Of a DNA stretch of 64,000 nucleotides, positions 1 through 64,000 are shown in pieces. This DNA comes from Faecousia sp. (GTDB taxonomy: Bacteria; Bacillota; Clostridia; Oscillospirales; Oscillospiraceae): the NCBI GenBank assembly GCA_045539075.1, contig JAZQEP010000034.1, positions 32,856-96,855 of the forward strand, in the 5' to 3' direction. The position numbers and the translations under genes are program-made. The notes under the pieces were generated by a model that ran no database searches, was not told the origin of the DNA, and was given only the letters and a program-made list of their open reading frames with translations. Position 1 is the first letter of the stretch, and each line of letters opens with the position of its first letter.

Positions 1-50
1 GACCTACTAAGTCTATGCGAAAACCGCCGGCCCCCCCTGGTGCCGGGGTT

Positions 51-2249
51 TTAGTCATTTTCGGATATTTTTAGATTTCGCAGAACTTCCATGGCGGCAG
101 GAACATCACACTGGTTATACAGATACGCGTAACGCAGCAGCGGATCGGGCACCATGTAATCATATTTGTCAAAACGAGGGGACTGGTCATCGGCCAGTAC
201 CGCCGATGGATCATCCGTATCCAGCCGCAGCGTCCTCAGCTTATGTAAGAATTTGTCCTTGGGCAGTCCTGTGGTGATTTGCAGGTAGTAAAACGATCTG
301 GTTACCGCATAGATGTCCAGTTCATCCTTCAGTCCGCAGGTCAGGAGTCTGGCAATGGTCCGGATGACCTTTGTACCGCACCAGGGCAGCAGAAGATGGG
401 TGTTTCCGTGCAGGGTGACCACATCGTTATGGATGATGCCAAGCTCTCTGGCAAGCTTTCGGGCGGCGGTCAGCGCTTCCACAGCGCCGGGTTTTAAATA
501 TGGATAGATGGTGTCCTCTGCCAGGACCTGGCGCATTCTGCTTAAGATTTCGCCGTCCACATCTCCACCGGAACCTGCCCAGTTGATCAGTTTTGACTCC
601 CTGGATTTCTCCACAAAAACCTGCTTTTTTCGGTCATCCACACTGAACACTTTCCAGGCGGAGCCAGCCAGTGTGAAGACTTCATCCGGCGTAGGGCAGC
701 GGGTGAGGGTGCCGATTCTGCCTTCTTTTGCAATGACAGTGTAGCTGTCCTCCTCACGGAAGACGGAATAGAAGGTGAAGTGATTGGTCATACCCTCCGC
801 AGCCATTCCCACAATTAAATTGCCATTTTCCAGCTGCTGAATGCAGTTTTTCCGCAGAAGATGCCGCAAAAGTGACTTATATTCCGACTGAGCTACCGTG
901 TTCGCAAAGACCGGGAGAGTAAGAACCTCCCGGGCAAGCTGGGCAGGGGATAGTTCTCCGTGGAGGAGCAGCGTACTCAATGTCTGATGAACAAGCACAC
1001 TGTACGGCCTCTGTTTCCACTCGAAGGGCTCCACCCAGCGCTTTTCGGCATAGATCTGAATGATGGCAATGGCGCGAAGCAGATCCCAGGGAAGTGCTTT
1101 CACAGATTTCAGGTCACTTTCCTCCCGAAGATCCAGGAACATCATGCGGCTGACACCTGTACGTCTGCCGGAACGGCCCAGACGCTGGACAAAACTGGAA
1201 CAGCTGTAGGGGGCGCCCAGCTGAATGGTAAAATCCAGATCGCCGATATCGATCCCCAGTTCCAGCGTCAGAGTGGCTGCAGCTACGGAAGGCGCGTTGG
1301 CTTTCTTCATGGCTTCCTCAGCTTCCTGGCGCAGAGCGGAGGAGACATTTCCGTGGTGAACATGGAAAACATCCGCATCACCCCGGATATGGGCGATGGA
1401 CCGAAGATCCGCAATGGTTAATTCCGCTTCGTTGCGGCTGTTGGTGAAAATCAAGCATTTTTTCTGATGACAGATATCGTACAGGGCGTTGCGGTAATTG
1501 CTCAGGGCTTTGTGGTATTCCGTCTGATTTCTCTGATCCGGCAGGGTAACGCAGTCGGCCAGGAGGGAAATGGTACGCTTCTGATGTCCTGTGCCCACCG
1601 CCTGGATGTTTCGCTTACTGCCGGCGTTCAGAAACCCCATGGCCGGATCGTAGTCGTGCAGTGTTGCGGACAGGCCGATACGGCGGGGAGTGCATTTGCT
1701 CAGCCTCTGCAGCCTTGTGATTTGGCACAGAACCTGCAGCCCCCGATCCGTTCCCATCAGTGCGTGAAGCTCGTCAATGACGATGTAGCGCAGGTCTGAG
1801 AAAAGCAGTTTTACATACTCCGGATGGCGGATCAGCATGGCTTCCAAGGCCTCCGGGGTGATTTGCAGGATCCCCCGGTTTACCTTGAGTGCTTTCTGCT
1901 TGACCGACTGAGAAATATCTCCGTGCCAGGGCCAGACCGGAATCTGGCGTTCCTCCAAAAGCTCTGTCAGCCGCTGGAACTGGTCATTGATCAGGGCTTT
2001 CAGAGGGCCGATATAGATAACGGCGATGGAGTGGGCTGGATCTTTTTCCAGCTGGGTCAGGATAGGGAAGAAGACTGCCTCCGTTTTGCCGGAGGCAGTG
2101 CCTGAGGCCACGATCAGATCATCTTTTGTGTCCAGAATGGCATTGCAGGCTTCCACCTGCACCTGGCGCAGATCGGTCCAACCCTTCCGGTAGATATACT
2201 GCTGAATAAATGGAGCGTAGCGCTCATATGCGGTCATAGCCATAATCAA
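51..2249 (-). CDS. SF2 DExH-box helicase (Lhr/Ski2-like); third gene of the TerB-ATPase-helicase triad (Shango SngC-like)
   Basis: 732-aa ORF. Motif I SGTASGKTEA, motif II VIDELH, motif III LSATL, motif VI QRLGRSGRR. The start region overlaps the stop of the upstream ATPase gene. TTG 2249 or ATG 2243/2237 are possible, so the exact start is uncertain. Confidence 0.85.
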   Translation of the reverse strand: MIMAMTAYERYAPFIQQYIYRKGWTDLRQVQVEACNAILDTKDDLIVASGTASGKTEAVFFPILTQLEKDPAHSIAVIYIGPLKALINDQFQRLTELLEERQIPVWPWHGDISQSVKQKALKVNRGILQITPEALEAMLIRHPEYVKLLFSDLRYIVIDELHALMGTDRGLQVLCQITRLQRLSKCTPRRIGLSATLHDYDPAMGFLNAGSKRNIQAVGTGHQKRTISLLADCVTLPDQRNQTEYHKALSNYRNALYDICHQKKCLIFTNSRNEAELTIADLRSIAHIRGDADVFHVHHGNVSSALRQEAEEAMKKANAPSVAAATLTLELGIDIGDLDFTIQLGAPYSCSSFVQRLGRSGRRTGVSRMMFLDLREESDLKSVKALPWDLLRAIAIIQIYAEKRWVEPFEWKQRPYSVLVHQTLSTLLLHGELSPAQLAREVLTLPVFANTVAQSEYKSLLRHLLRKNCIQQLENGNLIVGMAAEGMTNHFTFYSVFREEDSYTVIAKEGRIGTLTRCPTPDEVFTLAGSAWKVFSVDDRKKQVFVEKSRESKLINWAGSGGDVDGEILSRMRQVLAEDTIYPYLKPGAVEALTAARKLARELGIIHNDVVTLHGNTHLLLPWCGTKVIRTIARLLTCGLKDELDIYAVTRSFYYLQITTGLPKDKFLHKLRTLRLDTDDPSAVLADDQSPRFDKYDYMVPDPLLRYAYLYNQCDVPAAMEVLRNLKISEND

Positions 2250-3550
2250 ATGTCAAAGTCAAAGAAGGGATCGTCTTCCTTCTCTTTCTCGATGGTTACT
2301 TCATTCTCCCGGATGAAGTCCTCAAAGCTCACTTCAGGATTCTCATGGAGTGTGTTGAGCAGGCTGAGGAAGCTCTTGGTAATTTCACGGGGGGACAGAT
2401 TATTTTGACTTCCCAGGCGGTTGCTGATAAATACGATGAACTGTCCCAGCTGTTCCGGGCGGATCTGATTGTCATATCTGTGGGCAGTGCCATGGACATT
2501 GCACAGACGCTCCAGCAACAGGTAGATCTCCTCGGGTGTCAGGGGTTTCAGACTGATGACAGGGGAGGACAGGTCGCTAAAACTGCCGGAAGAGAAGGGG
2601 TTGTCCGCCAATCTGGACCGGAGGGCCTCATAGCTGTATAGTCCCCGGCGGTCATCGTAAATGAATTCGGGTGTTCCGCTGAGGAAGAAACCGATATGGG
2701 CAGCCTTACCCTGCATGGTATCGTTGAAGATGGTAAGGATCTTCTCATAGTTGGTGTTGCGGGTCTGCTTATTGGTGATCTTATAGAGATTCACACCCTC
2801 ATCCAGAAAAATGAGCATTCCCTTGTAACCGGCAAAGGTGGAGAATCTGGCAAAGAGCTTCAGAAACTCATACCAGTTGCTGTCCTCAATGATCCGGTCC
2901 ACACCCAGATCTTTCTTGGCATCGGTCTTGGTAGCATATTCTGCCCGAAGCCAGCGCAGGGCGCACTGTTTGAGATCCTCATTCTCGGTGCAGTATCCAC
3001 GCCAGTAGGCATCCATCACATGGGAAAAAGCTGACCCGTAGGAAAGTTCTGTAAGGGCATGCAAATGTTCCTGAATGCGCTTGCGGACTGCTTCGGAAAA
3101 TGCAGGGGATGCACTTTCCAATCCAGCGCTGCTTACTTCCTGGCGTACAAGTGTGATCCATCTTTCCAGAACGGATTTCAGTGCGCCGCCGTTGGGACTG
3201 GACAGGATCGCCATATTCTGGACCAATTCCCGGTAGGTAGCCAGACCTTTGCCCTTTCCGCCGATGATATTGTGGTCGGGAGACAGATCCGCGTCCAGCA
3301 CTACATAATCCCGCTCGATGGCGTTATTGCGGATCATCTGGATCATGAAGCTTTTACCGCTTCCATAGGGGCCGCAGATAAAGCGGAAGGCACCGCCGCC
3401 ATCTTCCACGGCGGTCATATCCTGCAGAAATGCGTCTACTTCCTTTTTCCGGCCCACAGCAATGTGGTTCAGGCCCACTCTGGGTACAACGCCGGAAATC
3501 AGCGCTGTCAGCAGTGCCTGGGCAACCCGGGGGTTGAGTTTTGCTGCCAT
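2246..3550 (-). CDS. P-loop ATPase (DUF2791 / BrxC-D-like ATP-binding family); second gene of the triad (SngB-like)
   Basis: 434-aa ORF. Walker A CGPYGSGKSF, Walker B MLIFLDEG. AAGGAGG RBS 7 nt before ATG 3550. Lies 11 nt downstream of the TerB gene. Confidence 0.8.
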   Translation of the reverse strand: MAAKLNPRVAQALLTALISGVVPRVGLNHIAVGRKKEVDAFLQDMTAVEDGGGAFRFICGPYGSGKSFMIQMIRNNAIERDYVVLDADLSPDHNIIGGKGKGLATYRELVQNMAILSSPNGGALKSVLERWITLVRQEVSSAGLESASPAFSEAVRKRIQEHLHALTELSYGSAFSHVMDAYWRGYCTENEDLKQCALRWLRAEYATKTDAKKDLGVDRIIEDSNWYEFLKLFARFSTFAGYKGMLIFLDEGVNLYKITNKQTRNTNYEKILTIFNDTMQGKAAHIGFFLSGTPEFIYDDRRGLYSYEALRSRLADNPFSSGSFSDLSSPVISLKPLTPEEIYLLLERLCNVHGTAHRYDNQIRPEQLGQFIVFISNRLGSQNNLSPREITKSFLSLLNTLHENPEVSFEDFIRENEVTIEKEKEDDPFFDFDI

Positions 3551-3561
3551 AGTATACCTCC

Positions 3562-5052
3562 TTATCTCAATGCATTTGTCAGTTCAGATTCGTAAAAGTC
3601 AATAATGACAGGTTTGCCGTCTCCTGTTTCGATCAGTACGTCCCCCATGAGCTCCATGGCGGTTTCGTTGATTTTGTCCAACAGGGAAGACGGCATGGTG
3701 TTTTCCTGCCGGGCGATCCGGTCAATGGTTTGAGGCACACCGGTCAGTACGGCGTGCAGAACCTTTACATGGGGCGCGCCCAGTGCTGTGATCACCTCAC
3801 CCAGCTCCGGGGAAAGAAGATCCTGGTCAAAAAGATCATCACCGGAAGCTTCAGAGGTTGTATCGGCCCCAGAAACAAAGGTTGTCGAGATGACCGGCTG
3901 TGTGGTTGCGGGAGCATTGACCACCTCTTCGCTGAATTCCACGGCGTCCGGCACATCCAGAGCGTCCCGGACCGCATCCGATTCTGCTCTGAGTTTCTCA
4001 ATTTGAGAAATATCCAGTGTAATTGCCGCGGGGGCAGGAGGCTTCTGCTGCTGTGTCATGTTTTTTCTCAGGAACTGTTCCACCATGACCCCAGTTTCCG
4101 GGTCAAAAGTTACGTCCTTCAATTTTCCGCGGTATCCCTTCATGTCCCGCAGTACATTTTCCACAAACCGCACCAATTCTGTCACATAGGCCCGGAGGGT
4201 CCTTCCGCCGGTGTAATCGATCATAGGAATGTTGTAGCTGTATGCGGATTTTTCACAGAATGCGCCCTCGTAGGGGGTGTAGGAAATGGTTTTGGCGCGA
4301 ATGGGTGCCAGGGCACTGAGTAAGCTGTTTCCGGTTTCCTTGCGTTTCAGTGCATCGCAGAGACTGAAAGATCTGGATACGGCCTCCCGGATCAACTCCT
4401 CATGTCCATCTTTCCAGAAACCGGACCGTTCCGGGGAGTAGTCGGACAGAGTCAAAATCAGACTGTAGGGAAGTTTCAGAATCCGGTCCGTCGCGTGCTG
4501 GGAAAAGAGCATATTTTGCTGGACGGGGGAAGGGGGGATAGCACTTCCCAGTGCTTCCGGCACGCGGAATTCTACACCATGCTCCATGGCAAAGTCAAAA
4601 GACCAGATGAGGAAGCGGCTGTCCATGGTGGAATACCGGCCGCGGTAGGCCTCCCACAGCTTAAGCAGCTGCAGGTAACCGTCCTCGGGGGAATCCCATC
4701 CATAGCCGCTGATTAGTTCTGTAGCGTGAAGCTGGATATATGGATAGTCTGTCTCCGGGTAGCTGCCGCCACGGACCTGTCCCCGCCAGTAAAGGTACCA
4801 GGAACGCTGGGCCTGGGACATATTGCGGTAGGTGGGGGAGAAGTGGATAAACGTGGCGTGGGTGGGGGGCGGCGCGTCCTTGGGGTAACTTTTCCGGGCA
4901 TAGGCAGCCATATCGTTTTCAAAGGCTTCAATGGTAAATATGCCGAAACGGCAGGAAGCGCGCTGGTCCTCGGACCATGGAATCTGCTGGCGTGTTTCCT
5001 CAGGACCGTCCAGTATGATTTGTGAAAAATCGGAAAACTGATAATGTTTCAT
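3562..5052 (-). CDS. TerB-N / TerB-C domain protein; first gene of the triad (SngA-like)
   Basis: The N-terminal part carries a QAQRSWYLYWRGQVRGG segment typical of TerB-N. A Thr/Asp-rich linker follows. The C-terminal LLDKINETAMELMGDVLIE segment is typical of TerB-C. ATG at 5052 is preferred over the track TTG at 5058. No clear SD. Confidence 0.75.
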   Translation of the reverse strand: MKHYQFSDFSQIILDGPEETRQQIPWSEDQRASCRFGIFTIEAFENDMAAYARKSYPKDAPPPTHATFIHFSPTYRNMSQAQRSWYLYWRGQVRGGSYPETDYPYIQLHATELISGYGWDSPEDGYLQLLKLWEAYRGRYSTMDSRFLIWSFDFAMEHGVEFRVPEALGSAIPPSPVQQNMLFSQHATDRILKLPYSLILTLSDYSPERSGFWKDGHEELIREAVSRSFSLCDALKRKETGNSLLSALAPIRAKTISYTPYEGAFCEKSAYSYNIPMIDYTGGRTLRAYVTELVRFVENVLRDMKGYRGKLKDVTFDPETGVMVEQFLRKNMTQQQKPPAPAAITLDISQIEKLRAESDAVRDALDVPDAVEFSEEVVNAPATTQPVISTTFVSGADTTSEASGDDLFDQDLLSPELGEVITALGAPHVKVLHAVLTGVPQTIDRIARQENTMPSSLLDKINETAMELMGDVLIETGDGKPVIIDFYESELTNALR

Positions 5053-5114
5053 AGGCAAATTATCTCTGGAATCAAAGTGTCATATGTGGGTAAAACTGCT
5101 TGACAGAAATATCA

Positions 5115-5219
5115 GGAAAGAAAAATGCCGGATGGAACCATTCCGGCGCAAAGAGATTATTTCTTGTGTAAACAAGTGTTTCCATGTATATATTTTAGCA
5201 TTTTGCCAGTAAAAAGCAA
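5115..5219 (-). promoter_or_regulatory. putative promoter and leader hairpin of the triad operon
   Basis: Minus strand reads TTGCTT (5214-5219), 16 nt, TGcTAAAAT (5192-5200). Downstream there is a GCCGGA/TCCGGC hairpin (5127-5147) followed by a U-run, all before the TerB start. Confidence 0.35.
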
Positions 5220-5278
5220 CCGTTGCGAGAAGAATTATCATTTCTCCGTACAATTTAACAAATTGTATTTGTAGCGCC

Positions 5279-5307
5279 TTGACAAATGAAAGATAATGGG
5301 GTATTAT
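5279..5307 (+). promoter_or_regulatory. sigma-A type promoter
   Basis: TTGACA (5279-5284), 17 nt, TATTAT (5302-5307). Confidence 0.6.
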
Positions 5308-5316
5308 CATTTTACA

Positions 5317-5425
5317 GCACATGACTGACGGAACATCGCGGGTCACCGCGGGGGAATGTGCTCGTGTTTATAGCCGACCGTCTGGGCAATTCAGTGTTGT
5401 AGCTGGATTGCTCTTTTTTATTTTT
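5317..5425 (+). promoter_or_regulatory. ZTP (ZMP/ZTP-sensing, pfl motif) riboswitch with intrinsic-terminator expression platform
   Basis: P1 is GCACAT/ATGTGC (5317-5322/5356-5361). Conserved GACUGACGGAAC lies at 5323-5334. A CGCGG/CCGCG hairpin is followed by GGGGGA. The 3' element CCGACCGUCUGGGCA lies at 5374-5388. GACGG (5327-5331) is complementary to CCGUC (5378-5382). An 11-bp terminator (5384-5394/5403-5413 plus U-run) uses the GGGCA of the aptamer. fhs is downstream. Confidence 0.8.
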
Positions 5426-5448
5426 AATCGATACTAAAGGAGTTAATT

Positions 5449-6393
5449 ATGAGCTTTGTTTATCGCGGAATCGAAGCCGAACTGGACCGTCATATTGTTT
5501 CCGACCTGGAAGTTCAGCGCCAGCTGGATCGGATCCTGGAGCAGAATCCGAAGATCCAGACTGTCACCGACCGTGCTGCCCAGCTGGGCGACGAGGTGAT
5601 TCTGGATTATGCCGGTTTCTGCGACGGTGAGCAGTTTGCCGGCGGCACTGCTGAGCGTCAGTCCCTGACCCTGGGCAGCGGTATGTTTATCCCCGGCTTT
5701 GAAGAGCAGCTGGTGGGCGCTGAAATCGGCCAGGACGTCAATGTGGATGTGACCTTCCCCGAGGCCTATCACGCTCCCAATCTGGCAGGCAAGGCAGCCC
5801 AGTTCCGCTGCAAAATTCATGAGATCCGGGTTAAGAGCACCTACGAGATGGACGACACCTTCGCCCGTGAAGTGGGCGGCTGCGAAAGCTTTCAGGAGTT
5901 CCGGGACAAGCTGCACAGATCCATGCAGGCTTATTCCGATCACCGCTCTGAGGTGGAACTGCAGGACAATCTGATGCGTAAAGCTGCCGCCACTCTGGAC
6001 TTCACCCCCAGCGATGAGCAGATGGCAGAGGCCATGGAAGATCAGATGGATAATCTGAACGCGCAGCTTGCTCAGCGGGGCGTGACCATGGAGATGTACT
6101 GCCGCTTCATGAATACCACTGAGGAGCAGCTGAAGCAGGATGCTCGTGCTGCAGCCGAGATGAGCCTGCGTACCCAGGCTGCCGTGGAGCAGATCGTCGC
6201 ACTGGAGAATCTGGTGGCTGAGGAAGACGAGATCAACCAGGCTGTTGCGCTGGTGGCCCAGCAGAACAATATGACTCTGGAACAACTGAAGCCTTATTAT
6301 GACGCGGAGTTCGAAGCTGCCATTGTCCGTCATGTGCTGACCGGCAAGGCTATGAAAGTGATTCGGGATTACGCTGTGATCACTGAGATTTAA
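5449..6393 (+). CDS. trigger-factor paralogue lacking the N-terminal ribosome-binding domain (FKBP PPIase + C-terminal chaperone domain)
   Basis: 314 aa. GDEVILDYAGFCDGEQFAGGTAERQSLTLGSGMFIPGFEEQLVG matches the Tig PPIase core. RBS is AAAGGAG. Confidence 0.75.
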   Translation: MSFVYRGIEAELDRHIVSDLEVQRQLDRILEQNPKIQTVTDRAAQLGDEVILDYAGFCDGEQFAGGTAERQSLTLGSGMFIPGFEEQLVGAEIGQDVNVDVTFPEAYHAPNLAGKAAQFRCKIHEIRVKSTYEMDDTFAREVGGCESFQEFRDKLHRSMQAYSDHRSEVELQDNLMRKAAATLDFTPSDEQMAEAMEDQMDNLNAQLAQRGVTMEMYCRFMNTTEEQLKQDARAAAEMSLRTQAAVEQIVALENLVAEEDEINQAVALVAQQNNMTLEQLKPYYDAEFEAAIVRHVLTGKAMKVIRDYAVITEI

Positions 6394-6444
6394 TCAGTCA
6401 ATGAGCCCGGCCGGAGTCCGGGAATACTATAGGAGGATATAGAT

Positions 6445-8253
6445 ATGGCAATCAATTACGTTGACGGCAAGTATGTGGACGAGAAGGGCATGGTTAAGCT
6501 GGATCCCGTCCAGTACAAGGACTGGCAGATCGCCGAGGAAGCAGAAAAGACGCTGCCCTCTGTGGATTTCTTCCGTCAGAAGCTGGGCCTGCTGGAGGAT
6601 GAGATCATCCCCTACGGCAAGACCCCCAAGATCGATTTCATCAAGGTCATGAAGCGCCTGGAGAACAAGCCCGACGGCAAGTTCATCGAGGTCACCGCAA
6701 TCACTCCCACCCCCTTTGGCGAAGGTAAATCCACTGTCTCCCTGGGCCTGATCGAGGGCCTGGGCTACATCGGCAAGAACGTGGGCGGCGCACTGCGACA
6801 GCCCTCCGGCGGCCCCACCATGAACGTCAAAGGTACTGCAGCCGGCGGCGGCAACGCCCTGCTGATGCCCATGACCGAGTTCTCTCTGGGCCCCACCGGT
6901 GATATCAACGACATCATGATCGCCCACAACCTGGCAATGGTGGCTCTGACCTCCCGTATGCAGCACGAGCGCAACAATACCGATGAGTGGCTGGCCAAGA
7001 AGGGCCTGAAGCGTCTTGATATCGACCCCAAGCGCATCGAGATGGGCTGGGTCATGGACTTCTGCGCACAGTCCCTGCGCAACATTATCATTGGTATCGG
7101 CGGCCGTCTGGACGGTTACATGATGGAATCTAAGTTCGGTATTGCTGTTGGCTCCGAGCTGATGGCCATTCTGGCTGTTGCCCGGGACCTGAAGGATCTG
7201 CGTGAGCGCATCGGCAAGATCGTCGTGGCCTACTCCAAGACCGGCGAGCCCGTTACCTGTGAAGACCTGGACGTGGCCGGCGCTATGACCGCCTGGATGC
7301 GCAATACCATCAACCCCACCATGTGCTACTCCGTTGAGCATCAGCCCGTTCTGATCCATGCCGGCCCCTTCGCCAACATCGCCATCGGCCAGTCCTCCGT
7401 CATTGCAGACCGTCTGGCTCTGAAGCTCTTTGATTACCATGTTACCGAGTCCGGCTTTGCCGCCGACATCGGCTTTGAGAAATTCTGGAATGTCAAGACC
7501 CGACTGTCCGGCCTGACTCCCAACGTCTCCGTGCTGGTCGCCACTGTCCGCGCTCTGAAGATGCACGGCGGCGGCCCCGCTGTGAAGCCCGGTTCCCCTC
7601 TGCCCAAGGAGTACACCGAGGAGAACCTGGAGCTGCTGGAGAAGGGTACCTGCAACCTGTTCCACCATGTTAACACCATCAAGAAGTCCGGCATCAACCC
7701 CGTGGTGTGCATCAACCGCTTCTACACCGATACCGACGCCGAGATCGCACTGCTGAAGAAGCTGTGCGCCGAGCGCGGTGTCCGCTGCGCCGAGAGCAAT
7801 CACTGGCGTTACGGCGGCGAGGGTGCTGCTGAGCTGGCCCGTGTGGTGGTTGAGGCCTGTGAGGATCCCGTGGATGTGAAGTTCCTGTATGATCTGGAGA
7901 TGCCTCTGCGCCAGCGCGTGGAGCTGATTGCCAAGGAAGTCTACGGTGCTGACGGTGTGGACTGGGCTCCCCTGGCAACCGAGAAGGCCAAGCGCTTCGA
8001 GTCCGATCCCAAGTACGCCGACTACTGCACCATGATGGTCAAGACACACCTGTCCCTCAGCGACGACCCCACCAAGAAGGGTGTGCCCTCCGGCTGGCGT
8101 CTGTTCGTTCGTGACATTCTGGAGTACGGCGGCGCCAAGTTCCTGTGTCCCATGGCCGGCACCATCTCCATGATGCCCGGTACCGCAGCTGACCCTGCTT
8201 ACCGCCGTGTGGACGTGGACACCGAAACCCGTAAGGTCTCCGGCCTGTTCTAA
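6445..8253 (+). CDS. fhs: formate--tetrahydrofolate ligase
   Basis: 602 aa. [12 protein letters not shown]-loop and overall Fhs-like sequence. TAGGAGG RBS. About 25-aa N-terminal extension relative to typical Fhs. Confidence 0.95.
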
Positions 8254-8263
8254 TTCATAACGT

Positions 8264-8296
8264 AAAAGCACGCAGGTTTTTACCTGCGTGCTTTTT
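8264..8296 (+). terminator. rho-independent terminator of fhs
   Basis: GCACGCAGG / CCTGCGTGC stem followed by TTTTT. Confidence 0.85.
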
Positions 8297-8358
8297 CGTA
8301 TTAGCGTACATTTTTGCTCCGCCAATAAGAAATGCCGCCCGAAGGCGGCATTTCTTAT

Positions 8359-8447
8359 TGGCGGAGAGTGTGAGATTCGAACTCACGGTGGGTTGCCCCA
8401 TCACCAGTTTTCAAGACTGGCTCCTTAAACCGCTCGGACAACTCTCC
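8359..8447 (-). tRNA. tRNA-Ser (anticodon UGA)
   Basis: Reverse complement is GGAGAGTTGTCCGAGCGG...GGTGAGTTCGAATCTCAC ACTCTCC G CCA. Anticodon loop CTTGAAA, long variable arm, encoded CCA. TTGACT-17-TATGAT promoter upstream. A 16-bp palindromic hairpin (8324-8359) lies downstream. Confidence 0.9.
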
Positions 8448-8732
8448 ATATGTACATGGAATCATATCATTTTGATCATAAAAAGTCAAGGGTATTCATA
8501 TTGCTGCAAAGGTGACTCTAATTTCATGGCATACTATTATATCTTAGTATTTAGAACCGTCCCTGCCTTTTGGATAATGCGGTTATTGCGGAATCGATTG
8601 TTCCGGCAGTGTGAACACAAAGCCGGAGCAGTCAGAACGGAAGCTTATATCCAGGTGTCCTTTTAGAAGAAATATAATACACAATATTTACCGGTGCCGC
8701 AGCTTGCAGCACCGGTATTTTTGTGCAGTTGT

Positions 8733-9944
8733 TTATGGATGTGCCAACGGAAGTTGAACTAAGAAAGTATTATATCCACCCTTGCTCTCAGCCCAGATTT
8801 TCCCTTTATGGGCTTCCACCACTGACTGGGCGATAGATAGCCCCAGACCATAGCTGCCATCCATGACTCTTGCTTTGTCCGCCCGATAGAAGCGTTTGAA
8901 GATATTCTTCAGATCCTCTTTGGAGATAGGATCTCCGGGACTGGTAACGGACAGAATGCAACTGCGCCCGGACTGATCCAAGTTTACATTAACCGCGCCA
9001 TTTGGACTGGAATACTTCAGTGCATTGTCCAGCAGTACATCCAGTACCTGATACAGATGTTGTTCACTACCATACAGGCTGATTCCATCCGGAACGGTGC
9101 ATCTAAGTTCCATTCCCTTTTCTTCATAGAGAAGCTGAAAGGACAATACCGCGTCTTGGACCAACTGGCTGAAATCCACTGTCTCAAACTTCATTTTCAG
9201 CGTTCCGTTATCCACCCTCGCCATTTCCAGCATATTCTCCACCAGGGAGCGCATCTGGTAGGTCATGGAAAGAATATTTTTGGAAAAGGTTCTGCGGTCT
9301 GCTTCCGGGGTGTCCTCATTTCCCAAAAGCTCCGCATTCGCCATAATGACGGAAAGCGGTGTTTTCAGTTCATGGGAAGCATCTGCCACAAACTGCCGTT
9401 GCTGATCCCAGGCTTGTTCCACCGGCCTGATGACCCAACGGGACAGAAGAATACTGATACCCAGAAACGGAATCGATGCTGACAGAAAAATCAGCAGGCA
9501 GGAAAGAACCATATTTCGCAGCGTAGTGGCTTCCGTTGCAGTATCGGAAAACACGATGGTGTACCCCATAGGGGCCTTGTTCTTCAGGTAACGGAGGTTG
9601 TAGTCATCCAACTTTCCAATTTCGGATTCACTGGACAGTGCCGCATTGGCGATTTCCAGAATATAGTCCTGATCGGACAGATCGAAATAACCACCGCTCG
9701 CTCCAAGCAGCTGCCCTTGCCGACCGATCTGAACGGTGAAGAACGGAAGCCGGACTCTGTCTGAGCCTTTGCCCAGATTGCCTTTCTGAAAAGGACTGGC
9801 AGCGATAGCACGCATCATGTTGATGCTTTGATTTTGCATACTCTGAGCAGTGAAGTGGATCACAACACCAAGGATAATTCCCAGCATCAGCATAACAATG
9901 GCCATGATGACGCATACAAATTTAATCCGCAGTTTTTTGATCAA
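8733..9944 (-). CDS. sensor histidine kinase (HisKA + HATPase_c)
   Basis: H-box ASHELKTPLS, N-box LLDNALKYS, G-box GLGLSIAQ. Two TM segments. TTG start overlaps the stop of the response regulator. Confidence 0.9.
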   Translation of the reverse strand: MIKKLRIKFVCVIMAIVMLMLGIILGVVIHFTAQSMQNQSINMMRAIAASPFQKGNLGKGSDRVRLPFFTVQIGRQGQLLGASGGYFDLSDQDYILEIANAALSSESEIGKLDDYNLRYLKNKAPMGYTIVFSDTATEATTLRNMVLSCLLIFLSASIPFLGISILLSRWVIRPVEQAWDQQRQFVADASHELKTPLSVIMANAELLGNEDTPEADRRTFSKNILSMTYQMRSLVENMLEMARVDNGTLKMKFETVDFSQLVQDAVLSFQLLYEEKGMELRCTVPDGISLYGSEQHLYQVLDVLLDNALKYSSPNGAVNVNLDQSGRSCILSVTSPGDPISKEDLKNIFKRFYRADKARVMDGSYGLGLSIAQSVVEAHKGKIWAESKGGYNTFLVQLPLAHP

Positions 9945-10615
9945 TCTTCCTTCACCTCCAGATGATAGCCGAGACCCCGGATCGATGCGATTCGGACATT
10001 GGATGCGATACTGCTGAGCTTCTTTCGCAGGATCGCCACATAGACCTCTACATGGTTCTCTACCGCATTGGATTCCAGCCCCCAGATATGGGACAGAATA
10101 GCAGATTTAGAAAGGTTTCGTTTGCCGGACTGGAGCAGCAGGCGCATGACATCGAACTCCTTTGCGGAAAGCCGGACAGCTTTTCCATCGCAGAGCAAGG
10201 TGCCGGTGCCAAGATCCAGGATCGTGTTGCCGAACACCATCTCATTAACTTGTCCTGCCTGACGGCGCAGCAGGGCATTGATGCTGGCAAGCAATTCTCC
10301 AGAGTCAAAGGGCTTGGTCAGATAATAGTCGGCACCGGCATTGAGTCCGGCGATACGGTCCTGCACATCACTTCTGGCAGTCAGCATCAAAATCGGGGTG
10401 TTACAGCGTGCTCTGCGAACCTGCCTGGCCACCTCGTAACCATCCATTTTGGGCATCATTACATCCAGAATTAACAAATCGTAAATTCCCAGCTCCGCAT
10501 ATTCTTTGCCGGATTCCCCGTCATAGACACACTCTACTTGAAAGCCCTTCCGTTCCAGCATGGACTTGATGGAATTACAGAGCATTTTTTCATCTTCGAT
10601 AACCAATATCTTCAT
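9941..10615 (-). CDS. OmpR/PhoB-family response regulator
   Basis: Receiver domain (LLILDVMMPKMDG) plus winged-helix C-terminus. GGAGG RBS. Confidence 0.92.
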   Translation of the reverse strand: MKILVIEDEKMLCNSIKSMLERKGFQVECVYDGESGKEYAELGIYDLLILDVMMPKMDGYEVARQVRRARCNTPILMLTARSDVQDRIAGLNAGADYYLTKPFDSGELLASINALLRRQAGQVNEMVFGNTILDLGTGTLLCDGKAVRLSAKEFDVMRLLLQSGKRNLSKSAILSHIWGLESNAVENHVEVYVAILRKKLSSIASNVRIASIRGLGYHLEVKED

Positions 10616-10848
10616 ATGTATTCCTCCGTATGGCTACTTCTTTGATTATAATACGTTTTATAGCTTAAGGGAAACTGAAGACGCAAAAGTTCATAGTTCC
10701 TTTACAAAAGACAACGACTTCTTCAGTTGCGGTTAAGATAGCGGTGCTACCTTGGTATTTGAAATCAGAGGTGTCTCTGAAATTTTGGGGCAACTCGGAA
10801 CACCACTTCTGTGCATGCCGCTCTGCCCTATACCCGAAAGGAGTCAAT

Positions 10849-12570
10849 ATGAATCATAAGAAACACCAGGAAACCGGTACTGACTTAACCGTTTCCAAAG
10901 ATGAGGCCTTATTTGAAGCCCTGGGAAAATCAAAAAAGAAGAAAAAGAAGAAGATTATCCGTACAATCATCAGTATTGTCCTGATTTTGGCAATCGTTTT
11001 GATATCCGGTGTGAATATCCTGCAGCGCCGGGTAAGACAGGAATTTGCCATGGGTGATGTAGAGGTAATCTCTTTTGAAGTTACCACAGGTACCATCAGT
11101 ACTGTGGTTTCAGGCAGCGGAACCCTGCAAAATGTGGATACGGAAACAGTTGTGCTCCCCAGCGGTGTGGAATTGACGGACACCCTAGTTAGCTATGGTG
11201 ATGCAGTGGAAGAGGGGGAGCTGATCGCTACTGTGGATATGGGTACGGTACGAAGCGCTATGTCCGAGCTGCAGGCAACCATTGAGGATCTGGATGAGCA
11301 GATCGCCGATGCAGAAGGTGATCAGGTGAGTTCCTATATCAAAGCCGGTGTTTCCGGCAGAGTGAAAATCCTCTATGCCCAAAAGGATACGGCGGTAGCC
11401 GATGCTATGGTTGAGCATGGTGCGGTGGCTGTGATTTCTCTGGACGGTTTCATGGCAGTAGATATTCAAACCGATGCACTTACCGTCGGCGACTGTGTGA
11501 CGGTGATCCGGGCAGACGGCAGCGAGATCTCCGGCACAGTAGAATATGCGGCCGGAGGAACGGCCACGGTCCTGGTAACCGATAACGGACCAAAGTATGA
11601 TGAAGAAGTGTCCATACAGACTGAAGACGGTACTGGGGTCGGTTCCGGCAAGCTCTATATCCATAATCCGCTTTCTGTTACCGGCTATGCGGGTACTGTC
11701 AGTTACGTCAATGCCAGGGAAAATCAGAAGGTCTATGCATCTACCACGCTCTATACGCTTAACAATACGGCTTCCAGTGCAAATTATGATGCCCTGTTGA
11801 GATCCCGGAAGGAAGCAGAGGAATCCCTGCTGGAGCTGTTGCAGATTCAGCGAAACGGCGGAATTGCCGCTCCCATTTCCGGGAGCATCGCATCTGCGGA
11901 AAGTACGAGTGAAGAAGAAACCCTGGTTGCAACCATTTCTCCGGATCAATATATGTCCGTGACCATCACAGTGGACGAAGCGGACATCCTTTCTCTGGAG
12001 GTCGGACAGCAGGGCGCTGTGACAGTCAGCTCCGTCAGTGAGGATGCTTTCTCGGGAACGGTCACGGAAATTGACAGGACCGGTGCAAACAGCGCCTATA
12101 CTGCTGTGATCCTTCTGCAAAAACAGGAAGGTATGCTTCCGGGTATGACTGCCTCCGTGGATGTACGGATCGAGGGCGTGGATGATGCCATGATCATTCC
12201 TGTGGAAGCTCTGCACCGTACCTCAAACGGTGCCTATGTTTATACCACCTATGATGAGCAAATGCAGCAGTATGGAGGTCGGGTGGATGTGGTTACCGGA
12301 CTGTCCAACAACAACTATGTGGAGATTAAATCCGGCCTGAATGTGGGCGATACGGTTTACTACACCGAGGAGCAGACCTTTGGCAATATGTTTGGCAACC
12401 GGGGCAACATGGGCGGTAATATTCCCGGCGGAAACGTTCCCGGTTTTGGCGGCAATATACCCAATATGGGAAATGGGGACAGCAAAAATGAGGGCGGAGA
12501 AAACCGTCCCGTTTTTGGCGACGGAAACTTGCCGGGTCAGGGAACCAGAAACCGGCCCAACGGCGGTTAA
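10849..12570 (+). CDS. HlyD/MFP-family efflux adaptor with Gly/Asn-rich C-terminal tail
   Basis: ATG 10849 with AAAGGAG RBS is preferred over the track start 10744. N-terminal TM segment, lipoyl/beta-barrel-like regions. Tail is [25 protein letters not shown]. Confidence 0.8.
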
Positions 12571-12581
12571 GAGGTAGGCCC

Positions 12582-13253
12582 ATGATCGACATCAAAGACT
12601 TGTGCAAGGTTTATCTCGTGGGAGAAGAACGGGTAAAGGCGCTGGATCATGCCACAATGCATATTTATCCCCATGAGTTCGTCAGCATCATTGGACCCTC
12701 CGGTTCCGGCAAATCCACCCTGATGAATATCATTGGCTGCCTGGATGTTGCCGATGCCGGAACCTATTATCTGGACGGTCTGCCCATTGAGGAATACTCC
12801 GAAAATCAGCTTGCCCGAATTCGTAATCAGAAGATTGGCTTTGTGTTTCAGAGCTTCAATCTGATTCCCAAGCTCAGCGCAGAAGAAAATGTAGAGCTGC
12901 CGCTGATCTATCAGAAGGTTCCAAGATCGGAGCGGCAAAAGAGAGTCAAAGCCGCACTGGAACGGGTAGGCCTCTCGAATCGGGCAAAGCATCTGCCAAC
13001 AGAGTTGTCCGGCGGTCAGCAGCAGCGCATTGCCATTGCCCGTGCGCTGGTGACGAATCCAAGCCTGATCCTGGCAGACGAGCCTACCGGAAACTTAGAC
13101 TCCAAAACATCTCAGGAGATTATGGATATCTTCCATGAGCTTCACGCACAGGGTAATACCATTGTCCTGATTACCCATGATAATGATGTTGCAAAACAGG
13201 CATCCCGGGCGATCCGCATTCTGGACGGACAGATTACGGAGGTGGCACTATGA
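12582..13253 (+). CDS. ABC transporter ATP-binding protein (MacB/LolD-type)
   Basis: Walker [10 protein letters not shown], signature [15 protein letters not shown], Walker [12 protein letters not shown]. Confidence 0.95.
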
Positions 13254-14440
13254 TTATTTCCCTGAAAATGGCACTTCGTTCCATCAGTTCCAACAAAATG
13301 CGTGCGATGCTGACTATGCTGGGCATTATCATCGGCGTTATGGCTCTGGTGGTGCTGGTAAGCCTTGTGAGCGGTGCCACAACGTCTGTAACCGATGCGG
13401 TAAACGCACTGGGAAACAGCATGCTCACGGTAACCATTGCAGATGACAAAGGCTATCCTGTGACACTGGATACACTGGATGAATGGATGGATAAGGAGGA
13501 GCTTGGCTTGCTTGCACCGCAAATCAGCGATACGCTGACCGCCTCCGGAAGAGAGGGAAGCGCAAGCTTATCTGTCTATGGAACAACTCCAGCCTATTAT
13601 GATATTCAGGGCTTGCAGCTTGTCATGGGCCGCTGGCTGAAAAGGGCGGACATTGAAAACCACAGCTATGTTTGTGTCATTAACGAAACTGCTGCGGAGG
13701 AACTGATCGGCTATGTGGACTGCATTGGGGAGGCCATTTCCATCAATTCCGTAAAATATACCATTGCCGGCGTTTTGAGCGACGATGAAGACTCCCTGAC
13801 CGCAGCTTTTTCCTCCGGAAGCATGGTGGTGTATCTTCCGTACACTTCCCTTGTCCGGCTCTCTGCCACTGCGCTGTCCGAAGTCACGACCTTCTACGTC
13901 AGCGCACCGGAGGGCAGCACTGTGGAATCGACGGAAGCGGCAATTACAGAAATCCTGATGGATCGCTTCGACGATGACGAGGATGCCTTTGAGGTATCTA
14001 CACAGGATGTTCTGGAGGATACAATGAGTTCCATCACCTCCGTTCTGACCATTCTTCTGGGCGGTATTGCGGCCATCTCCTTGGTTGTAGGCGGTATCGG
14101 CATTATGAATATCATGCTGGTCACGGTTACGGAACGAACCAGAGAAATTGGTATCCGAAAGGCCATTGGTGCCAGCCGGGGTACCATTCTGCTCCAGTTT
14201 CTGATGGAGGCAGTGGTGCTTTGCATGATGGGCTGTGGCCTGGGCATTTTCCTGAGCTGGTCCATCCTGCAGATCGTCAATACAGTGGTGATCAGTCTTG
14301 ATATGGTGTTCCATCTTAACGGAGGTGTCGTTCTGATTGCTGTGGGTTTCTGTTTTGTGATCGGTGTGGTATTCGGACTGTATCCTGCCAACAAAGCAGC
14401 CAAAATGAAGCCCATTGACGCACTGCATTACGGAGGTTGA
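13250..14440 (+). CDS. ABC transporter permease (FtsX/MacB-type, with extracytoplasmic domain)
   Basis: 396 aa, 4 TM segments, FtsX-like C-terminus. 4-nt overlap with the ATPase gene. Confidence 0.9.
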
Positions 14441-14443
14441 CCC

Positions 14444-16609
14444 ATGGAAAAAAAGCATAAAAAACAAGCGAAAAAATACTTATCATGGGCGTTGATCGCT
14501 GCGATTACCGCAACCCTTGCGTTTTTGCCCATGATCGCAGCAAGAGAAGACCCGGAAACCGGCCCCCAGGCAAGTATTCTGTCCGCTGATGCGGAAAACA
14601 GAGAAATCTCCACAAATATTTTGGGCGGCGGCACATTAACTGCGGGAGATGCTGCACAGATCACCATCCCTGCTGCTGTGAAGATAAAAGAGTATCTGGT
14701 CAGCAACGGTGATATGGTAACAGATGGGCAGCCCGTTGCATTGGCAGATCGGGTCAGCATCATGTCAGCCATTACCCAGGTGCAGGAAACCATGGATTAT
14801 TTGCAAGAGCAGATGGATGATGTAAGCGGTGATACTGCCCCGGATACAATAACCGCTACGGCAGGCGGAACCGTGAAGATTATCTATGGAACCGAAGGAG
14901 AAAGTGTGCAGGATGTTATTCTCCGGGACGGAGCATTGGCAGTTCTCTCTCTGGACGGCCTTATGGCGGTTCAAATTCCGTGCAGCACGGACTTGTCCGG
15001 CGGGGATTCCGTTTGCATTACGCTGGCAGACGGTACGGAAGTAACGGGCAAAGTGGAATCCAATCTGGAAGGCGTTCTGACTGTTACCGTTGTGGACGAA
15101 GGCTATGCTGTCGGCGAAACAGTCAGCATATCCACAACGGATGGTGCGCGGATTAGCTCCGGAGCACTGTACATCCACAGTCAGTGGAATGTGGTGGCCT
15201 ATTCCGGCAGGATCTCACGGGTTCGTGTCAGTGAGGGCGACGTGGTAAAGGCAGGAAAAACACTCTTTGATTTGAAGGATACCGGACATACTGCGGAATT
15301 TGAAGCCCTTGCCCGTCAGCATCGGGAATATGAAGCGCTGATGTTGGAGCTGTTCAAAATGTATCAGAGTGAAACGGTCAAGGCAACCCAGGGCGGCATT
15401 GTCACGGGTGTGGATGAAAGCGGAGCTTATATGCTCTCAACCAACGTAGTAGGATGGACCCTTTCTATGCTTGTCAATGCCCCCAATGGTGATGACGAAA
15501 CCAGTTATATCAACTATATCGGTCAGGTGGCACAGGTTGGCATCGATGGACTGATCCTGAAAATGAACCCCCAGAGCCTTGCCATTACTGACTATAAGGA
15601 GCTGTCCGGTGTTCCTCTGGATACTTCCTTGATGACAGAAGATGCAATTTATACGGCCAGCGTCCCGGTATATGAACTATCCGGTGGAGCGTGGGTGCAG
15701 ATAGAAGCTGCATCCATTGCGGCAGGAGATATTCTGCTGTTCGCCGGAGATAGTGCAGGAAATTTAGTGTGGGTAGTTCGTGTTGCGAGAGGAACGGTTC
15801 AGCCGGAAATCCCAGAGGAATCTGGGGCAACAGAACCTTCCGAGCCGACAGATTCTTCAGATCCAACTCAGCCAATTGATCCCACTGCCCCCAAAGATCC
15901 AGAAAGCCCGGATGACCCTTCTGAACCCACAGACTCAACCGATCCGTCCACTCCTACAGATCCATCAGCACCTACAGAACCCACGCAGCCGGGTGATAAC
16001 AGACCTCAAAGCGGCGGTAATATGCCCAGCTTCGGCGGAGGTGTTGTTCAAGAAAAAACCTTCGAGGTTTACGGATTGGATACGGTAACCATTGCTTCTG
16101 TAATTCCACAGGAGCAGGTGTTTGTTCAAATCATCGTGGATGAATTGGATGTCAACCGAATTCACATAGGTCAGACAGCTGTAGTAACTGTGGATGCCTT
16201 ACCGGGCGAGTTTTTTACCGGCACGGTAACTTCCGTTTCCGACATCGGCGAGAGTGAAGGCGGAAACAGCAAATTTACGGTTGAAGTAACTTTGAAAAAA
16301 GAAACGAATATGCTCCCAGGCATGAATGCTGCTGTTTCTCTTACCATCGAAACAGCACAAACATCCCTCTGCATACCTGTTGCTGCACTGATCGAAGACG
16401 GAACGCAAACTTATGTGTACACCGGATATGATGAAAAAGCAGGAGAATTCGTGAATCCGGTTGCGGTTACGGTGGGTGTTTCCGACGGAGAATATGTTCA
16501 GATTATTTCCGGAATCGCCCATGGACAGACTGTCTACTACCCCTACTATGATACCCTTGTTATTACCGACGCACCGGAAAAGATTGGCGGATTCCGGTTC
16601 AGGCAATAA
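14444..16609 (+). CDS. second HlyD/MFP-family adaptor with Pro/Thr/Asp/Ser-rich linker
   Basis: 721 aa. N-terminal TM segment, and MFP-like segments related to the 10849-12570 product. Confidence 0.8.
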   Translation: MEKKHKKQAKKYLSWALIAAITATLAFLPMIAAREDPETGPQASILSADAENREISTNILGGGTLTAGDAAQITIPAAVKIKEYLVSNGDMVTDGQPVALADRVSIMSAITQVQETMDYLQEQMDDVSGDTAPDTITATAGGTVKIIYGTEGESVQDVILRDGALAVLSLDGLMAVQIPCSTDLSGGDSVCITLADGTEVTGKVESNLEGVLTVTVVDEGYAVGETVSISTTDGARISSGALYIHSQWNVVAYSGRISRVRVSEGDVVKAGKTLFDLKDTGHTAEFEALARQHREYEALMLELFKMYQSETVKATQGGIVTGVDESGAYMLSTNVVGWTLSMLVNAPNGDDETSYINYIGQVAQVGIDGLILKMNPQSLAITDYKELSGVPLDTSLMTEDAIYTASVPVYELSGGAWVQIEAASIAAGDILLFAGDSAGNLVWVVRVARGTVQPEIPEESGATEPSEPTDSSDPTQPIDPTAPKDPESPDDPSEPTDSTDPSTPTDPSAPTEPTQPGDNRPQSGGNMPSFGGGVVQEKTFEVYGLDTVTIASVIPQEQVFVQIIVDELDVNRIHIGQTAVVTVDALPGEFFTGTVTSVSDIGESEGGNSKFTVEVTLKKETNMLPGMNAAVSLTIETAQTSLCIPVAALIEDGTQTYVYTGYDEKAGEFVNPVAVTVGVSDGEYVQIISGIAHGQTVYYPYYDTLVITDAPEKIGGFRFRQ
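15803..15993 (+). repeat. in-frame low-complexity degenerate tandem repeat (PxEPTDSxDP-like) inside the adaptor gene
   Basis: PEIPEESGATEPSEPTDSSDPTQPIDPTAPKDPESPDDPSEPTDSTDPSTPTDPSAPTEPTQP. DNA units such as gaaccttccgagccgacagattc and gacccttctgaacccacagactc recur. Confidence 0.7.
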
Positions 16610-16702
16610 GGGAATACTCTGAAAAACAATAACGCCGAACCCGGAATGGCATCATTGGTCATGGACAGGTTCTGGGTAACGCTGGAACACAAAACAAAGG
16701 AC

Positions 16703-16734
16703 GCCCCTCCCTGGGTTTGAACCCGGGGAGGGGC
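16703..16734. terminator. strong bidirectional hairpin downstream of the ABC/MFP operon
   Basis: GCCCCTCCC / GGGAGGGGC stem with an inner GGG/CCC. U-rich flanks on both strands. Confidence 0.6.
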
Positions 16735-16868
16735 ATGATTTGTTCATATATATGGGTTATGGAGATGTCGTATAAAAACGAGGGATTTTCCCACGGACTG
16801 AACAAGTGTCCACCGGGCACTTGTTTATCCTCCCTACGGTCAGGCCGCCTTTAAATTCGCCACTCCGC

Positions 16869-16904
16869 AAAAAAATCCCGGCCCCTGTTGGGGTCGGGAT
16901 TTTT
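16869..16904 (-). terminator. terminator after tRNA-Ser(GCU)
   Basis: 11-bp ATCCCGGCCCC / GGGGTCGGGAT hairpin flanked by an A-run and a T-run. Confidence 0.8.
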
Positions 16905-16996
16905 TGGCGGAGTGAGAGGGATTTGAACCCTCGCGCGGCTTTTGACCGCCTACTCCCTTAGCAGGGGAGCCCCTTCGGCCTCTTGGGTATCACTCC
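16905..16996 (-). tRNA. tRNA-Ser (anticodon GCU)
   Basis: Reverse complement is GGAGTGATACCCAAGAGGCCGAAGGGG...CTGCTAA anticodon loop...GAGGGTTCAAATCCCTC TCACTCC G CCA. Long variable arm. TTGACA-17-TATTAT promoter at 17028-17056. Confidence 0.9.
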
Positions 16997-17059
16997 GAAT
17001 CAAAGCAGTATGAATGCTTACCGATGCATAATAGCACATTCGGAATGATTTGTCAAGGT

Positions 17060-17896
17060 CTATTTATTCTCCTCAGGAGCGTTGCGGTTCATTAGCCAGG
17101 GGAGAGCTTCTTCGAATTTGACACCGTACCAGTGGGCAGGGGAGAGGATCGTTTTATCAATGCACAGGCAGGTAAAATCCGATGCGATGGCTGCTGCTTC
17201 CTCAAGAGGATGTCCCTGCATCAGCATACCGGTGAGACAGGCAGCAAAAATATCGCCGGTGCCGTGAAAGCTTTTAGGAAAACGTTTATGGTTATGATAG
17301 GATACAGCGCCCTTGCAGCGGACAGCAGCGCCGGTCTGATCAGGGGAGAAGCCCACGCCGGTGAGAACCACATCATGCCCTCCAAGACGGGACAGAAGGT
17401 TCTCAACGTAGTTCTGGTCCGGTTCATCCCGGTAGGGCAGTGCGGCCATCATGGCAGCTTCCGTAATATTTGGCAACATGATATCTGCCTTTTCGCAAAG
17501 CTTGCCCATGGCTTCGGCATACTTTTCATCGAAGCCGGAGTAGAGCTTTCCGTGGTCGGCCATGGCGGGATCTACGATAGCAATACCGCCGGGAGCAAGC
17601 ATACCATCCAGAATCCCGGAGACCATCTCCACGGCGGGGACACTGCCAAGGTATCCCACCAGAATGGCATCAAAACTAATATCCTGCTCTTTCCAATGCC
17701 GGCAAATGGCTTCAATACTATTACCCAGGTGGTGAACCACCGGTTTGCCAAAACCGCCGGTGTGGGTGGACAGGACGGCCGTGGGGAGAATGCAGGTCTC
17801 GTGTCCGCAGGCGCTGAGGATGGGCAGCGCTACCGTCATGGAGCACTGGCCAACACAGGAGATATCCTGGATGGTTAGAATACGTTTGTATGCCAT
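17060..17896 (-). CDS. pdxK: pyridoxal/pyridoxamine kinase
   Basis: 278 aa. N-terminus ILTIQDISCVGQCSMTVALPILSACG is typical of the PdxK/PdxY family. Confidence 0.8.
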   Translation of the reverse strand: MAYKRILTIQDISCVGQCSMTVALPILSACGHETCILPTAVLSTHTGGFGKPVVHHLGNSIEAICRHWKEQDISFDAILVGYLGSVPAVEMVSGILDGMLAPGGIAIVDPAMADHGKLYSGFDEKYAEAMGKLCEKADIMLPNITEAAMMAALPYRDEPDQNYVENLLSRLGGHDVVLTGVGFSPDQTGAAVRCKGAVSYHNHKRFPKSFHGTGDIFAACLTGMLMQGHPLEEAAAIASDFTCLCIDKTILSPAHWYGVKFEEALPWLMNRNAPEENK

Positions 17897-18828
17897 CAGT
17901 CTACCACATCCATATCAAGACCCAGTTCTCTCGGCATGAACCGGGGACACACGCTTTCGGAGGTGACAATGACAGAGGCAGCCAAATGCGCGCCGATCTC
18001 GCAGGCCTCTGCCAGGGTCTTGCCGTAGGTAAGGCCGATGGCGACACCTGCGCAGAAGGAGTCGCCAGCACCGGTGGTGTCCTTGACCTCCACGCGGCGG
18101 GCGGGACAGAAGCCCATGTCGCCGTCCATACTGGCATAAACCGCGCCGTCTCCGCCCATGGTTACGATCATGCTTGGAATTTCGGCAGCCTTGACCTTGG
18201 CAGCGATAATGGGGATCATATCCTGAACGGTTTTTTCGGAATAATCATCGGAAAAGAGAATTCCGGCCTCCTGGATGTTGCACACAAAGCAGTCGATAGA
18301 CTTCAGGAAATCCCGGCGTTCCAGGGCAATGGACATATTGGCCACTACGGAGAAGACCTTCTTGTTGTGTTTTTTTGCAAGGGCAAAGACACGTTTAACG
18401 ATGTCCTTGTCAATGTCCAACTCAATGACCACGGAATCTGCCTGGGAGAAGATCTCATCACCGTGCTCCTCCAGGATATCCACAATGGGCAGCAGGTCCG
18501 GTCTCTTGGAAATAGAGGCGAATACATCGCCGTCATTATCAAAAACAGCCAGCCACGAACCCATACCGTCACGGGTCCTGCGAATGTATTTGGTATTGAC
18601 CCGGTGATTTTCCAGCTTCCGCAGAACATCTTCACCGGTACCGCTCTTGTCTACAAGGCTGATAAAGGTGGGTCGCAGCTCACAGTTTGCGATATCTTCG
18701 GCCACGTTGCGGCCAACGCCGCCGTGGACCTGCTCAACCCGGCCTACATTCCGGCCGGCGGGATTAAAATTGGACGTCGGATATCCCTTAATATCCACAA
18801 AGACAGCACCGATTACCACAATACCCAT
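17896..18828 (-). CDS. PfkB-family carbohydrate/nucleoside kinase
   Basis: GGVGRNVAEDIA and DTTGAGDSF motifs. ATG 18828 with GGAGG RBS is preferred over the track start 18876. Confidence 0.8.
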   Translation of the reverse strand: MGIVVIGAVFVDIKGYPTSNFNPAGRNVGRVEQVHGGVGRNVAEDIANCELRPTFISLVDKSGTGEDVLRKLENHRVNTKYIRRTRDGMGSWLAVFDNDGDVFASISKRPDLLPIVDILEEHGDEIFSQADSVVIELDIDKDIVKRVFALAKKHNKKVFSVVANMSIALERRDFLKSIDCFVCNIQEAGILFSDDYSEKTVQDMIPIIAAKVKAAEIPSMIVTMGGDGAVYASMDGDMGFCPARRVEVKDTTGAGDSFCAGVAIGLTYGKTLAEACEIGAHLAASVIVTSESVCPRFMPRELGLDMDVVD

Positions 18829-19031
18829 ATGATTTCCTCCAGAAAGGTTTTTGTCATTATACCATACCTCCGCCAAATTGCAACAAAATTAGACAATTGG
18901 GGCCTTTTCAATTTGTTACATCGACAAAATTATATTTTGACAAAAATTTATTATTGCAGTCTGAATCGGATAGGATTATAATGTTTTTATTCAAGAATCC
19001 ACTTTTATTCTACAAATTGGAGGAATAATCT

Positions 19032-20033
19032 ATGTCCGGTAATGTTCGTCCCGAATCCATGGAGCGCATCACCAATTTTGACCTGGCCAACAAGTTCATC
19101 GATGAGCAGGTTGCTGCTGTCCGTGAGCAGGTTGGTGACAAGAAGGTCCTGCTGGCCCTGTCCGGCGGTGTTGACTCCTCTGTTGTCGCCGCTCTGCTGA
19201 TCAAGGCCATCGGCAAGCAGCTGGTCTGCGTCCACGTCAACCACGGCCTGATGCGTAAGGACGAGTCTGAGGGTGTCATCAAGATGTTCAAGGATGGCCT
19301 GGATGCAAACCTGATCTATGTTGACGCCACTGACCATTTCCTGGGCCTGCTGGCCGGTGTCTCTGACCCCGAGACCAAGCGCAAGATCATCGGCAAGGAA
19401 TTCATCACTGTCTTCGCTGACGAAGCCCGTAAGCTGGAGGATATCACCTTCCTGGCTCAGGGTACCATCTACCCCGACATTCTGGAGTCCCAGAAGGCTG
19501 CCGAGGGCAAGAAGGCCGTCAAGTCCCACCACAATGTGGGTGGTCTGCCCGAGGATCTGAAGTTCGAGCTGGTTGAGCCCATCAAGCTGCTTTTCAAGGA
19601 CGAAGTCCGTGTGGTGGGCGAGGCCCTGGGTCTGCCCCACGCTATGGTCTACCGTCAGCCCTTCCCCGGCCCCGGCCTGGGTGTCCGCTGCCTGGGTGCC
19701 ATTACCCGCGATCGTCTGCATGCTCTGCGTGAGGCCGATGCTATCCTCCGCGAAGAGTTCGCCAACTGCGGTCTGGCTGAGAAGGTTTGGCAGTATTTCG
19801 TGGTCGTGCCCGATATCAAGAGCGTTGGCGTCCGTGATGAGAGCCGCTACGAAGGCTGGCCCGCCATCATCCGCGCCGTCAACACCACCGATGCCATGAC
19901 CGCCACCGTAGAGGAGATTCCCTACGCTGTGCTGCACAAGATCGTGGACCGCATCACCCATGAGGTGGAGGGTATCAACCGCGTTCTGATGGACCTGACC
20001 CCCAAGCCCGTGGGCACCATTGAATGGGAATAA
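19032..20033 (+). CDS. guaA: GMP synthase ATP-pyrophosphatase + dimerisation domains only (no glutamine amidotransferase domain)
   Basis: 333 aa. PP-loop LALSGGVDSSV and C-terminal GTIEWE. Strong GGAGG RBS and its own TTGCAG-17-TATAAT promoter. The ORF begins exactly at the GATase/PPase domain boundary. Confidence 0.85.
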   Translation: MSGNVRPESMERITNFDLANKFIDEQVAAVREQVGDKKVLLALSGGVDSSVVAALLIKAIGKQLVCVHVNHGLMRKDESEGVIKMFKDGLDANLIYVDATDHFLGLLAGVSDPETKRKIIGKEFITVFADEARKLEDITFLAQGTIYPDILESQKAAEGKKAVKSHHNVGGLPEDLKFELVEPIKLLFKDEVRVVGEALGLPHAMVYRQPFPGPGLGVRCLGAITRDRLHALREADAILREEFANCGLAEKVWQYFVVVPDIKSVGVRDESRYEGWPAIIRAVNTTDAMTATVEEIPYAVLHKIVDRITHEVEGINRVLMDLTPKPVGTIEWE

Positions 20034-20049
20034 TGGCATAATGATTCTA

Positions 20050-20091
20050 AATGGTCTGAAATCCCTTGATTTCAGACCATTTATTTTTTTT
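20050..20091 (+). terminator. rho-independent terminator of guaA
   Basis: 14-bp AATGGTCTGAAATC / GATTTCAGACCATT stem followed by a T-run. Confidence 0.9.
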
Positions 20092-20215
20092 GGCATATCG
20101 TATTATTATCAACAGTGATAAGATTTTGATAAATGGTATATTAACAATGCGCCGTTCCTGGGAGAAATTCTATGGGCGGTATTTTAGTGTATCCATTGAC
20201 TTTCCACTGCAATTC

Positions 20216-20244
20216 TTGACAGCAAACTACGGGAGAATTATAAT
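20216..20244 (+). promoter_or_regulatory. consensus sigma-A promoter
   Basis: TTGACA, 17 nt, TATAAT. Confidence 0.65.
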
Positions 20245-20276
20245 GAACGCAAGATATTAAACAGGAGGATCCCGCC

Positions 20277-21659
20277 ATGGCAACAGCAAAACCCCTCAGT
20301 GAAGAATTTCTCCGCCGACTCGTCCGGGAGAGCCGGAGCTACGACAGGAGCGACACGGTCCGGCTCTGGGAAAACATCCCGGAAAAGAAGCAGCAGAAGA
20401 TCCTGAAAAAGAAGTGGCTGCCCGCCGGTGTGCAGCCCATCGTGGCTGCCTTCTCCCCTCTGGGCCAAATGGGCTTCGTTTTGTGTACCGACGGCGTCTT
20501 CTACGGTCACGGGGTGGATTTCCCCGGCGACAAGGTGTCGCTGGTGGGTCTGATGGGCTTTGATGGCAACTACGTCCTGACCTATGAAGACGGCAGCGAG
20601 GTGCAGCTGCCCCAAATGTACTTTTGCGAAAGATGGCTGCAGGAGATCTTCCGTGCCGTAGCGCGGAGCAACATCGGTCCCCGCCGGGAGATGCGCTATG
20701 AGGCCAATGAGCTGTCCCTTACGCTGCCGAAGTACAGCGTGAGCCGCATGCCGGAGTTCTGGCTGCCCGAGGAGATGCCGCCCCATCTGTGGGCCAAGCT
20801 GCAGCGTGCCTTCCCTGACCTGCCCAAGAATAAGGTGCTGGCCTACTGGGATGACCCCGGGCACCGGGATTTTGGCATAGTCCTCACTAAAGATAGCATC
20901 CTGCGGCGGGACTACCCCGGCGTGGAGGAGATCCGCTTTGAAGAGTGGAGAAGCCTCTTTTTCTCCGATCCTGAAAATGCGAGACTCTGGTTCATGGAGA
21001 CGAAGAATAAGGAGAGAATGAAAGAGGAGAACAGCAGCGAATATGCGAATATTATGGTGGTGCCGAAGCACCTGATGCGTGCGGTGGAGGAACTGGTGGA
21101 CGATCAGTACAGCAGCTGTTGGTGGGACCATATGCGGGGACTGCTGAAAACGGAACGCATCACCCACAATAAGGCGGTGTTTGTCTACAACGTGCGCCGC
21201 CGTCTGCTGGACTATGAGCAGGACCACAGCCTCTGTCCCGAGGCGGGCAACCCCAAGGCCCTGTCCCTCCGTGCCGCCATTGCCCTCAGCTGCGGCGTCT
21301 ATGAGGATGCCCTCTTCTGCTACGAGATGCTGCGCCGGATGCCCTGTGACGTGGACTATCTGGTCCGGTGGGCCCATGCCGGCTTTATGTGCTACTTTTA
21401 CCAGCCCCTGTCCGTCACCTCCGTGCGATGGATGCTGTACTACCTGATGCATTTTGAGGGACCTCGCCTCGTCTCGTATAACATGTTCCTTGACAAATGG
21501 AAGTCTTATCTCCACGAAAACTGGAAGACGCCCCTCATCGACCAGCGCAACGCCCTGGCCCAGCGGTTCAACGCTGTGGCTGAGACCAACGGGCTGCACT
21601 CCGTGCCCATTCTGGACGGCTACGTCATGGACTACTGTCTGGAAAGGATAAAAAAGTAA
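20277..21659 (+). CDS. hypothetical cytoplasmic protein, no family recognised
   Basis: 460 aa. AGGAGG RBS and C-ending codon bias like the housekeeping genes. Flanked by terminators. The opposite-strand 453-aa ORF is judged a shadow. Confidence 0.7.
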   Translation: MATAKPLSEEFLRRLVRESRSYDRSDTVRLWENIPEKKQQKILKKKWLPAGVQPIVAAFSPLGQMGFVLCTDGVFYGHGVDFPGDKVSLVGLMGFDGNYVLTYEDGSEVQLPQMYFCERWLQEIFRAVARSNIGPRREMRYEANELSLTLPKYSVSRMPEFWLPEEMPPHLWAKLQRAFPDLPKNKVLAYWDDPGHRDFGIVLTKDSILRRDYPGVEEIRFEEWRSLFFSDPENARLWFMETKNKERMKEENSSEYANIMVVPKHLMRAVEELVDDQYSSCWWDHMRGLLKTERITHNKAVFVYNVRRRLLDYEQDHSLCPEAGNPKALSLRAAIALSCGVYEDALFCYEMLRRMPCDVDYLVRWAHAGFMCYFYQPLSVTSVRWMLYYLMHFEGPRLVSYNMFLDKWKSYLHENWKTPLIDQRNALAQRFNAVAETNGLHSVPILDGYVMDYCLERIKK

Positions 21660-21676
21660 AAGCTCATTTATGAATC

Positions 21677-21725
21677 ATCCGGAAGTTTCTGGTTTCAGGG
21701 ACTTCCGGATATTAATTTGTATTTT
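21677..21725 (+). terminator. terminator-like hairpin
   Basis: ATCCGGAAGT / ACTTCCGGAT 10-bp stem, then a T-rich tract. Confidence 0.55.
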
Positions 21726-21773
21726 GTCTGTTTGTGTGATATACTCAATTCGATAAGAAAGAGGTGAACGCAA

Positions 21774-22955
21774 ATGGAACTGCAATACATTACCCAGGAT
21801 ATCCGCGACTGTATTCTGGAAGCCGCCCACAGGATGCACCGGCATCCGGAAGTCAGCTGCCAGGAATTCGCAACCACCGCATTTGTGAAGGATTTTCTGA
21901 AAGCACTGAACCTGGAATTTCCTGATAAACAACCAGTCACCGGCGTGATCGGACTTCTTCGGGGCGGAAAACCTGGTCCCACCATTGCTCTTCGGGCGGA
22001 TATTGACGCGCTTCCCATTGAGGAGACACCGGAACATGAAATTCGCTCCGGGAATCCGGGGGTCATGCACGCCTGTGGCCATGATTTCCATACCGCGGCG
22101 CTGCTGGGTGCGGCTATGGCACTGTGCAGGCATCGGGAAACGCTGCGCGGAAACGTGCTGTTTCTCTTTCAGCCGGCAGAAGAACAGTGCAAGGGTGCGC
22201 TGGAAGTGATCGAAACCGGTATCTTTGCGCAATATCCGCCGGATGCATTTTTCGCGCTGCATGTGATGCCGGATATCCCCTTTGGGAAGTTTGGTGTTCG
22301 GGAGGGTCCCATCATGGCGGCACAGGGCTGCTTCAGTATTGATATCGCCGGCAAGGGAGGCCACGGTGCCATGCCCCATTTTACCCGGGACCCTATCATA
22401 GCGGCCGCACGGATCATTGACGGTCTTCAGAGTATCCGTTCCCGGTGGATCGATCCGGTCCAGCCGTTTTCACTTTCTGTTTGCTCTGTCCACGGCGGCA
22501 CCGCCCGCAACATCATTCCCGACGATGTACATCTGGAGGGAACTTACCGCTATGCGTTAGAATCCTACGAAGAGGCGGTCAAGGAACAAATCACCCGTAT
22601 ATCCGAATCCACCGCGCTGGCCCATGGATGTACCGCCCGGTGCGGCTTCTTCCGGGAAATCTTTCCCCTGGTAAATGACAACCATCTGGCGGAGATCGCC
22701 CGCAAGGCGGCCTCTTCTTTGTATGGTGAAGAGAATCTGCTGGTGCAGGACTTCCGGATGATCTCAGAGGATTTTGGCTTTTTCAGAAAGGTTGCCCCTA
22801 TCTTTATGTACCATGTGGGTATCGGCGCGGCGGATGGATCATCCCCGGGGCTTCATAATTCTGCCTTTATTGTGCCGGATGAAGCTGCGCCTATGTGTGC
22901 CGAATTGATGACCAGAACCGCCTTTGCAGCTTTGAACGATAAAATACGTCCGTAA
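21774..22955 (+). CDS. M20-family amidohydrolase (N-acyl-amino-acid / hippurate hydrolase-like)
   Basis: HRHPEVS, ALRADIDALPIEE and HACGHDFH motifs. Confidence 0.88.
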   Translation: MELQYITQDIRDCILEAAHRMHRHPEVSCQEFATTAFVKDFLKALNLEFPDKQPVTGVIGLLRGGKPGPTIALRADIDALPIEETPEHEIRSGNPGVMHACGHDFHTAALLGAAMALCRHRETLRGNVLFLFQPAEEQCKGALEVIETGIFAQYPPDAFFALHVMPDIPFGKFGVREGPIMAAQGCFSIDIAGKGGHGAMPHFTRDPIIAAARIIDGLQSIRSRWIDPVQPFSLSVCSVHGGTARNIIPDDVHLEGTYRYALESYEEAVKEQITRISESTALAHGCTARCGFFREIFPLVNDNHLAEIARKAASSLYGEENLLVQDFRMISEDFGFFRKVAPIFMYHVGIGAADGSSPGLHNSAFIVPDEAAPMCAELMTRTAFAALNDKIRP

Positions 22956-23012
22956 GTTTACTGAAAAATCTATCGCCCCTGCTTATTTCAGCAGGGGCGA
23001 TCATATGCAAAA

Positions 23013-23327
23013 TCAACGCTCTAAAGCCAGCAGGGCAGTGCTTTCCGATTCCAGCTGGGCTTTCAGACTGAAGATCAACCGAAGCTGCTGGCGAATATCC
23101 TGAGTGCGGGCAACACATTGCGCCTTCGTGCCCGCAAGCCTTTTGGCATAGAGTTGGGAACTATGGTCATCGGGCTCTCGGGTGAGCATTTTTTCTTCTT
23201 CAAGAGCTTTCTGATACATTTTCTCAACGGCTTCCAGCTGGGTCAGAAGCTGGGGAATTTTGCGAAGATACTCGCAGTAGATTTCCATGCGGCATCGCTC
23301 TTCCTGGGTGTTCAGAAGCAGTTCCAT
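23013..23327 (-). CDS. hypothetical small coiled-coil protein
   Basis: 104 aa. AAGGAGG RBS, TTGCCA-17-TATAAT promoter, and a downstream hairpin at 22972-23001. Confidence 0.6.
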   Translation of the reverse strand: MELLLNTQEERCRMEIYCEYLRKIPQLLTQLEAVEKMYQKALEEEKMLTREPDDHSSQLYAKRLAGTKAQCVARTQDIRQQLRLIFSLKAQLESESTALLALER

Positions 23328-23444
23328 GTCCGGTTCCTCCTTGGCAATTCCTGTATAAAACCATTATATAGCCAAGGAGGGCCTTTGGCAAGTTTTTTGG
23401 TTTCCGGACGATGAAAAACTTTTTTAAAAAACATGAAAAAAGTG

Positions 23445-23473
23445 TTGACAAATCGGGAAGCACATGTTATTAT
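23445..23473 (+). promoter_or_regulatory. promoter of the tRNA-Leu pair
   Basis: TTGACA, 17 nt, TATTAT. Confidence 0.6.
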
Positions 23474-23517
23474 GTTCAAGCGCTGAGGGAAACCAAGGTG
23501 CTCAAGAGAATAGAGAT

Positions 23518-23605
23518 GGGCGAGTGGTGGAATTGGTAGACTCGCTAGATTCAGGTTCTAGTGTTCATTGCGGACGTGCGGGTTCAAGTCCCGCCTCGCC
23601 CACCA
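23518..23605 (+). tRNA. tRNA-Leu (anticodon CAG), copy 1
   Basis: GGGCGAGTGGTGGAATTGGTAGAC..., anticodon loop TTCAGGT, long variable arm, GGTTCAAGTCC T-loop, encoded CCA. Confidence 0.9.
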
Positions 23606-23633
23606 ATCTCTTTTCTTTTACATAACTTTATAT

Positions 23634-23721
23634 GGGCGAGTGGTGGAATTGGTAGACTCGCTAGATTCAGGTTCTAGTGTTCACTGCGGACGTGCGGGTT
23701 CAAGTCCCGCCTCGCCCACCA
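23634..23721 (+). tRNA. tRNA-Leu (anticodon CAG), copy 2
   Basis: Identical to copy 1 except one base in the variable arm (cattg vs cactg). Confidence 0.9.
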
Positions 23722-23723
23722 AA

Positions 23724-23755
23724 AACGGTACGCATTTGCGTACCGTTTTCTTTTT
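23724..23755 (+). terminator. rho-independent terminator
   Basis: AACGGTACGC / GCGTACCGTT stem followed by TTTCTTTTT. Confidence 0.85.
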
Positions 23756-23874
23756 ATGACAATCTTTCTATTGACAAATCCTTACTGTTTTGAAACAATA
23801 GATAAAAGACCTGTTGTACCTCTGAATATCGGTTTCAACCGGGGGGAGAGGGGTCATAAGAAGGAGGAATCACT

Positions 23875-24759
23875 ATGGCAAAGGAATTTACCATTGAAAA
23901 CGAATATCTGAAGGTGACTGTCACCACCTGGGGTGCCCAGATTAAGAGCGTTGTTCGTAAAATCGATGGCGTGGAGCATATCTGGCAGGCAGATCCTGGC
24001 GTTTGGGGATATCACGCACCCATTCTGTTCCCCCATACCGGCAAGGTCGTGGACGGAAAGATCGAAGCCAAGGGAGGCATCTATGAATCCGGCCAGCATG
24101 GCTTCGCCCGGCTGATGGAGCATAATTTTGTAGAGCAGACTGCGGATACTATTGTGCTGGAATTGTGTGCCGGTGAGGAGACCTTTGCAAAGTTCCCCTA
24201 TGATTTTCGCCTTGTGTCCACGTTCCAACTGGAGGGTGACACCCTGCATCATACGCTGAGCGTGGAAAATCTGGATGATGAGAAGCTGCCCTTTGGTATT
24301 GGTTATCATCCCGCATTCGCTGTCCCCTTTGATGATAAGCACGTTGCAACGGACTATGAACTCCGGTTCAGTGAACCGGAATCTCCCATCTGCCTGAATT
24401 GTCTGCCTACCGGCCTTGTCCAGAAGGATCACTACTACCTGGGCAACAACATTACCTCCATTGCTGTGGACGAGAACCTCTTCGCCAACGACAGCCATTG
24501 TATGGTCAATCTGAGATCCGGATCTCTGGGCCTCTATGAGAAGGGTACCGGCCGGGGTGTTGTGTGTGATATTTCCGAATTCCCCTATACGCTGATCTGG
24601 AGCAAGCCCGGTATGCCCCGTTTTGTGTGCATTGAACCCTGGCAGAGCCTTCCCAGCACCCAGGAGGGGAGCATCAAGTGGGAAGACAAGGCCCACGCAG
24701 CCATCCTGCTGCCTGGCGAAGTCTGGTCCACCACACTGAGCATGTCCTTTGTTCGTTGA
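23875..24759 (+). CDS. aldose 1-epimerase-family protein
   Basis: 294 aa with a mutarotase-like sequence (FPHTGKV, GYHPAF). AGGAGG RBS. Confidence 0.8.
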   Translation: MAKEFTIENEYLKVTVTTWGAQIKSVVRKIDGVEHIWQADPGVWGYHAPILFPHTGKVVDGKIEAKGGIYESGQHGFARLMEHNFVEQTADTIVLELCAGEETFAKFPYDFRLVSTFQLEGDTLHHTLSVENLDDEKLPFGIGYHPAFAVPFDDKHVATDYELRFSEPESPICLNCLPTGLVQKDHYYLGNNITSIAVDENLFANDSHCMVNLRSGSLGLYEKGTGRGVVCDISEFPYTLIWSKPGMPRFVCIEPWQSLPSTQEGSIKWEDKAHAAILLPGEVWSTTLSMSFVR

Positions 24760-24841
24760 TATATTCTGCAACAGCCGCCGAGATAACGGCGGCTGTTTTC
24801 ATAATTTAAGCGGGCATCCAACCTGGATGCCCGCTTGATCT

Positions 24842-26488
24842 TTAGTTCAGCTTAGTGATGGTAGCCTGGATACGCGCTACGGTACGGTCCTTTCCCAGGA
24901 TCTGCATGACGGTGTACAGGTCCGGGGAATTGGTCTTGCCGGTGACGGCCTGGCGGATGAAGGTGGAGATGTCAGCAACAGTGCCGGGGAAGACGGTGGG
25001 GTCTGCCTTGTAGGCCTTCATGTCGGTGGTGAAGCCCATCTCGGTGGTAATGGCCTTGACCTTGTCGAACCAGGTGTTGGAGTCGTCGGCGATATTGAAC
25101 TTCTCCAGGAACCGGTTCAGGGCGTCGATGATGGTAGCCTTCTCGAACTTCTCATCGAACTGGGGCTCGGCCAGGTACTCGTCATAGAAGAAGCCCATGT
25201 AATCCTTGGCGTCCTTCCAGACAGCCAGGTCCTTGCGGGGCTTTTTGCCGCCGCGGCCGATGGCCAGGATTTTGGTAGCGAAGTCCGGGTCGGCTGCCAG
25301 CTTGGCGCCGAAGTCGGGGTCGAACTCCTGTGCCCACTCGGTTAGCAGGCAGTAGACTTCCTCAGCAGTCATCTTGGAGATGACGTTCTTGCTTACGTCG
25401 GTGAGCTTGGCGTAATCGAAGAGGGAACCGGCGGGGTTCAGCTTCTTGGGGCTGAACTTGAAGGTCTCGGCAGGTGCATCGGGGTTGGCCCGGCGCCAGT
25501 CCTCAAAGTTGGAGTTCAGGATGGTCATGATGTACTCATAGACCGCCTTGACCGGGAAACCCTCAGCCTTGTAGAAGGTCAGTGCCAGCTCGGGGTCCTT
25601 GCGCTTGGAGAGCTTGCGCTTGGAATTGCCGTCCATTTTCATCAGAGGTCCGATATGCACATACTTGGGCAGCTTGAAGCCCAGAGCCTTGAACAGCTGG
25701 ATGTGGAAGGGCAGGGTGGGCAGCCACTCGTCGCCCCGGACCACATGAGTGGTGCGCATCAGGTGGTCGTCGCAGGCGTGGGCGAAGTGATAGGTGGGGA
25801 TGCCGTCGGACTTCAGCAGCACATGGTCCACATTGTTCTCGGTGATGGTCAGCTTGCCCTTCACCAGGTCATCAAACTTAAACTGATTTTCGATTGACCC
25901 CATGGATTTGAAGCGCAGGACCCAGGGATTGCCGGCAGAAAGCTGGGCCTGGATATCCTCCATGGAACGATCCCGCCACATGGCGTACTTGCCGTAGTAG
26001 CCGGTGGTCTCCTTGTTGGCTTCCTGCACTTCACGCATGGCGCTCAGCTCTTCCTCAGTGCAGAAGCAGGGATAGGCCTGCCCCTCGGAGACCAGCTTCT
26101 TGGCATAGACATGGTAGATGGAAGCTCTCTGACGCTGACGGTAGGGGCCATAGAGGCCATTGTTACCGTCATGGGTTGCGCCCTCGTCAAACTGGATGCC
26201 ATAGTGCTTCAGGGTGTCGATGAGCACCTCCACAGCACCGGGAACCTCACGCTTGGCGTCGGTGTCTTCCACCCGAAGGAACAGCACGCCGCCGGACTGG
26301 TGGGCCATACGCTCGGAGGTCAGACCCTGGACCAGATTGCCCAGGTGGACGAAGCCGGTGGGAGAGGGAGCCATACGGGTGATGACGGCACCCTCGGGTA
26401 CGTTACGAACAGGGAAACGCTCTTCCAGAGACTCGGGAGTCTCGGTAACGTTGGGGAACAGGAGATCAGCCAATGCCTGATAATCCAT
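24842..26488 (-). CDS. gltX: glutamate--tRNA ligase
   Basis: PSPTGFVHLGN (HIGH-type) and KLSKR (KMSKS-type) motifs. ATG 26488 is preferred over the track start 26563. TTGATT-17-TATACT promoter at 26525-26553. Confidence 0.9.
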   Translation of the reverse strand: MDYQALADLLFPNVTETPESLEERFPVRNVPEGAVITRMAPSPTGFVHLGNLVQGLTSERMAHQSGGVLFLRVEDTDAKREVPGAVEVLIDTLKHYGIQFDEGATHDGNNGLYGPYRQRQRASIYHVYAKKLVSEGQAYPCFCTEEELSAMREVQEANKETTGYYGKYAMWRDRSMEDIQAQLSAGNPWVLRFKSMGSIENQFKFDDLVKGKLTITENNVDHVLLKSDGIPTYHFAHACDDHLMRTTHVVRGDEWLPTLPFHIQLFKALGFKLPKYVHIGPLMKMDGNSKRKLSKRKDPELALTFYKAEGFPVKAVYEYIMTILNSNFEDWRRANPDAPAETFKFSPKKLNPAGSLFDYAKLTDVSKNVISKMTAEEVYCLLTEWAQEFDPDFGAKLAADPDFATKILAIGRGGKKPRKDLAVWKDAKDYMGFFYDEYLAEPQFDEKFEKATIIDALNRFLEKFNIADDSNTWFDKVKAITTEMGFTTDMKAYKADPTVFPGTVADISTFIRQAVTGKTNSPDLYTVMQILGKDRTVARIQATITKLN

Positions 26489-26577
26489 AGAAAAATACCT
26501 CTTTTGCTTAAAATTTCTTCGTAAAGTATAGCATAGGCAGGGAAAGAAATCAATTACCAGCAAGTTGAAAATAAGGA

Positions 26578-26791
26578 TTGACAGGGTAAATTTTTGGTGT
26601 TACCATAAGAAAAATCTTTATGGAGGCCCATGACAATGCTGCTGCGCAATGTATCTTACATCAGTGCTGCCTGGTTCGTTCCTTACTGGTCTGGGAACGG
26701 GCTTACATTGTCATACTCTTTTTGATCCGGTAGCGCGGGAAAATAGGTGTGTACGGTGTAAGCGTTGAGCTTACGCCGATTTTTTTATTTT
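26578..26791 (+). promoter_or_regulatory. promoter plus structured leader ending in an intrinsic terminator (riboswitch/attenuator candidate, class not recognised)
   Basis: TTGACA-17-TGtTACCAT promoter. A 9-bp helix ATGACAATG/CATTGTCAT (26630-26638/26706-26714) encloses two hairpins. Terminator is CGGTGTAAGC/GCTTACGCCG plus U7 (26754-26791), 14 nt before the ATG. Confidence 0.45.
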
Positions 26792-26804
26792 AGGGGGAAA
26801 GAAC

Positions 26805-27593
26805 ATGGAAACGCTGAAGGCACTGACGGAATTTTACAGCAATTACGACGAAGAAGGCCGTCTGCTGAGCAGGCACGGACAGGTAGAGTACCTGACCACC
26901 ATGCGCTATATCGAAAAATACCTGCGGCCCGGGATGCGGGTTCTCGAAATCGGTGCCGCCACCGGACGGTATTCCCATACGCTGGCCAGGATGGGTTACC
27001 GGGTGGACGCGGTGGAACTGGTGCAGTATAATATTGACATTTTTACTTCTCTGACCCAGCCGGGGGAGAATGTGACCATTCGCCAGGGAAATGCTAAGGA
27101 TTTACATTTCTTTAACGATGAAACCTTTGATATGACTTTGCTGCTGGGCCCTATGTATCACCTGTTCACGGTGGAGGAGCAGCTTCAGGCTCTTTCCGAG
27201 GCCATTCGGGTGACGAAAAAGGGCGGCATCATCATGGCCGCATACTGCGGCAATGATGCAACCATGGTCCAGTACTGCTTCGGCCGGGGCATGCTGAAGG
27301 AACAGCGGTATCGGGATCTGGTGAATTTTGAGACATTTAAGGCATCCTCTGATCCCGCTGAGCTGTTTGAATTGTACCGTAAGGAAGATATCGACGCGCT
27401 GATGTCCCGTTTCTGCACAGAACGACTTCACTTTGTGGGTACGGATATGGCTACGAACTACATGCGTGATGTCATTGACGAAATGGATGATGACTTTTTT
27501 GCACTGTATCTTCAATACCATTTTACCATCTGCGAGCGTGCGGATATGGTTGGTACATCCCATCACTTCCTGGACGTCTTCCGAAAATTGTAA
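26805..27593 (+). CDS. class I SAM-dependent methyltransferase
   Basis: 262 aa. Motif I is VLEIGAATGRY. Confidence 0.8.
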   Translation: METLKALTEFYSNYDEEGRLLSRHGQVEYLTTMRYIEKYLRPGMRVLEIGAATGRYSHTLARMGYRVDAVELVQYNIDIFTSLTQPGENVTIRQGNAKDLHFFNDETFDMTLLLGPMYHLFTVEEQLQALSEAIRVTKKGGIIMAAYCGNDATMVQYCFGRGMLKEQRYRDLVNFETFKASSDPAELFELYRKEDIDALMSRFCTERLHFVGTDMATNYMRDVIDEMDDDFFALYLQYHFTICERADMVGTSHHFLDVFRKL

Positions 27594-27599
27594 AAAAGC

Positions 27600-27628
27600 T
27601 TGCACACCGGGGACAAGTGTGCTAATAT
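27600..27628 (+). promoter_or_regulatory. promoter of trpS
   Basis: TTGCAC, 17 nt, TAATAT. Confidence 0.5.
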
Positions 27629-27663
27629 GACAAAAGTATATCTTGAAAAGGAACGTGAACATC

Positions 27664-28692
27664 ATGAGTGAAATCATCACCGAAACCGCAGCCCCCAAGA
27701 AACGGATGCTCTCCGGCATCAAGCCCTCCGGCGATCTGACCCTGGGAAGTTATCTGGGCGCTGTGAAGAACTGGGCAGAGCGGGCCGATCAGTATGACTG
27801 CTTCTACTTCATGGCTGACCTGCATGCCATCACCGTCCGTCAGAATCCCGCTGACCTGCGCCGCCGTACCCTGGAGCAGCTTGCCCAGTATATTGCCTGC
27901 GGCCTGGATCCCGAGAAGAATACCCTGTTTATTCAGTCCCATATTCACCAGCATGCGGAGTTGGGCTGGGTCCTGGACTGCTATTCCCAGTTCGGCGAGC
28001 TGAGCCGCATGACCCAGTTTAAGGATAAGTCTGCCAAGAATGCGGATAACATCAACGCCGGTCTGTTTACTTATCCCAGCCTGATGGCTGCTGACATCCT
28101 GCTGTATCAGCCGGACCTGGTGCCTGTTGGCGAGGACCAGAAGCAGCACGTAGAACTGACCCACACCATCGCACGCCGCTTCAACGGCATCTATGGCGAT
28201 GTGTTCAAGATTCCCGAGCCCTTCATCCCCAAGGTGGGCGCGAGAGTTATGAGCCTGACCAACCCTCTGGCCAAGATGTCCAAGTCCGAGAACGAGGACA
28301 CCGGCCGTGTGCTGCTGATGGACGATCCCAACGTGATTATGAAGCAGTTCAAGCGTGCCATCACCGATTCCGATACTGAGAACTGCGTCCGCTACGACAA
28401 GGAGAATAAGCCCGGCGTTGCAAACCTTATGACCATCTATTCCGCCGTTACCGGCAAGAGCTTCGAGGAGATCGAGACTGAGTTTGCAGGCCAGGGCTAC
28501 GGTAAGTTCAAGCCCGTGGTGGGTGAGGCTGTTGTGGAGCATCTGCGGCCCATCCGGGAGGAGTCTCTGCGGCTGATGAAGGATAAGGCATATCTGGAGT
28601 CCGTCTATCGTGACGGCGCTCAGAAGGCCTCCTACGTGGCCGAAAAGACCCTGCGCAAGGTCTATAAGAAGGTCGGCTTCGTGGCAAAGTAA
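27664..28692 (+). CDS. trpS: tryptophan--tRNA ligase
   Basis: SGIKPSGDLTLGSYLG and KMSKS motifs. ATG 27664 is preferred over the track TTG at 27643. Confidence 0.92.
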   Translation: MSEIITETAAPKKRMLSGIKPSGDLTLGSYLGAVKNWAERADQYDCFYFMADLHAITVRQNPADLRRRTLEQLAQYIACGLDPEKNTLFIQSHIHQHAELGWVLDCYSQFGELSRMTQFKDKSAKNADNINAGLFTYPSLMAADILLYQPDLVPVGEDQKQHVELTHTIARRFNGIYGDVFKIPEPFIPKVGARVMSLTNPLAKMSKSENEDTGRVLLMDDPNVIMKQFKRAITDSDTENCVRYDKENKPGVANLMTIYSAVTGKSFEEIETEFAGQGYGKFKPVVGEAVVEHLRPIREESLRLMKDKAYLESVYRDGAQKASYVAEKTLRKVYKKVGFVAK

Positions 28693-28700
28693 AAATATGA

Positions 28701-28731
28701 GAGCCTGTGGAGTTTCCACAGGCTCTTTTTT
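28701..28731. terminator. bidirectional terminator
   Basis: GAGCCTGTGG / CCACAGGCTC stem flanked by an A-run and a T-run. Confidence 0.85.
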
Positions 28732-29359
28732 ATTCATAATCGGGCACGCCATATCCCCGGATCAGGGGATCCCAGCGGATGATATAACGGCAGCCTACCG
28801 CATCGTCCTTGTTGCCTTCGATGACCTTGATGAAAGGTCCGTGGGTGCCGACAACGATGCCCACATGATCGGCCCAGCCCGTGCTGTCACCCAAAGTGCG
28901 AACATCCCAGTCGTAGTAGATGATGTCACCGGGCAGAGGTAGGTAGGTGTCCTCTTCCTCCCAGCGTTCCAGCTCCATCCACAGGCCGATCTGCCGTTCA
29001 CAGCCGCACTCTGTGGGGATGAGGTCTGTTAGACCGGCCTCAATGGCGCAGAAGCTGACAAAGGTGGCACACCAGTCGTCACTGTATTGCACTTCATACC
29101 CCTGGGCCAGGGGCTCATGGGCGTTGTAGCCATCGATGATTGCTTTGTGAGTGTCCATTCCTTCCGATGTGCCCAGATATACAGCCGCAGTGCCCAGAAT
29201 ATCTCCGCGTTGACCGACCGCGGCACCAAAATCTGCCCGGGGCAGGTAAAGCCCAAGAAACCCTGTCATAAAAATACTGAGGATCGCAAAAATACCAAAG
29301 AACCACAAAATCCGTTTAATTTTCTTCAAAAAAGTACCTCCCGGCGTGTTTGGCCCCAT
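28730..29359 (-). CDS. membrane-anchored CHAP/NlpC-P60-type peptidoglycan hydrolase
   Basis: N-terminal TM segment. Catalytic-type DDWCATFVSF and ADHVGIVV motifs. Start is uncertain (GTG 29371 or ATG 29359). Confidence 0.75.
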   Translation of the reverse strand: MGPNTPGGTFLKKIKRILWFFGIFAILSIFMTGFLGLYLPRADFGAAVGQRGDILGTAAVYLGTSEGMDTHKAIIDGYNAHEPLAQGYEVQYSDDWCATFVSFCAIEAGLTDLIPTECGCERQIGLWMELERWEEEDTYLPLPGDIIYYDWDVRTLGDSTGWADHVGIVVGTHGPFIKVIEGNKDDAVGCRYIIRWDPLIRGYGVPDYE

Positions 29360-29404
29360 TATACCAGACACGCCGGGAGATTGCCATTAATTTATCATTA
29401 ATTT

Positions 29405-29734
29405 TCACAGGAAAAGGTAGAGTGCCAGCGTCAGCCAAGCCCAATTCTGATCCTCCTGGCAATCACCCGCCATCAAAAGAAGCAGAAGAAGTATGATCAG
29501 ATCTCCGGTATCGAAATCTGCCGGAAGCAGTCTTTTGAGGAATCCGAATGCGCTGCCTTCCTGTTGCGAAGAGTAACGGGGGTGTGACGGAGGTGGAGGC
29601 GGCGTTGACTTGGAACACTCTGCCGAAGGGTGAATCGGTTCCTTCTGATAAGGGACCGGCTGGTGCCGGATAGGTTCCGGGCATGATTTTCGAACATGGC
29701 TGCCATCTCTCTGGGGTATATATCGGTTATACAT
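29405..29734 (-). CDS. hypothetical Pro-rich protein with C-terminal TM anchor
   Basis: 109 aa from ATG 29734 (MYNRYIPQRDG...), with an AGGTGA RBS. C-terminus is DTGDLIILLLLLLMAG. The track ORF 29405-29896 is over-extended. Confidence 0.6.
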   Translation of the reverse strand: MYNRYIPQRDGSHVRKSCPEPIRHQPVPYQKEPIHPSAECSKSTPPPPPSHPRYSSQQEGSAFGFLKRLLPADFDTGDLIILLLLLLMAGDCQEDQNWAWLTLALYLFL

Positions 29735-29738
29735 ATTT

Positions 29739-30080
29739 TCACCTGCCCGTGAGTAAGGACAGACCGCCCTGTCCCAAAAATCCCGAAGCCATACGGGCCA
29801 TTTTCGCTGCGCGCATGGCTTTTTCCAGTTTCTGAACCTTTCGATTGCTGACGTAGGGATGAAGCGCGGAGAGAAGTGCCTGCTGATTGGGGTCAATCCG
29901 GCTCTGGCCTGCGAAACCCGCGATCTTTTGGATCATGGCTGGATCAAAATCCGGTATATTTGAAGATTGGCCCGGTGATTCCTGGGAAGTCTGTCCCAGT
30001 GACTGGGCCATGGTCATGATCTGCTGCATCAGTTGAGGATTGTTCAAAATCGCCCCAAGCTTATCTTCCATCTGCTCCAT
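29739..30080 (-). CDS. hypothetical small helical protein
   Basis: 113 aa. GGGAGG RBS lies inside the end of the upstream gene. Confidence 0.6.
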   Translation of the reverse strand: MEQMEDKLGAILNNPQLMQQIMTMAQSLGQTSQESPGQSSNIPDFDPAMIQKIAGFAGQSRIDPNQQALLSALHPYVSNRKVQKLEKAMRAAKMARMASGFLGQGGLSLLTGR

Positions 30081-30300
30081 GATTTCCTCCCATTTGACGC
30101 AGCAGCTTTTTGACCTCAGGATTATTCAAAAACCCGCTCAGATTCTGCTGTACAGCGGTGTAATCACCGGCAGCGGCACTGGCCTTCATTTTTTCCAGAT
30201 CCACACTGCCGCTTTGCTGCAGCATCTTCAGCAGCTGCTTCCCGGCACTGCTGTTGGCCATTGCCATGGCCTGAGCGATGGCGTCATTGTTATGTTGCAT
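30061..30300 (-). CDS. hypothetical small protein
   Basis: 79 aa from ATG 30300, with a GGGAGGAATTGAA RBS. Confidence 0.55.
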   Translation of the reverse strand: MQHNNDAIAQAMAMANSSAGKQLLKMLQQSGSVDLEKMKASAAAGDYTAVQQNLSGFLNNPEVKKLLRQMGGNHGADGR

Positions 30301-30371
30301 TTCAATTCCTCCCATCCAGGACATTTTGCGTCTGGTTCACTATATGACGGACGTGGGACAGATGTGACGAT

Positions 30372-30404
30372 AAAAAATCAGCTGCCCGGAAAACCGGGCA
30401 GCTG
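30372..30404 (-). terminator. rho-independent terminator after the 29-aa gene
   Basis: CAGCTGCCCGG / CCGGGCAGCTG stem followed by a U-run on the minus strand. Confidence 0.8.
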
Positions 30405-30421
30405 TGCAACGTGTGGACGAA

Positions 30422-30511
30422 TTACCGGGAAACGTTCTTCCGACGACAATCGTTCTTACGGATCAGGTTGGTGGGGTTGAAGGTCAGCACAATGCTGGTG
30501 GGAATATTCAT
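30422..30511 (-). CDS. 29-aa small basic protein (not in ORF track)
   Basis: MNIPTSIVLTFNPTNLIRKNDCRRKNVSR. AAGGAGG RBS 7 nt upstream, its own terminator, and an extended -10 promoter TGaTATAAT at 30627-30635. Confidence 0.5.
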   Translation of the reverse strand: MNIPTSIVLTFNPTNLIRKNDCRRKNVSR

Positions 30512-30738
30512 ATGGATTCCTCCTTATATATAATGGCGTTTTAGCCTGAATTTTGTAGTGGCCGCAGGTGCGGCTGGCTGAATATATCGGTAAAGCGGAG
30601 CATATTTACTTGCGCTCAGCGGGAGTATTATATCAGCTTGACGGATTGGAAGAAAGTGGTATAATTGACTTGTATGGGAAGTATATTGACATTTTGCTTT
30701 TTATCAGATTGTGTTTGCAAAGAAAATAGGGGGCTTTT

Positions 30739-31602
30739 ATGCAATACAGCTACCATGAAAATCTGACAAATCTTGACGAAACCGGCTTTGGATTGATCTG
30801 CGTGGACCGGCCAAATTCCTTTGCACCCTCCCATTGGCATCAGGCGGTGGAGATTTTGCTCTTTGTTCAGGGCGAAGTGAACTGTAAATTCAGTCACAGC
30901 ACGGTTGTGGCAAAGCCCGGAGATGTTTTGGTCATCAATTCCCACGATATCCATGAGACCCGGTGTACCCACAATGCACGGTATCTGGTGGTGCATATTT
31001 TGCCCAGCATTATGTGCAGATATATGCCGGATTTTGACAGGCTTCACTTTTCTCTGAAGTTCGATCCGGACGATCCGGTAAAGTCATCGGCATTGGCGCA
31101 GTTTCGGCAGCATATGGAACAGATTCTGGATATCTATCAAAGTCAGTCGCTGACCGGGCAACTGGATATTCACGCCAGACTGTTTGCGCTGACATCGATC
31201 CTTGTGGAATATTTCTCCGACAGCAATCACGCGGAGGAACATAACCAGATCCGCAGTGACAGAAAGCGCCTGGAGCCGCTGCTGGAATATATCCAGGTGA
31301 ACCATCCGCAGCCGCTGCCGCTGGATAGTGCGGCGGAGTACCTCGGATTGAACCGGGAGTATTTTTGCAGGCTTTTTAAAAAGAATATGGGTGTCAGTTA
31401 TGTGACGTATCTGAACCAGGTTCGTGCCGCCGCGGTTTGCCGGGAGCTGGAAGTCTCGGAGGATCCTATTGGGGAAATTTCCGAAAGGCATGGTTTCACC
31501 AGCACAAAAATGCTGAATCAATATTTTCGGGAGCTATACGGCTGTTCCCCTTCCGAAAAAAGAAGGGCATTTCGTGAAATGATCCTGGACGGTGTATATT
31601 AA
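30739..31602 (+). CDS. AraC-family transcriptional regulator (cupin + HTH_18)
   Basis: 287 aa with a C-terminal double HTH. TTGACG-16-TATAAT promoter at 30638-30665. Confidence 0.9.
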   Translation: MQYSYHENLTNLDETGFGLICVDRPNSFAPSHWHQAVEILLFVQGEVNCKFSHSTVVAKPGDVLVINSHDIHETRCTHNARYLVVHILPSIMCRYMPDFDRLHFSLKFDPDDPVKSSALAQFRQHMEQILDIYQSQSLTGQLDIHARLFALTSILVEYFSDSNHAEEHNQIRSDRKRLEPLLEYIQVNHPQPLPLDSAAEYLGLNREYFCRLFKKNMGVSYVTYLNQVRAAAVCRELEVSEDPIGEISERHGFTSTKMLNQYFRELYGCSPSEKRRAFREMILDGVY

Positions 31603-31664
31603 CAGTAGAAATCTATGTGCGCATATGTTATGATAAAAATAATCTGCAGAAGGGAGGAGCATGG

Positions 31665-32162
31665 ATGAAAATTCTGGTATTTTCTGATTCTCACAGTGCG
31701 CTGAGCTTCATGCGCAGATGCGTGGAGCAGATCCGGCCGGATGCCATCGTGCATCTTGGAGATCATTACGATGACGGCGAAGTAATACGGGATGAAAATC
31801 CACAGGTGCTCTTCCGACAGGTTCCGGGGAATTGTGACCGCTATCGGGTTCCCGGCTTTGTTCCGGAAATTCTGATCGATCGTATCTTCGGCGTGGACTT
31901 GTACATGACCCACGGACATAAGCATTATGTCAAATCCGGGACCGGTGCGCTGATAGCCGCGGCCCGTGTTTGCAAATGTGCCGCTGTTCTCTATGGACAT
32001 ACCCATGTGGCCCAGTGTACCCGGGAAGAGGATGGCCTTTGGGTTCTGAATCCCGGTTCCTGCGGATATGGGGGAGGCAGCGCCGGTCTGATTGAAGTAA
32101 ATGACAAAAAAATAACCTCCTGCCGAATTATCAGCTGGAGGGATCTGGAGGAAATGATATGA
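31665..32162 (+). CDS. YfcE/MJ0936-family metallophosphoesterase
   Basis: MKILVFSDSHS, GDHYDDG and HGH motifs. ATG 31665 with GGGAGG RBS. Confidence 0.85.
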   Translation: MKILVFSDSHSALSFMRRCVEQIRPDAIVHLGDHYDDGEVIRDENPQVLFRQVPGNCDRYRVPGFVPEILIDRIFGVDLYMTHGHKHYVKSGTGALIAAARVCKCAAVLYGHTHVAQCTREEDGLWVLNPGSCGYGGGSAGLIEVNDKKITSCRIISWRDLEEMI

Positions 32163-32929
32163 TTTTAGCTGTGGATATCGGCAATTCCAACATTGTGATC
32201 GGCGGTCTGGAGGAGCAGAAGATCCTCTTCGAAGCCCGCCTGCGGACGGACGCTACCAAAACTTCCGATGAATACTGCATCGATCTGAAAATGATTTTGG
32301 AAGTTTATCACGTGGATGTGGCAAAGGTGGAGGGGTCCATTATTTCTTCCGTGGTTCCCCAGGTTCTCAACTCCATGAAGACCGCGTTAAGAAAACTCAC
32401 CGGCATGGACGCCCTGGTGGTTGGCCCCGGTCTGAAGACAGGCTTGAATATCAAAATCGAAAACCCTGCCCAGACCGGAGCGGATCTGGTGGTGGGATGC
32501 GTTGCGGCATTGCGGGAGTATCAGCCGCCTATGATCGTCATCGACATGGGCACTGCCACGACCATGATCGCACTGGATGCCACAGGCGCCTTTATCGGCG
32601 GCTGTATCGCACCCGGTGTGAAAATCTCCATGGACGCGCTGACCGGACGTACTGCGCTGCTTCCGGGCCTGCAGCTGGATCAGCCGAAGAAGGCAATCGG
32701 CAGAAATACGATCGACTGTATGCGCAGCGGTATCATGATGGGTTCTGCCTGCATGCTGGATGGAATGGTGCAGCGCATGGAGGAGGAAATGGGAAGCAAG
32801 GCAACCGTTGTTGTGACCGGCGGCATTGCAAAATTCGTGATCCCCATGTGCCGCACCCCCATGAACTATGAGAAGGACCTTCTTCTGAAGGGCCTTTGGA
32901 TCCTGTACCAGGACAACAAGAAGCGCTAA
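32159..32929 (+). CDS. coaX: type III pantothenate kinase
   Basis: N-terminus MILAVDIGNSN. 256 aa. 4-nt overlap with the upstream gene. Confidence 0.9.
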   Translation: MILAVDIGNSNIVIGGLEEQKILFEARLRTDATKTSDEYCIDLKMILEVYHVDVAKVEGSIISSVVPQVLNSMKTALRKLTGMDALVVGPGLKTGLNIKIENPAQTGADLVVGCVAALREYQPPMIVIDMGTATTMIALDATGAFIGGCIAPGVKISMDALTGRTALLPGLQLDQPKKAIGRNTIDCMRSGIMMGSACMLDGMVQRMEEEMGSKATVVVTGGIAKFVIPMCRTPMNYEKDLLLKGLWILYQDNKKR

Positions 32930-33096
32930 ATCGTAGCCAGATACAGGAAGAACGTTACGGTACACATACTGCTCAGGGCTGCGATGATGCCATTTCGAAT
33001 CTTGCCCAGAAAGTACCCGGGCTCAGCTTCGTTGGGATAGGTATAGCGGCGGATTCGGCGGTTAGAATAAGTTCTGGTTCTGGACATCTGATGCAT
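32926..33096 (-). CDS. 56-aa tail-anchored small protein (not in ORF track)
   Basis: MHQMSRTRTYSNRRIRRYTYPNEAEPGYFLGKIRNGIIAALSSMCTVTFFLYLATI. AAGGAGG RBS 8 nt upstream. Its stop codon overlaps the coaX stop. Confidence 0.5.
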   Translation of the reverse strand: MHQMSRTRTYSNRRIRRYTYPNEAEPGYFLGKIRNGIIAALSSMCTVTFFLYLATI

Positions 33097-33263
33097 GGTT
33101 GTTTCCTCCTTGTGTTTATCTTATGACTGGATTATACACAGGTATATGGGACATAAAACGGACCATTAAGGATTTATTAATTCTTTTGTTCGTTTAAAAC
33201 CAAGGTTGCATCATGTCCAAAAGTGTGTTATGATAGTGAAAATTCATTTTCCGGAGGTAAGAG

Positions 33264-33698
33264 ATGAATAATTCCGGTAATTTCAGAGAGAAATGGAAGG
33301 ACAAATTCTCCAAAAAGCAGGAGCAGGTCCCTGTAGAACGGCCCCAAAGCAATGAACCCGCTGCCAGGCTGTCATTCCGAGGGATCCTGCATATGATCTG
33401 GCTTGTTTTCTACCGGCTTCGGTCTGTGTTTTTGGCAATTCCTGTTGTGTTTGCCGCGCTGCGTTTGGCCGCGTATAATTCTGAGCATCTTCCGCTGATG
33501 GTTGGTATCGATATTCAGACCACCGGTGAATTTGCGCATATGATCAGCAGACAGAACGCAGTCATGTATCCGGTAATTTTGACCGGTGGATGCCTTGTGC
33601 TGATGTTCCTGTCTAAGAAGCCCATCTATCCCTGGCTCATCAGCGTTTTTTCACTGGTGATCCCGGTTCTTCTGCTGGTCACCAATATGCTTGGCTGA
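33264..33698 (+). CDS. hypothetical integral membrane protein
   Basis: 144 aa, 3-4 TM segments, GGAGG RBS, TTGCAT-17-TATGAT promoter. Confidence 0.65.
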   Translation: MNNSGNFREKWKDKFSKKQEQVPVERPQSNEPAARLSFRGILHMIWLVFYRLRSVFLAIPVVFAALRLAAYNSEHLPLMVGIDIQTTGEFAHMISRQNAVMYPVILTGGCLVLMFLSKKPIYPWLISVFSLVIPVLLLVTNMLG

Positions 33699-34002
33699 TT
33701 TTCGGAATAGCATTTCAGATCCTCAGTTGTGTAGTATACACAAAACAACATAAAAATTTCCGAATGTGTTCATCAATTCTTCACCATTCGCTCTTCAGAT
33801 GTGCTACAATATAAGTACAAAGACGGAGGCGGTGGGGGAATCCGATGCCGTGGAAATATCCGCGGATAACCCGACGGTGTACCCGTGACAGACCGGTTCC
33901 GGAGGCAGAAGAAACAACAGAAACAGCGGCTCAGAGTTTTCTGAGCCGCTGAAATTTTAATTGGGAAAGCGCCCGGGGATATCCCCGGGCGCTTATTAAC
34001 AT

Positions 34003-34575
34003 TTATCCTTCGATGTCCTGCACCTTTGCGTGCTTACCGAAAAAGGCGAAACCATAGCTGACAAACGCATACATCAGAAAAAGTAAATCCACGACTGCTA
34101 TGATGTAGACCGCGGTTGTGCTCATCTGAGGCATGAATACCAGCAGTGTGAGGCTGGCAAAGAGTACAGTGGTACACAGCTTTCCGGACATGAGAGCTCC
34201 ATCCAGAGCCTTTCCTTTGCGGTAATTGAAAAGCGCGGCACCAAACTGAAAAATCTCTTTTGCAAGGAACAGGATCAATACCAGCAGAAGCGCCGGATAT
34301 TTCATACTCAGACAGATGGTGAGAGCAAGCTGTGTGAATTTATCGGCAATTGGATCCAGAAGCTTGCCCAGAGGTGTGATCATGTTGAAATGACGGGCAA
34401 TTTTACCATCGATCATATCGGTTAAACAGGAAACAGCCAGTATCGTGCCTGCCAGATAATACTGTTTGGGCTCAGTTGCATTCAGATAGATGCTCACATA
34501 CACGGGGATCAGAACCAGCCGGAAGAGACTGAGCATATTGGGAATATTCAGAATATCTTTTTTCCAGTTGTTCAT
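34003..34575 (-). CDS. pgsA: CDP-alcohol phosphatidyltransferase (phosphatidylglycerophosphate synthase-like)
   Basis: DMIDGKIARHFNMITPLGKLLDPIADK motif. ATG 34575 with GGAGG RBS. Confidence 0.85.
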   Translation of the reverse strand: MNNWKKDILNIPNMLSLFRLVLIPVYVSIYLNATEPKQYYLAGTILAVSCLTDMIDGKIARHFNMITPLGKLLDPIADKFTQLALTICLSMKYPALLLVLILFLAKEIFQFGAALFNYRKGKALDGALMSGKLCTTVLFASLTLLVFMPQMSTTAVYIIAVVDLLFLMYAFVSYGFAFFGKHAKVQDIEG

Positions 34576-34703
34576 GGGAGGCCTCCGTGTCATTGGTTAT
34601 GCTGGTGTATCAATCATTACATACTTGCTTAATTATAGCATTTCCGTTTCACGAATCAAGCATAATATAAGCTGAAGATAAAAAATTCATAATTTGGAAA
34701 TAT

Positions 34704-35234
34704 TTATCCACGTTCCAACAGCGTGGAAGCCAGGGGATATTGCAGCGCGAGATGCTTCCATGTCCTCTTATCCAGACGACCTGTCACAGGCAGTAAGTTC
34801 AGTTCCTGGAAGGAGGAGATGGATTCTATGGTTGCGTTGTCTAGTATTCCGCTGTGTGAGGGGGGCGTGATGCTGCCGTACTGCTCTGAAAGCACGGCAA
34901 GTATTGCCTGAACGATACGTACGTGGGGATTTTTTTCCCCACGGCCGATAACCTGCCCGGGATTCAAGACCACATGCAAAAGCTCAGCTTCATCCATCTC
35001 GATCAGAGCCATATCATACTCTGCCACGATCTGTTCCCAGGTGTTCTGGTCTGTGACACCGGTGGGAGACATTCCGTGAAGATTTTGGAACCTGGCAACT
35101 GCTGAAACGGTGGATGGACCGTAGATCCCATCCGGAACTACTGTGAGGTATTTATCCTCCCTTTCCGCGATGACTCTGAGCATGGTCTGTAAAGCGCGGA
35201 TCGGCTGACCAATGAAAGACGCCCCGGGTTTCAT
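34704..35234 (-). CDS. peptidoglycan-binding (PG_binding_1 x2) protein
   Basis: Repeats are GIYGPSTVSAVARFQNLHGMSPTGVTDQNTW and LDNATIESISSFQELNLLPVTGRLDKRTW. Confidence 0.75.
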   Translation of the reverse strand: MKPGASFIGQPIRALQTMLRVIAEREDKYLTVVPDGIYGPSTVSAVARFQNLHGMSPTGVTDQNTWEQIVAEYDMALIEMDEAELLHVVLNPGQVIGRGEKNPHVRIVQAILAVLSEQYGSITPPSHSGILDNATIESISSFQELNLLPVTGRLDKRTWKHLALQYPLASTLLERG

Positions 35235-36454
35235 CGAACCACCTCCTGTCTGACGGGATCCTGATTGCCGGTTCGCAGATCGCGTCCCGGGAATTGGCGC
35301 ATGATCGTACTGGCTGCATAACGGTTTCTGGAACCACCGGTTCCGGCAACAGCGGAGGTATAGGGGAAATCCTCCGGGTTGCGTAAAGTTGTATTTTCGA
35401 TACCTGCATATTGGTCGTAGATTTCATCCCAGGTATCAAAATCAACCCGTCCTGTCTGAGGCAGCCCGAAGCGCCGCTGGGCTGCCAGAACCGCGTTTCT
35501 TGTGGCTGTGCCGAAGATTCCGTCTATGGACAGCGGTGGAATCTCGGGAATATAAGAGGAGAGTACCGAGAGCATATATTGCAGATGCTCAACCTTAATG
35601 CCGCGGTCTCCCTGTTCGATGGGCTCGTGGGCCCAGGAGTTGGCATAATAGCGCTGCCCCTGACTGCGAAGCTCCGCAAGCCGTGTGACTGCCACATAGA
35701 TGCGAACCAATGCGTACCAGGTGGCCGGACCTACAATACCATCTGCATTCAGCCCAAATACTTCCTGGAATTTTCTGACGGATGCTTCCGTTCGGCTGCC
35801 GAAGATGCCATCCACTGTGGGAACTTTCGGGATGGCAGGATAGCTCTGGGAGATCCGGTTGAGCATCACCTGGACAGTGACTACACTGGGTCCTGTGGTT
35901 CCCCGCCGCAGAGGAGTTCCGGGGTAGGAGGAGGTGATGCCCTGTACAGGCGCATTGTTGACGATCTCCACGTCGCCATAGTAACTTCGGATAATCTGGG
36001 TGGAATTATAGCCCTGTTGGGCAAGCCCCTGGCTGCCCCACTGACTTAGGCCTTCACAGGTAACCGTGGTGCCGTTGCAGAATTTCGCTGCCAGAGGTTC
36101 CACAAATCCCGGGCGGCGCAGATAGTCATTGAACAGCTCATCCACAAGCCTGGAAATATTGTCAAAATAGCTTCTGCCGTTGACAAAATACTGATCATAG
36201 GCTGTGGAGTTGGTAATATCAAAATCATAGCCACGGCTGCGGTAAAACTCAGTATACACCCGGTTGAGCGCGAAAGATACGATGGCATAGATGTTTGCAC
36301 GGAGGGCGCTTTCATCCCAGGTGGGGTAAATCTCGCTGGAGGCGACATTCTTGACATAATCTGAAAAAGATACGGTTACATTTTGGGCGTCCGAACCTGG
36401 AGGGCCCAGATGCACCGTAATATTCTCCGGTACATAGGGAATGACTGGCGGCAT
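35231..36454 (-). CDS. SpoIID/LytB-like domain protein with two PG_binding_1 repeats
   Basis: SEIYPTWDESALRANIYAIVSFALNR and GLSQWGSQGLAQQGYNSTQIIRSYYG are SpoIID-like. Two DGIFG...TW repeats follow. Confidence 0.75.
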   Translation of the reverse strand: MPPVIPYVPENITVHLGPPGSDAQNVTVSFSDYVKNVASSEIYPTWDESALRANIYAIVSFALNRVYTEFYRSRGYDFDITNSTAYDQYFVNGRSYFDNISRLVDELFNDYLRRPGFVEPLAAKFCNGTTVTCEGLSQWGSQGLAQQGYNSTQIIRSYYGDVEIVNNAPVQGITSSYPGTPLRRGTTGPSVVTVQVMLNRISQSYPAIPKVPTVDGIFGSRTEASVRKFQEVFGLNADGIVGPATWYALVRIYVAVTRLAELRSQGQRYYANSWAHEPIEQGDRGIKVEHLQYMLSVLSSYIPEIPPLSIDGIFGTATRNAVLAAQRRFGLPQTGRVDFDTWDEIYDQYAGIENTTLRNPEDFPYTSAVAGTGGSRNRYAASTIMRQFPGRDLRTGNQDPVRQEVVR

Positions 36455-36464
36455 GATTCACCTC

Positions 36465-36845
36465 CTAGAGATTCTGGGGCGGCGTAATAAAAATTTCAGA
36501 CTTATTCCACTGCTGCGGAAGCTCTGAAAGCGGAATCATCTGGAGATTCTGGTCTGTGACAGTATCGGCAAATACCTGCAGATTCTCATTTTCAATCTGC
36601 TCGAAGCCCCGTTTTCTGGCATAGAGATTGACGACGGTGAAGGGAACAACGCCGGTGTTCGGCGACTGGCTCTCAGCTTTATCGGGCACGGGGACAGTAA
36701 TGGGCTGAATCTTTCCACTGCTGTCAGTTAACCGCATGGCAATGGCAGTACCGTCGCCGTAGGTAACCGTGACAGCTACATCCTCCAGCGGGATCCGTGC
36801 GTTGCTGGTATATGCGTAAACCTGTATGTATCCGGTGGCAGACAA
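36465..36845 (-). CDS. small beta-rich protein (carboxypeptidase-regulatory-like fold suspected)
   Basis: 126 aa. First gene of the three-gene cluster, 10 nt upstream of the next ORF. Confidence 0.55.
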   Translation of the reverse strand: MSATGYIQVYAYTSNARIPLEDVAVTVTYGDGTAIAMRLTDSSGKIQPITVPVPDKAESQSPNTGVVPFTVVNLYARKRGFEQIENENLQVFADTVTDQNLQMIPLSELPQQWNKSEIFITPPQNL

Positions 36846-36921
36846 GTGATCACTCCTTTCGGTTTTTCAAAGCAGGATATGCACAGGGAAAGAAAAAAGT
36901 GCAGCGAAGTTACCTTCGCTG

Positions 36922-37359
36922 CTATAGATAAGGCTGCATCTGACGAATGTTTTCAGTCTCGCGGTCGATGAGCTTCTGGTTCAAAGTGCGCACACAAGCG
37001 TCGATATTCGGACTGTGGTGCTGGTTTTTGATGGTTTTGATCATGCCCCTGGTATTGCCGTTGATCATCATGGCTGCGATCTTGGAATCCTGCCGTTCCA
37101 CAGTCAGCATCGTTCTGGACATCATATCAGACATGACACGGACACCTTTGGAAAGCTCAGGAACCTGCCAGCCCTTACGCTTGGCGATATTGTGCGCTTC
37201 CGTTTCGATTGCGTCGTATTCCTTCAGCTGAGACTGCAACTCCCGGCGGAGATTGGTTCCCACAGCGTAATCCGCCACACTTCGAATGCCTGTCTGGCCC
37301 ATCTGGGTGGTTTTCAGAATGGATGACAGGACTTCCTTGCTTGTTTTCATTTTCATCAC
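36922..37359 (-). CDS. hypothetical helical protein
   Basis: 145 aa with a downstream terminator hairpin. Exact start is uncertain among the MMKM codons. Confidence 0.6.
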   Translation of the reverse strand: MMKMKTSKEVLSSILKTTQMGQTGIRSVADYAVGTNLRRELQSQLKEYDAIETEAHNIAKRKGWQVPELSKGVRVMSDMMSRTMLTVERQDSKIAAMMINGNTRGMIKTIKNQHHSPNIDACVRTLNQKLIDRETENIRQMQPYL

Positions 37360-37438
37360 CGTTAGGAGTATGCCCGGTCGCGTTCTTTTTTATGCGTCCA
37401 TGGCATAAAATTCACGGAATGAAAGGATGTGATGGAAA

Positions 37439-39262
37439 ATGTGCGCCATTTCCGGTGTGTTTGATCTCCCCTTTGATCAGGAAACATTGATGCATATGCT
37501 GGATACCATGCGCCGAAGAGGACCGGATGGGGAAGGAATATATAGCAGGGAGCAGTTTGCCATGCTCCATACCAGGCTTGCCATTGTGGATCCGCAGGGA
37601 GGTGTCCAGCCGATGCACACTGCCTGGGAGGGTGAAACTTACACAATCATTTATAACGGTGAGCTATATAATACGGAAGAAATCCGGATGCAGCTGGAAA
37701 AAAACGGACACTATTTTCTGGGAAGGTCGGATACAGAGGTTGTTCTCCATGCTTTTGCCCATTGGGGAGAGGCATGTTTGCAGCAGCTGAACGGAATATT
37801 TGCGTTTGCAGTGTGGCAGCATAAAGCGAAGCGGTTGTTCCTGGCCAGGGACCGGATCGGCGTGAAACCTCTGTTCTACAGCTGCCTGAACGGCGGCTTG
37901 ATATTCGCATCGGAAATCAAGACGATTCTGGCATATCCGCAGGTCCTCCCACGGCTGGATGTGGAAGGAGCGGCGCAGCTGATTCTCCTGGGCCCGGGAA
38001 GATTGCCCGGCAGCGGTGTATTTCAGAATATTTATGAGTTGGAACCCGGATGCTGCGCGGTGTACCGGGAGGGCAAGCTGCGTGTGCGCCGGTACTGGAA
38101 GCTGCAGGACGGGCTGCATTCGGACACGCTGGAGCAAACCATTGAGAAGGTGCGTTTTCTGGTGCTGGACGCGATCCGGCGTCAGATGGTATCCGATGTA
38201 CCTCTGGGAACATTTCTTTCCGGAGGGTTGGATTCCAGTATCATCAGTGCTGTATGTGCCAAAGAACTTGAGGAACGAGGACAAATTCTCCAGACATTTT
38301 CTGTGGACTATAAGAACAATGAACTGTATTTCTCACCGGAAAAATTCCAGCCGGAATCCGATGGGGAATATATCCACATCATGCTGGAATATATGGGAGC
38401 GCAGAACAGGAGAAAAGTAATAGGAACCGAGGAGCTTTTGGAGGCATTGGAGCCATCCACTGATGCCAGAGACCTGCCGGGAATGGCCGATGTGGATTTT
38501 TCGCTTCTGGCATTTTGCAAAGATGTGCACAGCGATGTGAAGATGGTCCTCTCCGGGGAGTGTGCGGATGAGATATTCGGGGGATACCCCTGGTACCGGG
38601 ACCCTAAAATTCGGGCTATGGATGGCTTTCCCTGGGCACAGAATACCATCGTGCGCTGCGGACTTATGAGTGAAGCCCTATCAAATCGGATCAATGGGCA
38701 GGATTTTATTACGGATGCTTACAGGCAGACCTGCAGGGAAAGCGATATCTGTCCTGAAAATACTGACACTCAAAGAAGAATGAAAGAAATGATCAATCTG
38801 AATTTTCGGTGGTTTATGCAGACATTACTGGACCGGAAGGACAGAATGAGTATGTATTCAGGGCTTGAGGTGCGGGTGCCCTTCTGCGATTACCGGATCG
38901 CCCAGTACCTTTACACAGTTCCCTGGGAGATGAAGGAACTGGAAGGCAGGGAAAAGAGTCTTCTGAGAAAGGCAATGGAGGGAATGATCCCGGACCGGGT
39001 GCTGTACAGAAAAAAGAGTCCGTATCCGAAGACATATGACCCCAAATATGAGCAATTGGTCAGATCACGTCTTGAAGAGATTCTCAGAAGTCGGGATTCA
39101 AAGCTATTTGCGCTTGTCAGCAAGGCATCTGTGGAGAAGATCATGGAATACGAATCCCCCTGGCCATGGTATGGCCAGCTGATGAGAAGACCTCAGACCA
39201 TGGCATATCTTCTGCAGATTGAATACTGGCTGAAGCAATACAGGGTTGAACTTTGTTTTTGA
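37439..39262 (+). CDS. asnB: asparagine synthase (glutamine-hydrolysing)
   Basis: N-terminal MCAISG (Ntn Cys2) and SGGLDSS PP-loop. 607 aa. Confidence 0.92.
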   Translation: MCAISGVFDLPFDQETLMHMLDTMRRRGPDGEGIYSREQFAMLHTRLAIVDPQGGVQPMHTAWEGETYTIIYNGELYNTEEIRMQLEKNGHYFLGRSDTEVVLHAFAHWGEACLQQLNGIFAFAVWQHKAKRLFLARDRIGVKPLFYSCLNGGLIFASEIKTILAYPQVLPRLDVEGAAQLILLGPGRLPGSGVFQNIYELEPGCCAVYREGKLRVRRYWKLQDGLHSDTLEQTIEKVRFLVLDAIRRQMVSDVPLGTFLSGGLDSSIISAVCAKELEERGQILQTFSVDYKNNELYFSPEKFQPESDGEYIHIMLEYMGAQNRRKVIGTEELLEALEPSTDARDLPGMADVDFSLLAFCKDVHSDVKMVLSGECADEIFGGYPWYRDPKIRAMDGFPWAQNTIVRCGLMSEALSNRINGQDFITDAYRQTCRESDICPENTDTQRRMKEMINLNFRWFMQTLLDRKDRMSMYSGLEVRVPFCDYRIAQYLYTVPWEMKELEGREKSLLRKAMEGMIPDRVLYRKKSPYPKTYDPKYEQLVRSRLEEILRSRDSKLFALVSKASVEKIMEYESPWPWYGQLMRRPQTMAYLLQIEYWLKQYRVELCF

Positions 39263-39370
39263 GCGAACTGTACAGATTTTCCGTTGACGGACAGCGGGGG
39301 ATATGTTAAAATGAATAAGATAAGAGAAAAATCCCCCAAACTGTGAACGATAATGAGGAGGCATATTTTT

Positions 39371-40783
39371 ATGCGCAAGACAAAGATTATCTGCACCATC
39401 GGTCCCGCATCTCAGAATGAGGAAGTTCTGACACAAATGGCCCTGGCCGGCATGAATGTTGCCCGCCTGAACTTCTCCCACGGCACCCATCCCGAGCAGA
39501 AGGAGAAGATGGACCTGGTGAAAAAGGTTCGTGATAAGCTGAATCTGCCTATTGCCATTCTGCTGGATACCAAGGGTCCCGAGTATCGGATCAAGACCTT
39601 CAAAAACGGTAAGGTCATGATTAAGGCAGGCGATACCTTTACCTTCACCACCGAGGATGTGGAAGGCGATGAGACCATTGTCTCCGTCAATTATGAAAAC
39701 CTCCATAATGAGATGAAGCCCGGCGGCGAGATCACTGTCTGCAACGGCATGGTCAAGTTTGAGGTCTGCACAGTTAAGGGCAGAAATATTATCTGCAAGT
39801 GCGTCGTTGGCGGCGAAATGTCCAATCGCAAGAGCATGTCCTTCCCCAACAAGGTCATGACGGGCCCTTACCTCAGCGAGCAGGATAAGGCCGATATCCT
39901 CTTCGGCATCGAGCAGGGGGTTGACTTTGTTGCAGCTTCCTTCGTCTCCACCAAGCAGGATGTACTGGATATCCGCAAGCTGCTGGATGAAAACGGCGGC
40001 GAGGATATTGAGATCGTTGCTAAGATTGAAAACCAGGCCGGCGTGGACAACGTGGAGGAAATCTGCCAGGTGGCCGGCGGCGTCATGATTGCCCGCGGTG
40101 ACCTGGGCGTGGAGATCCCCTTCGTTCGCCTGCCCGATATTCAGAAGAATCTGACCCGCAAATGCCGCATGATGGGTAAACGAGTGATCACCGCTACCGA
40201 GATGCTGGAATCCATGATCACCAACCCCCGTCCCACCCGGGCCGAGATCTCCGATGTGGCCAACGCCGTTTATGACGGCACCTCCTGTGTGATGCTTTCC
40301 GGCGAGTCCGCTGCCGGTAAATATCCTGTGGAAGCTGTCCGCACCATGGCTGAGATCGCCGAGTACACCGAGTCCCACATGGATTATGTGACCAACTACC
40401 GCAATACTCCCTATGTTGGTAAGAATAATCTGGATAACCTGTCCCATGCCGTGTGCTCCATGGCACTGGATGTGGACGCAAAGGCTATCGTGGTCTGCTC
40501 CGTCTCCGGTAAGACCGCTATGCTGGTCTCCCGGTTCCGTACCCCCATCAACATCGTGGGCATGACCACTGATCCCAAGATCTGGCGCCGTCTGTCCATG
40601 AGCTGGGGCGTTACCCCTGTTCTGGCGGAGGAATTCCCCAATATGGACGTCATGTTCTATTTCGCCAAGAAGGCCACCGCAGAGGCACTGAAGCTTAATA
40701 AGGGCGACAATATTATCATTACCGGCGGACCTGTTTCCCGGGGCGGCGGCAATACCAATACCATCAAGATCGAGACCGTGTAA
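39371..40783 (+). CDS. pyk: pyruvate kinase
   Basis: MRKTKIICTIGPAS, MIARGDLGVEIP. ATG 39371 with GAGGAGG RBS. TTGACG-17-TAAAAT promoter. Confidence 0.95.
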   Translation: MRKTKIICTIGPASQNEEVLTQMALAGMNVARLNFSHGTHPEQKEKMDLVKKVRDKLNLPIAILLDTKGPEYRIKTFKNGKVMIKAGDTFTFTTEDVEGDETIVSVNYENLHNEMKPGGEITVCNGMVKFEVCTVKGRNIICKCVVGGEMSNRKSMSFPNKVMTGPYLSEQDKADILFGIEQGVDFVAASFVSTKQDVLDIRKLLDENGGEDIEIVAKIENQAGVDNVEEICQVAGGVMIARGDLGVEIPFVRLPDIQKNLTRKCRMMGKRVITATEMLESMITNPRPTRAEISDVANAVYDGTSCVMLSGESAAGKYPVEAVRTMAEIAEYTESHMDYVTNYRNTPYVGKNNLDNLSHAVCSMALDVDAKAIVVCSVSGKTAMLVSRFRTPINIVGMTTDPKIWRRLSMSWGVTPVLAEEFPNMDVMFYFAKKATAEALKLNKGDNIIITGGPVSRGGGNTNTIKIETV

Positions 40784-40790
40784 AATCTAT

Positions 40791-40828
40791 ACTGCCCTGC
40801 CGAAATTCCGGCAGGGCAGTATTTTTAT
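40791..40828 (+). terminator. rho-independent terminator of pyk
   Basis: ACTGCCCTGCCG / CGGCAGGGCAGT stem followed by a T-run. Confidence 0.9.
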
Positions 40829-40943
40829 GATTTTTACCGAATTTCCAACCCTGAAAATTCGTCGTTTTGGCCACATGAAATTTAGGTTCTGTGTTGCTAT
40901 AATACAGATAAAGATGAATTGCAATTCAGGGGGAGGAATGATC

Positions 40944-41447
40944 ATGTATCAGCTGGGCGATCAGGTTGTATATGGAATCCACGGAGTGTGCACTGTCACA
41001 AAAGTTGAAAAACAAATGGTGGATAGGAAATTTATCACGTTTCTGGTCCTGGAACCTATAGGGCAGGAGGGAACCAGATATCTGATTCCTGCAGAAAATG
41101 AAACAGCTATGAAGAAGATTCATCCAGTCCTGACCCGGGAGCAATTGGATGTGCTGATACATTCCGAGCAGATTCGCAGCGGCATCTGGAACCGGGACGA
41201 GAATGCGAGAAAGCAATCTTACCGGGAACTGATCTGCTCCGATGACAGAGTTTCTATTATGCGCGCCCTCTGGGTGTTGTACCGCCAAAAAAAAGAACAG
41301 GAACTGGCAGGGAAGAAGCTGCATCAAGCTGACGAGAATTTCCTCCGTGACGCGGAAAAGCTTCTTGCCGGAGAAATCGGTGTAATTATGAATCTGCAGG
41401 CCGATCAAGCCAAGGCGTATCTTCGTAAACAATTGCATGATCAATAA
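40944..41447 (+). CDS. CarD/CdnL/TRCF-domain transcription factor
   Basis: MYQLGDQVVYGIHGVCTVTKVEK. ATG 40944 with GGGGAGG RBS is preferred over the track start 40827. Confidence 0.8.
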   Translation: MYQLGDQVVYGIHGVCTVTKVEKQMVDRKFITFLVLEPIGQEGTRYLIPAENETAMKKIHPVLTREQLDVLIHSEQIRSGIWNRDENARKQSYRELICSDDRVSIMRALWVLYRQKKEQELAGKKLHQADENFLRDAEKLLAGEIGVIMNLQADQAKAYLRKQLHDQ

Positions 41448-41484
41448 AGTTAAGGGCAGTTCTCGATGGGAACTGCCCTTGTGG

Positions 41485-42120
41485 TTATTTCAGCAATGTA
41501 AAAAGCTCATCCATAGTGTGGGCGATGGATGCGGCACCGGCGCTTTCCACATCTTCCACCTTGCCATACCCCCAGGAGACACCCACAGTGGGAATTCCGT
41601 GAGTCTTGGCACCAATGACATCAAATGCTGTATCACCCACCATGATTTTTTCGTCATAGTCACCGCATTGGCTCAGCAGGTAGGCAATCACGTCCTCCTT
41701 GGAGCTGCGGGAGCGGTCGAAGCTGGCTCCGGCAATGATATCGAAGTATTTTGCCATGTCAAAATGCTCCAGGATCTCTACAGACATAGCTTCCGGCTTG
41801 GAGGTTGCTACATAGAGAGTATGGCCCAGGGCCTTCAGCTTTTCCAGGACAATCTGAATTCCGTCGTAGGGATGGTTCTCGAACTTGCCGATGGGGATGT
41901 AGCGGCTGCGGTAAATTTTGATGGCATTGTCCGCTTCCTCCGCGGGAACGCCAAAGCGGATAAAAGACTCATGCAGGGGAGGACCTACAAAGGTGCGAAG
42001 CTCCGCTTCACTGGGGATGGGAAGACCGTAGTGTTCCAGAGCCAGCTTTGCGCAGTTCATGATACCTTCGCCGGAGTCGGTGAGTGTGCCATCCAGATCA
42101 AATAGAATCGCTTTTTTCAT
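41485..42120 (-). CDS. HAD-family phosphatase (phosphoglycolate phosphatase-like)
   Basis: Motif I is ILFDLDGTLTDS. Confidence 0.85.
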   Translation of the reverse strand: MKKAILFDLDGTLTDSGEGIMNCAKLALEHYGLPIPSEAELRTFVGPPLHESFIRFGVPAEEADNAIKIYRSRYIPIGKFENHPYDGIQIVLEKLKALGHTLYVATSKPEAMSVEILEHFDMAKYFDIIAGASFDRSRSSKEDVIAYLLSQCGDYDEKIMVGDTAFDVIGAKTHGIPTVGVSWGYGKVEDVESAGAASIAHTMDELFTLLK

Positions 42121-42333
42121 AGGGTACAGACTCCTTTCTGTTTTCTCAATTATATCACAGGATATGCTTGCCTACAAGATGAAAATTAGTGATGTTTTGT
42201 GTATTCTATACAAGAAATATAAAGAAATTCTTCTTCTTCTATTGCAATAAGGTGTTGAATTTGGTATAGTATGTTTGTTACATTGTGCGCTGGACCCAGC
42301 CACATCGTTTGAATTCAAAAAACGAAAGGAAAC

Positions 42334-44118
42334 GTGAACAAAATGGTTGATTTAAGAGCAAAGCCTTATTGCCTGGCAGATGAGGACATTGCCTGGGTGG
42401 AAAGCACCATCGCTTCCATGACTGATGAAGAGAAGGTCGGTCAGCTTTTCTGGCAGCTCACTGCCGGTAATTCTGAGGAGTATCTGAAGGACCTGATGGA
42501 GACCTACAAGCTGGGCGGCTGCCGATATAATGGTATGCCCGGTCAGAAGGTTCTGGATCAGAATCGGATTCTGCAGAAGTATGCCAAGATCCCCGTGCTC
42601 ATCGCCTGCAACCCCGAGCAGGGCGGCAACGGTGTTTGCCCCGACGGTACCTTTGTTTCCTCTCAGGTGAAGATCGGTGCTACCCGCAATGCCGACTACG
42701 CCCGTGCCATGGGCCGCATCTCCGGCGCCCAGATCAAGGCTACCGGCTGCAACATGGCATTCGCTCCTGTGGTGGACATCACTTACAACTGGGAGTGCGA
42801 GGAAGTTCTGGCCCGCGCCTACGGTAACGATCATAAGCTGGTTGCCGAAATGGGCAAGGCATATATGGACGGCCTGCACGAGACCGAGGGCGTTTACTGC
42901 TGCGCCAAGCACTTCCCAGGTAACGGTCAGGACTATCGTGATGCCCATATGTCCAACAACGTCAACCACTTTACCCACGACAAGTGGATGGAGACCTACG
43001 GCCATGTTTACAAGACTCTGATCGACGGCGGTCTGGATGCCATCATGGGCGGACACATTCTGATGCCCGAGTACATGCAGGAGATCAATCCTGACATCAC
43101 CCCCGACACCATCATGCCCGGCACCCTGTGCAAGGAGATCATGACCGACCTGCTCCGCGGCGAGCTGGGCTTCAACGGCATGGTCGTCACCGATGCCTCT
43201 CACATGGTCGGCATGACCAACCGCATGAAGCGTAAGGACATGCTGCCTGCCGCCATCAATGCCGGCTGCGATATGTTCCTGTTCTTCAACGATCCTGCAG
43301 AGGATTTTGCAACCATGCTGGATGCCTACAAGACCGGCATCATCAGCGAGGAGCGCATTGTGGAAGCTCTGACTCGTATTCTGGGTCTGAAGGCTGCCAA
43401 GGGTATGCACAAGATGGCTAAGGATGAGCTCTGCGGCACCGATGAGGAACTGGTTGCTGCGCTGACTAACCCCGAGTTCAAGACCGTGGCTCCCGCCATC
43501 TCCAAGGACGCTCTGACTCTGGTCAAGTACAAGGACGAGGGTATCCTGCCCCTGTCTCCCGAGAAGACCAAGCGCGTCATGATCGTCAACGTTAAGGGCC
43601 CCGAGAGCCCCATGGGCAAGCTGGCGGCTATCGCCATGGGCGGCGGTGCTGCCAAGAAGAGCCCTGTTGAGAAGTTCTGCGACAAGCTGAACGAAAAGGG
43701 CTTCGATGCCTTCATCTACGAGTCTCCCCTGGACAAGATGATGAAGGAGGTTGCCGCAGGCAAGCCCTTCAATCTGAATCTGTATTTCGCAGGCAAGAAT
43801 GCCATTGCTGATTTCGTGTCTGGCATGGACATTGTCATTACCTTCTTCAATGTTGCCAACGGTCATCCCGTATTCGGTATGTCCAAGGGCGGCGGTGAGA
43901 TTCCCTGGTACGTCCATGAGATCCCTGTTGTCGGTGTCTCCGTGAACAAGCCTACCATGCTGGCTGATGCTCCCATGCTGCGCACCTACATCAATACCTA
44001 CGATTCCAACGACGATACGCTGGATGCTCTGGTGGATGCTCTGCTCACCGGTCCCGAGGCCTTCAAGGGCACCGATCCCATCGACTCCTACTGCGGTATG
44101 TACGACACCCACATGTAA
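42334..44118 (+). CDS. glycoside hydrolase family 3 (NagZ/beta-glucosidase-like)
   Basis: KHFPGNGQDYRDAH and VVTDASHM motifs. Start is either GTG 42334 or ATG 42343. Confidence 0.88.
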   Translation: MNKMVDLRAKPYCLADEDIAWVESTIASMTDEEKVGQLFWQLTAGNSEEYLKDLMETYKLGGCRYNGMPGQKVLDQNRILQKYAKIPVLIACNPEQGGNGVCPDGTFVSSQVKIGATRNADYARAMGRISGAQIKATGCNMAFAPVVDITYNWECEEVLARAYGNDHKLVAEMGKAYMDGLHETEGVYCCAKHFPGNGQDYRDAHMSNNVNHFTHDKWMETYGHVYKTLIDGGLDAIMGGHILMPEYMQEINPDITPDTIMPGTLCKEIMTDLLRGELGFNGMVVTDASHMVGMTNRMKRKDMLPAAINAGCDMFLFFNDPAEDFATMLDAYKTGIISEERIVEALTRILGLKAAKGMHKMAKDELCGTDEELVAALTNPEFKTVAPAISKDALTLVKYKDEGILPLSPEKTKRVMIVNVKGPESPMGKLAAIAMGGGAAKKSPVEKFCDKLNEKGFDAFIYESPLDKMMKEVAAGKPFNLNLYFAGKNAIADFVSGMDIVITFFNVANGHPVFGMSKGGGEIPWYVHEIPVVGVSVNKPTMLADAPMLRTYINTYDSNDDTLDALVDALLTGPEAFKGTDPIDSYCGMYDTHM

Positions 44119-44136
44119 TTGGGAAACGAGGTTAAA

Positions 44137-44988
44137 ATGTCTATTTTTGATACTTTCGAAAGAAAGCACGATTACCTGGTTTGCGTTGACTCCGACGGCT
44201 GTGTCATGGACACCATGAACTGCAAGCATTTTAATTGCTTCGGTCCCTGTATGGTTACCGAGTGGGGCCTGGAAGAGTGGAAGGACGAGATCCTGGACCG
44301 CTGGAACGTGATCAACCTGTTCTCCATGACCCGGGGTATCAACCGCTTCAAGGGTCTGGCTATGGCACTGGGCGAGATCAACGAGAAGTACACCAAAATC
44401 GTCGGCGTGGAGGCCTTGCAGCACTGGGCTGACACCGCACCCGCTCTGAGCAACGACGGCGCTGCCAAGGCTGCTGCTGAGACTGACGATCCCGATGCCA
44501 AGCTGGTCCTGCAGAAGGCTCTCAGCTGGTCCAAGGCTGTCAACGCCGCCATTGTGGAGCTGGATGAAAGCCTAAAGGTTCCCTATGATGGCGCCAAGGA
44601 AGGTCTGGCCGCTGCCCATCAGTTTGCTGACGTGGCTATGGTCTCCTCTGCCAACCGGGATGCCGTTGAGGAGGAGTGGGGCAAGTTCGGTTTGCTGGAG
44701 CATACCGACATCGTCCTGGCGCAGGACATCGGCTCCAAGGCTGCCTGCATCAAGGAAATGCTGAAGTTCGGTTATGACCTGGACAAGGTTGTGATGGTGG
44801 GCGACGCACCTGGTGACTGTGACGCGGCAGAAAAGAACGGCGTTTATTACTATCCTATTCTTGTCAATCATGAGAAGGAAAGCTGGGACGAGGCCATTGC
44901 TGTTGGCTTTGCCAAGCTCCAGTCCGGCGAATATGCCGAATACGGCGCTGAGATGAAGCAGAAGTTCCTGCGGAATCTGGGCGGCTAA
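44137..44988 (+). CDS. HAD-family hydrolase
   Basis: VCVDSDGCVMDT motif I and MVGDAPGD motif. ATG 44137 with GAGG RBS. Confidence 0.8.
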   Translation: MSIFDTFERKHDYLVCVDSDGCVMDTMNCKHFNCFGPCMVTEWGLEEWKDEILDRWNVINLFSMTRGINRFKGLAMALGEINEKYTKIVGVEALQHWADTAPALSNDGAAKAAAETDDPDAKLVLQKALSWSKAVNAAIVELDESLKVPYDGAKEGLAAAHQFADVAMVSSANRDAVEEEWGKFGLLEHTDIVLAQDIGSKAACIKEMLKFGYDLDKVVMVGDAPGDCDAAEKNGVYYYPILVNHEKESWDEAIAVGFAKLQSGEYAEYGAEMKQKFLRNLGG

Positions 44989-45000
44989 GTTAAATTTTTA

Positions 45001-45030
45001 AGGGCCGCCGCTTATCGCGGCGGCCCTTTT
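45001..45030 (+). terminator. rho-independent terminator
   Basis: GGGCCGCCG / CGGCGGCCC stem followed by TTTT. Confidence 0.85.
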
Positions 45031-45044
45031 CGTAAGGTGAGTGT

Positions 45045-45863
45045 ATGATTCGTAAATTATACCCCGGAGGCAAAAGTAAGGCATTCAATATCAGTTACGA
45101 TGACGGCGTTATTCAGGATATCCGGTTTGTGGAACTATTAAACCGGTACGGTCTGAAAGGAACGTTCAATCTCAACTACGGATTGATGCACAGCGGGTTT
45201 ACCTGGCAGCATGAATGCGGCATGACAGTCCGTCGGATTCCAGAAGAACAGGTGACCGCGGTTTATGAGGGACATGAAATTGCCAGCCACAGTTATTCCC
45301 ATCCCTATTTCGACAACATGGATGAAACAGAGATTCTGAAGGAGCTTGCAGCGGACAAATTCTTATTGGAGAAGCTGTTTGGCAGGGAAGTTGCAGGCTA
45401 CGCAACCCCCTTTTACTATTACGGTGAGCTGTTGGCCGACTGTGTACGGCATTGTGGCTTCGAATATGCCCGCATTTCGGAAGAAAGCAGCGATTATTCT
45501 GTGCCGGCGGATTTTTTCCATTGGCGGGGCAGTAAGTTCCACTGGGACAAGGATATGGCTGATTTTGTTCGAGGATTTCTGGAAACGGAACAGGAACTGG
45601 CCCTCTGTCAGCTGGTGGGGCACAGCTATGATCTGGATGTGATGAATCTGTGGCAGATTATGGAACAGATATTGCGCTGGGTCAGTGAGAATAGCGACGT
45701 ATGGGCAGTTACCCATATAGAGTTGGTCCGCTATCTCAGAAATATGAATCTAGCCAAGATATCCGACAGTAAAATTAGCAATGAAAGCAACGCCGAGCTG
45801 TGGTTTATGATCGATGGAAAGACCATCAAACTGGCTCCGGGCGAGACAATACAGCTTATGTAA
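45045..45863 (+). CDS. polysaccharide deacetylase (CE4/NodB) family protein
   Basis: FNISYDDG and HSYSHP motifs. Confidence 0.85.
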   Translation: MIRKLYPGGKSKAFNISYDDGVIQDIRFVELLNRYGLKGTFNLNYGLMHSGFTWQHECGMTVRRIPEEQVTAVYEGHEIASHSYSHPYFDNMDETEILKELAADKFLLEKLFGREVAGYATPFYYYGELLADCVRHCGFEYARISEESSDYSVPADFFHWRGSKFHWDKDMADFVRGFLETEQELALCQLVGHSYDLDVMNLWQIMEQILRWVSENSDVWAVTHIELVRYLRNMNLAKISDSKISNESNAELWFMIDGKTIKLAPGETIQLM

Positions 45864-45875
45864 GGAGGCAATCCT

Positions 45876-46748
45876 ATGAAAATGATCCATATGAACGTTC
45901 CGGGCAGCAAAAATGCGACCCTGGAGGGCTATATCCTTGACTGCGAGATCACCTACGGTCTGGAGAAGAAGCGTCCTGCCATCGTGGTCTGTCCCGGCGG
46001 CGGATACTTGTACTGCTCTCCACGGGAAGCGGAGCCCATTGCACTGCGTTACGCTGCTGCGGGTTTCCACGCCTTCATTCTGCGCTACTCCGTCCAGTGG
46101 GACGCGGCGGGATTTGCACCGCTGAAGGAAGTGTCCTGGGCCATCGGCCATATCCGGGAGAATGCGGATACCTGGAACATTGATCCGGAGAAAATTGTTA
46201 CCTGCGGTTTTTCCGCCGGCGGTCATCTGGCACTTTCCGCAGGATTGCTGGGGAAAAATAAGCCTAATGCCATGATTTTGGGTTATCCCGCCGCCTCTGC
46301 GCCCAATCTTCCCGGTGCCAACTTCATGCTGAAGATATTGAAGGGCAGAGAGAATGTCACTGACGAGGACGCCAAGGAATTTGATCTTGTGGCACAGATC
46401 ACCAAGGAAGCGCCTCCGGTGTTTCTGGCGGCTACGGCACAGGATCTGCTGACCAACTTCGGTGCCATGCCCATTGCACGGAAATATATGGAGCTTGGCC
46501 TGGGTTACGAGCTTCATGTGTTCCAGTTTGGTCCCCACGGATATGCCTTGGCTGATGCCACTACTGCCGACGGAAGTTACCTGGTCCTGGATGATGCCTT
46601 TGCACAGTGGCATGAGCTAAGCGTCAAGTGGATTCTGCGGATCTTTGGTAAGCCTGAGTTCAGCGGAAAATCCACCAGTAAGATGGCTGGGATCATGCGT
46701 GAGATGGGACTGATTACAGATAAGGGCAAAAGCGCGGATTTTGCGTAA
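45876..46748 (+). CDS. alpha/beta-hydrolase esterase
   Basis: VCPGGGY oxyanion motif and GFSAGGHLA nucleophile elbow. Confidence 0.85.
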   Translation: MKMIHMNVPGSKNATLEGYILDCEITYGLEKKRPAIVVCPGGGYLYCSPREAEPIALRYAAAGFHAFILRYSVQWDAAGFAPLKEVSWAIGHIRENADTWNIDPEKIVTCGFSAGGHLALSAGLLGKNKPNAMILGYPAASAPNLPGANFMLKILKGRENVTDEDAKEFDLVAQITKEAPPVFLAATAQDLLTNFGAMPIARKYMELGLGYELHVFQFGPHGYALADATTADGSYLVLDDAFAQWHELSVKWILRIFGKPEFSGKSTSKMAGIMREMGLITDKGKSADFA

Positions 46749-46757
46749 GGAGATAGT

Positions 46758-47120
46758 ATGAAACGAATTATATTGACAGCGGTATTGTTCTTGTTCCTCT
46801 TTTCCGCTTGCGGAAATCAGGAATCTGTTGTGGGTTTCTGGGAAGCCGTTCAGGCGGAGGATGTGGGACTGAATTTATCCAGCGGATTTGTGGATATGCA
46901 AACGCGTCTGATTCTGTCGGAGGAGGGGAAAGGCGCCTGGGAAATTGAGTTTATAGAGTCCCGGCAGATCCTTCGACGGGAATTCACGTACAATATTGAT
47001 GGAGAGAAGCTGACTATGCTTTACCCGGACAACAGCCGAGAGGCATACACCATAAGCTTTGAAGATGATCTCCTTCATTTAAGCGGATTGGACACCTTTA
47101 TTCTGAAACGGATGGAATAG
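46758..47120 (+). CDS. small lipoprotein
   Basis: Signal peptide with lipobox LFSAC. 120 aa. Confidence 0.7.
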   Translation: MKRIILTAVLFLFLFSACGNQESVVGFWEAVQAEDVGLNLSSGFVDMQTRLILSEEGKGAWEIEFIESRQILRREFTYNIDGEKLTMLYPDNSREAYTISFEDDLLHLSGLDTFILKRME

Positions 47121-47125
47121 GATAA

Positions 47126-47160
47126 TACCCCGGCTTCCTGTGGAAGCCGGGGTAACTTTA
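47126..47160. terminator. bidirectional terminator
   Basis: TACCCCGGCTTCC / GGAAGCCGGGGTA stem. Confidence 0.8.
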
Positions 47161-48306
47161 TGCCTGATATACGATCTTGCCGTCCACGATGGTCATGTGG
47201 CTTTCCGCACCAACGGTAACCATGGGGTCTGCGGTCCAGATAACTACGTCGCCATCCTTGCCGGGCTCCAGAGAACCTACGCGGTCTGCGATACCGGTGG
47301 ACTCAGCGGGATTGATGGTAATTGCCTTCCAGGCTTCCTCTTTGTCCAGTCCCTCCTTTACGGCCAGAGCTGCACACATGGGCAGGTACTGCAGAGGGAT
47401 TACAGGAGCGTCGGTGATGATGCTGACCTTGACACCGGCATCGGAGAGAACCTTGGGGGTCTCAAAGCTCTTGTAGATCAGCTCCAGCTTGGACTTGCTG
47501 CCCAGGGAGGGACCCACAAAGGCAGGCAGACCTTCTTTTGCCAGCTCATCCGCGATAAGCGCACCATCCGTGCAGTGGTCCAGAGTGATATTTACGCCGA
47601 ATTCCTTAGCAATACGGATGGAGGTGAGAATATCGTCGCTGCGGTGGGCATGGGCTTTCAGAGGAATTTCGCCCTTGATGACGGGGATCATGGCCTCCAG
47701 CTTCATATCGAAACCGGGAGTTTTGCCGGATTCCTTGTCTTCCAGATAGCGCTGGGTCTTGAACAGAAGCTCCCGGAGCAGAGCGGCAGTGCCCATACGG
47801 GTCATGGGGGTCTTCTTGGCTCCCTGGCCATAGACACGCTTGGGATTCTCGCCGAATGCGCACTTCATGGCAATGGGGTGCTTGATGATCATATTGTCCA
47901 CACGCTTGCCAACCAGCTTGATGGCAGCGAAGGTGCCTCCGACCACATTTGCGCTTCCTGGACCGGTGCAGGCAGAGGTCACGCCACCGCGAATGGCTTC
48001 GCCGAGGGCTTCGTCAAAGGGATAAATCGCATCGATTGCCCGCATCTGGGGGGTGATGGGGTCGGCCATATCGTTATAGTCACGGCCTTCCCAACCACAG
48101 GCTTCATTATGCAGGCCGATATGGCAATGGGCTTCCACACAGCCGGGAGTGACCAGACGACCTTCCGCGTCGATGACTTTGGCTTCCGTGGCTTGGATAT
48201 CTTCGCCAACGGACAGAATCTTTCCGTCATCACCGATCAGCACACAGCCATTGGGCAGATCGGGACCGGCCATTGTCTTGATGTAACCATTTTTAATCAG
48301 CAGCAT
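47158..48306 (-). CDS. metal-dependent amidohydrolase
   Basis: GCVEAHCHIG (HxH) N-terminal motif. AAGGAG RBS. Lies 2 nt after the MATE gene. Confidence 0.85.
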   Translation of the reverse strand: MLLIKNGYIKTMAGPDLPNGCVLIGDDGKILSVGEDIQATEAKVIDAEGRLVTPGCVEAHCHIGLHNEACGWEGRDYNDMADPITPQMRAIDAIYPFDEALGEAIRGGVTSACTGPGSANVVGGTFAAIKLVGKRVDNMIIKHPIAMKCAFGENPKRVYGQGAKKTPMTRMGTAALLRELLFKTQRYLEDKESGKTPGFDMKLEAMIPVIKGEIPLKAHAHRSDDILTSIRIAKEFGVNITLDHCTDGALIADELAKEGLPAFVGPSLGSKSKLELIYKSFETPKVLSDAGVKVSIITDAPVIPLQYLPMCAALAVKEGLDKEEAWKAITINPAESTGIADRVGSLEPGKDGDVVIWTADPMVTVGAESHMTIVDGKIVYQA

Positions 48307-48308
48307 AG

Positions 48309-49703
48309 TTATTTCTCCTTTTCCGGTATATCATCCACAAGTCTGGTGGAACCCAGTTTCACCCTGTGGAAATAGATGGTGGTGAGTGTGGCGCAGAGGA
48401 TCCATCCAGCGGGATAGCTCATGGCGATGGGGATGATCTCGTTGCAGACCCGGCTCATAATGAACAGGTATATCTGCCGGAATGCCACGAAGGAGGACAG
48501 CATAATGATCATGGGTGCCTTGCTGTTGCCCGCGCCCCGAAGCGCGCCGGAGTAGATCTGATTGAAGCAGCATACCACGTAGAAGGGGGTGATGTAGCGC
48601 AGCATCATCGAGCCGTATTCCACGACTTCCTGCTTGCTGTTAAAGAATGCTACTACGGGCTCTGCGTAGATGATAATGGGAACCATCAGCACAGATGTGG
48701 AGCAAAGGGCCAGGATAAGGGCATTGCGCACACCTTTTCTTGCCCGCTCTACCTGGTTGCATCCAAGATTCTGGCCCACAAAGGTGGTGGAAGCAAGGGC
48801 AATGGACTGCATGGGCAGGAAGAGAACCGCGTCTACCTTTGCATAGGTGGTCCAGCCGGACATACAGGCATCGCCGAAGAAATTGATGTAAGATTGCACG
48901 AAAATATTGGAGAAGCCTGTGATAGCCATTTGGATGGCTGCGGGGATGCCTACACGTATAATTTTTTTGAGAATATCCCAGTGCAGACGGAGGGAGCGGA
49001 GAGAAAGATGAATGCATTCGTTGGTTCTGACCATGGTGATCAGAACCAGCACGGCCGAGACACCCTGGGACAAAATAGTGGCCAGAGCCACGCCCCGTAC
49101 ACCCATCTGGAATACGATGACAAACAGCAGATCCAGCACTGTGTTCATCAGCGCGCAGACAACCAGGAAATAGAAGGGCCGCTTGGAATCGCCCACAGCA
49201 CGCAGAATACCCGCACCGGCGTTATAAAGCATCAGTCCCATGATGCCGGAGAAGTAAATGGACAGGTAGGCACTGGATTCAGGGAGCACATTCTCCGGGG
49301 TGTTCATCATACGCAGCATGTACGGCGCAATGGCAAGGCCGATGGCCGTGAAAGTGATGCCCATCAAAATGGTCATGGCAATGGTGGTGTGCACCGTTCG
49401 CTTTACATCCTCCATGCGCTTGGCACCGTAATACTGGCTGATGACAACACCGGCACCGGAGGACAGGCCCATGAAAAAGCCCACCAACATATTGATGATG
49501 GGACCCACGCTGCCAACGGCTGCATAAGCCTCATTGCTGACGAAACGTCCCACAACCCAGGTGTCCACCATATTGTAAAGCTGCTGGAAAATATTGCCCG
49601 CCAGGAGAGGCAGTGCAAAAAGAATGATGTGACGGGTAATATTGCCCGTGGTCATATCCACATCCTTACCCCGCTTCGGCAGGGTTTTTTGTGAGACAGA
49701 CAT
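48309..49703 (-). CDS. MATE-family efflux transporter
   Basis: 464 aa, 12 TM segments, MATE-like N-terminal region. GGAGGG RBS. Confidence 0.9.
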   Translation of the reverse strand: MSVSQKTLPKRGKDVDMTTGNITRHIILFALPLLAGNIFQQLYNMVDTWVVGRFVSNEAYAAVGSVGPIINMLVGFFMGLSSGAGVVISQYYGAKRMEDVKRTVHTTIAMTILMGITFTAIGLAIAPYMLRMMNTPENVLPESSAYLSIYFSGIMGLMLYNAGAGILRAVGDSKRPFYFLVVCALMNTVLDLLFVIVFQMGVRGVALATILSQGVSAVLVLITMVRTNECIHLSLRSLRLHWDILKKIIRVGIPAAIQMAITGFSNIFVQSYINFFGDACMSGWTTYAKVDAVLFLPMQSIALASTTFVGQNLGCNQVERARKGVRNALILALCSTSVLMVPIIIYAEPVVAFFNSKQEVVEYGSMMLRYITPFYVVCCFNQIYSGALRGAGNSKAPMIIMLSSFVAFRQIYLFIMSRVCNEIIPIAMSYPAGWILCATLTTIYFHRVKLGSTRLVDDIPEKEK

Positions 49704-49772
49704 TTTGATCCCTCCACAATTCGGATGGTGGTATTATAGCAGAAAATCATTGCGTACGCAACTATTTATTTG

Positions 49773-49807
49773 AAAAAAATGGAGGCACGACAGTGCCTCC
49801 ATTTTTT
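49773..49807. terminator. bidirectional terminator
   Basis: ATGGAGGCAC / GTGCCTCCAT stem flanked by an A-run and a T-run. Confidence 0.85.
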
Positions 49808-49814
49808 GAAAGTG

Positions 49815-51206
49815 TTATTTTAGGTGGTCTGCTTTGATGCTGGGAAGCTTGTCTCTCCACTTGCCGTGCTTAAATGCAACAATGGAGATCACCATACCCA
49901 GGGTCCAGCTGATCATCAGGGAGCCGAACAGGGCAATGGGATTGCCGTGGGGGAACTCGGGAGAACGGGTCAGGTAGGCAATCAGATAGGCTACGGGAAC
50001 ACGAATGATGATGGTTTGGGCAATGGAGATCCACATGGGTACCACGGTCTCGCCGCAGCCGCGCATAACGCCGCCAAGAACCTGGGTCAAAGACATGCAG
50101 ATATAGCCAACAGCCATAATCCGGATCATCCGGGTTGCCAGGTCGATCAGTTCGGGGGTATCGGTAAAGAAGCTGAAGAGCGTGGGGCTGAAGAACATCA
50201 GAATCAGGGTGATGACTGCACTGATCTGAGAGGCGATCATGCCGCCGTGACGGACACCCAGGCCCACCCGGTCATACTTGCCTGCGCCGAAGTTCTGGCC
50301 TGCGTAGACGGACAGAGCCTGACCGAAGGTGAAGTTGGGCATCATGGCGAAGCCGTCCACACGCATGACGATGACGTTGCAGGCGATGACCATTTCGCCC
50401 ATGGCGTTGGTCAGATTCAGAACCACCATACCGGCAGTGGCCATGATGGCCTGGGTGATGCCGGAGGGAATGCCGATCTTCATGATTCTGCCTGCCACAG
50501 AGGGAATCAGCTTCATGGTCCTCAGATTCAGATCGAAGCTGTCGGACATCTTAGCCAGCTTGATATAGCAGAACACAGCAGAGATGCCCTGGGAGAGGAC
50601 AGTTGCCAGAGCAACACCGGCAACACCCATATCCCGGACGAACCACAGGTCCAGCAGGACGTTGAGAACTGCGGCGATGAGCAGGAAGCCCAGGGCGGAC
50701 AGGGAGTCACCAAGGCCACGGAGAACGCCGGAGAGCATATTGTAGAAGAAGAAGCCCACAATGCCCCAGAAGTAGATTTTCAGGTAGTCATCACACCAGT
50801 AGATGATGGACTCGGGTGTACCCAGCATCTTCAGCATGGGCATGGAAATTATGGGACCGATGATCATGATCACGATGGACGCAATGACGGAAAGGGCAAT
50901 ACAGTTGCCGATGGCCTCGGTCAGACCCTTCCGGTCCTTAGCGCCGTAGCTCTGGGAGACCACGATACCGGCACCGGTGGCGATACCCACAAACAGGGCA
51001 AGTAAAAGATTCAGAATGGGCATAGCGCTGCCAACTGCAGCCAGGGCGTTGTCGCCAACGTAGTGACCCACGATGATGGAGTCGGCGGTGTTGTACAGCT
51101 GCTGGGCGATATTGCCAATCAGCATGGGGATGGAAAACTCCAGAATTCGTTTCCAGGGGGGGCCTTGGGTCATGTCCTTGGCGGAAAACATTTCTTTCAA
51201 GTTCAC
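49815..51206 (-). CDS. MATE-family efflux transporter (paralogue)
   Basis: 463 aa. GTG start with AAGGAGG RBS. Confidence 0.9.
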   Translation of the reverse strand: MNLKEMFSAKDMTQGPPWKRILEFSIPMLIGNIAQQLYNTADSIIVGHYVGDNALAAVGSAMPILNLLLALFVGIATGAGIVVSQSYGAKDRKGLTEAIGNCIALSVIASIVIMIIGPIISMPMLKMLGTPESIIYWCDDYLKIYFWGIVGFFFYNMLSGVLRGLGDSLSALGFLLIAAVLNVLLDLWFVRDMGVAGVALATVLSQGISAVFCYIKLAKMSDSFDLNLRTMKLIPSVAGRIMKIGIPSGITQAIMATAGMVVLNLTNAMGEMVIACNVIVMRVDGFAMMPNFTFGQALSVYAGQNFGAGKYDRVGLGVRHGGMIASQISAVITLILMFFSPTLFSFFTDTPELIDLATRMIRIMAVGYICMSLTQVLGGVMRGCGETVVPMWISIAQTIIIRVPVAYLIAYLTRSPEFPHGNPIALFGSLMISWTLGMVISIVAFKHGKWRDKLPSIKADHLK

Positions 51207-51396
51207 GCAAAATCCTCCTTAATTATGTAGTTTGCTACGAAATATTCTAACGCATTCAGGCAAAAAAAGCAATATGGACATGAAAAAATATACAATCATA
51301 ACAAATTTGACTGCCTCTAACTGGACAAGACGCTGTGTTGACAGAAAAATGAAGCAGATGGTAAAATAATAAAAATATACGCAGGAGGGAAGCATT

Positions 51397-53604
51397 ATGG
51401 AGAAAAAATACGAGATAACCCACCGCAGCGGATATGTGGAAATTTCAAATTCCGACGGTAAAAAACTCACAATGAGTACTACAAACATAAAGGAATCGGA
51501 AGGTTTTGCTTTTAAAAACCTTTCCGGACAGCCTTCACTTCTTCCGTATGAAGACTGGCGTCTGAGTCCGGAAGTACGCGCGCAGGATCTGGCCAAGCGT
51601 CTTTCTGTGGATCAGATCGCCGGATTGATGCTCTGGTCGCCCCATCAAATGGTGCCATTTCTGCCGGGAATGCCATTCAAGGGACACTACAACGGCGGAG
51701 ATTTTCAGCCCGGAACCACGGACCCTGCCTCACTGACTGACGAGCAGAGGGACTTTGTGTCCAATGAACAGCTGAGAAATTTCCTCCTGGTAGGCGTGGA
51801 GTCTGCCGCAACGGCTGCACGGTGGAATAATGCGCTTCAGCAAAAGGCAGAGCAGTCCCAGTGGGGTATTCCGGTGTGCATTTCTTCCGATCCGAGACAT
51901 GGCGCGGGAAAAAAGAGCGCCGAGTTTTCCGGTACGGGAAAAGAGGTCTCCCGCTGGCCCGAGGGCATGGGCATGGCCGCCACCTTCGATACGGAGCTCA
52001 TGAAGACCTTTGCCCGGACTGTTGCATTGGAATATCGGGCGCTGGGAATCTCGCAGGCGCTGGGACCGCAGATCGATCTATCCACGGATCCCCGGTGGAT
52101 GCGCCTGGAGGATACCATGGGCGCAAACACAGAGATGGTGACGGCCTTTACAAGAGCCTACTGCGATGGGCTGCAGACCACCGAGGGCGCACCGGATGGC
52201 TGGGGAAAGGATTCCGTAGCTGCCATGGTCAAGCACTGGCCAGGCGGAGGCACCGGCGAGAGCGGCAGAGACGCACACTATGCCTATGGTAAATTTGCTG
52301 TGTATCCCGGAGGGCGTTTTGAGGAACATAAGCTTCCCTTTACGCAGGGTGCTTTCAAGCTGGACGGACCCACCAAGAAGGCAGCGGCCGTGATGCCCTA
52401 CTACACCGTTTCCTGGGAGCAGGATAAGAAAAACGGTGAAAATGTGGGTAATTCCTACTCCGAATACATCATACAGGATCTTCTGCGGAAGGGTGAAAAC
52501 TATGACGGAGTTGTGTGCACCGACTGGGGCATTACCGGAGATCCTTCTCGGGATCCGGGCAGCTTCGGCTCCCGATGCTACGGTGTTGAAGACCTGTCTG
52601 TGGCCCGTCGGCATCTGAGGCTGATCGAAAACGGCGTGGATATGTTTGGCGGCAACAAGGAAAAGGCGCCCATCGTGGAAGTCTACGAAATTGGCTGCAA
52701 AAAATATGGCGAAACAGCCATGCGAGCAAGATTCGAGCAGTCTGCCTGCCGCATTCTGACCCTGATGTTCCGCCTGGGACTCTTTGAGGATCCATACCTG
52801 GACCCCCAAAAAAGCGCTGAAATCGTTGGCGCGCCTCAATTTGTGGAGGCGGGTTTGGAGGCACAGCGGCGCAGCGTAATTTTGCTGAAAAACAGAGATA
52901 AGCTTCTGCCGCTGAAAAAAGGCACCAAGATATATGTGCCCGGACGGCATTTGGACGCCCACTATAGCTTCTTCAGGACTATTGTTCCGGCAATGGACGT
53001 ACAGCCATTGTCTCAGCGGGATGCTGAGGGATATTTTCAGTTGGTGGAGGACACGGACAATGCGGACTGCGCAGTGTTATTTATGGAAAGTCCTCTGTGT
53101 GATTGTTATACGGATGCAGATAAGCAGGCCGGCGGAAATGGATATCTGCCTATTACCCTCCAGTATAAGCCCTATACCGCGGATTCTGCGCGGGAGCACA
53201 GCATTGCCCGGGGAGACTTCCGGGAAAATGATTGCGACCGTAGCTACAGAGGAAAAACCAACACACCCTATAACGCTTCGGATCTGGACAATTTGATCCA
53301 GACCCGGCAAGCAATGGGCGATAAACCAGTATTTGTGGTGCTGCAGCTGCACAATCCCTGCGTACTCACCGAACTGGAACCGCTGGCAGACGGCATTCTG
53401 GCTCATTTCGGTGTGGAAAATAAAGTGGTCATGGAGATTCTTTCCGGTGACGCTGTTCCCGGCGGACGACTTCCTCTGATCATGCCTGTGTCCATGGAGA
53501 CTGTGGAGCATCACTGCGAGGATGTATTTGAAGATCTGGAAGTGTACCGGGATTCTGCGGGAAACCGCTATGATTACGGCTTTGGCCTGCGCTATGGAGA
53601 GTGA
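51397..53604 (+). CDS. glycoside hydrolase family 3 (beta-glucosidase/xylosidase-like)
   Basis: KHWPGGG and VCTDWG motifs. 735 aa. Confidence 0.88.
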   Translation: MEKKYEITHRSGYVEISNSDGKKLTMSTTNIKESEGFAFKNLSGQPSLLPYEDWRLSPEVRAQDLAKRLSVDQIAGLMLWSPHQMVPFLPGMPFKGHYNGGDFQPGTTDPASLTDEQRDFVSNEQLRNFLLVGVESAATAARWNNALQQKAEQSQWGIPVCISSDPRHGAGKKSAEFSGTGKEVSRWPEGMGMAATFDTELMKTFARTVALEYRALGISQALGPQIDLSTDPRWMRLEDTMGANTEMVTAFTRAYCDGLQTTEGAPDGWGKDSVAAMVKHWPGGGTGESGRDAHYAYGKFAVYPGGRFEEHKLPFTQGAFKLDGPTKKAAAVMPYYTVSWEQDKKNGENVGNSYSEYIIQDLLRKGENYDGVVCTDWGITGDPSRDPGSFGSRCYGVEDLSVARRHLRLIENGVDMFGGNKEKAPIVEVYEIGCKKYGETAMRARFEQSACRILTLMFRLGLFEDPYLDPQKSAEIVGAPQFVEAGLEAQRRSVILLKNRDKLLPLKKGTKIYVPGRHLDAHYSFFRTIVPAMDVQPLSQRDAEGYFQLVEDTDNADCAVLFMESPLCDCYTDADKQAGGNGYLPITLQYKPYTADSAREHSIARGDFRENDCDRSYRGKTNTPYNASDLDNLIQTRQAMGDKPVFVVLQLHNPCVLTELEPLADGILAHFGVENKVVMEILSGDAVPGGRLPLIMPVSMETVEHHCEDVFEDLEVYRDSAGNRYDYGFGLRYGE

Positions 53605-53605
53605 C

Positions 53606-54055
53606 ATGGGAAGAACGGAAAACTGTGAACTGACTATGCTCTGTCTGATCCGTCGAGGAAATTCCATTCTTCTTCAGAATCGGGTGAAGGAAGACTGGGC
53701 AGGCTATACATTGCCCGGAGGACATGTGGAGCCGGGGGAGTCCTTTGTGGACGCCTGCATCCGGGAGATGAAGGAGGAAACAGGCCTGACCGTATCCAAT
53801 GTGAAGCTTTGCGGTGTGAAGCAGTTTCCCAGCCATGGCGGGCGTTACATCGTGTTTCTGTTCCGGAGTGAAGCTTTCCAGGGGGAACTTCGATCCTCGG
53901 AGGAAGGGATGATGGAGTGGGTCCCAATGGACAGGCTCCATGAGTACAGTACAGTGTCTGATCTGAAGGAACTGCTGGATGTGATGCTTCGGGACGACCT
54001 GAATGAGTTTCAGTACATCGTCCATGGGGACGAGTGGATCGTAAATTTGAGGTAA
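53606..54055 (+). CDS. NUDIX hydrolase
   Basis: Nudix box is GGHVEPGESFVDACIREMKEETG. ATG 53606 lies 1 nt after the GH3 stop. Confidence 0.88.
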   Translation: MGRTENCELTMLCLIRRGNSILLQNRVKEDWAGYTLPGGHVEPGESFVDACIREMKEETGLTVSNVKLCGVKQFPSHGGRYIVFLFRSEAFQGELRSSEEGMMEWVPMDRLHEYSTVSDLKELLDVMLRDDLNEFQYIVHGDEWIVNLR

Positions 54056-54058
54056 ACT

Positions 54059-54625
54059 ATGGACAAAATCTTATTTATCAACGCCTGCATTCGCCCGGAG
54101 AGCCGGACGCTCATTTTGGCAAAGCACCTGCTTTCCAAGTTGCCTGGGCAGGTTGAGGAAGTGAATCTGGAAGTGGAAGCGATTCCCGCACTGAACACGG
54201 ATTCTCTGAAGTACCGCCAGGCCCTGCTGGCGGCAGAGAAGTTTGATGATCCCATGCTTCGCTATGCCAGACAGTTCAAGGAAGCGGACATCATTGTGAT
54301 TGCGGCACCATATTATGATCTGTCGTTCCCCTCGGCGCTGAAAAACTATCTGGAAGCGGTGGCCTGTGTGGGACTGACCTTCTACTACGATGAAAATGAG
54401 GTAGCCCAGACACACACGCGGGCGAGGAATCTTTATTATGTGTCCACCGGCGGCGGTGAACTGAAAAAGCAGTTTGGCTTCGAGTATATCAAGGCACTGG
54501 TGGGGGAGTTCTACCACATTTTTGACGTCCTGGGCTTCTTCGCAGAGAAGCTGGATTTGATCGGAAGTGATCCGGCTTCGATTATGGATCTGGCGCTTCA
54601 AAAGATTGACGAATCATTTGCATAA
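54059..54625 (+). CDS. flavodoxin-like NAD(P)H-dependent FMN oxidoreductase
   Basis: 188 aa with an IVIAAPYYDLSFPSALKNYLE motif. Confidence 0.8.
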   Translation: MDKILFINACIRPESRTLILAKHLLSKLPGQVEEVNLEVEAIPALNTDSLKYRQALLAAEKFDDPMLRYARQFKEADIIVIAAPYYDLSFPSALKNYLEAVACVGLTFYYDENEVAQTHTRARNLYYVSTGGGELKKQFGFEYIKALVGEFYHIFDVLGFFAEKLDLIGSDPASIMDLALQKIDESFA

Positions 54626-54669
54626 GAAAATGCCCACCGCTTGAAGCGGTGGGCATTCGCAATCATGGG

Positions 54670-55113
54670 TTAGTCGACGCACACAACACCGCCATCTTTG
54701 ATGGTGATGCTCATGCCGTCTTTGACATAGTCTAGGAATTCGTCACCCAGGGAGTCCACAACGGGCATATTACTGCCATCCAGCCAGACAGAAGCCAGAA
54801 TGGCACCGGCAGCGGCCAGGGAGTCAATGGGTTTCGAGAAAAGCATGCATGCAGGCTGGCGGTTCATGGCGCAGGCGCAGTACAGAACCAGGCCGCCGGT
54901 GGTGGAGCCGATGGTCTGCGGCAGGCACAGGGCCTTGCCGGCCATCTGCTTGTTATAGAGGTCCGGGTTGTTCTGGTCACCGCAGGTGGCCTTCTTGTCA
55001 CCGAACTGCAGCGCGCCCTGGAAGGATGCCAGGGTGTTAAGACCCGCATGGGAGACCACAGCGGGAGCAGTGACGGTACCGGGGGTAACGACGCGTCCGA
55101 CAAATTCTCTCAT
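54670..55113 (-). CDS. aconitase X swivel-domain subunit (DUF126, AcnX small subunit)
   Basis: 147 aa. GKALCLPQTIGSTTGGLVLY segment. Lies 5 nt after the large-subunit gene. Confidence 0.7.
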   Translation of the reverse strand: MREFVGRVVTPGTVTAPAVVSHAGLNTLASFQGALQFGDKKATCGDQNNPDLYNKQMAGKALCLPQTIGSTTGGLVLYCACAMNRQPACMLFSKPIDSLAAAGAILASVWLDGSNMPVVDSLGDEFLDYVKDGMSITIKDGGVVCVD

Positions 55114-55118
55114 ATGGC

Positions 55119-56390
55119 TTACGCTCCCTTCGTGATCTTGGTGAGGATCTCATCCTCGGTATAGAAACGGGCGGTGGTGTAGGTGCGGAGTTTGTTGGAG
55201 CAGGTCATGACGGGCATAGCCTTGCACAGAGGGTTATTCATGTACATCAAGGGGCAGATGTAGCTCAAAATCACACCGGTAGCCTTCAGCCGAGCCGCAT
55301 ACTCGGTCTTTTCAAAGGCTTCCTTCACGGCAGGGGCAGTGGTGAATACGGTGGGCACCAGCACCTTCTGGTTTCCGCTTTCCTTGAGCCCCTGTTCCAC
55401 ATTTTCGGTCCAGGTGATCAACTGCTCCATGCTCAGGTGGGGGCAGCCAACAAAGCAGAGCTTGGGCTTGGCGGCGGGATTTTTCCACATGACCGGGTAG
55501 CTTGCCTGCACACGCTTCAGCTCGGCATCATCAATGACATAGACCTGGGCATTTTCCACGATCAGATCCTGTCCGATTTCCTTAGCTTCCGGGGTGAGAT
55601 TTTCAATGTGGTACAGGCCCACGGCACCGTTGGAGGCGGTGGCCGCGCCAAAGTCTTTCAGATATGCTTTGTTCTCATCATTCAGCTCAGTACCAAGCCA
55701 CTTTTCCATGCCCTGGATGAAGGGGACATCCTCCATGACCTTCATGCCGATTGCAGAGCCCAGAAGCTGGGCCTCGGGTTTTTCCTTGCACTGGACTTTC
55801 ACGATCCAGGTGGCCTTGCGGCCTTCGTCAGTCAGCAGGCCGAAATTGGGCACGCAGCCGGCGATGGAACCCATGATGTCCATGATGCCGGAGTTGCGGT
55901 TGCAGCGGGCACCCAGAACGGAGTTGGCGTAGACCACGGCGGAGGATTCTGCCCAGGAGAGGATCTCTCCCTTCTTGGGCGTGTTGCCCACTTCATCGAA
56001 GTAGCAGGCGCAGGTGAATGCCTGGTCGTTTATAAGGCCCAGCTCGTGCAGCTGCTTCTCATAGCTTTCCTGGGTGGCGTACATGATCTTGTTAAAGATG
56101 AAGTTCTGCAGGAAATTGGCGGGGACGTTTTTATCCAGAGGACGGGGGTCCACGGAGAATTTCTGACCGGAAACAGCACCGGCATCGATGAGCTGCTGCA
56201 TCAGATCAAAAACAGGCTTCATCATCTTCAGACCGAAGGAAGTGACCAGATGGTTATATTCAGAGGTGACAGGAACCAGCTTGTCAGCGCCGAAGGCATC
56301 GCCGTACATGACCAGAGTCTTCATGACCTTAGCCATAGTATCGCCCTTGGAGCCGTTCAAAATGGCCTGCTGTTCAGCATTTAAATACAT
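55119..56390 (-). CDS. aconitase X catalytic subunit (DUF521, AcnX large subunit)
   Basis: 423 aa. N-terminus is MYLNAEQQAILNGSKGDTMAKVMKTLVMYGDAFGA. Confidence 0.7.
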   Translation of the reverse strand: MYLNAEQQAILNGSKGDTMAKVMKTLVMYGDAFGADKLVPVTSEYNHLVTSFGLKMMKPVFDLMQQLIDAGAVSGQKFSVDPRPLDKNVPANFLQNFIFNKIMYATQESYEKQLHELGLINDQAFTCACYFDEVGNTPKKGEILSWAESSAVVYANSVLGARCNRNSGIMDIMGSIAGCVPNFGLLTDEGRKATWIVKVQCKEKPEAQLLGSAIGMKVMEDVPFIQGMEKWLGTELNDENKAYLKDFGAATASNGAVGLYHIENLTPEAKEIGQDLIVENAQVYVIDDAELKRVQASYPVMWKNPAAKPKLCFVGCPHLSMEQLITWTENVEQGLKESGNQKVLVPTVFTTAPAVKEAFEKTEYAARLKATGVILSYICPLMYMNNPLCKAMPVMTCSNKLRTYTTARFYTEDEILTKITKGA

Positions 56391-56402
56391 AGTTTCATCT
56401 CC

Positions 56403-58463
56403 TTAAATCTTCATGCAAACGTCCCAGGCACCCCAGATGACGCTGCGCAGATTGCCCACCTTGTCGGCATCGCCGATAATGTGGACATGTTTTGCCTTGG
56501 GAGCCAGAGGTGCGGGCTTGTAGCCCACGGACAGGATCACGTTGTCCGCTGCGATCTTGTAGACCATGCCGTTCTTGTCCTTGACCATGACGCCGTCATC
56601 CTGAATCTCGGTGACGCTGGTTTCCAGATGGACAGGAACCTTGTTGGCCTTGAAGAAGTCACGGAGGAAAGAGGTATTTGCCAGGCAGATACCGGGGGTG
56701 CAGACCAGGTCGTCCAGCATTTCCACGATGGTGGGCTTCTTTCCCTGGAGGTAAAGCTCATAAGCGATCTCGCAGCCCGTCAGACCACCGCCAATGATGG
56801 TGACGTTTTCGCCAACTTCCTTGTTGCCGAGCAGGAAGTCGCAGGCTTCGATACCCTTGTCAAAACCGGGGATGGGAATACGGTTGGCCTTGGCACCGGT
56901 GGCGATGATGATCTCATCGGCCTGGACCTGGGAAAGATCCTTGACCTCGCTGTTCAGCTTCACAGTAATGGGATAGCGGGTGATCTCCCGGCGGTACCAG
57001 GCGATCAGATCCCGATCCTTCTCCTTGAAAGAGGGGGCAGCGGCAGCGATAAACACACCGCCCAGCTTATCAGACTTTTCATACAGGGTGACCTTGTGCC
57101 CCCGCTTGGCAAGGACAATGGCAGCTTCCATACCGCCAATGCCGCCACCGATGACGGCCACGTTCTTGACCTTCTTTGCAGGCTTAATGTAGTGCTTCTT
57201 GCTCTGCATGGTCTCGGCGTTGATGGCGCAGCGGGCCAGTCCCATGGTATCCGTCAGGTCCTGGGTATTATAGTGGCCCTTGGAGGAGGAGAAGTTGAAG
57301 CAGCCGCTGTGACAGCAGATGCAGGGCTTGATATCTTCAATGCGGTCTTCGATCAGCTTGGTGATCCATGCGGGATCTGCCAGGAACTGACGGGCAACAC
57401 CCATGCCGTCGATCTTACCTTCGGCGATGGCCTGGGCGGCTACATCCGGCTCCATACGGCCGGCGCAGACCACGGGAATATCCACAAACTTCTTGATATG
57501 GGCTACGTCGTCTAAGTTGCAGTTCTGGGGCATGTACATGGGCGGATGGGCCCAGTACCAGCTATCGTAGGTGCCGTTGTCGGCATTCAGCATATCGTAG
57601 CCGCAGTTCTGCAGGTACTTGGCGGCCCGCTCGGATTCTTCCATATTCCGGCCCAGTTCCTTGGCATCCTCACCGGGGACGATGCCTTCGGCGAAGCCCT
57701 TCAGCTTGGATTCGACGCTGTAGCGCAGGGAAACGGGGAAGTCACTGCCGCACTCAGCTTTGATAGCCTTGACGACTTCCGCGGCGAAGCGGTAGCGGTT
57801 TTCGAAACTGCCGCCGTATTCGTCGGTACGCTTGTTGAAGAACTCAATGGCGAACTGGTCCAGCAGGTAACCTTCGTGGACGGCGTGGACCTCCACACCG
57901 TCTACGCCTGCGTCCATGCACAGCTTGGCGGTCTTGGCGAAGGCTTCGATAATCTCGTGGATCTGCTCCTTGGTCATTTCCGGGCAGATGATGTCCGGAG
58001 CCCAGCGGTTGGGCTGGGGAGAGGGACAGGCCAGCTCATGGCTGGTGTCGATGACAGGCTTGACAATGGCACGGGTGAGCTTGTTCTTGTGCAGAGGTCC
58101 GATCAGCTCGGTGATGGCCCAGCTGCGGCCCATGCCGGCGGTGAGCTGGATGAAGAGCTTGGCGCCGGGCTTATGGATCTCATCCATAAAGACCTTCAGC
58201 TCTTCAAACATCTTGGGATTCTGCCACAGCCACTTACCCCAGAAGGTATCCCGCAGGGGAGCAATGCCGGGGATGATCAGGCCCACGTTGTTGTTTGCCC
58301 GCTCCAGGAAGAGCTTGGCGGCTTCCTTGTCAAAGCCGCAGCCGGTGAGTTCAAACCAGCCGAAGAGGGAAGTACCGCCCATGGGACACATGACGATGCG
58401 GTTCTTGATTTCCACATTGCCGATCTTCCAGGGGGTAAACAAAGCTTCATACTTTTGATCCAT
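56403..58463 (-). CDS. OYE-like FMN domain fused to FAD/NAD(P) oxidoreductase (2-enoate reductase / 2,4-dienoyl-CoA reductase family)
   Basis: 686 aa from ATG 58463, with AAGGAG RBS. Cys cluster CICCHSGC...C and GGGIGGMEAA dinucleotide motif. TTGACA-17-TATACT promoter. Confidence 0.85.
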   Translation of the reverse strand: MDQKYEALFTPWKIGNVEIKNRIVMCPMGGTSLFGWFELTGCGFDKEAAKLFLERANNNVGLIIPGIAPLRDTFWGKWLWQNPKMFEELKVFMDEIHKPGAKLFIQLTAGMGRSWAITELIGPLHKNKLTRAIVKPVIDTSHELACPSPQPNRWAPDIICPEMTKEQIHEIIEAFAKTAKLCMDAGVDGVEVHAVHEGYLLDQFAIEFFNKRTDEYGGSFENRYRFAAEVVKAIKAECGSDFPVSLRYSVESKLKGFAEGIVPGEDAKELGRNMEESERAAKYLQNCGYDMLNADNGTYDSWYWAHPPMYMPQNCNLDDVAHIKKFVDIPVVCAGRMEPDVAAQAIAEGKIDGMGVARQFLADPAWITKLIEDRIEDIKPCICCHSGCFNFSSSKGHYNTQDLTDTMGLARCAINAETMQSKKHYIKPAKKVKNVAVIGGGIGGMEAAIVLAKRGHKVTLYEKSDKLGGVFIAAAAPSFKEKDRDLIAWYRREITRYPITVKLNSEVKDLSQVQADEIIIATGAKANRIPIPGFDKGIEACDFLLGNKEVGENVTIIGGGLTGCEIAYELYLQGKKPTIVEMLDDLVCTPGICLANTSFLRDFFKANKVPVHLETSVTEIQDDGVMVKDKNGMVYKIAADNVILSVGYKPAPLAPKAKHVHIIGDADKVGNLRSVIWGAWDVCMKI

Positions 58464-58659
58464 GAAAACACTCCTTTTCTGTATCGATAGGATAGTATCA
58501 GTATATCGAAATCTCATTGTAATGTCAACGTTTGATAGTGGCAACAATGCTGGGCCTTGAAGATAACGGGTCTATATGCTATAATAAATAAGAAAAGTGA
58601 GCCTTGGGTGCTTCCGCACCGTTGCGGAAAACATGAATTTTACAAAGGGGTGTGTGCTT

Positions 58660-58836
58660 ATGAAAAAGAGAATGCCTGTGATTTGTGCTGGAATTGGCGG
58701 CGCTATGATTGGCCATTGGGCTTGGTATTTGGATACCATTTTTGGAAGCTTGTTTTTCACACTCGGCATCATTTTGCTTGTAGGTTCGTGGATTTCAGAT
58801 GCAAGAAATAAGAAAAAAGATAAAGAAGAAAAGTAA
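58660..58836 (+). CDS. 58-aa small membrane protein
   Basis: MKKRMPVICAGIGGAMIGHWAWYLDTIFGSLFFTLGIILLVGSWISDARNKKKDKEEK. TTGAAG-17-TATAAT promoter. Confidence 0.55.
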   Translation: MKKRMPVICAGIGGAMIGHWAWYLDTIFGSLFFTLGIILLVGSWISDARNKKKDKEEK

Positions 58837-58984
58837 TTTCCGTTTTGTTGAATGGTTTGATTGACGCAAGCGGATATCGACTACCGTTATCATTCCAAGG
58901 GAGGACAGGTGTAAGGGAATCTTCGCTTGGAGAATAGTGCCATGTCACGAGTCGTGATTTCCCATCCTTGCAATGACATTCAAA

Positions 58985-59021
58985 AACATGAAAACGCCAG
59001 ACTGGTTTCAGCCTGGCGTTT
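58985..59021 (-). terminator. terminator of glyA
   Basis: AAACGCCAG / CTGGCGTTT stem followed by a U-run on the minus strand. Confidence 0.75.
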
Positions 59022-59028
59022 CGAATTT

Positions 59029-60282
59029 TTACTTGTAGAGAGGGAACTTTTCGCAGATTTCGCTAACAGTAGCTCTTACCTGAGCCTGGGTGCCCTCAAA
59101 GTCCCGGGCGGTCATGCCGATGCACTTGGCGATGACCTTCATTTCCTCCTGACCCAGGCCACGGGTGGTGACTGCAGCGGTGCCCAGACGGACACCGGAG
59201 GTGACGGTGAACTTCTCAGGATCGCCGGGGATGGAGTTCTTGTTCAGGGTGATGTGGTTCTCGTCCAGACGAGCCTGCAGCTCCTTGCCGGTGATGTGCA
59301 GGGGGCGCAGGTCAGCCAGCATCAGATGGTTGTCAGTGCCGCCAGTGATCAGGTCGAAGCCCTCGTCCAGCATGCCCTGGGCCAGGACCTTGGCGTTGCT
59401 TACCACATTGGCCGCGTAAGTCTTGAATTCCGGCTGCATTGCCTCCTGGAAGCAGATGGCCTTGGCGGCGATGACGTGTTCCAGAGGACCGCCCTGAATG
59501 CCGGGGAATACGGCGGAGTTGATCTTCTTGGCAAATTCTTCTTTGCCCAGGATCAGGCCGCCACGGGGGCCCCGGAGTGTCTTATGGGTGGTGGTGGTGA
59601 CCACGTCGGCGTAGGGGATGGGACTCATGTGGGCGCCGCCGGCCACCAGACCGGCAATATGCGCCATATCCACCATGAACACGGCACCCACCTCATGGGC
59701 GATATCAGCGAAGATAGAAAAATCGATGGCCCGGGGATAGGCAGAAGCGCCTGCGATCAGCAGCTTGGGCCGGTTCTTTTTGGCGATGTCCCGGATCTCG
59801 TCGTAGTCGATGAGGCCGGTCTCGTGATTCACGTCATAGGATACCACGTTGAAATACTTGCCGGAGATATTGGCAGGGCTGCCGTGGGACAGGTGGCCGC
59901 CGTTGGCCAGGCTCATGCCCATCATGGTATCGCCGGGCTGCAGGAAGGCCAGCTGCACGGCCATATTGGCCTGAGCGCCGGAGTGGGGCTGAACATTGGC
60001 GAAATCCGCACCAAAGAGGGCCTTTGCCCGCGCAATTGCCAGATTTTCCAATTCATCCACATATTCACAGCCGCCGTAGTAGCGCTTGCCAGGCAGACCT
60101 TCGGCATATTTATTGGTCAGAATGGAACCCATGGCGGCAATGACGGCGGGGGAGGCCAGGTTTTCGGAGGCGATCAGCTCCAGACCGTCCTGCTGGCGGA
60201 TCAGTTCCCGGTTCATCATGGCGGCGATTTCAGAATCGTATTGAGAAATAAAACCGATGGAATCAATAGGCTTACCGTACAT
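59029..60282 (-). CDS. glyA: serine hydroxymethyltransferase
   Basis: LELIASEN motif. 417 aa from ATG 60282, with an AGAGGGA RBS. The track ORF to 60459 reads through the leader. Confidence 0.93.
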
Positions 60283-60469
60283 AGGAAATTCCCTCTTTCT
60301 TTTATTTTTACAGGAAATCAAAAAAGCAGCCCCGGTGGGACTGCTGCACAGCAATACAGGAGTCCCAGAATCCGGCTGTGCCGGAGGTGCAGGTGAATAA
60401 ACTTGCTTTAGAGACTTCATTAGTGGATTATTCTCATAAATAGTATACATGAAACACAAAAAAAGTCAA
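60283..60469 (-). promoter_or_regulatory. glyA promoter and leader with terminator/antiterminator alternative (class not recognised)
   Basis: TTGACT-16-TATACT promoter (60442-60469). Terminator hairpin plus U6 at 60320-60347. The upstream UGGGACU (60361-60367) is complementary to AGUCCCA in the terminator 5' arm (60336-60342). Confidence 0.5.
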
Positions 60470-60494
60470 TGGAAATCCACGGATACTGGATATA

Positions 60495-61181
60495 ATGACT
60501 GAATATACAGACGAATGTCTTGCGGTGACGAACAGGATGGGATACAATAAGACCGAGGTGATCGCTATGATCGAAAAAGCGAAGAAATATGTGGTCAGCC
60601 TGCTTGGTAAGGATACATCCGGCCATGACCATCATCATGTTTTCCGGGTGCTGACGATGGCGGAGACTATTGCTGAGGAAGAAAGCAAAAAAACACCCAT
60701 GGATATGGATGTGGTCCGGCTGATGGCTCTGCTCCATGATGTGGATGATCATAAAATCTCTCCGCACACCGCCGAAAACCTGGACAATGCCAGAGCCTTT
60801 TTGCAGGAAAACTGGGTTCCCGCCCAGAAGGCGGACAAGATTCTGGAGGGAATCAAGAATCTTTCCTATAAGGGCGCCGGCGACACTGTTCCCGCATCTG
60901 CGGAAGGAAAATGCGTCCAGGACGCGGACCGTCTGGACGCATTGGGGGCTATTGGCATTGCCAGAACCTTTGCCTACGGCGGCAGCCGGGGCAGACCTAT
61001 CTATATCCCGGAGGATCCAGAGGGGAATTCGGGACACAGCATTGCTCATTTCTATGAAAAGCTGCTTCGGCTTAAGGATCTGATGAATACAGAAGCCGGA
61101 AAACATATGGCAGAGCATCGGCATGCCTTTATGGATCAGTTTTTGGAAGAATTCTATGGGGAATGGAATGGTGAAATCTGA
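60495..61181 (+). CDS. HD-domain phosphohydrolase
   Basis: HHHVFRV and LLHDVDD motifs. Confidence 0.85.
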   Translation: MTEYTDECLAVTNRMGYNKTEVIAMIEKAKKYVVSLLGKDTSGHDHHHVFRVLTMAETIAEEESKKTPMDMDVVRLMALLHDVDDHKISPHTAENLDNARAFLQENWVPAQKADKILEGIKNLSYKGAGDTVPASAEGKCVQDADRLDALGAIGIARTFAYGGSRGRPIYIPEDPEGNSGHSIAHFYEKLLRLKDLMNTEAGKHMAEHRHAFMDQFLEEFYGEWNGEI

Positions 61182-62018
61182 TTATCCGAATCGTCTTGCA
61201 TATCCACATTTGCGGCAGAGCTCCTCTGCCGCTTCTTTTTTAGTGAATCCTTCGTAGATGGCCTTGGCCCGGGGGGTTGCCAGGATAGAATCCAGGTCTT
61301 CATCAAATAGATTTCCGAGGGAAATATCACCCTCATGATCCAAACAGCAGGGAACCACCGTACCGTCGCAGAGAATACCAAGCTGATCCCGCAGACCGTA
61401 GCAGAAGACCCGGTTGCTTCCTTCCGGGGCGGTCAGGTCCGGCCAGTCGAATTTGTCGCCGTATTCCAGAAAGATCCGCTCACCGATCCTGTGTCCCTGG
61501 CGGTTGGATGTCCAGGGATGAGGAAAGGATTGCTCCATGGCAGTGAGAATCTGCTGATTCAGCGCATCCGCGCCGCCGTTGTTCCACAGCCGGTAGACCA
61601 CAAGCTTTTTCCCTTCAGCGGCCTTTCCAAAGGTGAAACAGTCGTGGAGGTATGTTTCAAAGGGAACGGACAAATCATTGGCTTCAAAGGCATGGAGGGA
61701 AATATTGACTTTATGCAACGCAGGGGCATTCAGAAGTATATCCTGTTGCCTTGCAAGCAGTGTGCCGTTGGTGGTCAGGATCACTTTAAAGCCATGCTCT
61801 CCTGCGATTGCAAGAAATTCAGCCAGATTGGGATGCAGCAGCGGCTCACCCATGATATGAAAATAGAGGTAGTCAGAATATGGGCGTAACTTGGGCATCA
61901 GGGCGGTGAATTCGTCCACTGTCATAATGTGTTTTTCCCGCTTCGTGCCGGGGCAAAAGGCGCAGGAGAGATTACAGATATTTGATATTTCCAGATAGAC
62001 TTTGTTGAAACGCTTCAT
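61182..62018 (-). CDS. radical SAM / SPASM-domain protein
   Basis: CNLSCAFCPG (CxxxCxxC) and a C-terminal Cys-rich VPCCLDHEG...CRKCGYA. ATG 62018. TTGACG-17-TGaTAAGAT promoter at 62041-62069. Confidence 0.85.
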   Translation of the reverse strand: MKRFNKVYLEISNICNLSCAFCPGTKREKHIMTVDEFTALMPKLRPYSDYLYFHIMGEPLLHPNLAEFLAIAGEHGFKVILTTNGTLLARQQDILLNAPALHKVNISLHAFEANDLSVPFETYLHDCFTFGKAAEGKKLVVYRLWNNGGADALNQQILTAMEQSFPHPWTSNRQGHRIGERIFLEYGDKFDWPDLTAPEGSNRVFCYGLRDQLGILCDGTVVPCCLDHEGDISLGNLFDEDLDSILATPRAKAIYEGFTKKEAAEELCRKCGYARRFG

Positions 62019-62067
62019 GGTGTTTCTCCGTTTTTTCTTTATCTTATCATGGATTGATTCCTTCGTC

Positions 62068-62103
62068 AAACCAAGAACGCCCCGCTTATATAAAGCGGGG
62101 CGT
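62068..62103 (-). terminator. terminator-like hairpin upstream of the radical SAM promoter
   Basis: ACGCCCCGCT / AGCGGGGCGT 10-bp stem, followed by U-rich sequence on the minus strand. Confidence 0.5.
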
Positions 62104-62414
62104 CCCTGGAAAGAAGAGAGGTAGAAAAGAGATGAAAGTGCAAGGACCTCACGGCTTGCCCTTGACTTCCATGGCTATACGATACCTCCTATATATGAAG
62201 ATGTAATCACGAAATTGAAAACGAAGTTCGACAAAATTATGAAGAAAACTTATTTCCGTGGAATGTGTTGGCACATTTGGAAAACAGGTAAACAGTGAAG
62301 TCCATTTCTTTTTAAGAGATGCTCTCAATTTTCAGTAAATTAACATTTGTCCGGCTTTACACGTTTCCGTTATGTGGTACAATATGATCATAAATTGATA
62401 TGAGGTGATGGATT

Positions 62415-63530
62415 ATGCAGGAAAAAATCCTTCGTCCCCGGGCGGAAGAACGCTATCGGGAGGAATTGGAAGCGCTGAAGCAATGGGATGCAGGCAATAA
62501 AAAGCCTGCAAACTGGATGCTGTCTCCCCGGACAGTGCGCATGTTTATTCTGGGTTCTCAGAAGCCCATTGTACATAATGGAAAACAAATCCTCATCGGT
62601 AAAAAGTACCTGGGTAACGATGCTTTGGTGGAGCGCTGCATTATCACTCTGGCGGGAAACCGGGGCTTGATGCTGGTGGGCGAGCCCGGTACCGCGAAAA
62701 CCATGCTCTCGGAGCTTCTCAGCGCGGCAATCAGCGGCTGCAGCACCAATACGGTCCAGGGAACCGCGGGTACTACCGAGGATATGATCAAATACAGCTG
62801 GAACTATGCCATGCTTCTGGCCAATGGCCCCAGCCGCGAAGCGCTGGTTCCCAGCCCCCTGTATGTGGGTATGGAGAAGGGAATCATCACACGTTTTGAG
62901 GAGATCACCCGTACCCCTGCGGAGGTTCAGGACAGTCTGATCAGTGTCCTCAGCGATAAAATCATGATGATTCCCGAACTGGGAGATGAGGGCCTTCTCT
63001 TTGCTCGGCCCGGATTCAATGTGATTGGCACTGCCAATACCCGGGACAAGGGTGTCAATGAGATGTCCAGCGCACTAAAACGCCGCTTCAATTTTGAAAC
63101 GGTTCAGCCCGTCCGGGATGTGGCGCTGGAAAAGCAGATCATTCTCAGCGAGGTGGGATCCCTGGCGATGGACGCCGGTATCGACCAGCCCCTGGACCGG
63201 GATGCTGCCCTGCTTCTGGCAACCACCTACCATGAGCTTCGGGAGGGTATCTCCTCAGAAGGCATGCGGATCGAAAAGCCTGCCGCTGTAATGAGTACCG
63301 CAGAGGCCATCTCTGTCTATTTCCAGACATTGATGAGTGCCTGGTATTACGGTGATGGGAAGATGGACGAGCATACCCTGGTTGAGAATCTGGTTGGCGC
63401 GGTTGCAAAGGAGTCCGGAGAGGACCTGAATAAAATTTCCAACTATTTCTCCACCGTTGTCCGGGAGAAATCCAGACGGGAGGGCGGCGCATGGACACGA
63501 TATTACGAGGCAAGAAGCCTTCTGAAATAA
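62415..63530 (+). CDS. MoxR-like AAA+ ATPase (AAA_5 type)
   Basis: Walker A GEPGTAKT, Walker B-like GIITRFEE, sensor GTANTRD, and ALKRRF. TTTACA-16-TGgTACAAT promoter. GAGGTG RBS. Confidence 0.85.
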   Translation: MQEKILRPRAEERYREELEALKQWDAGNKKPANWMLSPRTVRMFILGSQKPIVHNGKQILIGKKYLGNDALVERCIITLAGNRGLMLVGEPGTAKTMLSELLSAAISGCSTNTVQGTAGTTEDMIKYSWNYAMLLANGPSREALVPSPLYVGMEKGIITRFEEITRTPAEVQDSLISVLSDKIMMIPELGDEGLLFARPGFNVIGTANTRDKGVNEMSSALKRRFNFETVQPVRDVALEKQIILSEVGSLAMDAGIDQPLDRDAALLLATTYHELREGISSEGMRIEKPAAVMSTAEAISVYFQTLMSAWYYGDGKMDEHTLVENLVGAVAKESGEDLNKISNYFSTVVREKSRREGGAWTRYYEARSLLK

Positions 63531-64000
63531 TTCCGGTCAATTTAACTGATTCGGTTTTCTATTACCCGGTCCGCCACCACAGCCCGGTATGCGCCTGGCA
63601 TCTTCAGAAGGTCATCCGGCGATATCAGCCCAGGTGTATTCTGGTGGAGGGCCCGGAGAATGCAAATGACCTGGTCAGTGTATTGACCCACCCGGATACC
63701 CATACGCCCATCGCCCTTTACTATTCCTGCCGCGATGGCGAGGGTAAGCTGGATCCGGAGGGGAAGGAACGGTCTTACCGCTGTTATTACCCGTTCCTGG
63801 ATTGTTCTCCGGAATTGGTTGCGCTGCGTTCGGCAGCAGAACTGGGAATCCCGGCTAAGTTTATGGATCTGAGCTATGGCCAGATCCTGATGTCAACCGC
63901 CCGGCAGCGGGGGCTGCGCTCGGAAGCCGAGAGGCACAGTTATGCTTCGGACCGCTATCTGGCGCACAATGCCTTTCTGAAACTTCTGTGTGAAAAGGCC
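63491..64000 (+). CDS. 5' part of a DUF5682-like protein, open at the window end (not in ORF track)
   Basis: ATG 63491 is preceded by GGGAGGG (63478-63484). It overlaps the MoxR gene by 40 nt. 170 codons read without a stop to position 64000. N-terminus is FYYPVRHHSPVCAWHLQKVIRRYQPRCILVEGPENAND. Confidence 0.7.
   Translation, partial: MDTILRGKKPSEIIPVNLTDSVFYYPVRHHSPVCAWHLQKVIRRYQPRCILVEGPENANDLVSVLTHPDTHTPIALYYSCRDGEGKLDPEGKERSYRCYYPFLDCSPELVALRSAAELGIPAKFMDLSYGQILMSTARQRGLRSEAERHSYASDRYLAHNAFLKLLCEKA

Follow-up and report, generated by a model that had tools for sequence, protein, structure and literature searches.

At the left edge of the window, by which we mean the whole 64,000-nucleotide stretch of the Faecousia sp. 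contig analysed here, three adjacent minus-strand open reading frames lie in the order sngA, sngB, sngC (Table 1). The first-pass annotation had described three co-directional genes with a short gap and a stop/start overlap, and the sequence bears this out: 11 nt (3551-3561) separate sngA from sngB, and the stop codon of sngB and the start codon of sngC overlap by 4 nt as TTGA (2249-2246). The same annotation placed the sngA start at ATG 5052; the gene is real, but translation may begin instead at TTG 5058, a position occupied by ATG in the homologous operon L093 and by GTG in L092. As it also stated, no canonical Shine-Dalgarno (SD) sequence is present upstream of sngA.

Table 1. Features of the sng operon and its flanks in the window
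Feature	Position	Strand	Description
GH3 gene, 3' end	1-10	(+)	Convergent glycoside hydrolase; stop codon 8-10; left flank, outside the system
Shango cassette	~20-5278		Present in the window and L004-L011; replaced by 123 bp in L013
GC-rich hairpin with A-/T-runs	24-48		Bidirectional intrinsic terminator common to sngC and GH3 (terminator scan)
sngC	51-2249	(-)	SF2 DExH helicase, Lhr/BrxHI type; start TTG 2249 or ATG 2243
sngB	2246-3550	(-)	BrxD-like P-loop ATPase; Walker A GPYGSGKS, Walker B LIFLDE
SD for sngB	3557-3563	(-)	AAGGAGG; overlaps sngA stop TAA at 3564-3562
sngA	3562-5058	(-)	Soluble TerB_N + TerB_C protein; start TTG 5058 or ATG 5052
Leader stem-loop and U-tract	5115-5147	(-)	GCCGGA...UCCGGC (5147-5127), then AUUUUUCUUUCC (5126-5115)
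sngA promoter (predicted)	5192-5219	(-)	-35 TTGCTT (5219-5214), 16-nt spacer, extended -10 TGnTAAAAT (5200-5192)
Right flank	5279-5413	(+)	Divergent promoter 5279-5307, ZTP riboswitch 5311-5394, its terminator 5384-5413; outside the system

Searches with PADLOC returned Shango models as the best matches of all three proteins (SngA, 1.5e-64; SngB, 6.7e-167; SngC, 2.4e-227). Coverage is near full length for SngB (residues 3-429 on profile positions 4-434 of 439) and SngC (residues 5-725 on positions 3-719 of 720), and the SngA match runs from residue 56, which aligns to position 93 of the 528-position profile. Pfam domains fit this assignment: TerB_N (9.7e-23, 81 bits against a cut-off of 25) and TerB_C (3.5e-17, 63 against 26) in SngA, BrxC_BrxD (PF10923, 1.5e-149) in SngB, and DEAD (5.7e-27), Helicase_C (1.5e-15) and a weak WH_Lhr match in SngC. 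The domain families that the first-pass annotation had proposed were thus all found by profile searches, and the motifs it reported can be read in the translations, where the catalytic motifs checked are all intact: both Walker motifs in SngB, and GTASGKTEA, DELH, SAT and QRLGRSGRR of the SF2 set in SngC. Because the Sng profiles rank first for three of three proteins, the Pfam domains fit and the catalytic motifs are intact, we identify the locus as Shango, and it is very probable that window positions 51-5058 on the minus strand carry an intact, expressed-looking SngA-SngB-SngC anti-phage operon, vertically inherited after its arrival as a cassette. The A-B-C order is also found in L001, L002, L004-L011 and L092-L096.

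Millman et al. (2022) and Johnson et al. (2023) both named the Shango (SngABC) system, which was assayed in Escherichia coli and Pseudomonas aeruginosa PA14, in agreement with the first-pass annotation, and the plaque and liquid assays concern the P. aeruginosa and E. coli systems only; no published mechanism was found in the literature searched. The further remark that no characterised Clostridia example is known holds for experiments, but annotated copies do exist there, for instance one carried by a plasmid of Clostridium estertheticum. Plasmids with SngB-like genes number 691, of which 541 are conjugative. The locus described here is a further example of an already described system, and nothing about it is categorically new.

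Homology between SngB and BrxD (1.6e-49) and between SngC and BrxHI (5.6e-129), as well as the Pfam name BrxC_BrxD, would also be expected of an orphan BrxD-BrxHI remnant of a type 2 or type 6 BREX system that happens to lie beside a TerB gene. The Sng profiles nevertheless score much higher (554 versus 167 bits for SngB and 755 versus 430 bits for SngC), the NCBIfam BREX_BrxD model yields 168 bits against a cut-off of 350 so that the BREX equivalog level is not reached, and L001, L002, L094, L095 and L096 all contain the same three genes as a unit. The 13 PADLOC families matched by the other 52 window ORFs, all through generic domains, include no Pgl or Brx family, and neither PglZ, the PglX methyltransferase nor any other BREX gene accompanies the operon, the left flank in L004 containing only GH3, MatE and FtsX genes. 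We consider a BREX remnant extremely improbable.

Sequence comparison with solved structures places Lhr (5v9x, 7lhl) and MrfA/YprA (6znp) closest to SngC at ~1e-27, with only the helicase core aligning; no solved structure matching SngA or SngB by sequence was found. The likeness suggests that SngC could translocate 3'-5' on single-stranded nucleic acid and, with the weak WH_Lhr match, the host-like GC content and the position among metabolic genes, it is what a housekeeping DNA-repair operon of an Lhr/MrfA-like helicase and an accessory ATPase would also present. SngC falls far under the NCBIfam cut-offs for such helicases, however (TIGR04121, 233 of 850 bits; PRK13767, 191 of 849; Lhr PRK09751, 90 of 1496), as compared with 755 bits for the SngC profile, and its partners in the operon are the TerB_N/TerB_C and BrxD-type proteins by which Shango is defined. 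These partners and the distribution set it apart from Lhr and MrfA as well: related loci lack the triad, and one contig shows an empty site (see below). A repair operon is accordingly a highly improbable reading.

The SngA protein encoded here is a minimal soluble form, whose nearest relatives carry an N-terminal TM2 domain or additional TerB_N modules. It consists of a TerB_N segment limited to profile positions 46-205, containing QRSWYLYWR, a disordered linker rich in Thr and Asp (residues ~366-420), and a TerB_C tail with LLDKINETAMELMGDVLIE; an AF2 model has a pLDDT of 78.5, with residues 370-406 below 50, and no hydrophobic or transmembrane segment was detected in the protein. The missing N-terminal modules and some 45 missing TerB_N profile positions, taken with the lack of a canonical SD and the terminator-like hairpin in the leader, raise the question of whether sngA was truncated by an insertion or deletion event and the operon is a decaying, inactive relic. 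We judge this very unlikely, as the short form (495-498 aa) is kept at 93%, 70% and 55% identity in separate lineages, the first 60 sngA codons show eight synonymous changes and dN = 0, other non-TM SngA proteins of ~520-530 aa exist, and the ATPase and helicase motifs are intact. All three genes of the Shango operon are under purifying selection (dN/dS 0.07-0.22), with values of 0.066 for sngB, 0.076 for sngC and 0.22 for sngA overall, rising to ~1.2 in its linker. Their dS of 0.12-0.19 is similar to that of the flanking Fhs (0.15).

The limits of the cassette are defined by comparison with L013, a related metagenome contig, relative to which (L013 compared by blastn with L004 and with the window) the operon is a 5.26-kb insertion; because no mobile-element scars are present, this could equally be a deletion in the L013 lineage, an integrase, target-site duplication, GC deviation and flanking repeats all having been sought without result. 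Homology to L013 is lost 9 nt past the stop codon of GH3 and picks up again at window position 5279, where the -35 hexamer of the ZTP promoter lies, such that L013 has the layout of an empty site: GH3 (94% amino acid identity), 123 bp, ZTP. The suggestion that an island might continue to the left was not upheld, as the convergent GH3 gene ends within the first ten nucleotides of the window. Positions 1-8490 align at 95% to L004, in which the 782-aa Glyco_hydro_3 gene ends 39 nt from sngC, and the hairpin between the two genes folds at -18.8 kcal/mol (10-56, minus strand). On the right, the operon does abut a ZTP-riboswitch/fhs locus as first annotated; the riboswitch scores 58 bits, and the elements of this flank control two genes, one (5449-6393) encoding a trigger-factor-like FKBP protein and the other (6445-8253) fhs.

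Shango here is a lone cassette and not part of a defence island. PADLOC found no second defence system among the 52 other ORFs in the window, and Pfam profiling of 29 window ORFs, with reading of the remainder, revealed neither an integrase nor a transposase, in line with the first-pass annotation. Eight metagenome contigs carry the same locus at 95% nucleotide identity, the contigs with 100% occupancy having been retrieved through SngA itself. No Sng genes lie within up to 10 kb at 31 related TF-like/fhs loci of at least 6 kb, and with the one empty site this shows that the triad is not a core, syntenic element of these ZTP/fhs loci. The nearest other SngC proteins (55-60% identical) come from Ca. 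Anaerobutyricum and Ca. Limiplasma, where the gene surroundings are unrelated. A diverged Shango in L095 (SngA 41% identical) adjoins the same ZTP boundary, which is compatible with an older ancestral presence followed by losses.

The region between the predicted promoter and sngA forms a leader of about 130 nt with a hairpin, as described in the first-pass annotation, and comparison with L093 (SngA 55% identical) shows that parts of it are conserved. The L093 promoter has the same elements at the same spacing (TTGCTT, 16 nt, TGTTACAAT), and the stem and U-tract of the stem-loop, which lies ~40 nt beyond the predicted start of transcription, are kept there, with the loop and the remaining leader diverged. 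The hairpin folds at -11.6 kcal/mol (-10 to -12 kcal/mol in three lineages); the stem shows no covariation because its sequence is identical across lineages, and a simple terminator scan did not call it.

One reading of these features is that the stem-loop is a conditional attenuator, read through upon an infection or stress signal to make Shango inducible, that the boundary upstream of ZTP/fhs is a recurrent landing site at which divergent alleles with soluble or TM2-anchored SngA interchange, and that membrane anchoring of SngA is dispensable. We regard this combination as unlikely. Alternatively, the stem-loop may be a 5' stabilising hairpin, a repressor operator palindrome, or a constitutive partial terminator that receives no signal, a view that has appreciable probability, if somewhat short of an even chance. 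At the DNA level the stem reads as a perfect palindrome (CCGGA-N-TCCGG), and immediately upstream of it lies the end of a second promoter-like site (5184-5156); the -10 of this site (AATAAT, 5161-5156) is also kept in L093, and a transcript from it would be the one stabilised. Moreover, no alternative antiterminator pairing was found in the leader, the whole-leader folding z-score is only -1.5, and a search of the minus strand of 5053-5192 against Rfam gave only sub-threshold chance matches (<23 bits, E up to 10). In contrast, co-conservation of the stem with a U-tract immediately following it, while the loop varies freely, is the signature of an intrinsic terminator.

A model for the Shango operon as a whole can be put forward, tentative in its regulatory and protein-level steps. 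Very probably, a self-contained cassette of ~5.26 kb, carrying a promoter, a leader and a bidirectional terminator of its own, arrived between the GH3 gene and the ZTP-riboswitch/fhs operon and has been inherited vertically since then under purifying selection. Judging from sequence and conservation, transcription would proceed from the extended -10 sigma-A promoter, and the stem-loop and U-tract may terminate a portion of transcripts to give low basal expression; translation would be initiated weakly for sngA, from a strong SD for sngB, and presumably by stop/start coupling at the junction for sngC. SngB, a BrxD-type ATPase, and SngC, a 3'-5' SF2 motor of Lhr/BrxHI type, are predicted to constitute an ATP-driven DNA-acting module, which SngA, as putative sensor or adaptor, would license upon infection. 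Because no nuclease or toxin domain was detected in the three proteins, protection would probably arise from the motor interfering with the replication or processing of phage DNA and not from degradation. These protein-level steps derive from homology, and we give the DNA-motor model somewhat less than an even chance of being right.

Compared with the E. coli and P. aeruginosa PA14 systems, all three proteins recur here, their tightly coupled genes keeping order and orientation, and the differences lie in the minimal soluble SngA, the Clostridia-type gut host and the conserved leader hairpin; the present copy is also a lone cassette beside metabolic genes as opposed to part of a defence hotspot such as cDHS1. 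A triad of a TerB-N/TerB-C protein, a DUF2791 ATPase and an Lhr-like helicase was predicted computationally before Shango was described (Anantharaman, Iyer and Aravind 2012), and its domain architecture is identical to that of the window operon; the membrane linkage predicted there is not evident here, as SngA lacks a TM segment. SngC belongs with BrxHI, DruE and DpdJ to one immune helicase clade. The TM2-anchored and multi-TerB_N variants (L001, L002, L095 and the P0134-P0166 relatives) have the same operon, with SngB and SngC 55-60% identical, and share the TerB_N core and TerB_C tail of SngA; their SngA proteins have an N-terminal TM2 domain or TM helices, or two to three TerB_N copies, none of which the SngA of the window has. 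Bunzi BnzA and Dionysus DinB also contain a TerB-family domain with a proposed role in membrane surveillance, but this is TerB proper and not TerB_N plus TerB_C, and their partners are pore-forming or TM proteins without an ATPase-helicase pair.

Shango is a validated defence system, and this copy offers a compact, self-contained test object of ~5.3 kb that originates from an anaerobic Firmicute and retains its native promoter and leader. Its SngA has the smallest architecture seen in this group of relatives – a single trimmed TerB_N joined to TerB_C by a disordered linker, and no membrane segment – and contrasting it with TM2-anchored relatives could reveal whether membrane association matters. 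The conserved leader hairpin provides a concrete hypothesis for how a potentially costly helicase/ATPase system may be restrained.

The three minus-strand genes at the left end of the window have as their best PADLOC matches the profiles of the anti-phage system Shango: SngA (1.5e-64), SngB (6.7e-167) and SngC (2.4e-227), the latter two matches spanning essentially the whole profile, with BrxD (1.6e-49) and BrxHI (5.6e-129) as distant second matches. Pfam domains agree, with TerB_N (9.7e-23, profile positions 46-205 only) and TerB_C (3.5e-17) in SngA, BrxC_BrxD (1.5e-149) in SngB, and DEAD (5.7e-27), Helicase_C (1.5e-15) and a sub-threshold WH_Lhr match in SngC; NCBIfam equivalog models of BREX BrxD, Lhr-type helicases and ligase-associated helicases all score far below their cut-offs. 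The triad thus has every hallmark of Shango at the sequence level, and the locus is a correct call of an already known system, as the first-pass annotation had proposed. The motifs quoted there are all found in the translations, which contain QRSWYLYWR and LLDKINETAMELMGDVLIE in SngA, GPYGSGKS and LIFLDE in SngB, and GTASGKTEA, DELH, SAT and QRLGRSGRR in SngC. Its account of the literature is also accurate: Shango is the name used by Millman et al. and Johnson et al., who describe ∼10-100-fold reductions in EOP in E. coli and P. aeruginosa. SngC has been placed, with BrxHI, DruE and DpdJ, in a clade of immune helicases, and its nearest solved structures are Lhr and MrfA; sequence comparison finds no solved match for SngA or SngB.

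Features of the Shango cassette and its right flank, with dN/dS between the window and contig L004
Feature	Coordinates	Strand	Basis	dN/dS
Bidirectional terminator between GH3 and sngC	24-48		terminator scan and fold	
sngC ORF	51-2249	minus	ORF reading	0.076
sngB ORF	2246-3550	minus	ORF reading	0.066
sngA ORF	3562-5058	minus	ORF reading	0.22
Leader stem-loop GCCGGA...UCCGGC, then AUUUUUCUUUCC	5147-5127	minus	fold and conservation	
Proposed sngA promoter (TTGCTT, 16 nt, TGnTAAAAT)	5219-5192	minus	sequence reading	
Trigger-factor-like (TF-like) gene	5449-6393	plus		0.13
fhs				0.064

The genes are tightly packed. The 11-nt gap claimed between sngA and sngB is present, with a perfect AAGGAGG (3563-3557) overlapping the sngA stop codon TAA (3564-3562) six nt before the sngB ATG at 3550, and the stop codon of sngB overlaps a TTG codon at 2249 within the sequence TTGA, the next ATG lying at 2243. 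No canonical SD precedes sngA in the window, again as first annotated. The codon at 5058 is TTG in the window, and the equivalent codons are ATG and GTG in two other Shango loci (L093 and L092), so that sngA may in fact start at 5058; in L093 a GGAG lies 8 nt upstream of this ATG.

Both the promoter and the leader stem-loop are kept in L093, where SngA is only 55% identical and where the hairpin loop and most other leader sequence have diverged. In three lineages the folding energy of the hairpin is -10 to -12 kcal/mol, and folding the entire leader gives a z-score of -1.5. A comparison with Rfam gave no family for the leader, and no convincing antiterminator was seen in it. We read the stem-loop as a putative promoter-proximal intrinsic attenuator that would limit expression and whose read-through may or may not be conditional; alternatively, the same conserved structure could stabilise the 5' end of the transcript or act as a palindromic operator. 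A conserved leader peptide was considered and rejected, as the leader ORFs of the window and L093 cross the hairpin in different frames when aligned by eye.

Look-ups by exact sequence gave no match for SngB, SngC, Fhs or the TF-like protein of the window, or for protein P0012. The same locus occurs at ∼95% nucleotide identity on eight metagenome contigs (L004-L011), and these reveal the left flank: a convergent GH3 glycosidase gene (stop codon at window 8-10), followed by MatE and an FtsX-domain protein, with no further defence genes. The island therefore does not extend leftward, contrary to the earlier suggestion that it might. In an empty-site contig (L013), only 123 bp separate GH3 (94% amino acid, 87% nucleotide identity) from the ZTP riboswitch and TF-like gene. 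Compared with this contig, the window has an insertion of 5.26 kb (∼20-5278) comprising the terminator, the three sng genes, and their leader and promoter, and homology restarts precisely at the ZTP promoter's -35 hexamer (5279). No Sng gene lies within up to 10 kb in 31 related loci (each at least 6 kb) that retain the TF-like/fhs pair, with Fhs 86-92% identical where it is on the contig. Genes upstream of ZTP/fhs in related loci are diverse metabolic or regulatory genes rather than defence genes (GH2, LysR, ACS/CODH, oxidoreductase or ECF transporter genes in other lineages), and we rejected the idea of a defence hotspot at this position.

Among other SngC proteins, the nearest (55-60%) belong to Ca. 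Anaerobutyricum avicola and Ca. Limiplasma and have unrelated surroundings, one of them adjoining a SIR2-domain protein. In the Ca. Limiplasma locus (L002) a 1210-aa SIR2_2-domain protein (12221-15853, plus strand) directly follows SngC and a VWA protein lies upstream, a defence-island-like context unlike that of the window. A lone Shango cassette is also found in Paenibacillus, and this arrangement is common. SngB-like genes are carried by 691 plasmids, mostly conjugative, and by no record in the phage collection. On a Clostridium estertheticum megaplasmid (pCF002-344, 344 kb; L096, region 4181-14006), a triad annotated as Shango is flanked by genes for a relaxase and an ABC ATPase and by IS110 transposase fragments. 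Taken together, the empty site, the 31 loci lacking Sng genes, the unrelated contexts and the plasmid occurrence show that Shango at the window locus is an accessory, horizontally mobile unit.

Several observations point against a simple recent insertion. The GC content of the cassette is the same as elsewhere in the window; its ends have no flanking repeats, neither target-site duplications nor terminal inverted repeats; Pfam profiling of 29 window ORFs found no integrase or transposase; and PADLOC detected no second defence system elsewhere in the window, where its matches are to generic ABC-ATPase, methyltransferase, radical-SAM and FtsX proteins. Moreover, L095, a short contig of a different lineage, has a diverged Shango (SngA at 41% identity, bearing an N-terminal TM2 domain; SngB at 57% identity) that adjoins the same ZTP promoter boundary: homology between L095 1-256 and window 5225-5362 stops at the same -35 hexamer, with Shango divergent to ZTP. 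Either the site upstream of ZTP has been used more than once by Shango, or an old insertion was later lost in L013-like lineages. Between the window and L004, dS in the Sng genes (0.12-0.19) is similar to that of the flanks, and the cassette is therefore older than the split of these strains. The substitution pattern (Table) indicates purifying selection on it; in SngA, the linker rich in Thr and Asp (residues 366-420) shows neutral evolution (omega ∼1.2) and the first 60 codons have no non-synonymous changes.

No hydrophobic segment was found in SngA of the window, and none of its relatives has a shorter architecture. Among 1.84 billion representatives searched, the family numbers 2083 at E ≤ 1e-3, of which 246 reach E ≤ 1e-30, and most of the best 150 have N-terminal extensions; those sampled contain either a TM2 domain or TerB_N in two to three copies. 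Many of relatives P0134-P0166 have such architectures, with lengths up to 1100-1490 aa, and the N-terminal part of SngA is a variable module. Short SngA proteins (495-498 aa) occur in separate lineages at 93%, 70% and 55% identity, and the short form is thus no accident of this genome. Profile iteration added only two sequences, which left a shallow alignment of 12 sequences for AF2; the model (pLDDT 78.5) has a disordered linker and first 27 residues. Foldseek found no significant PDB neighbour (best E 0.41), and its weak local matches of ∼70 residues to LysR-type winged-helix domains were given no evidential weight.

Elsewhere in the window, the TF-like protein, first under the ZTP riboswitch and ahead of fhs, has FKBP_C and Trigger_C domains without the ribosome-binding N-domain, also matches phrog_26774, and is 47-66% identical across related loci as against 86-92% for the adjacent Fhs. 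Between tRNA-Ser(tga) (window 8359-8447) and a histidine kinase, L004 (95% identical) has ∼1.9 kb extra (window 8490-8653 versus L004 4592-6559) that encodes an alanine dehydrogenase and includes a 99-aa ORF; the absence of this segment from the window marks a strain-level indel beside a tRNA. Tandem tRNA-Leu(cag) genes lie 29 nt apart (23518-23605 and 23634-23721, plus strand). Regions 12582-16609 (plus) and 8733-10615 (minus) encode a two-component system and, adjoining it, two HlyD-like proteins, an FtsX permease and an ABC ATPase of the MacB type. This ATPase gives spurious PADLOC matches to mad3 (1.9e-34), mad8, AriA and AbiLi, and a MADS-like system was rejected, the third 'mad' match (mad2) being a generic SAM methyltransferase 13 kb away. 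The right edge cuts a pair encoding an AAA_5 (MoxR-like) ATPase (62415-63530, plus, 5.6e-35) and the start of a DUF5682 protein (from 63491, plus, 7e-21); the pair (62415-64000) has no PADLOC match and may begin a multi-gene MoxR/vWA-type cluster.

Three points about this Shango locus remain unusual: the minimal SngA, the lone cassette and the conserved leader hairpin. Our literature search found no mechanistic paper on Shango, and later papers still term the role of TerB unclear. SngB and SngC are homologous to the BrxD/BrxHI and Lhr motors with intact ATPase and helicase motifs, and no recognisable nuclease, toxin or TM domain is present in the three proteins. SngB and SngC would form an ATP-driven, DNA-acting module, with SngA as a sensor or adaptor; more tentatively, protection might arise by interfering with the replication or processing of phage DNA rather than by degradation or by disrupting membranes. 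The membrane-surveillance idea proposed for TerB in the literature fits the TM2-anchored relatives better than the soluble SngA of the window.
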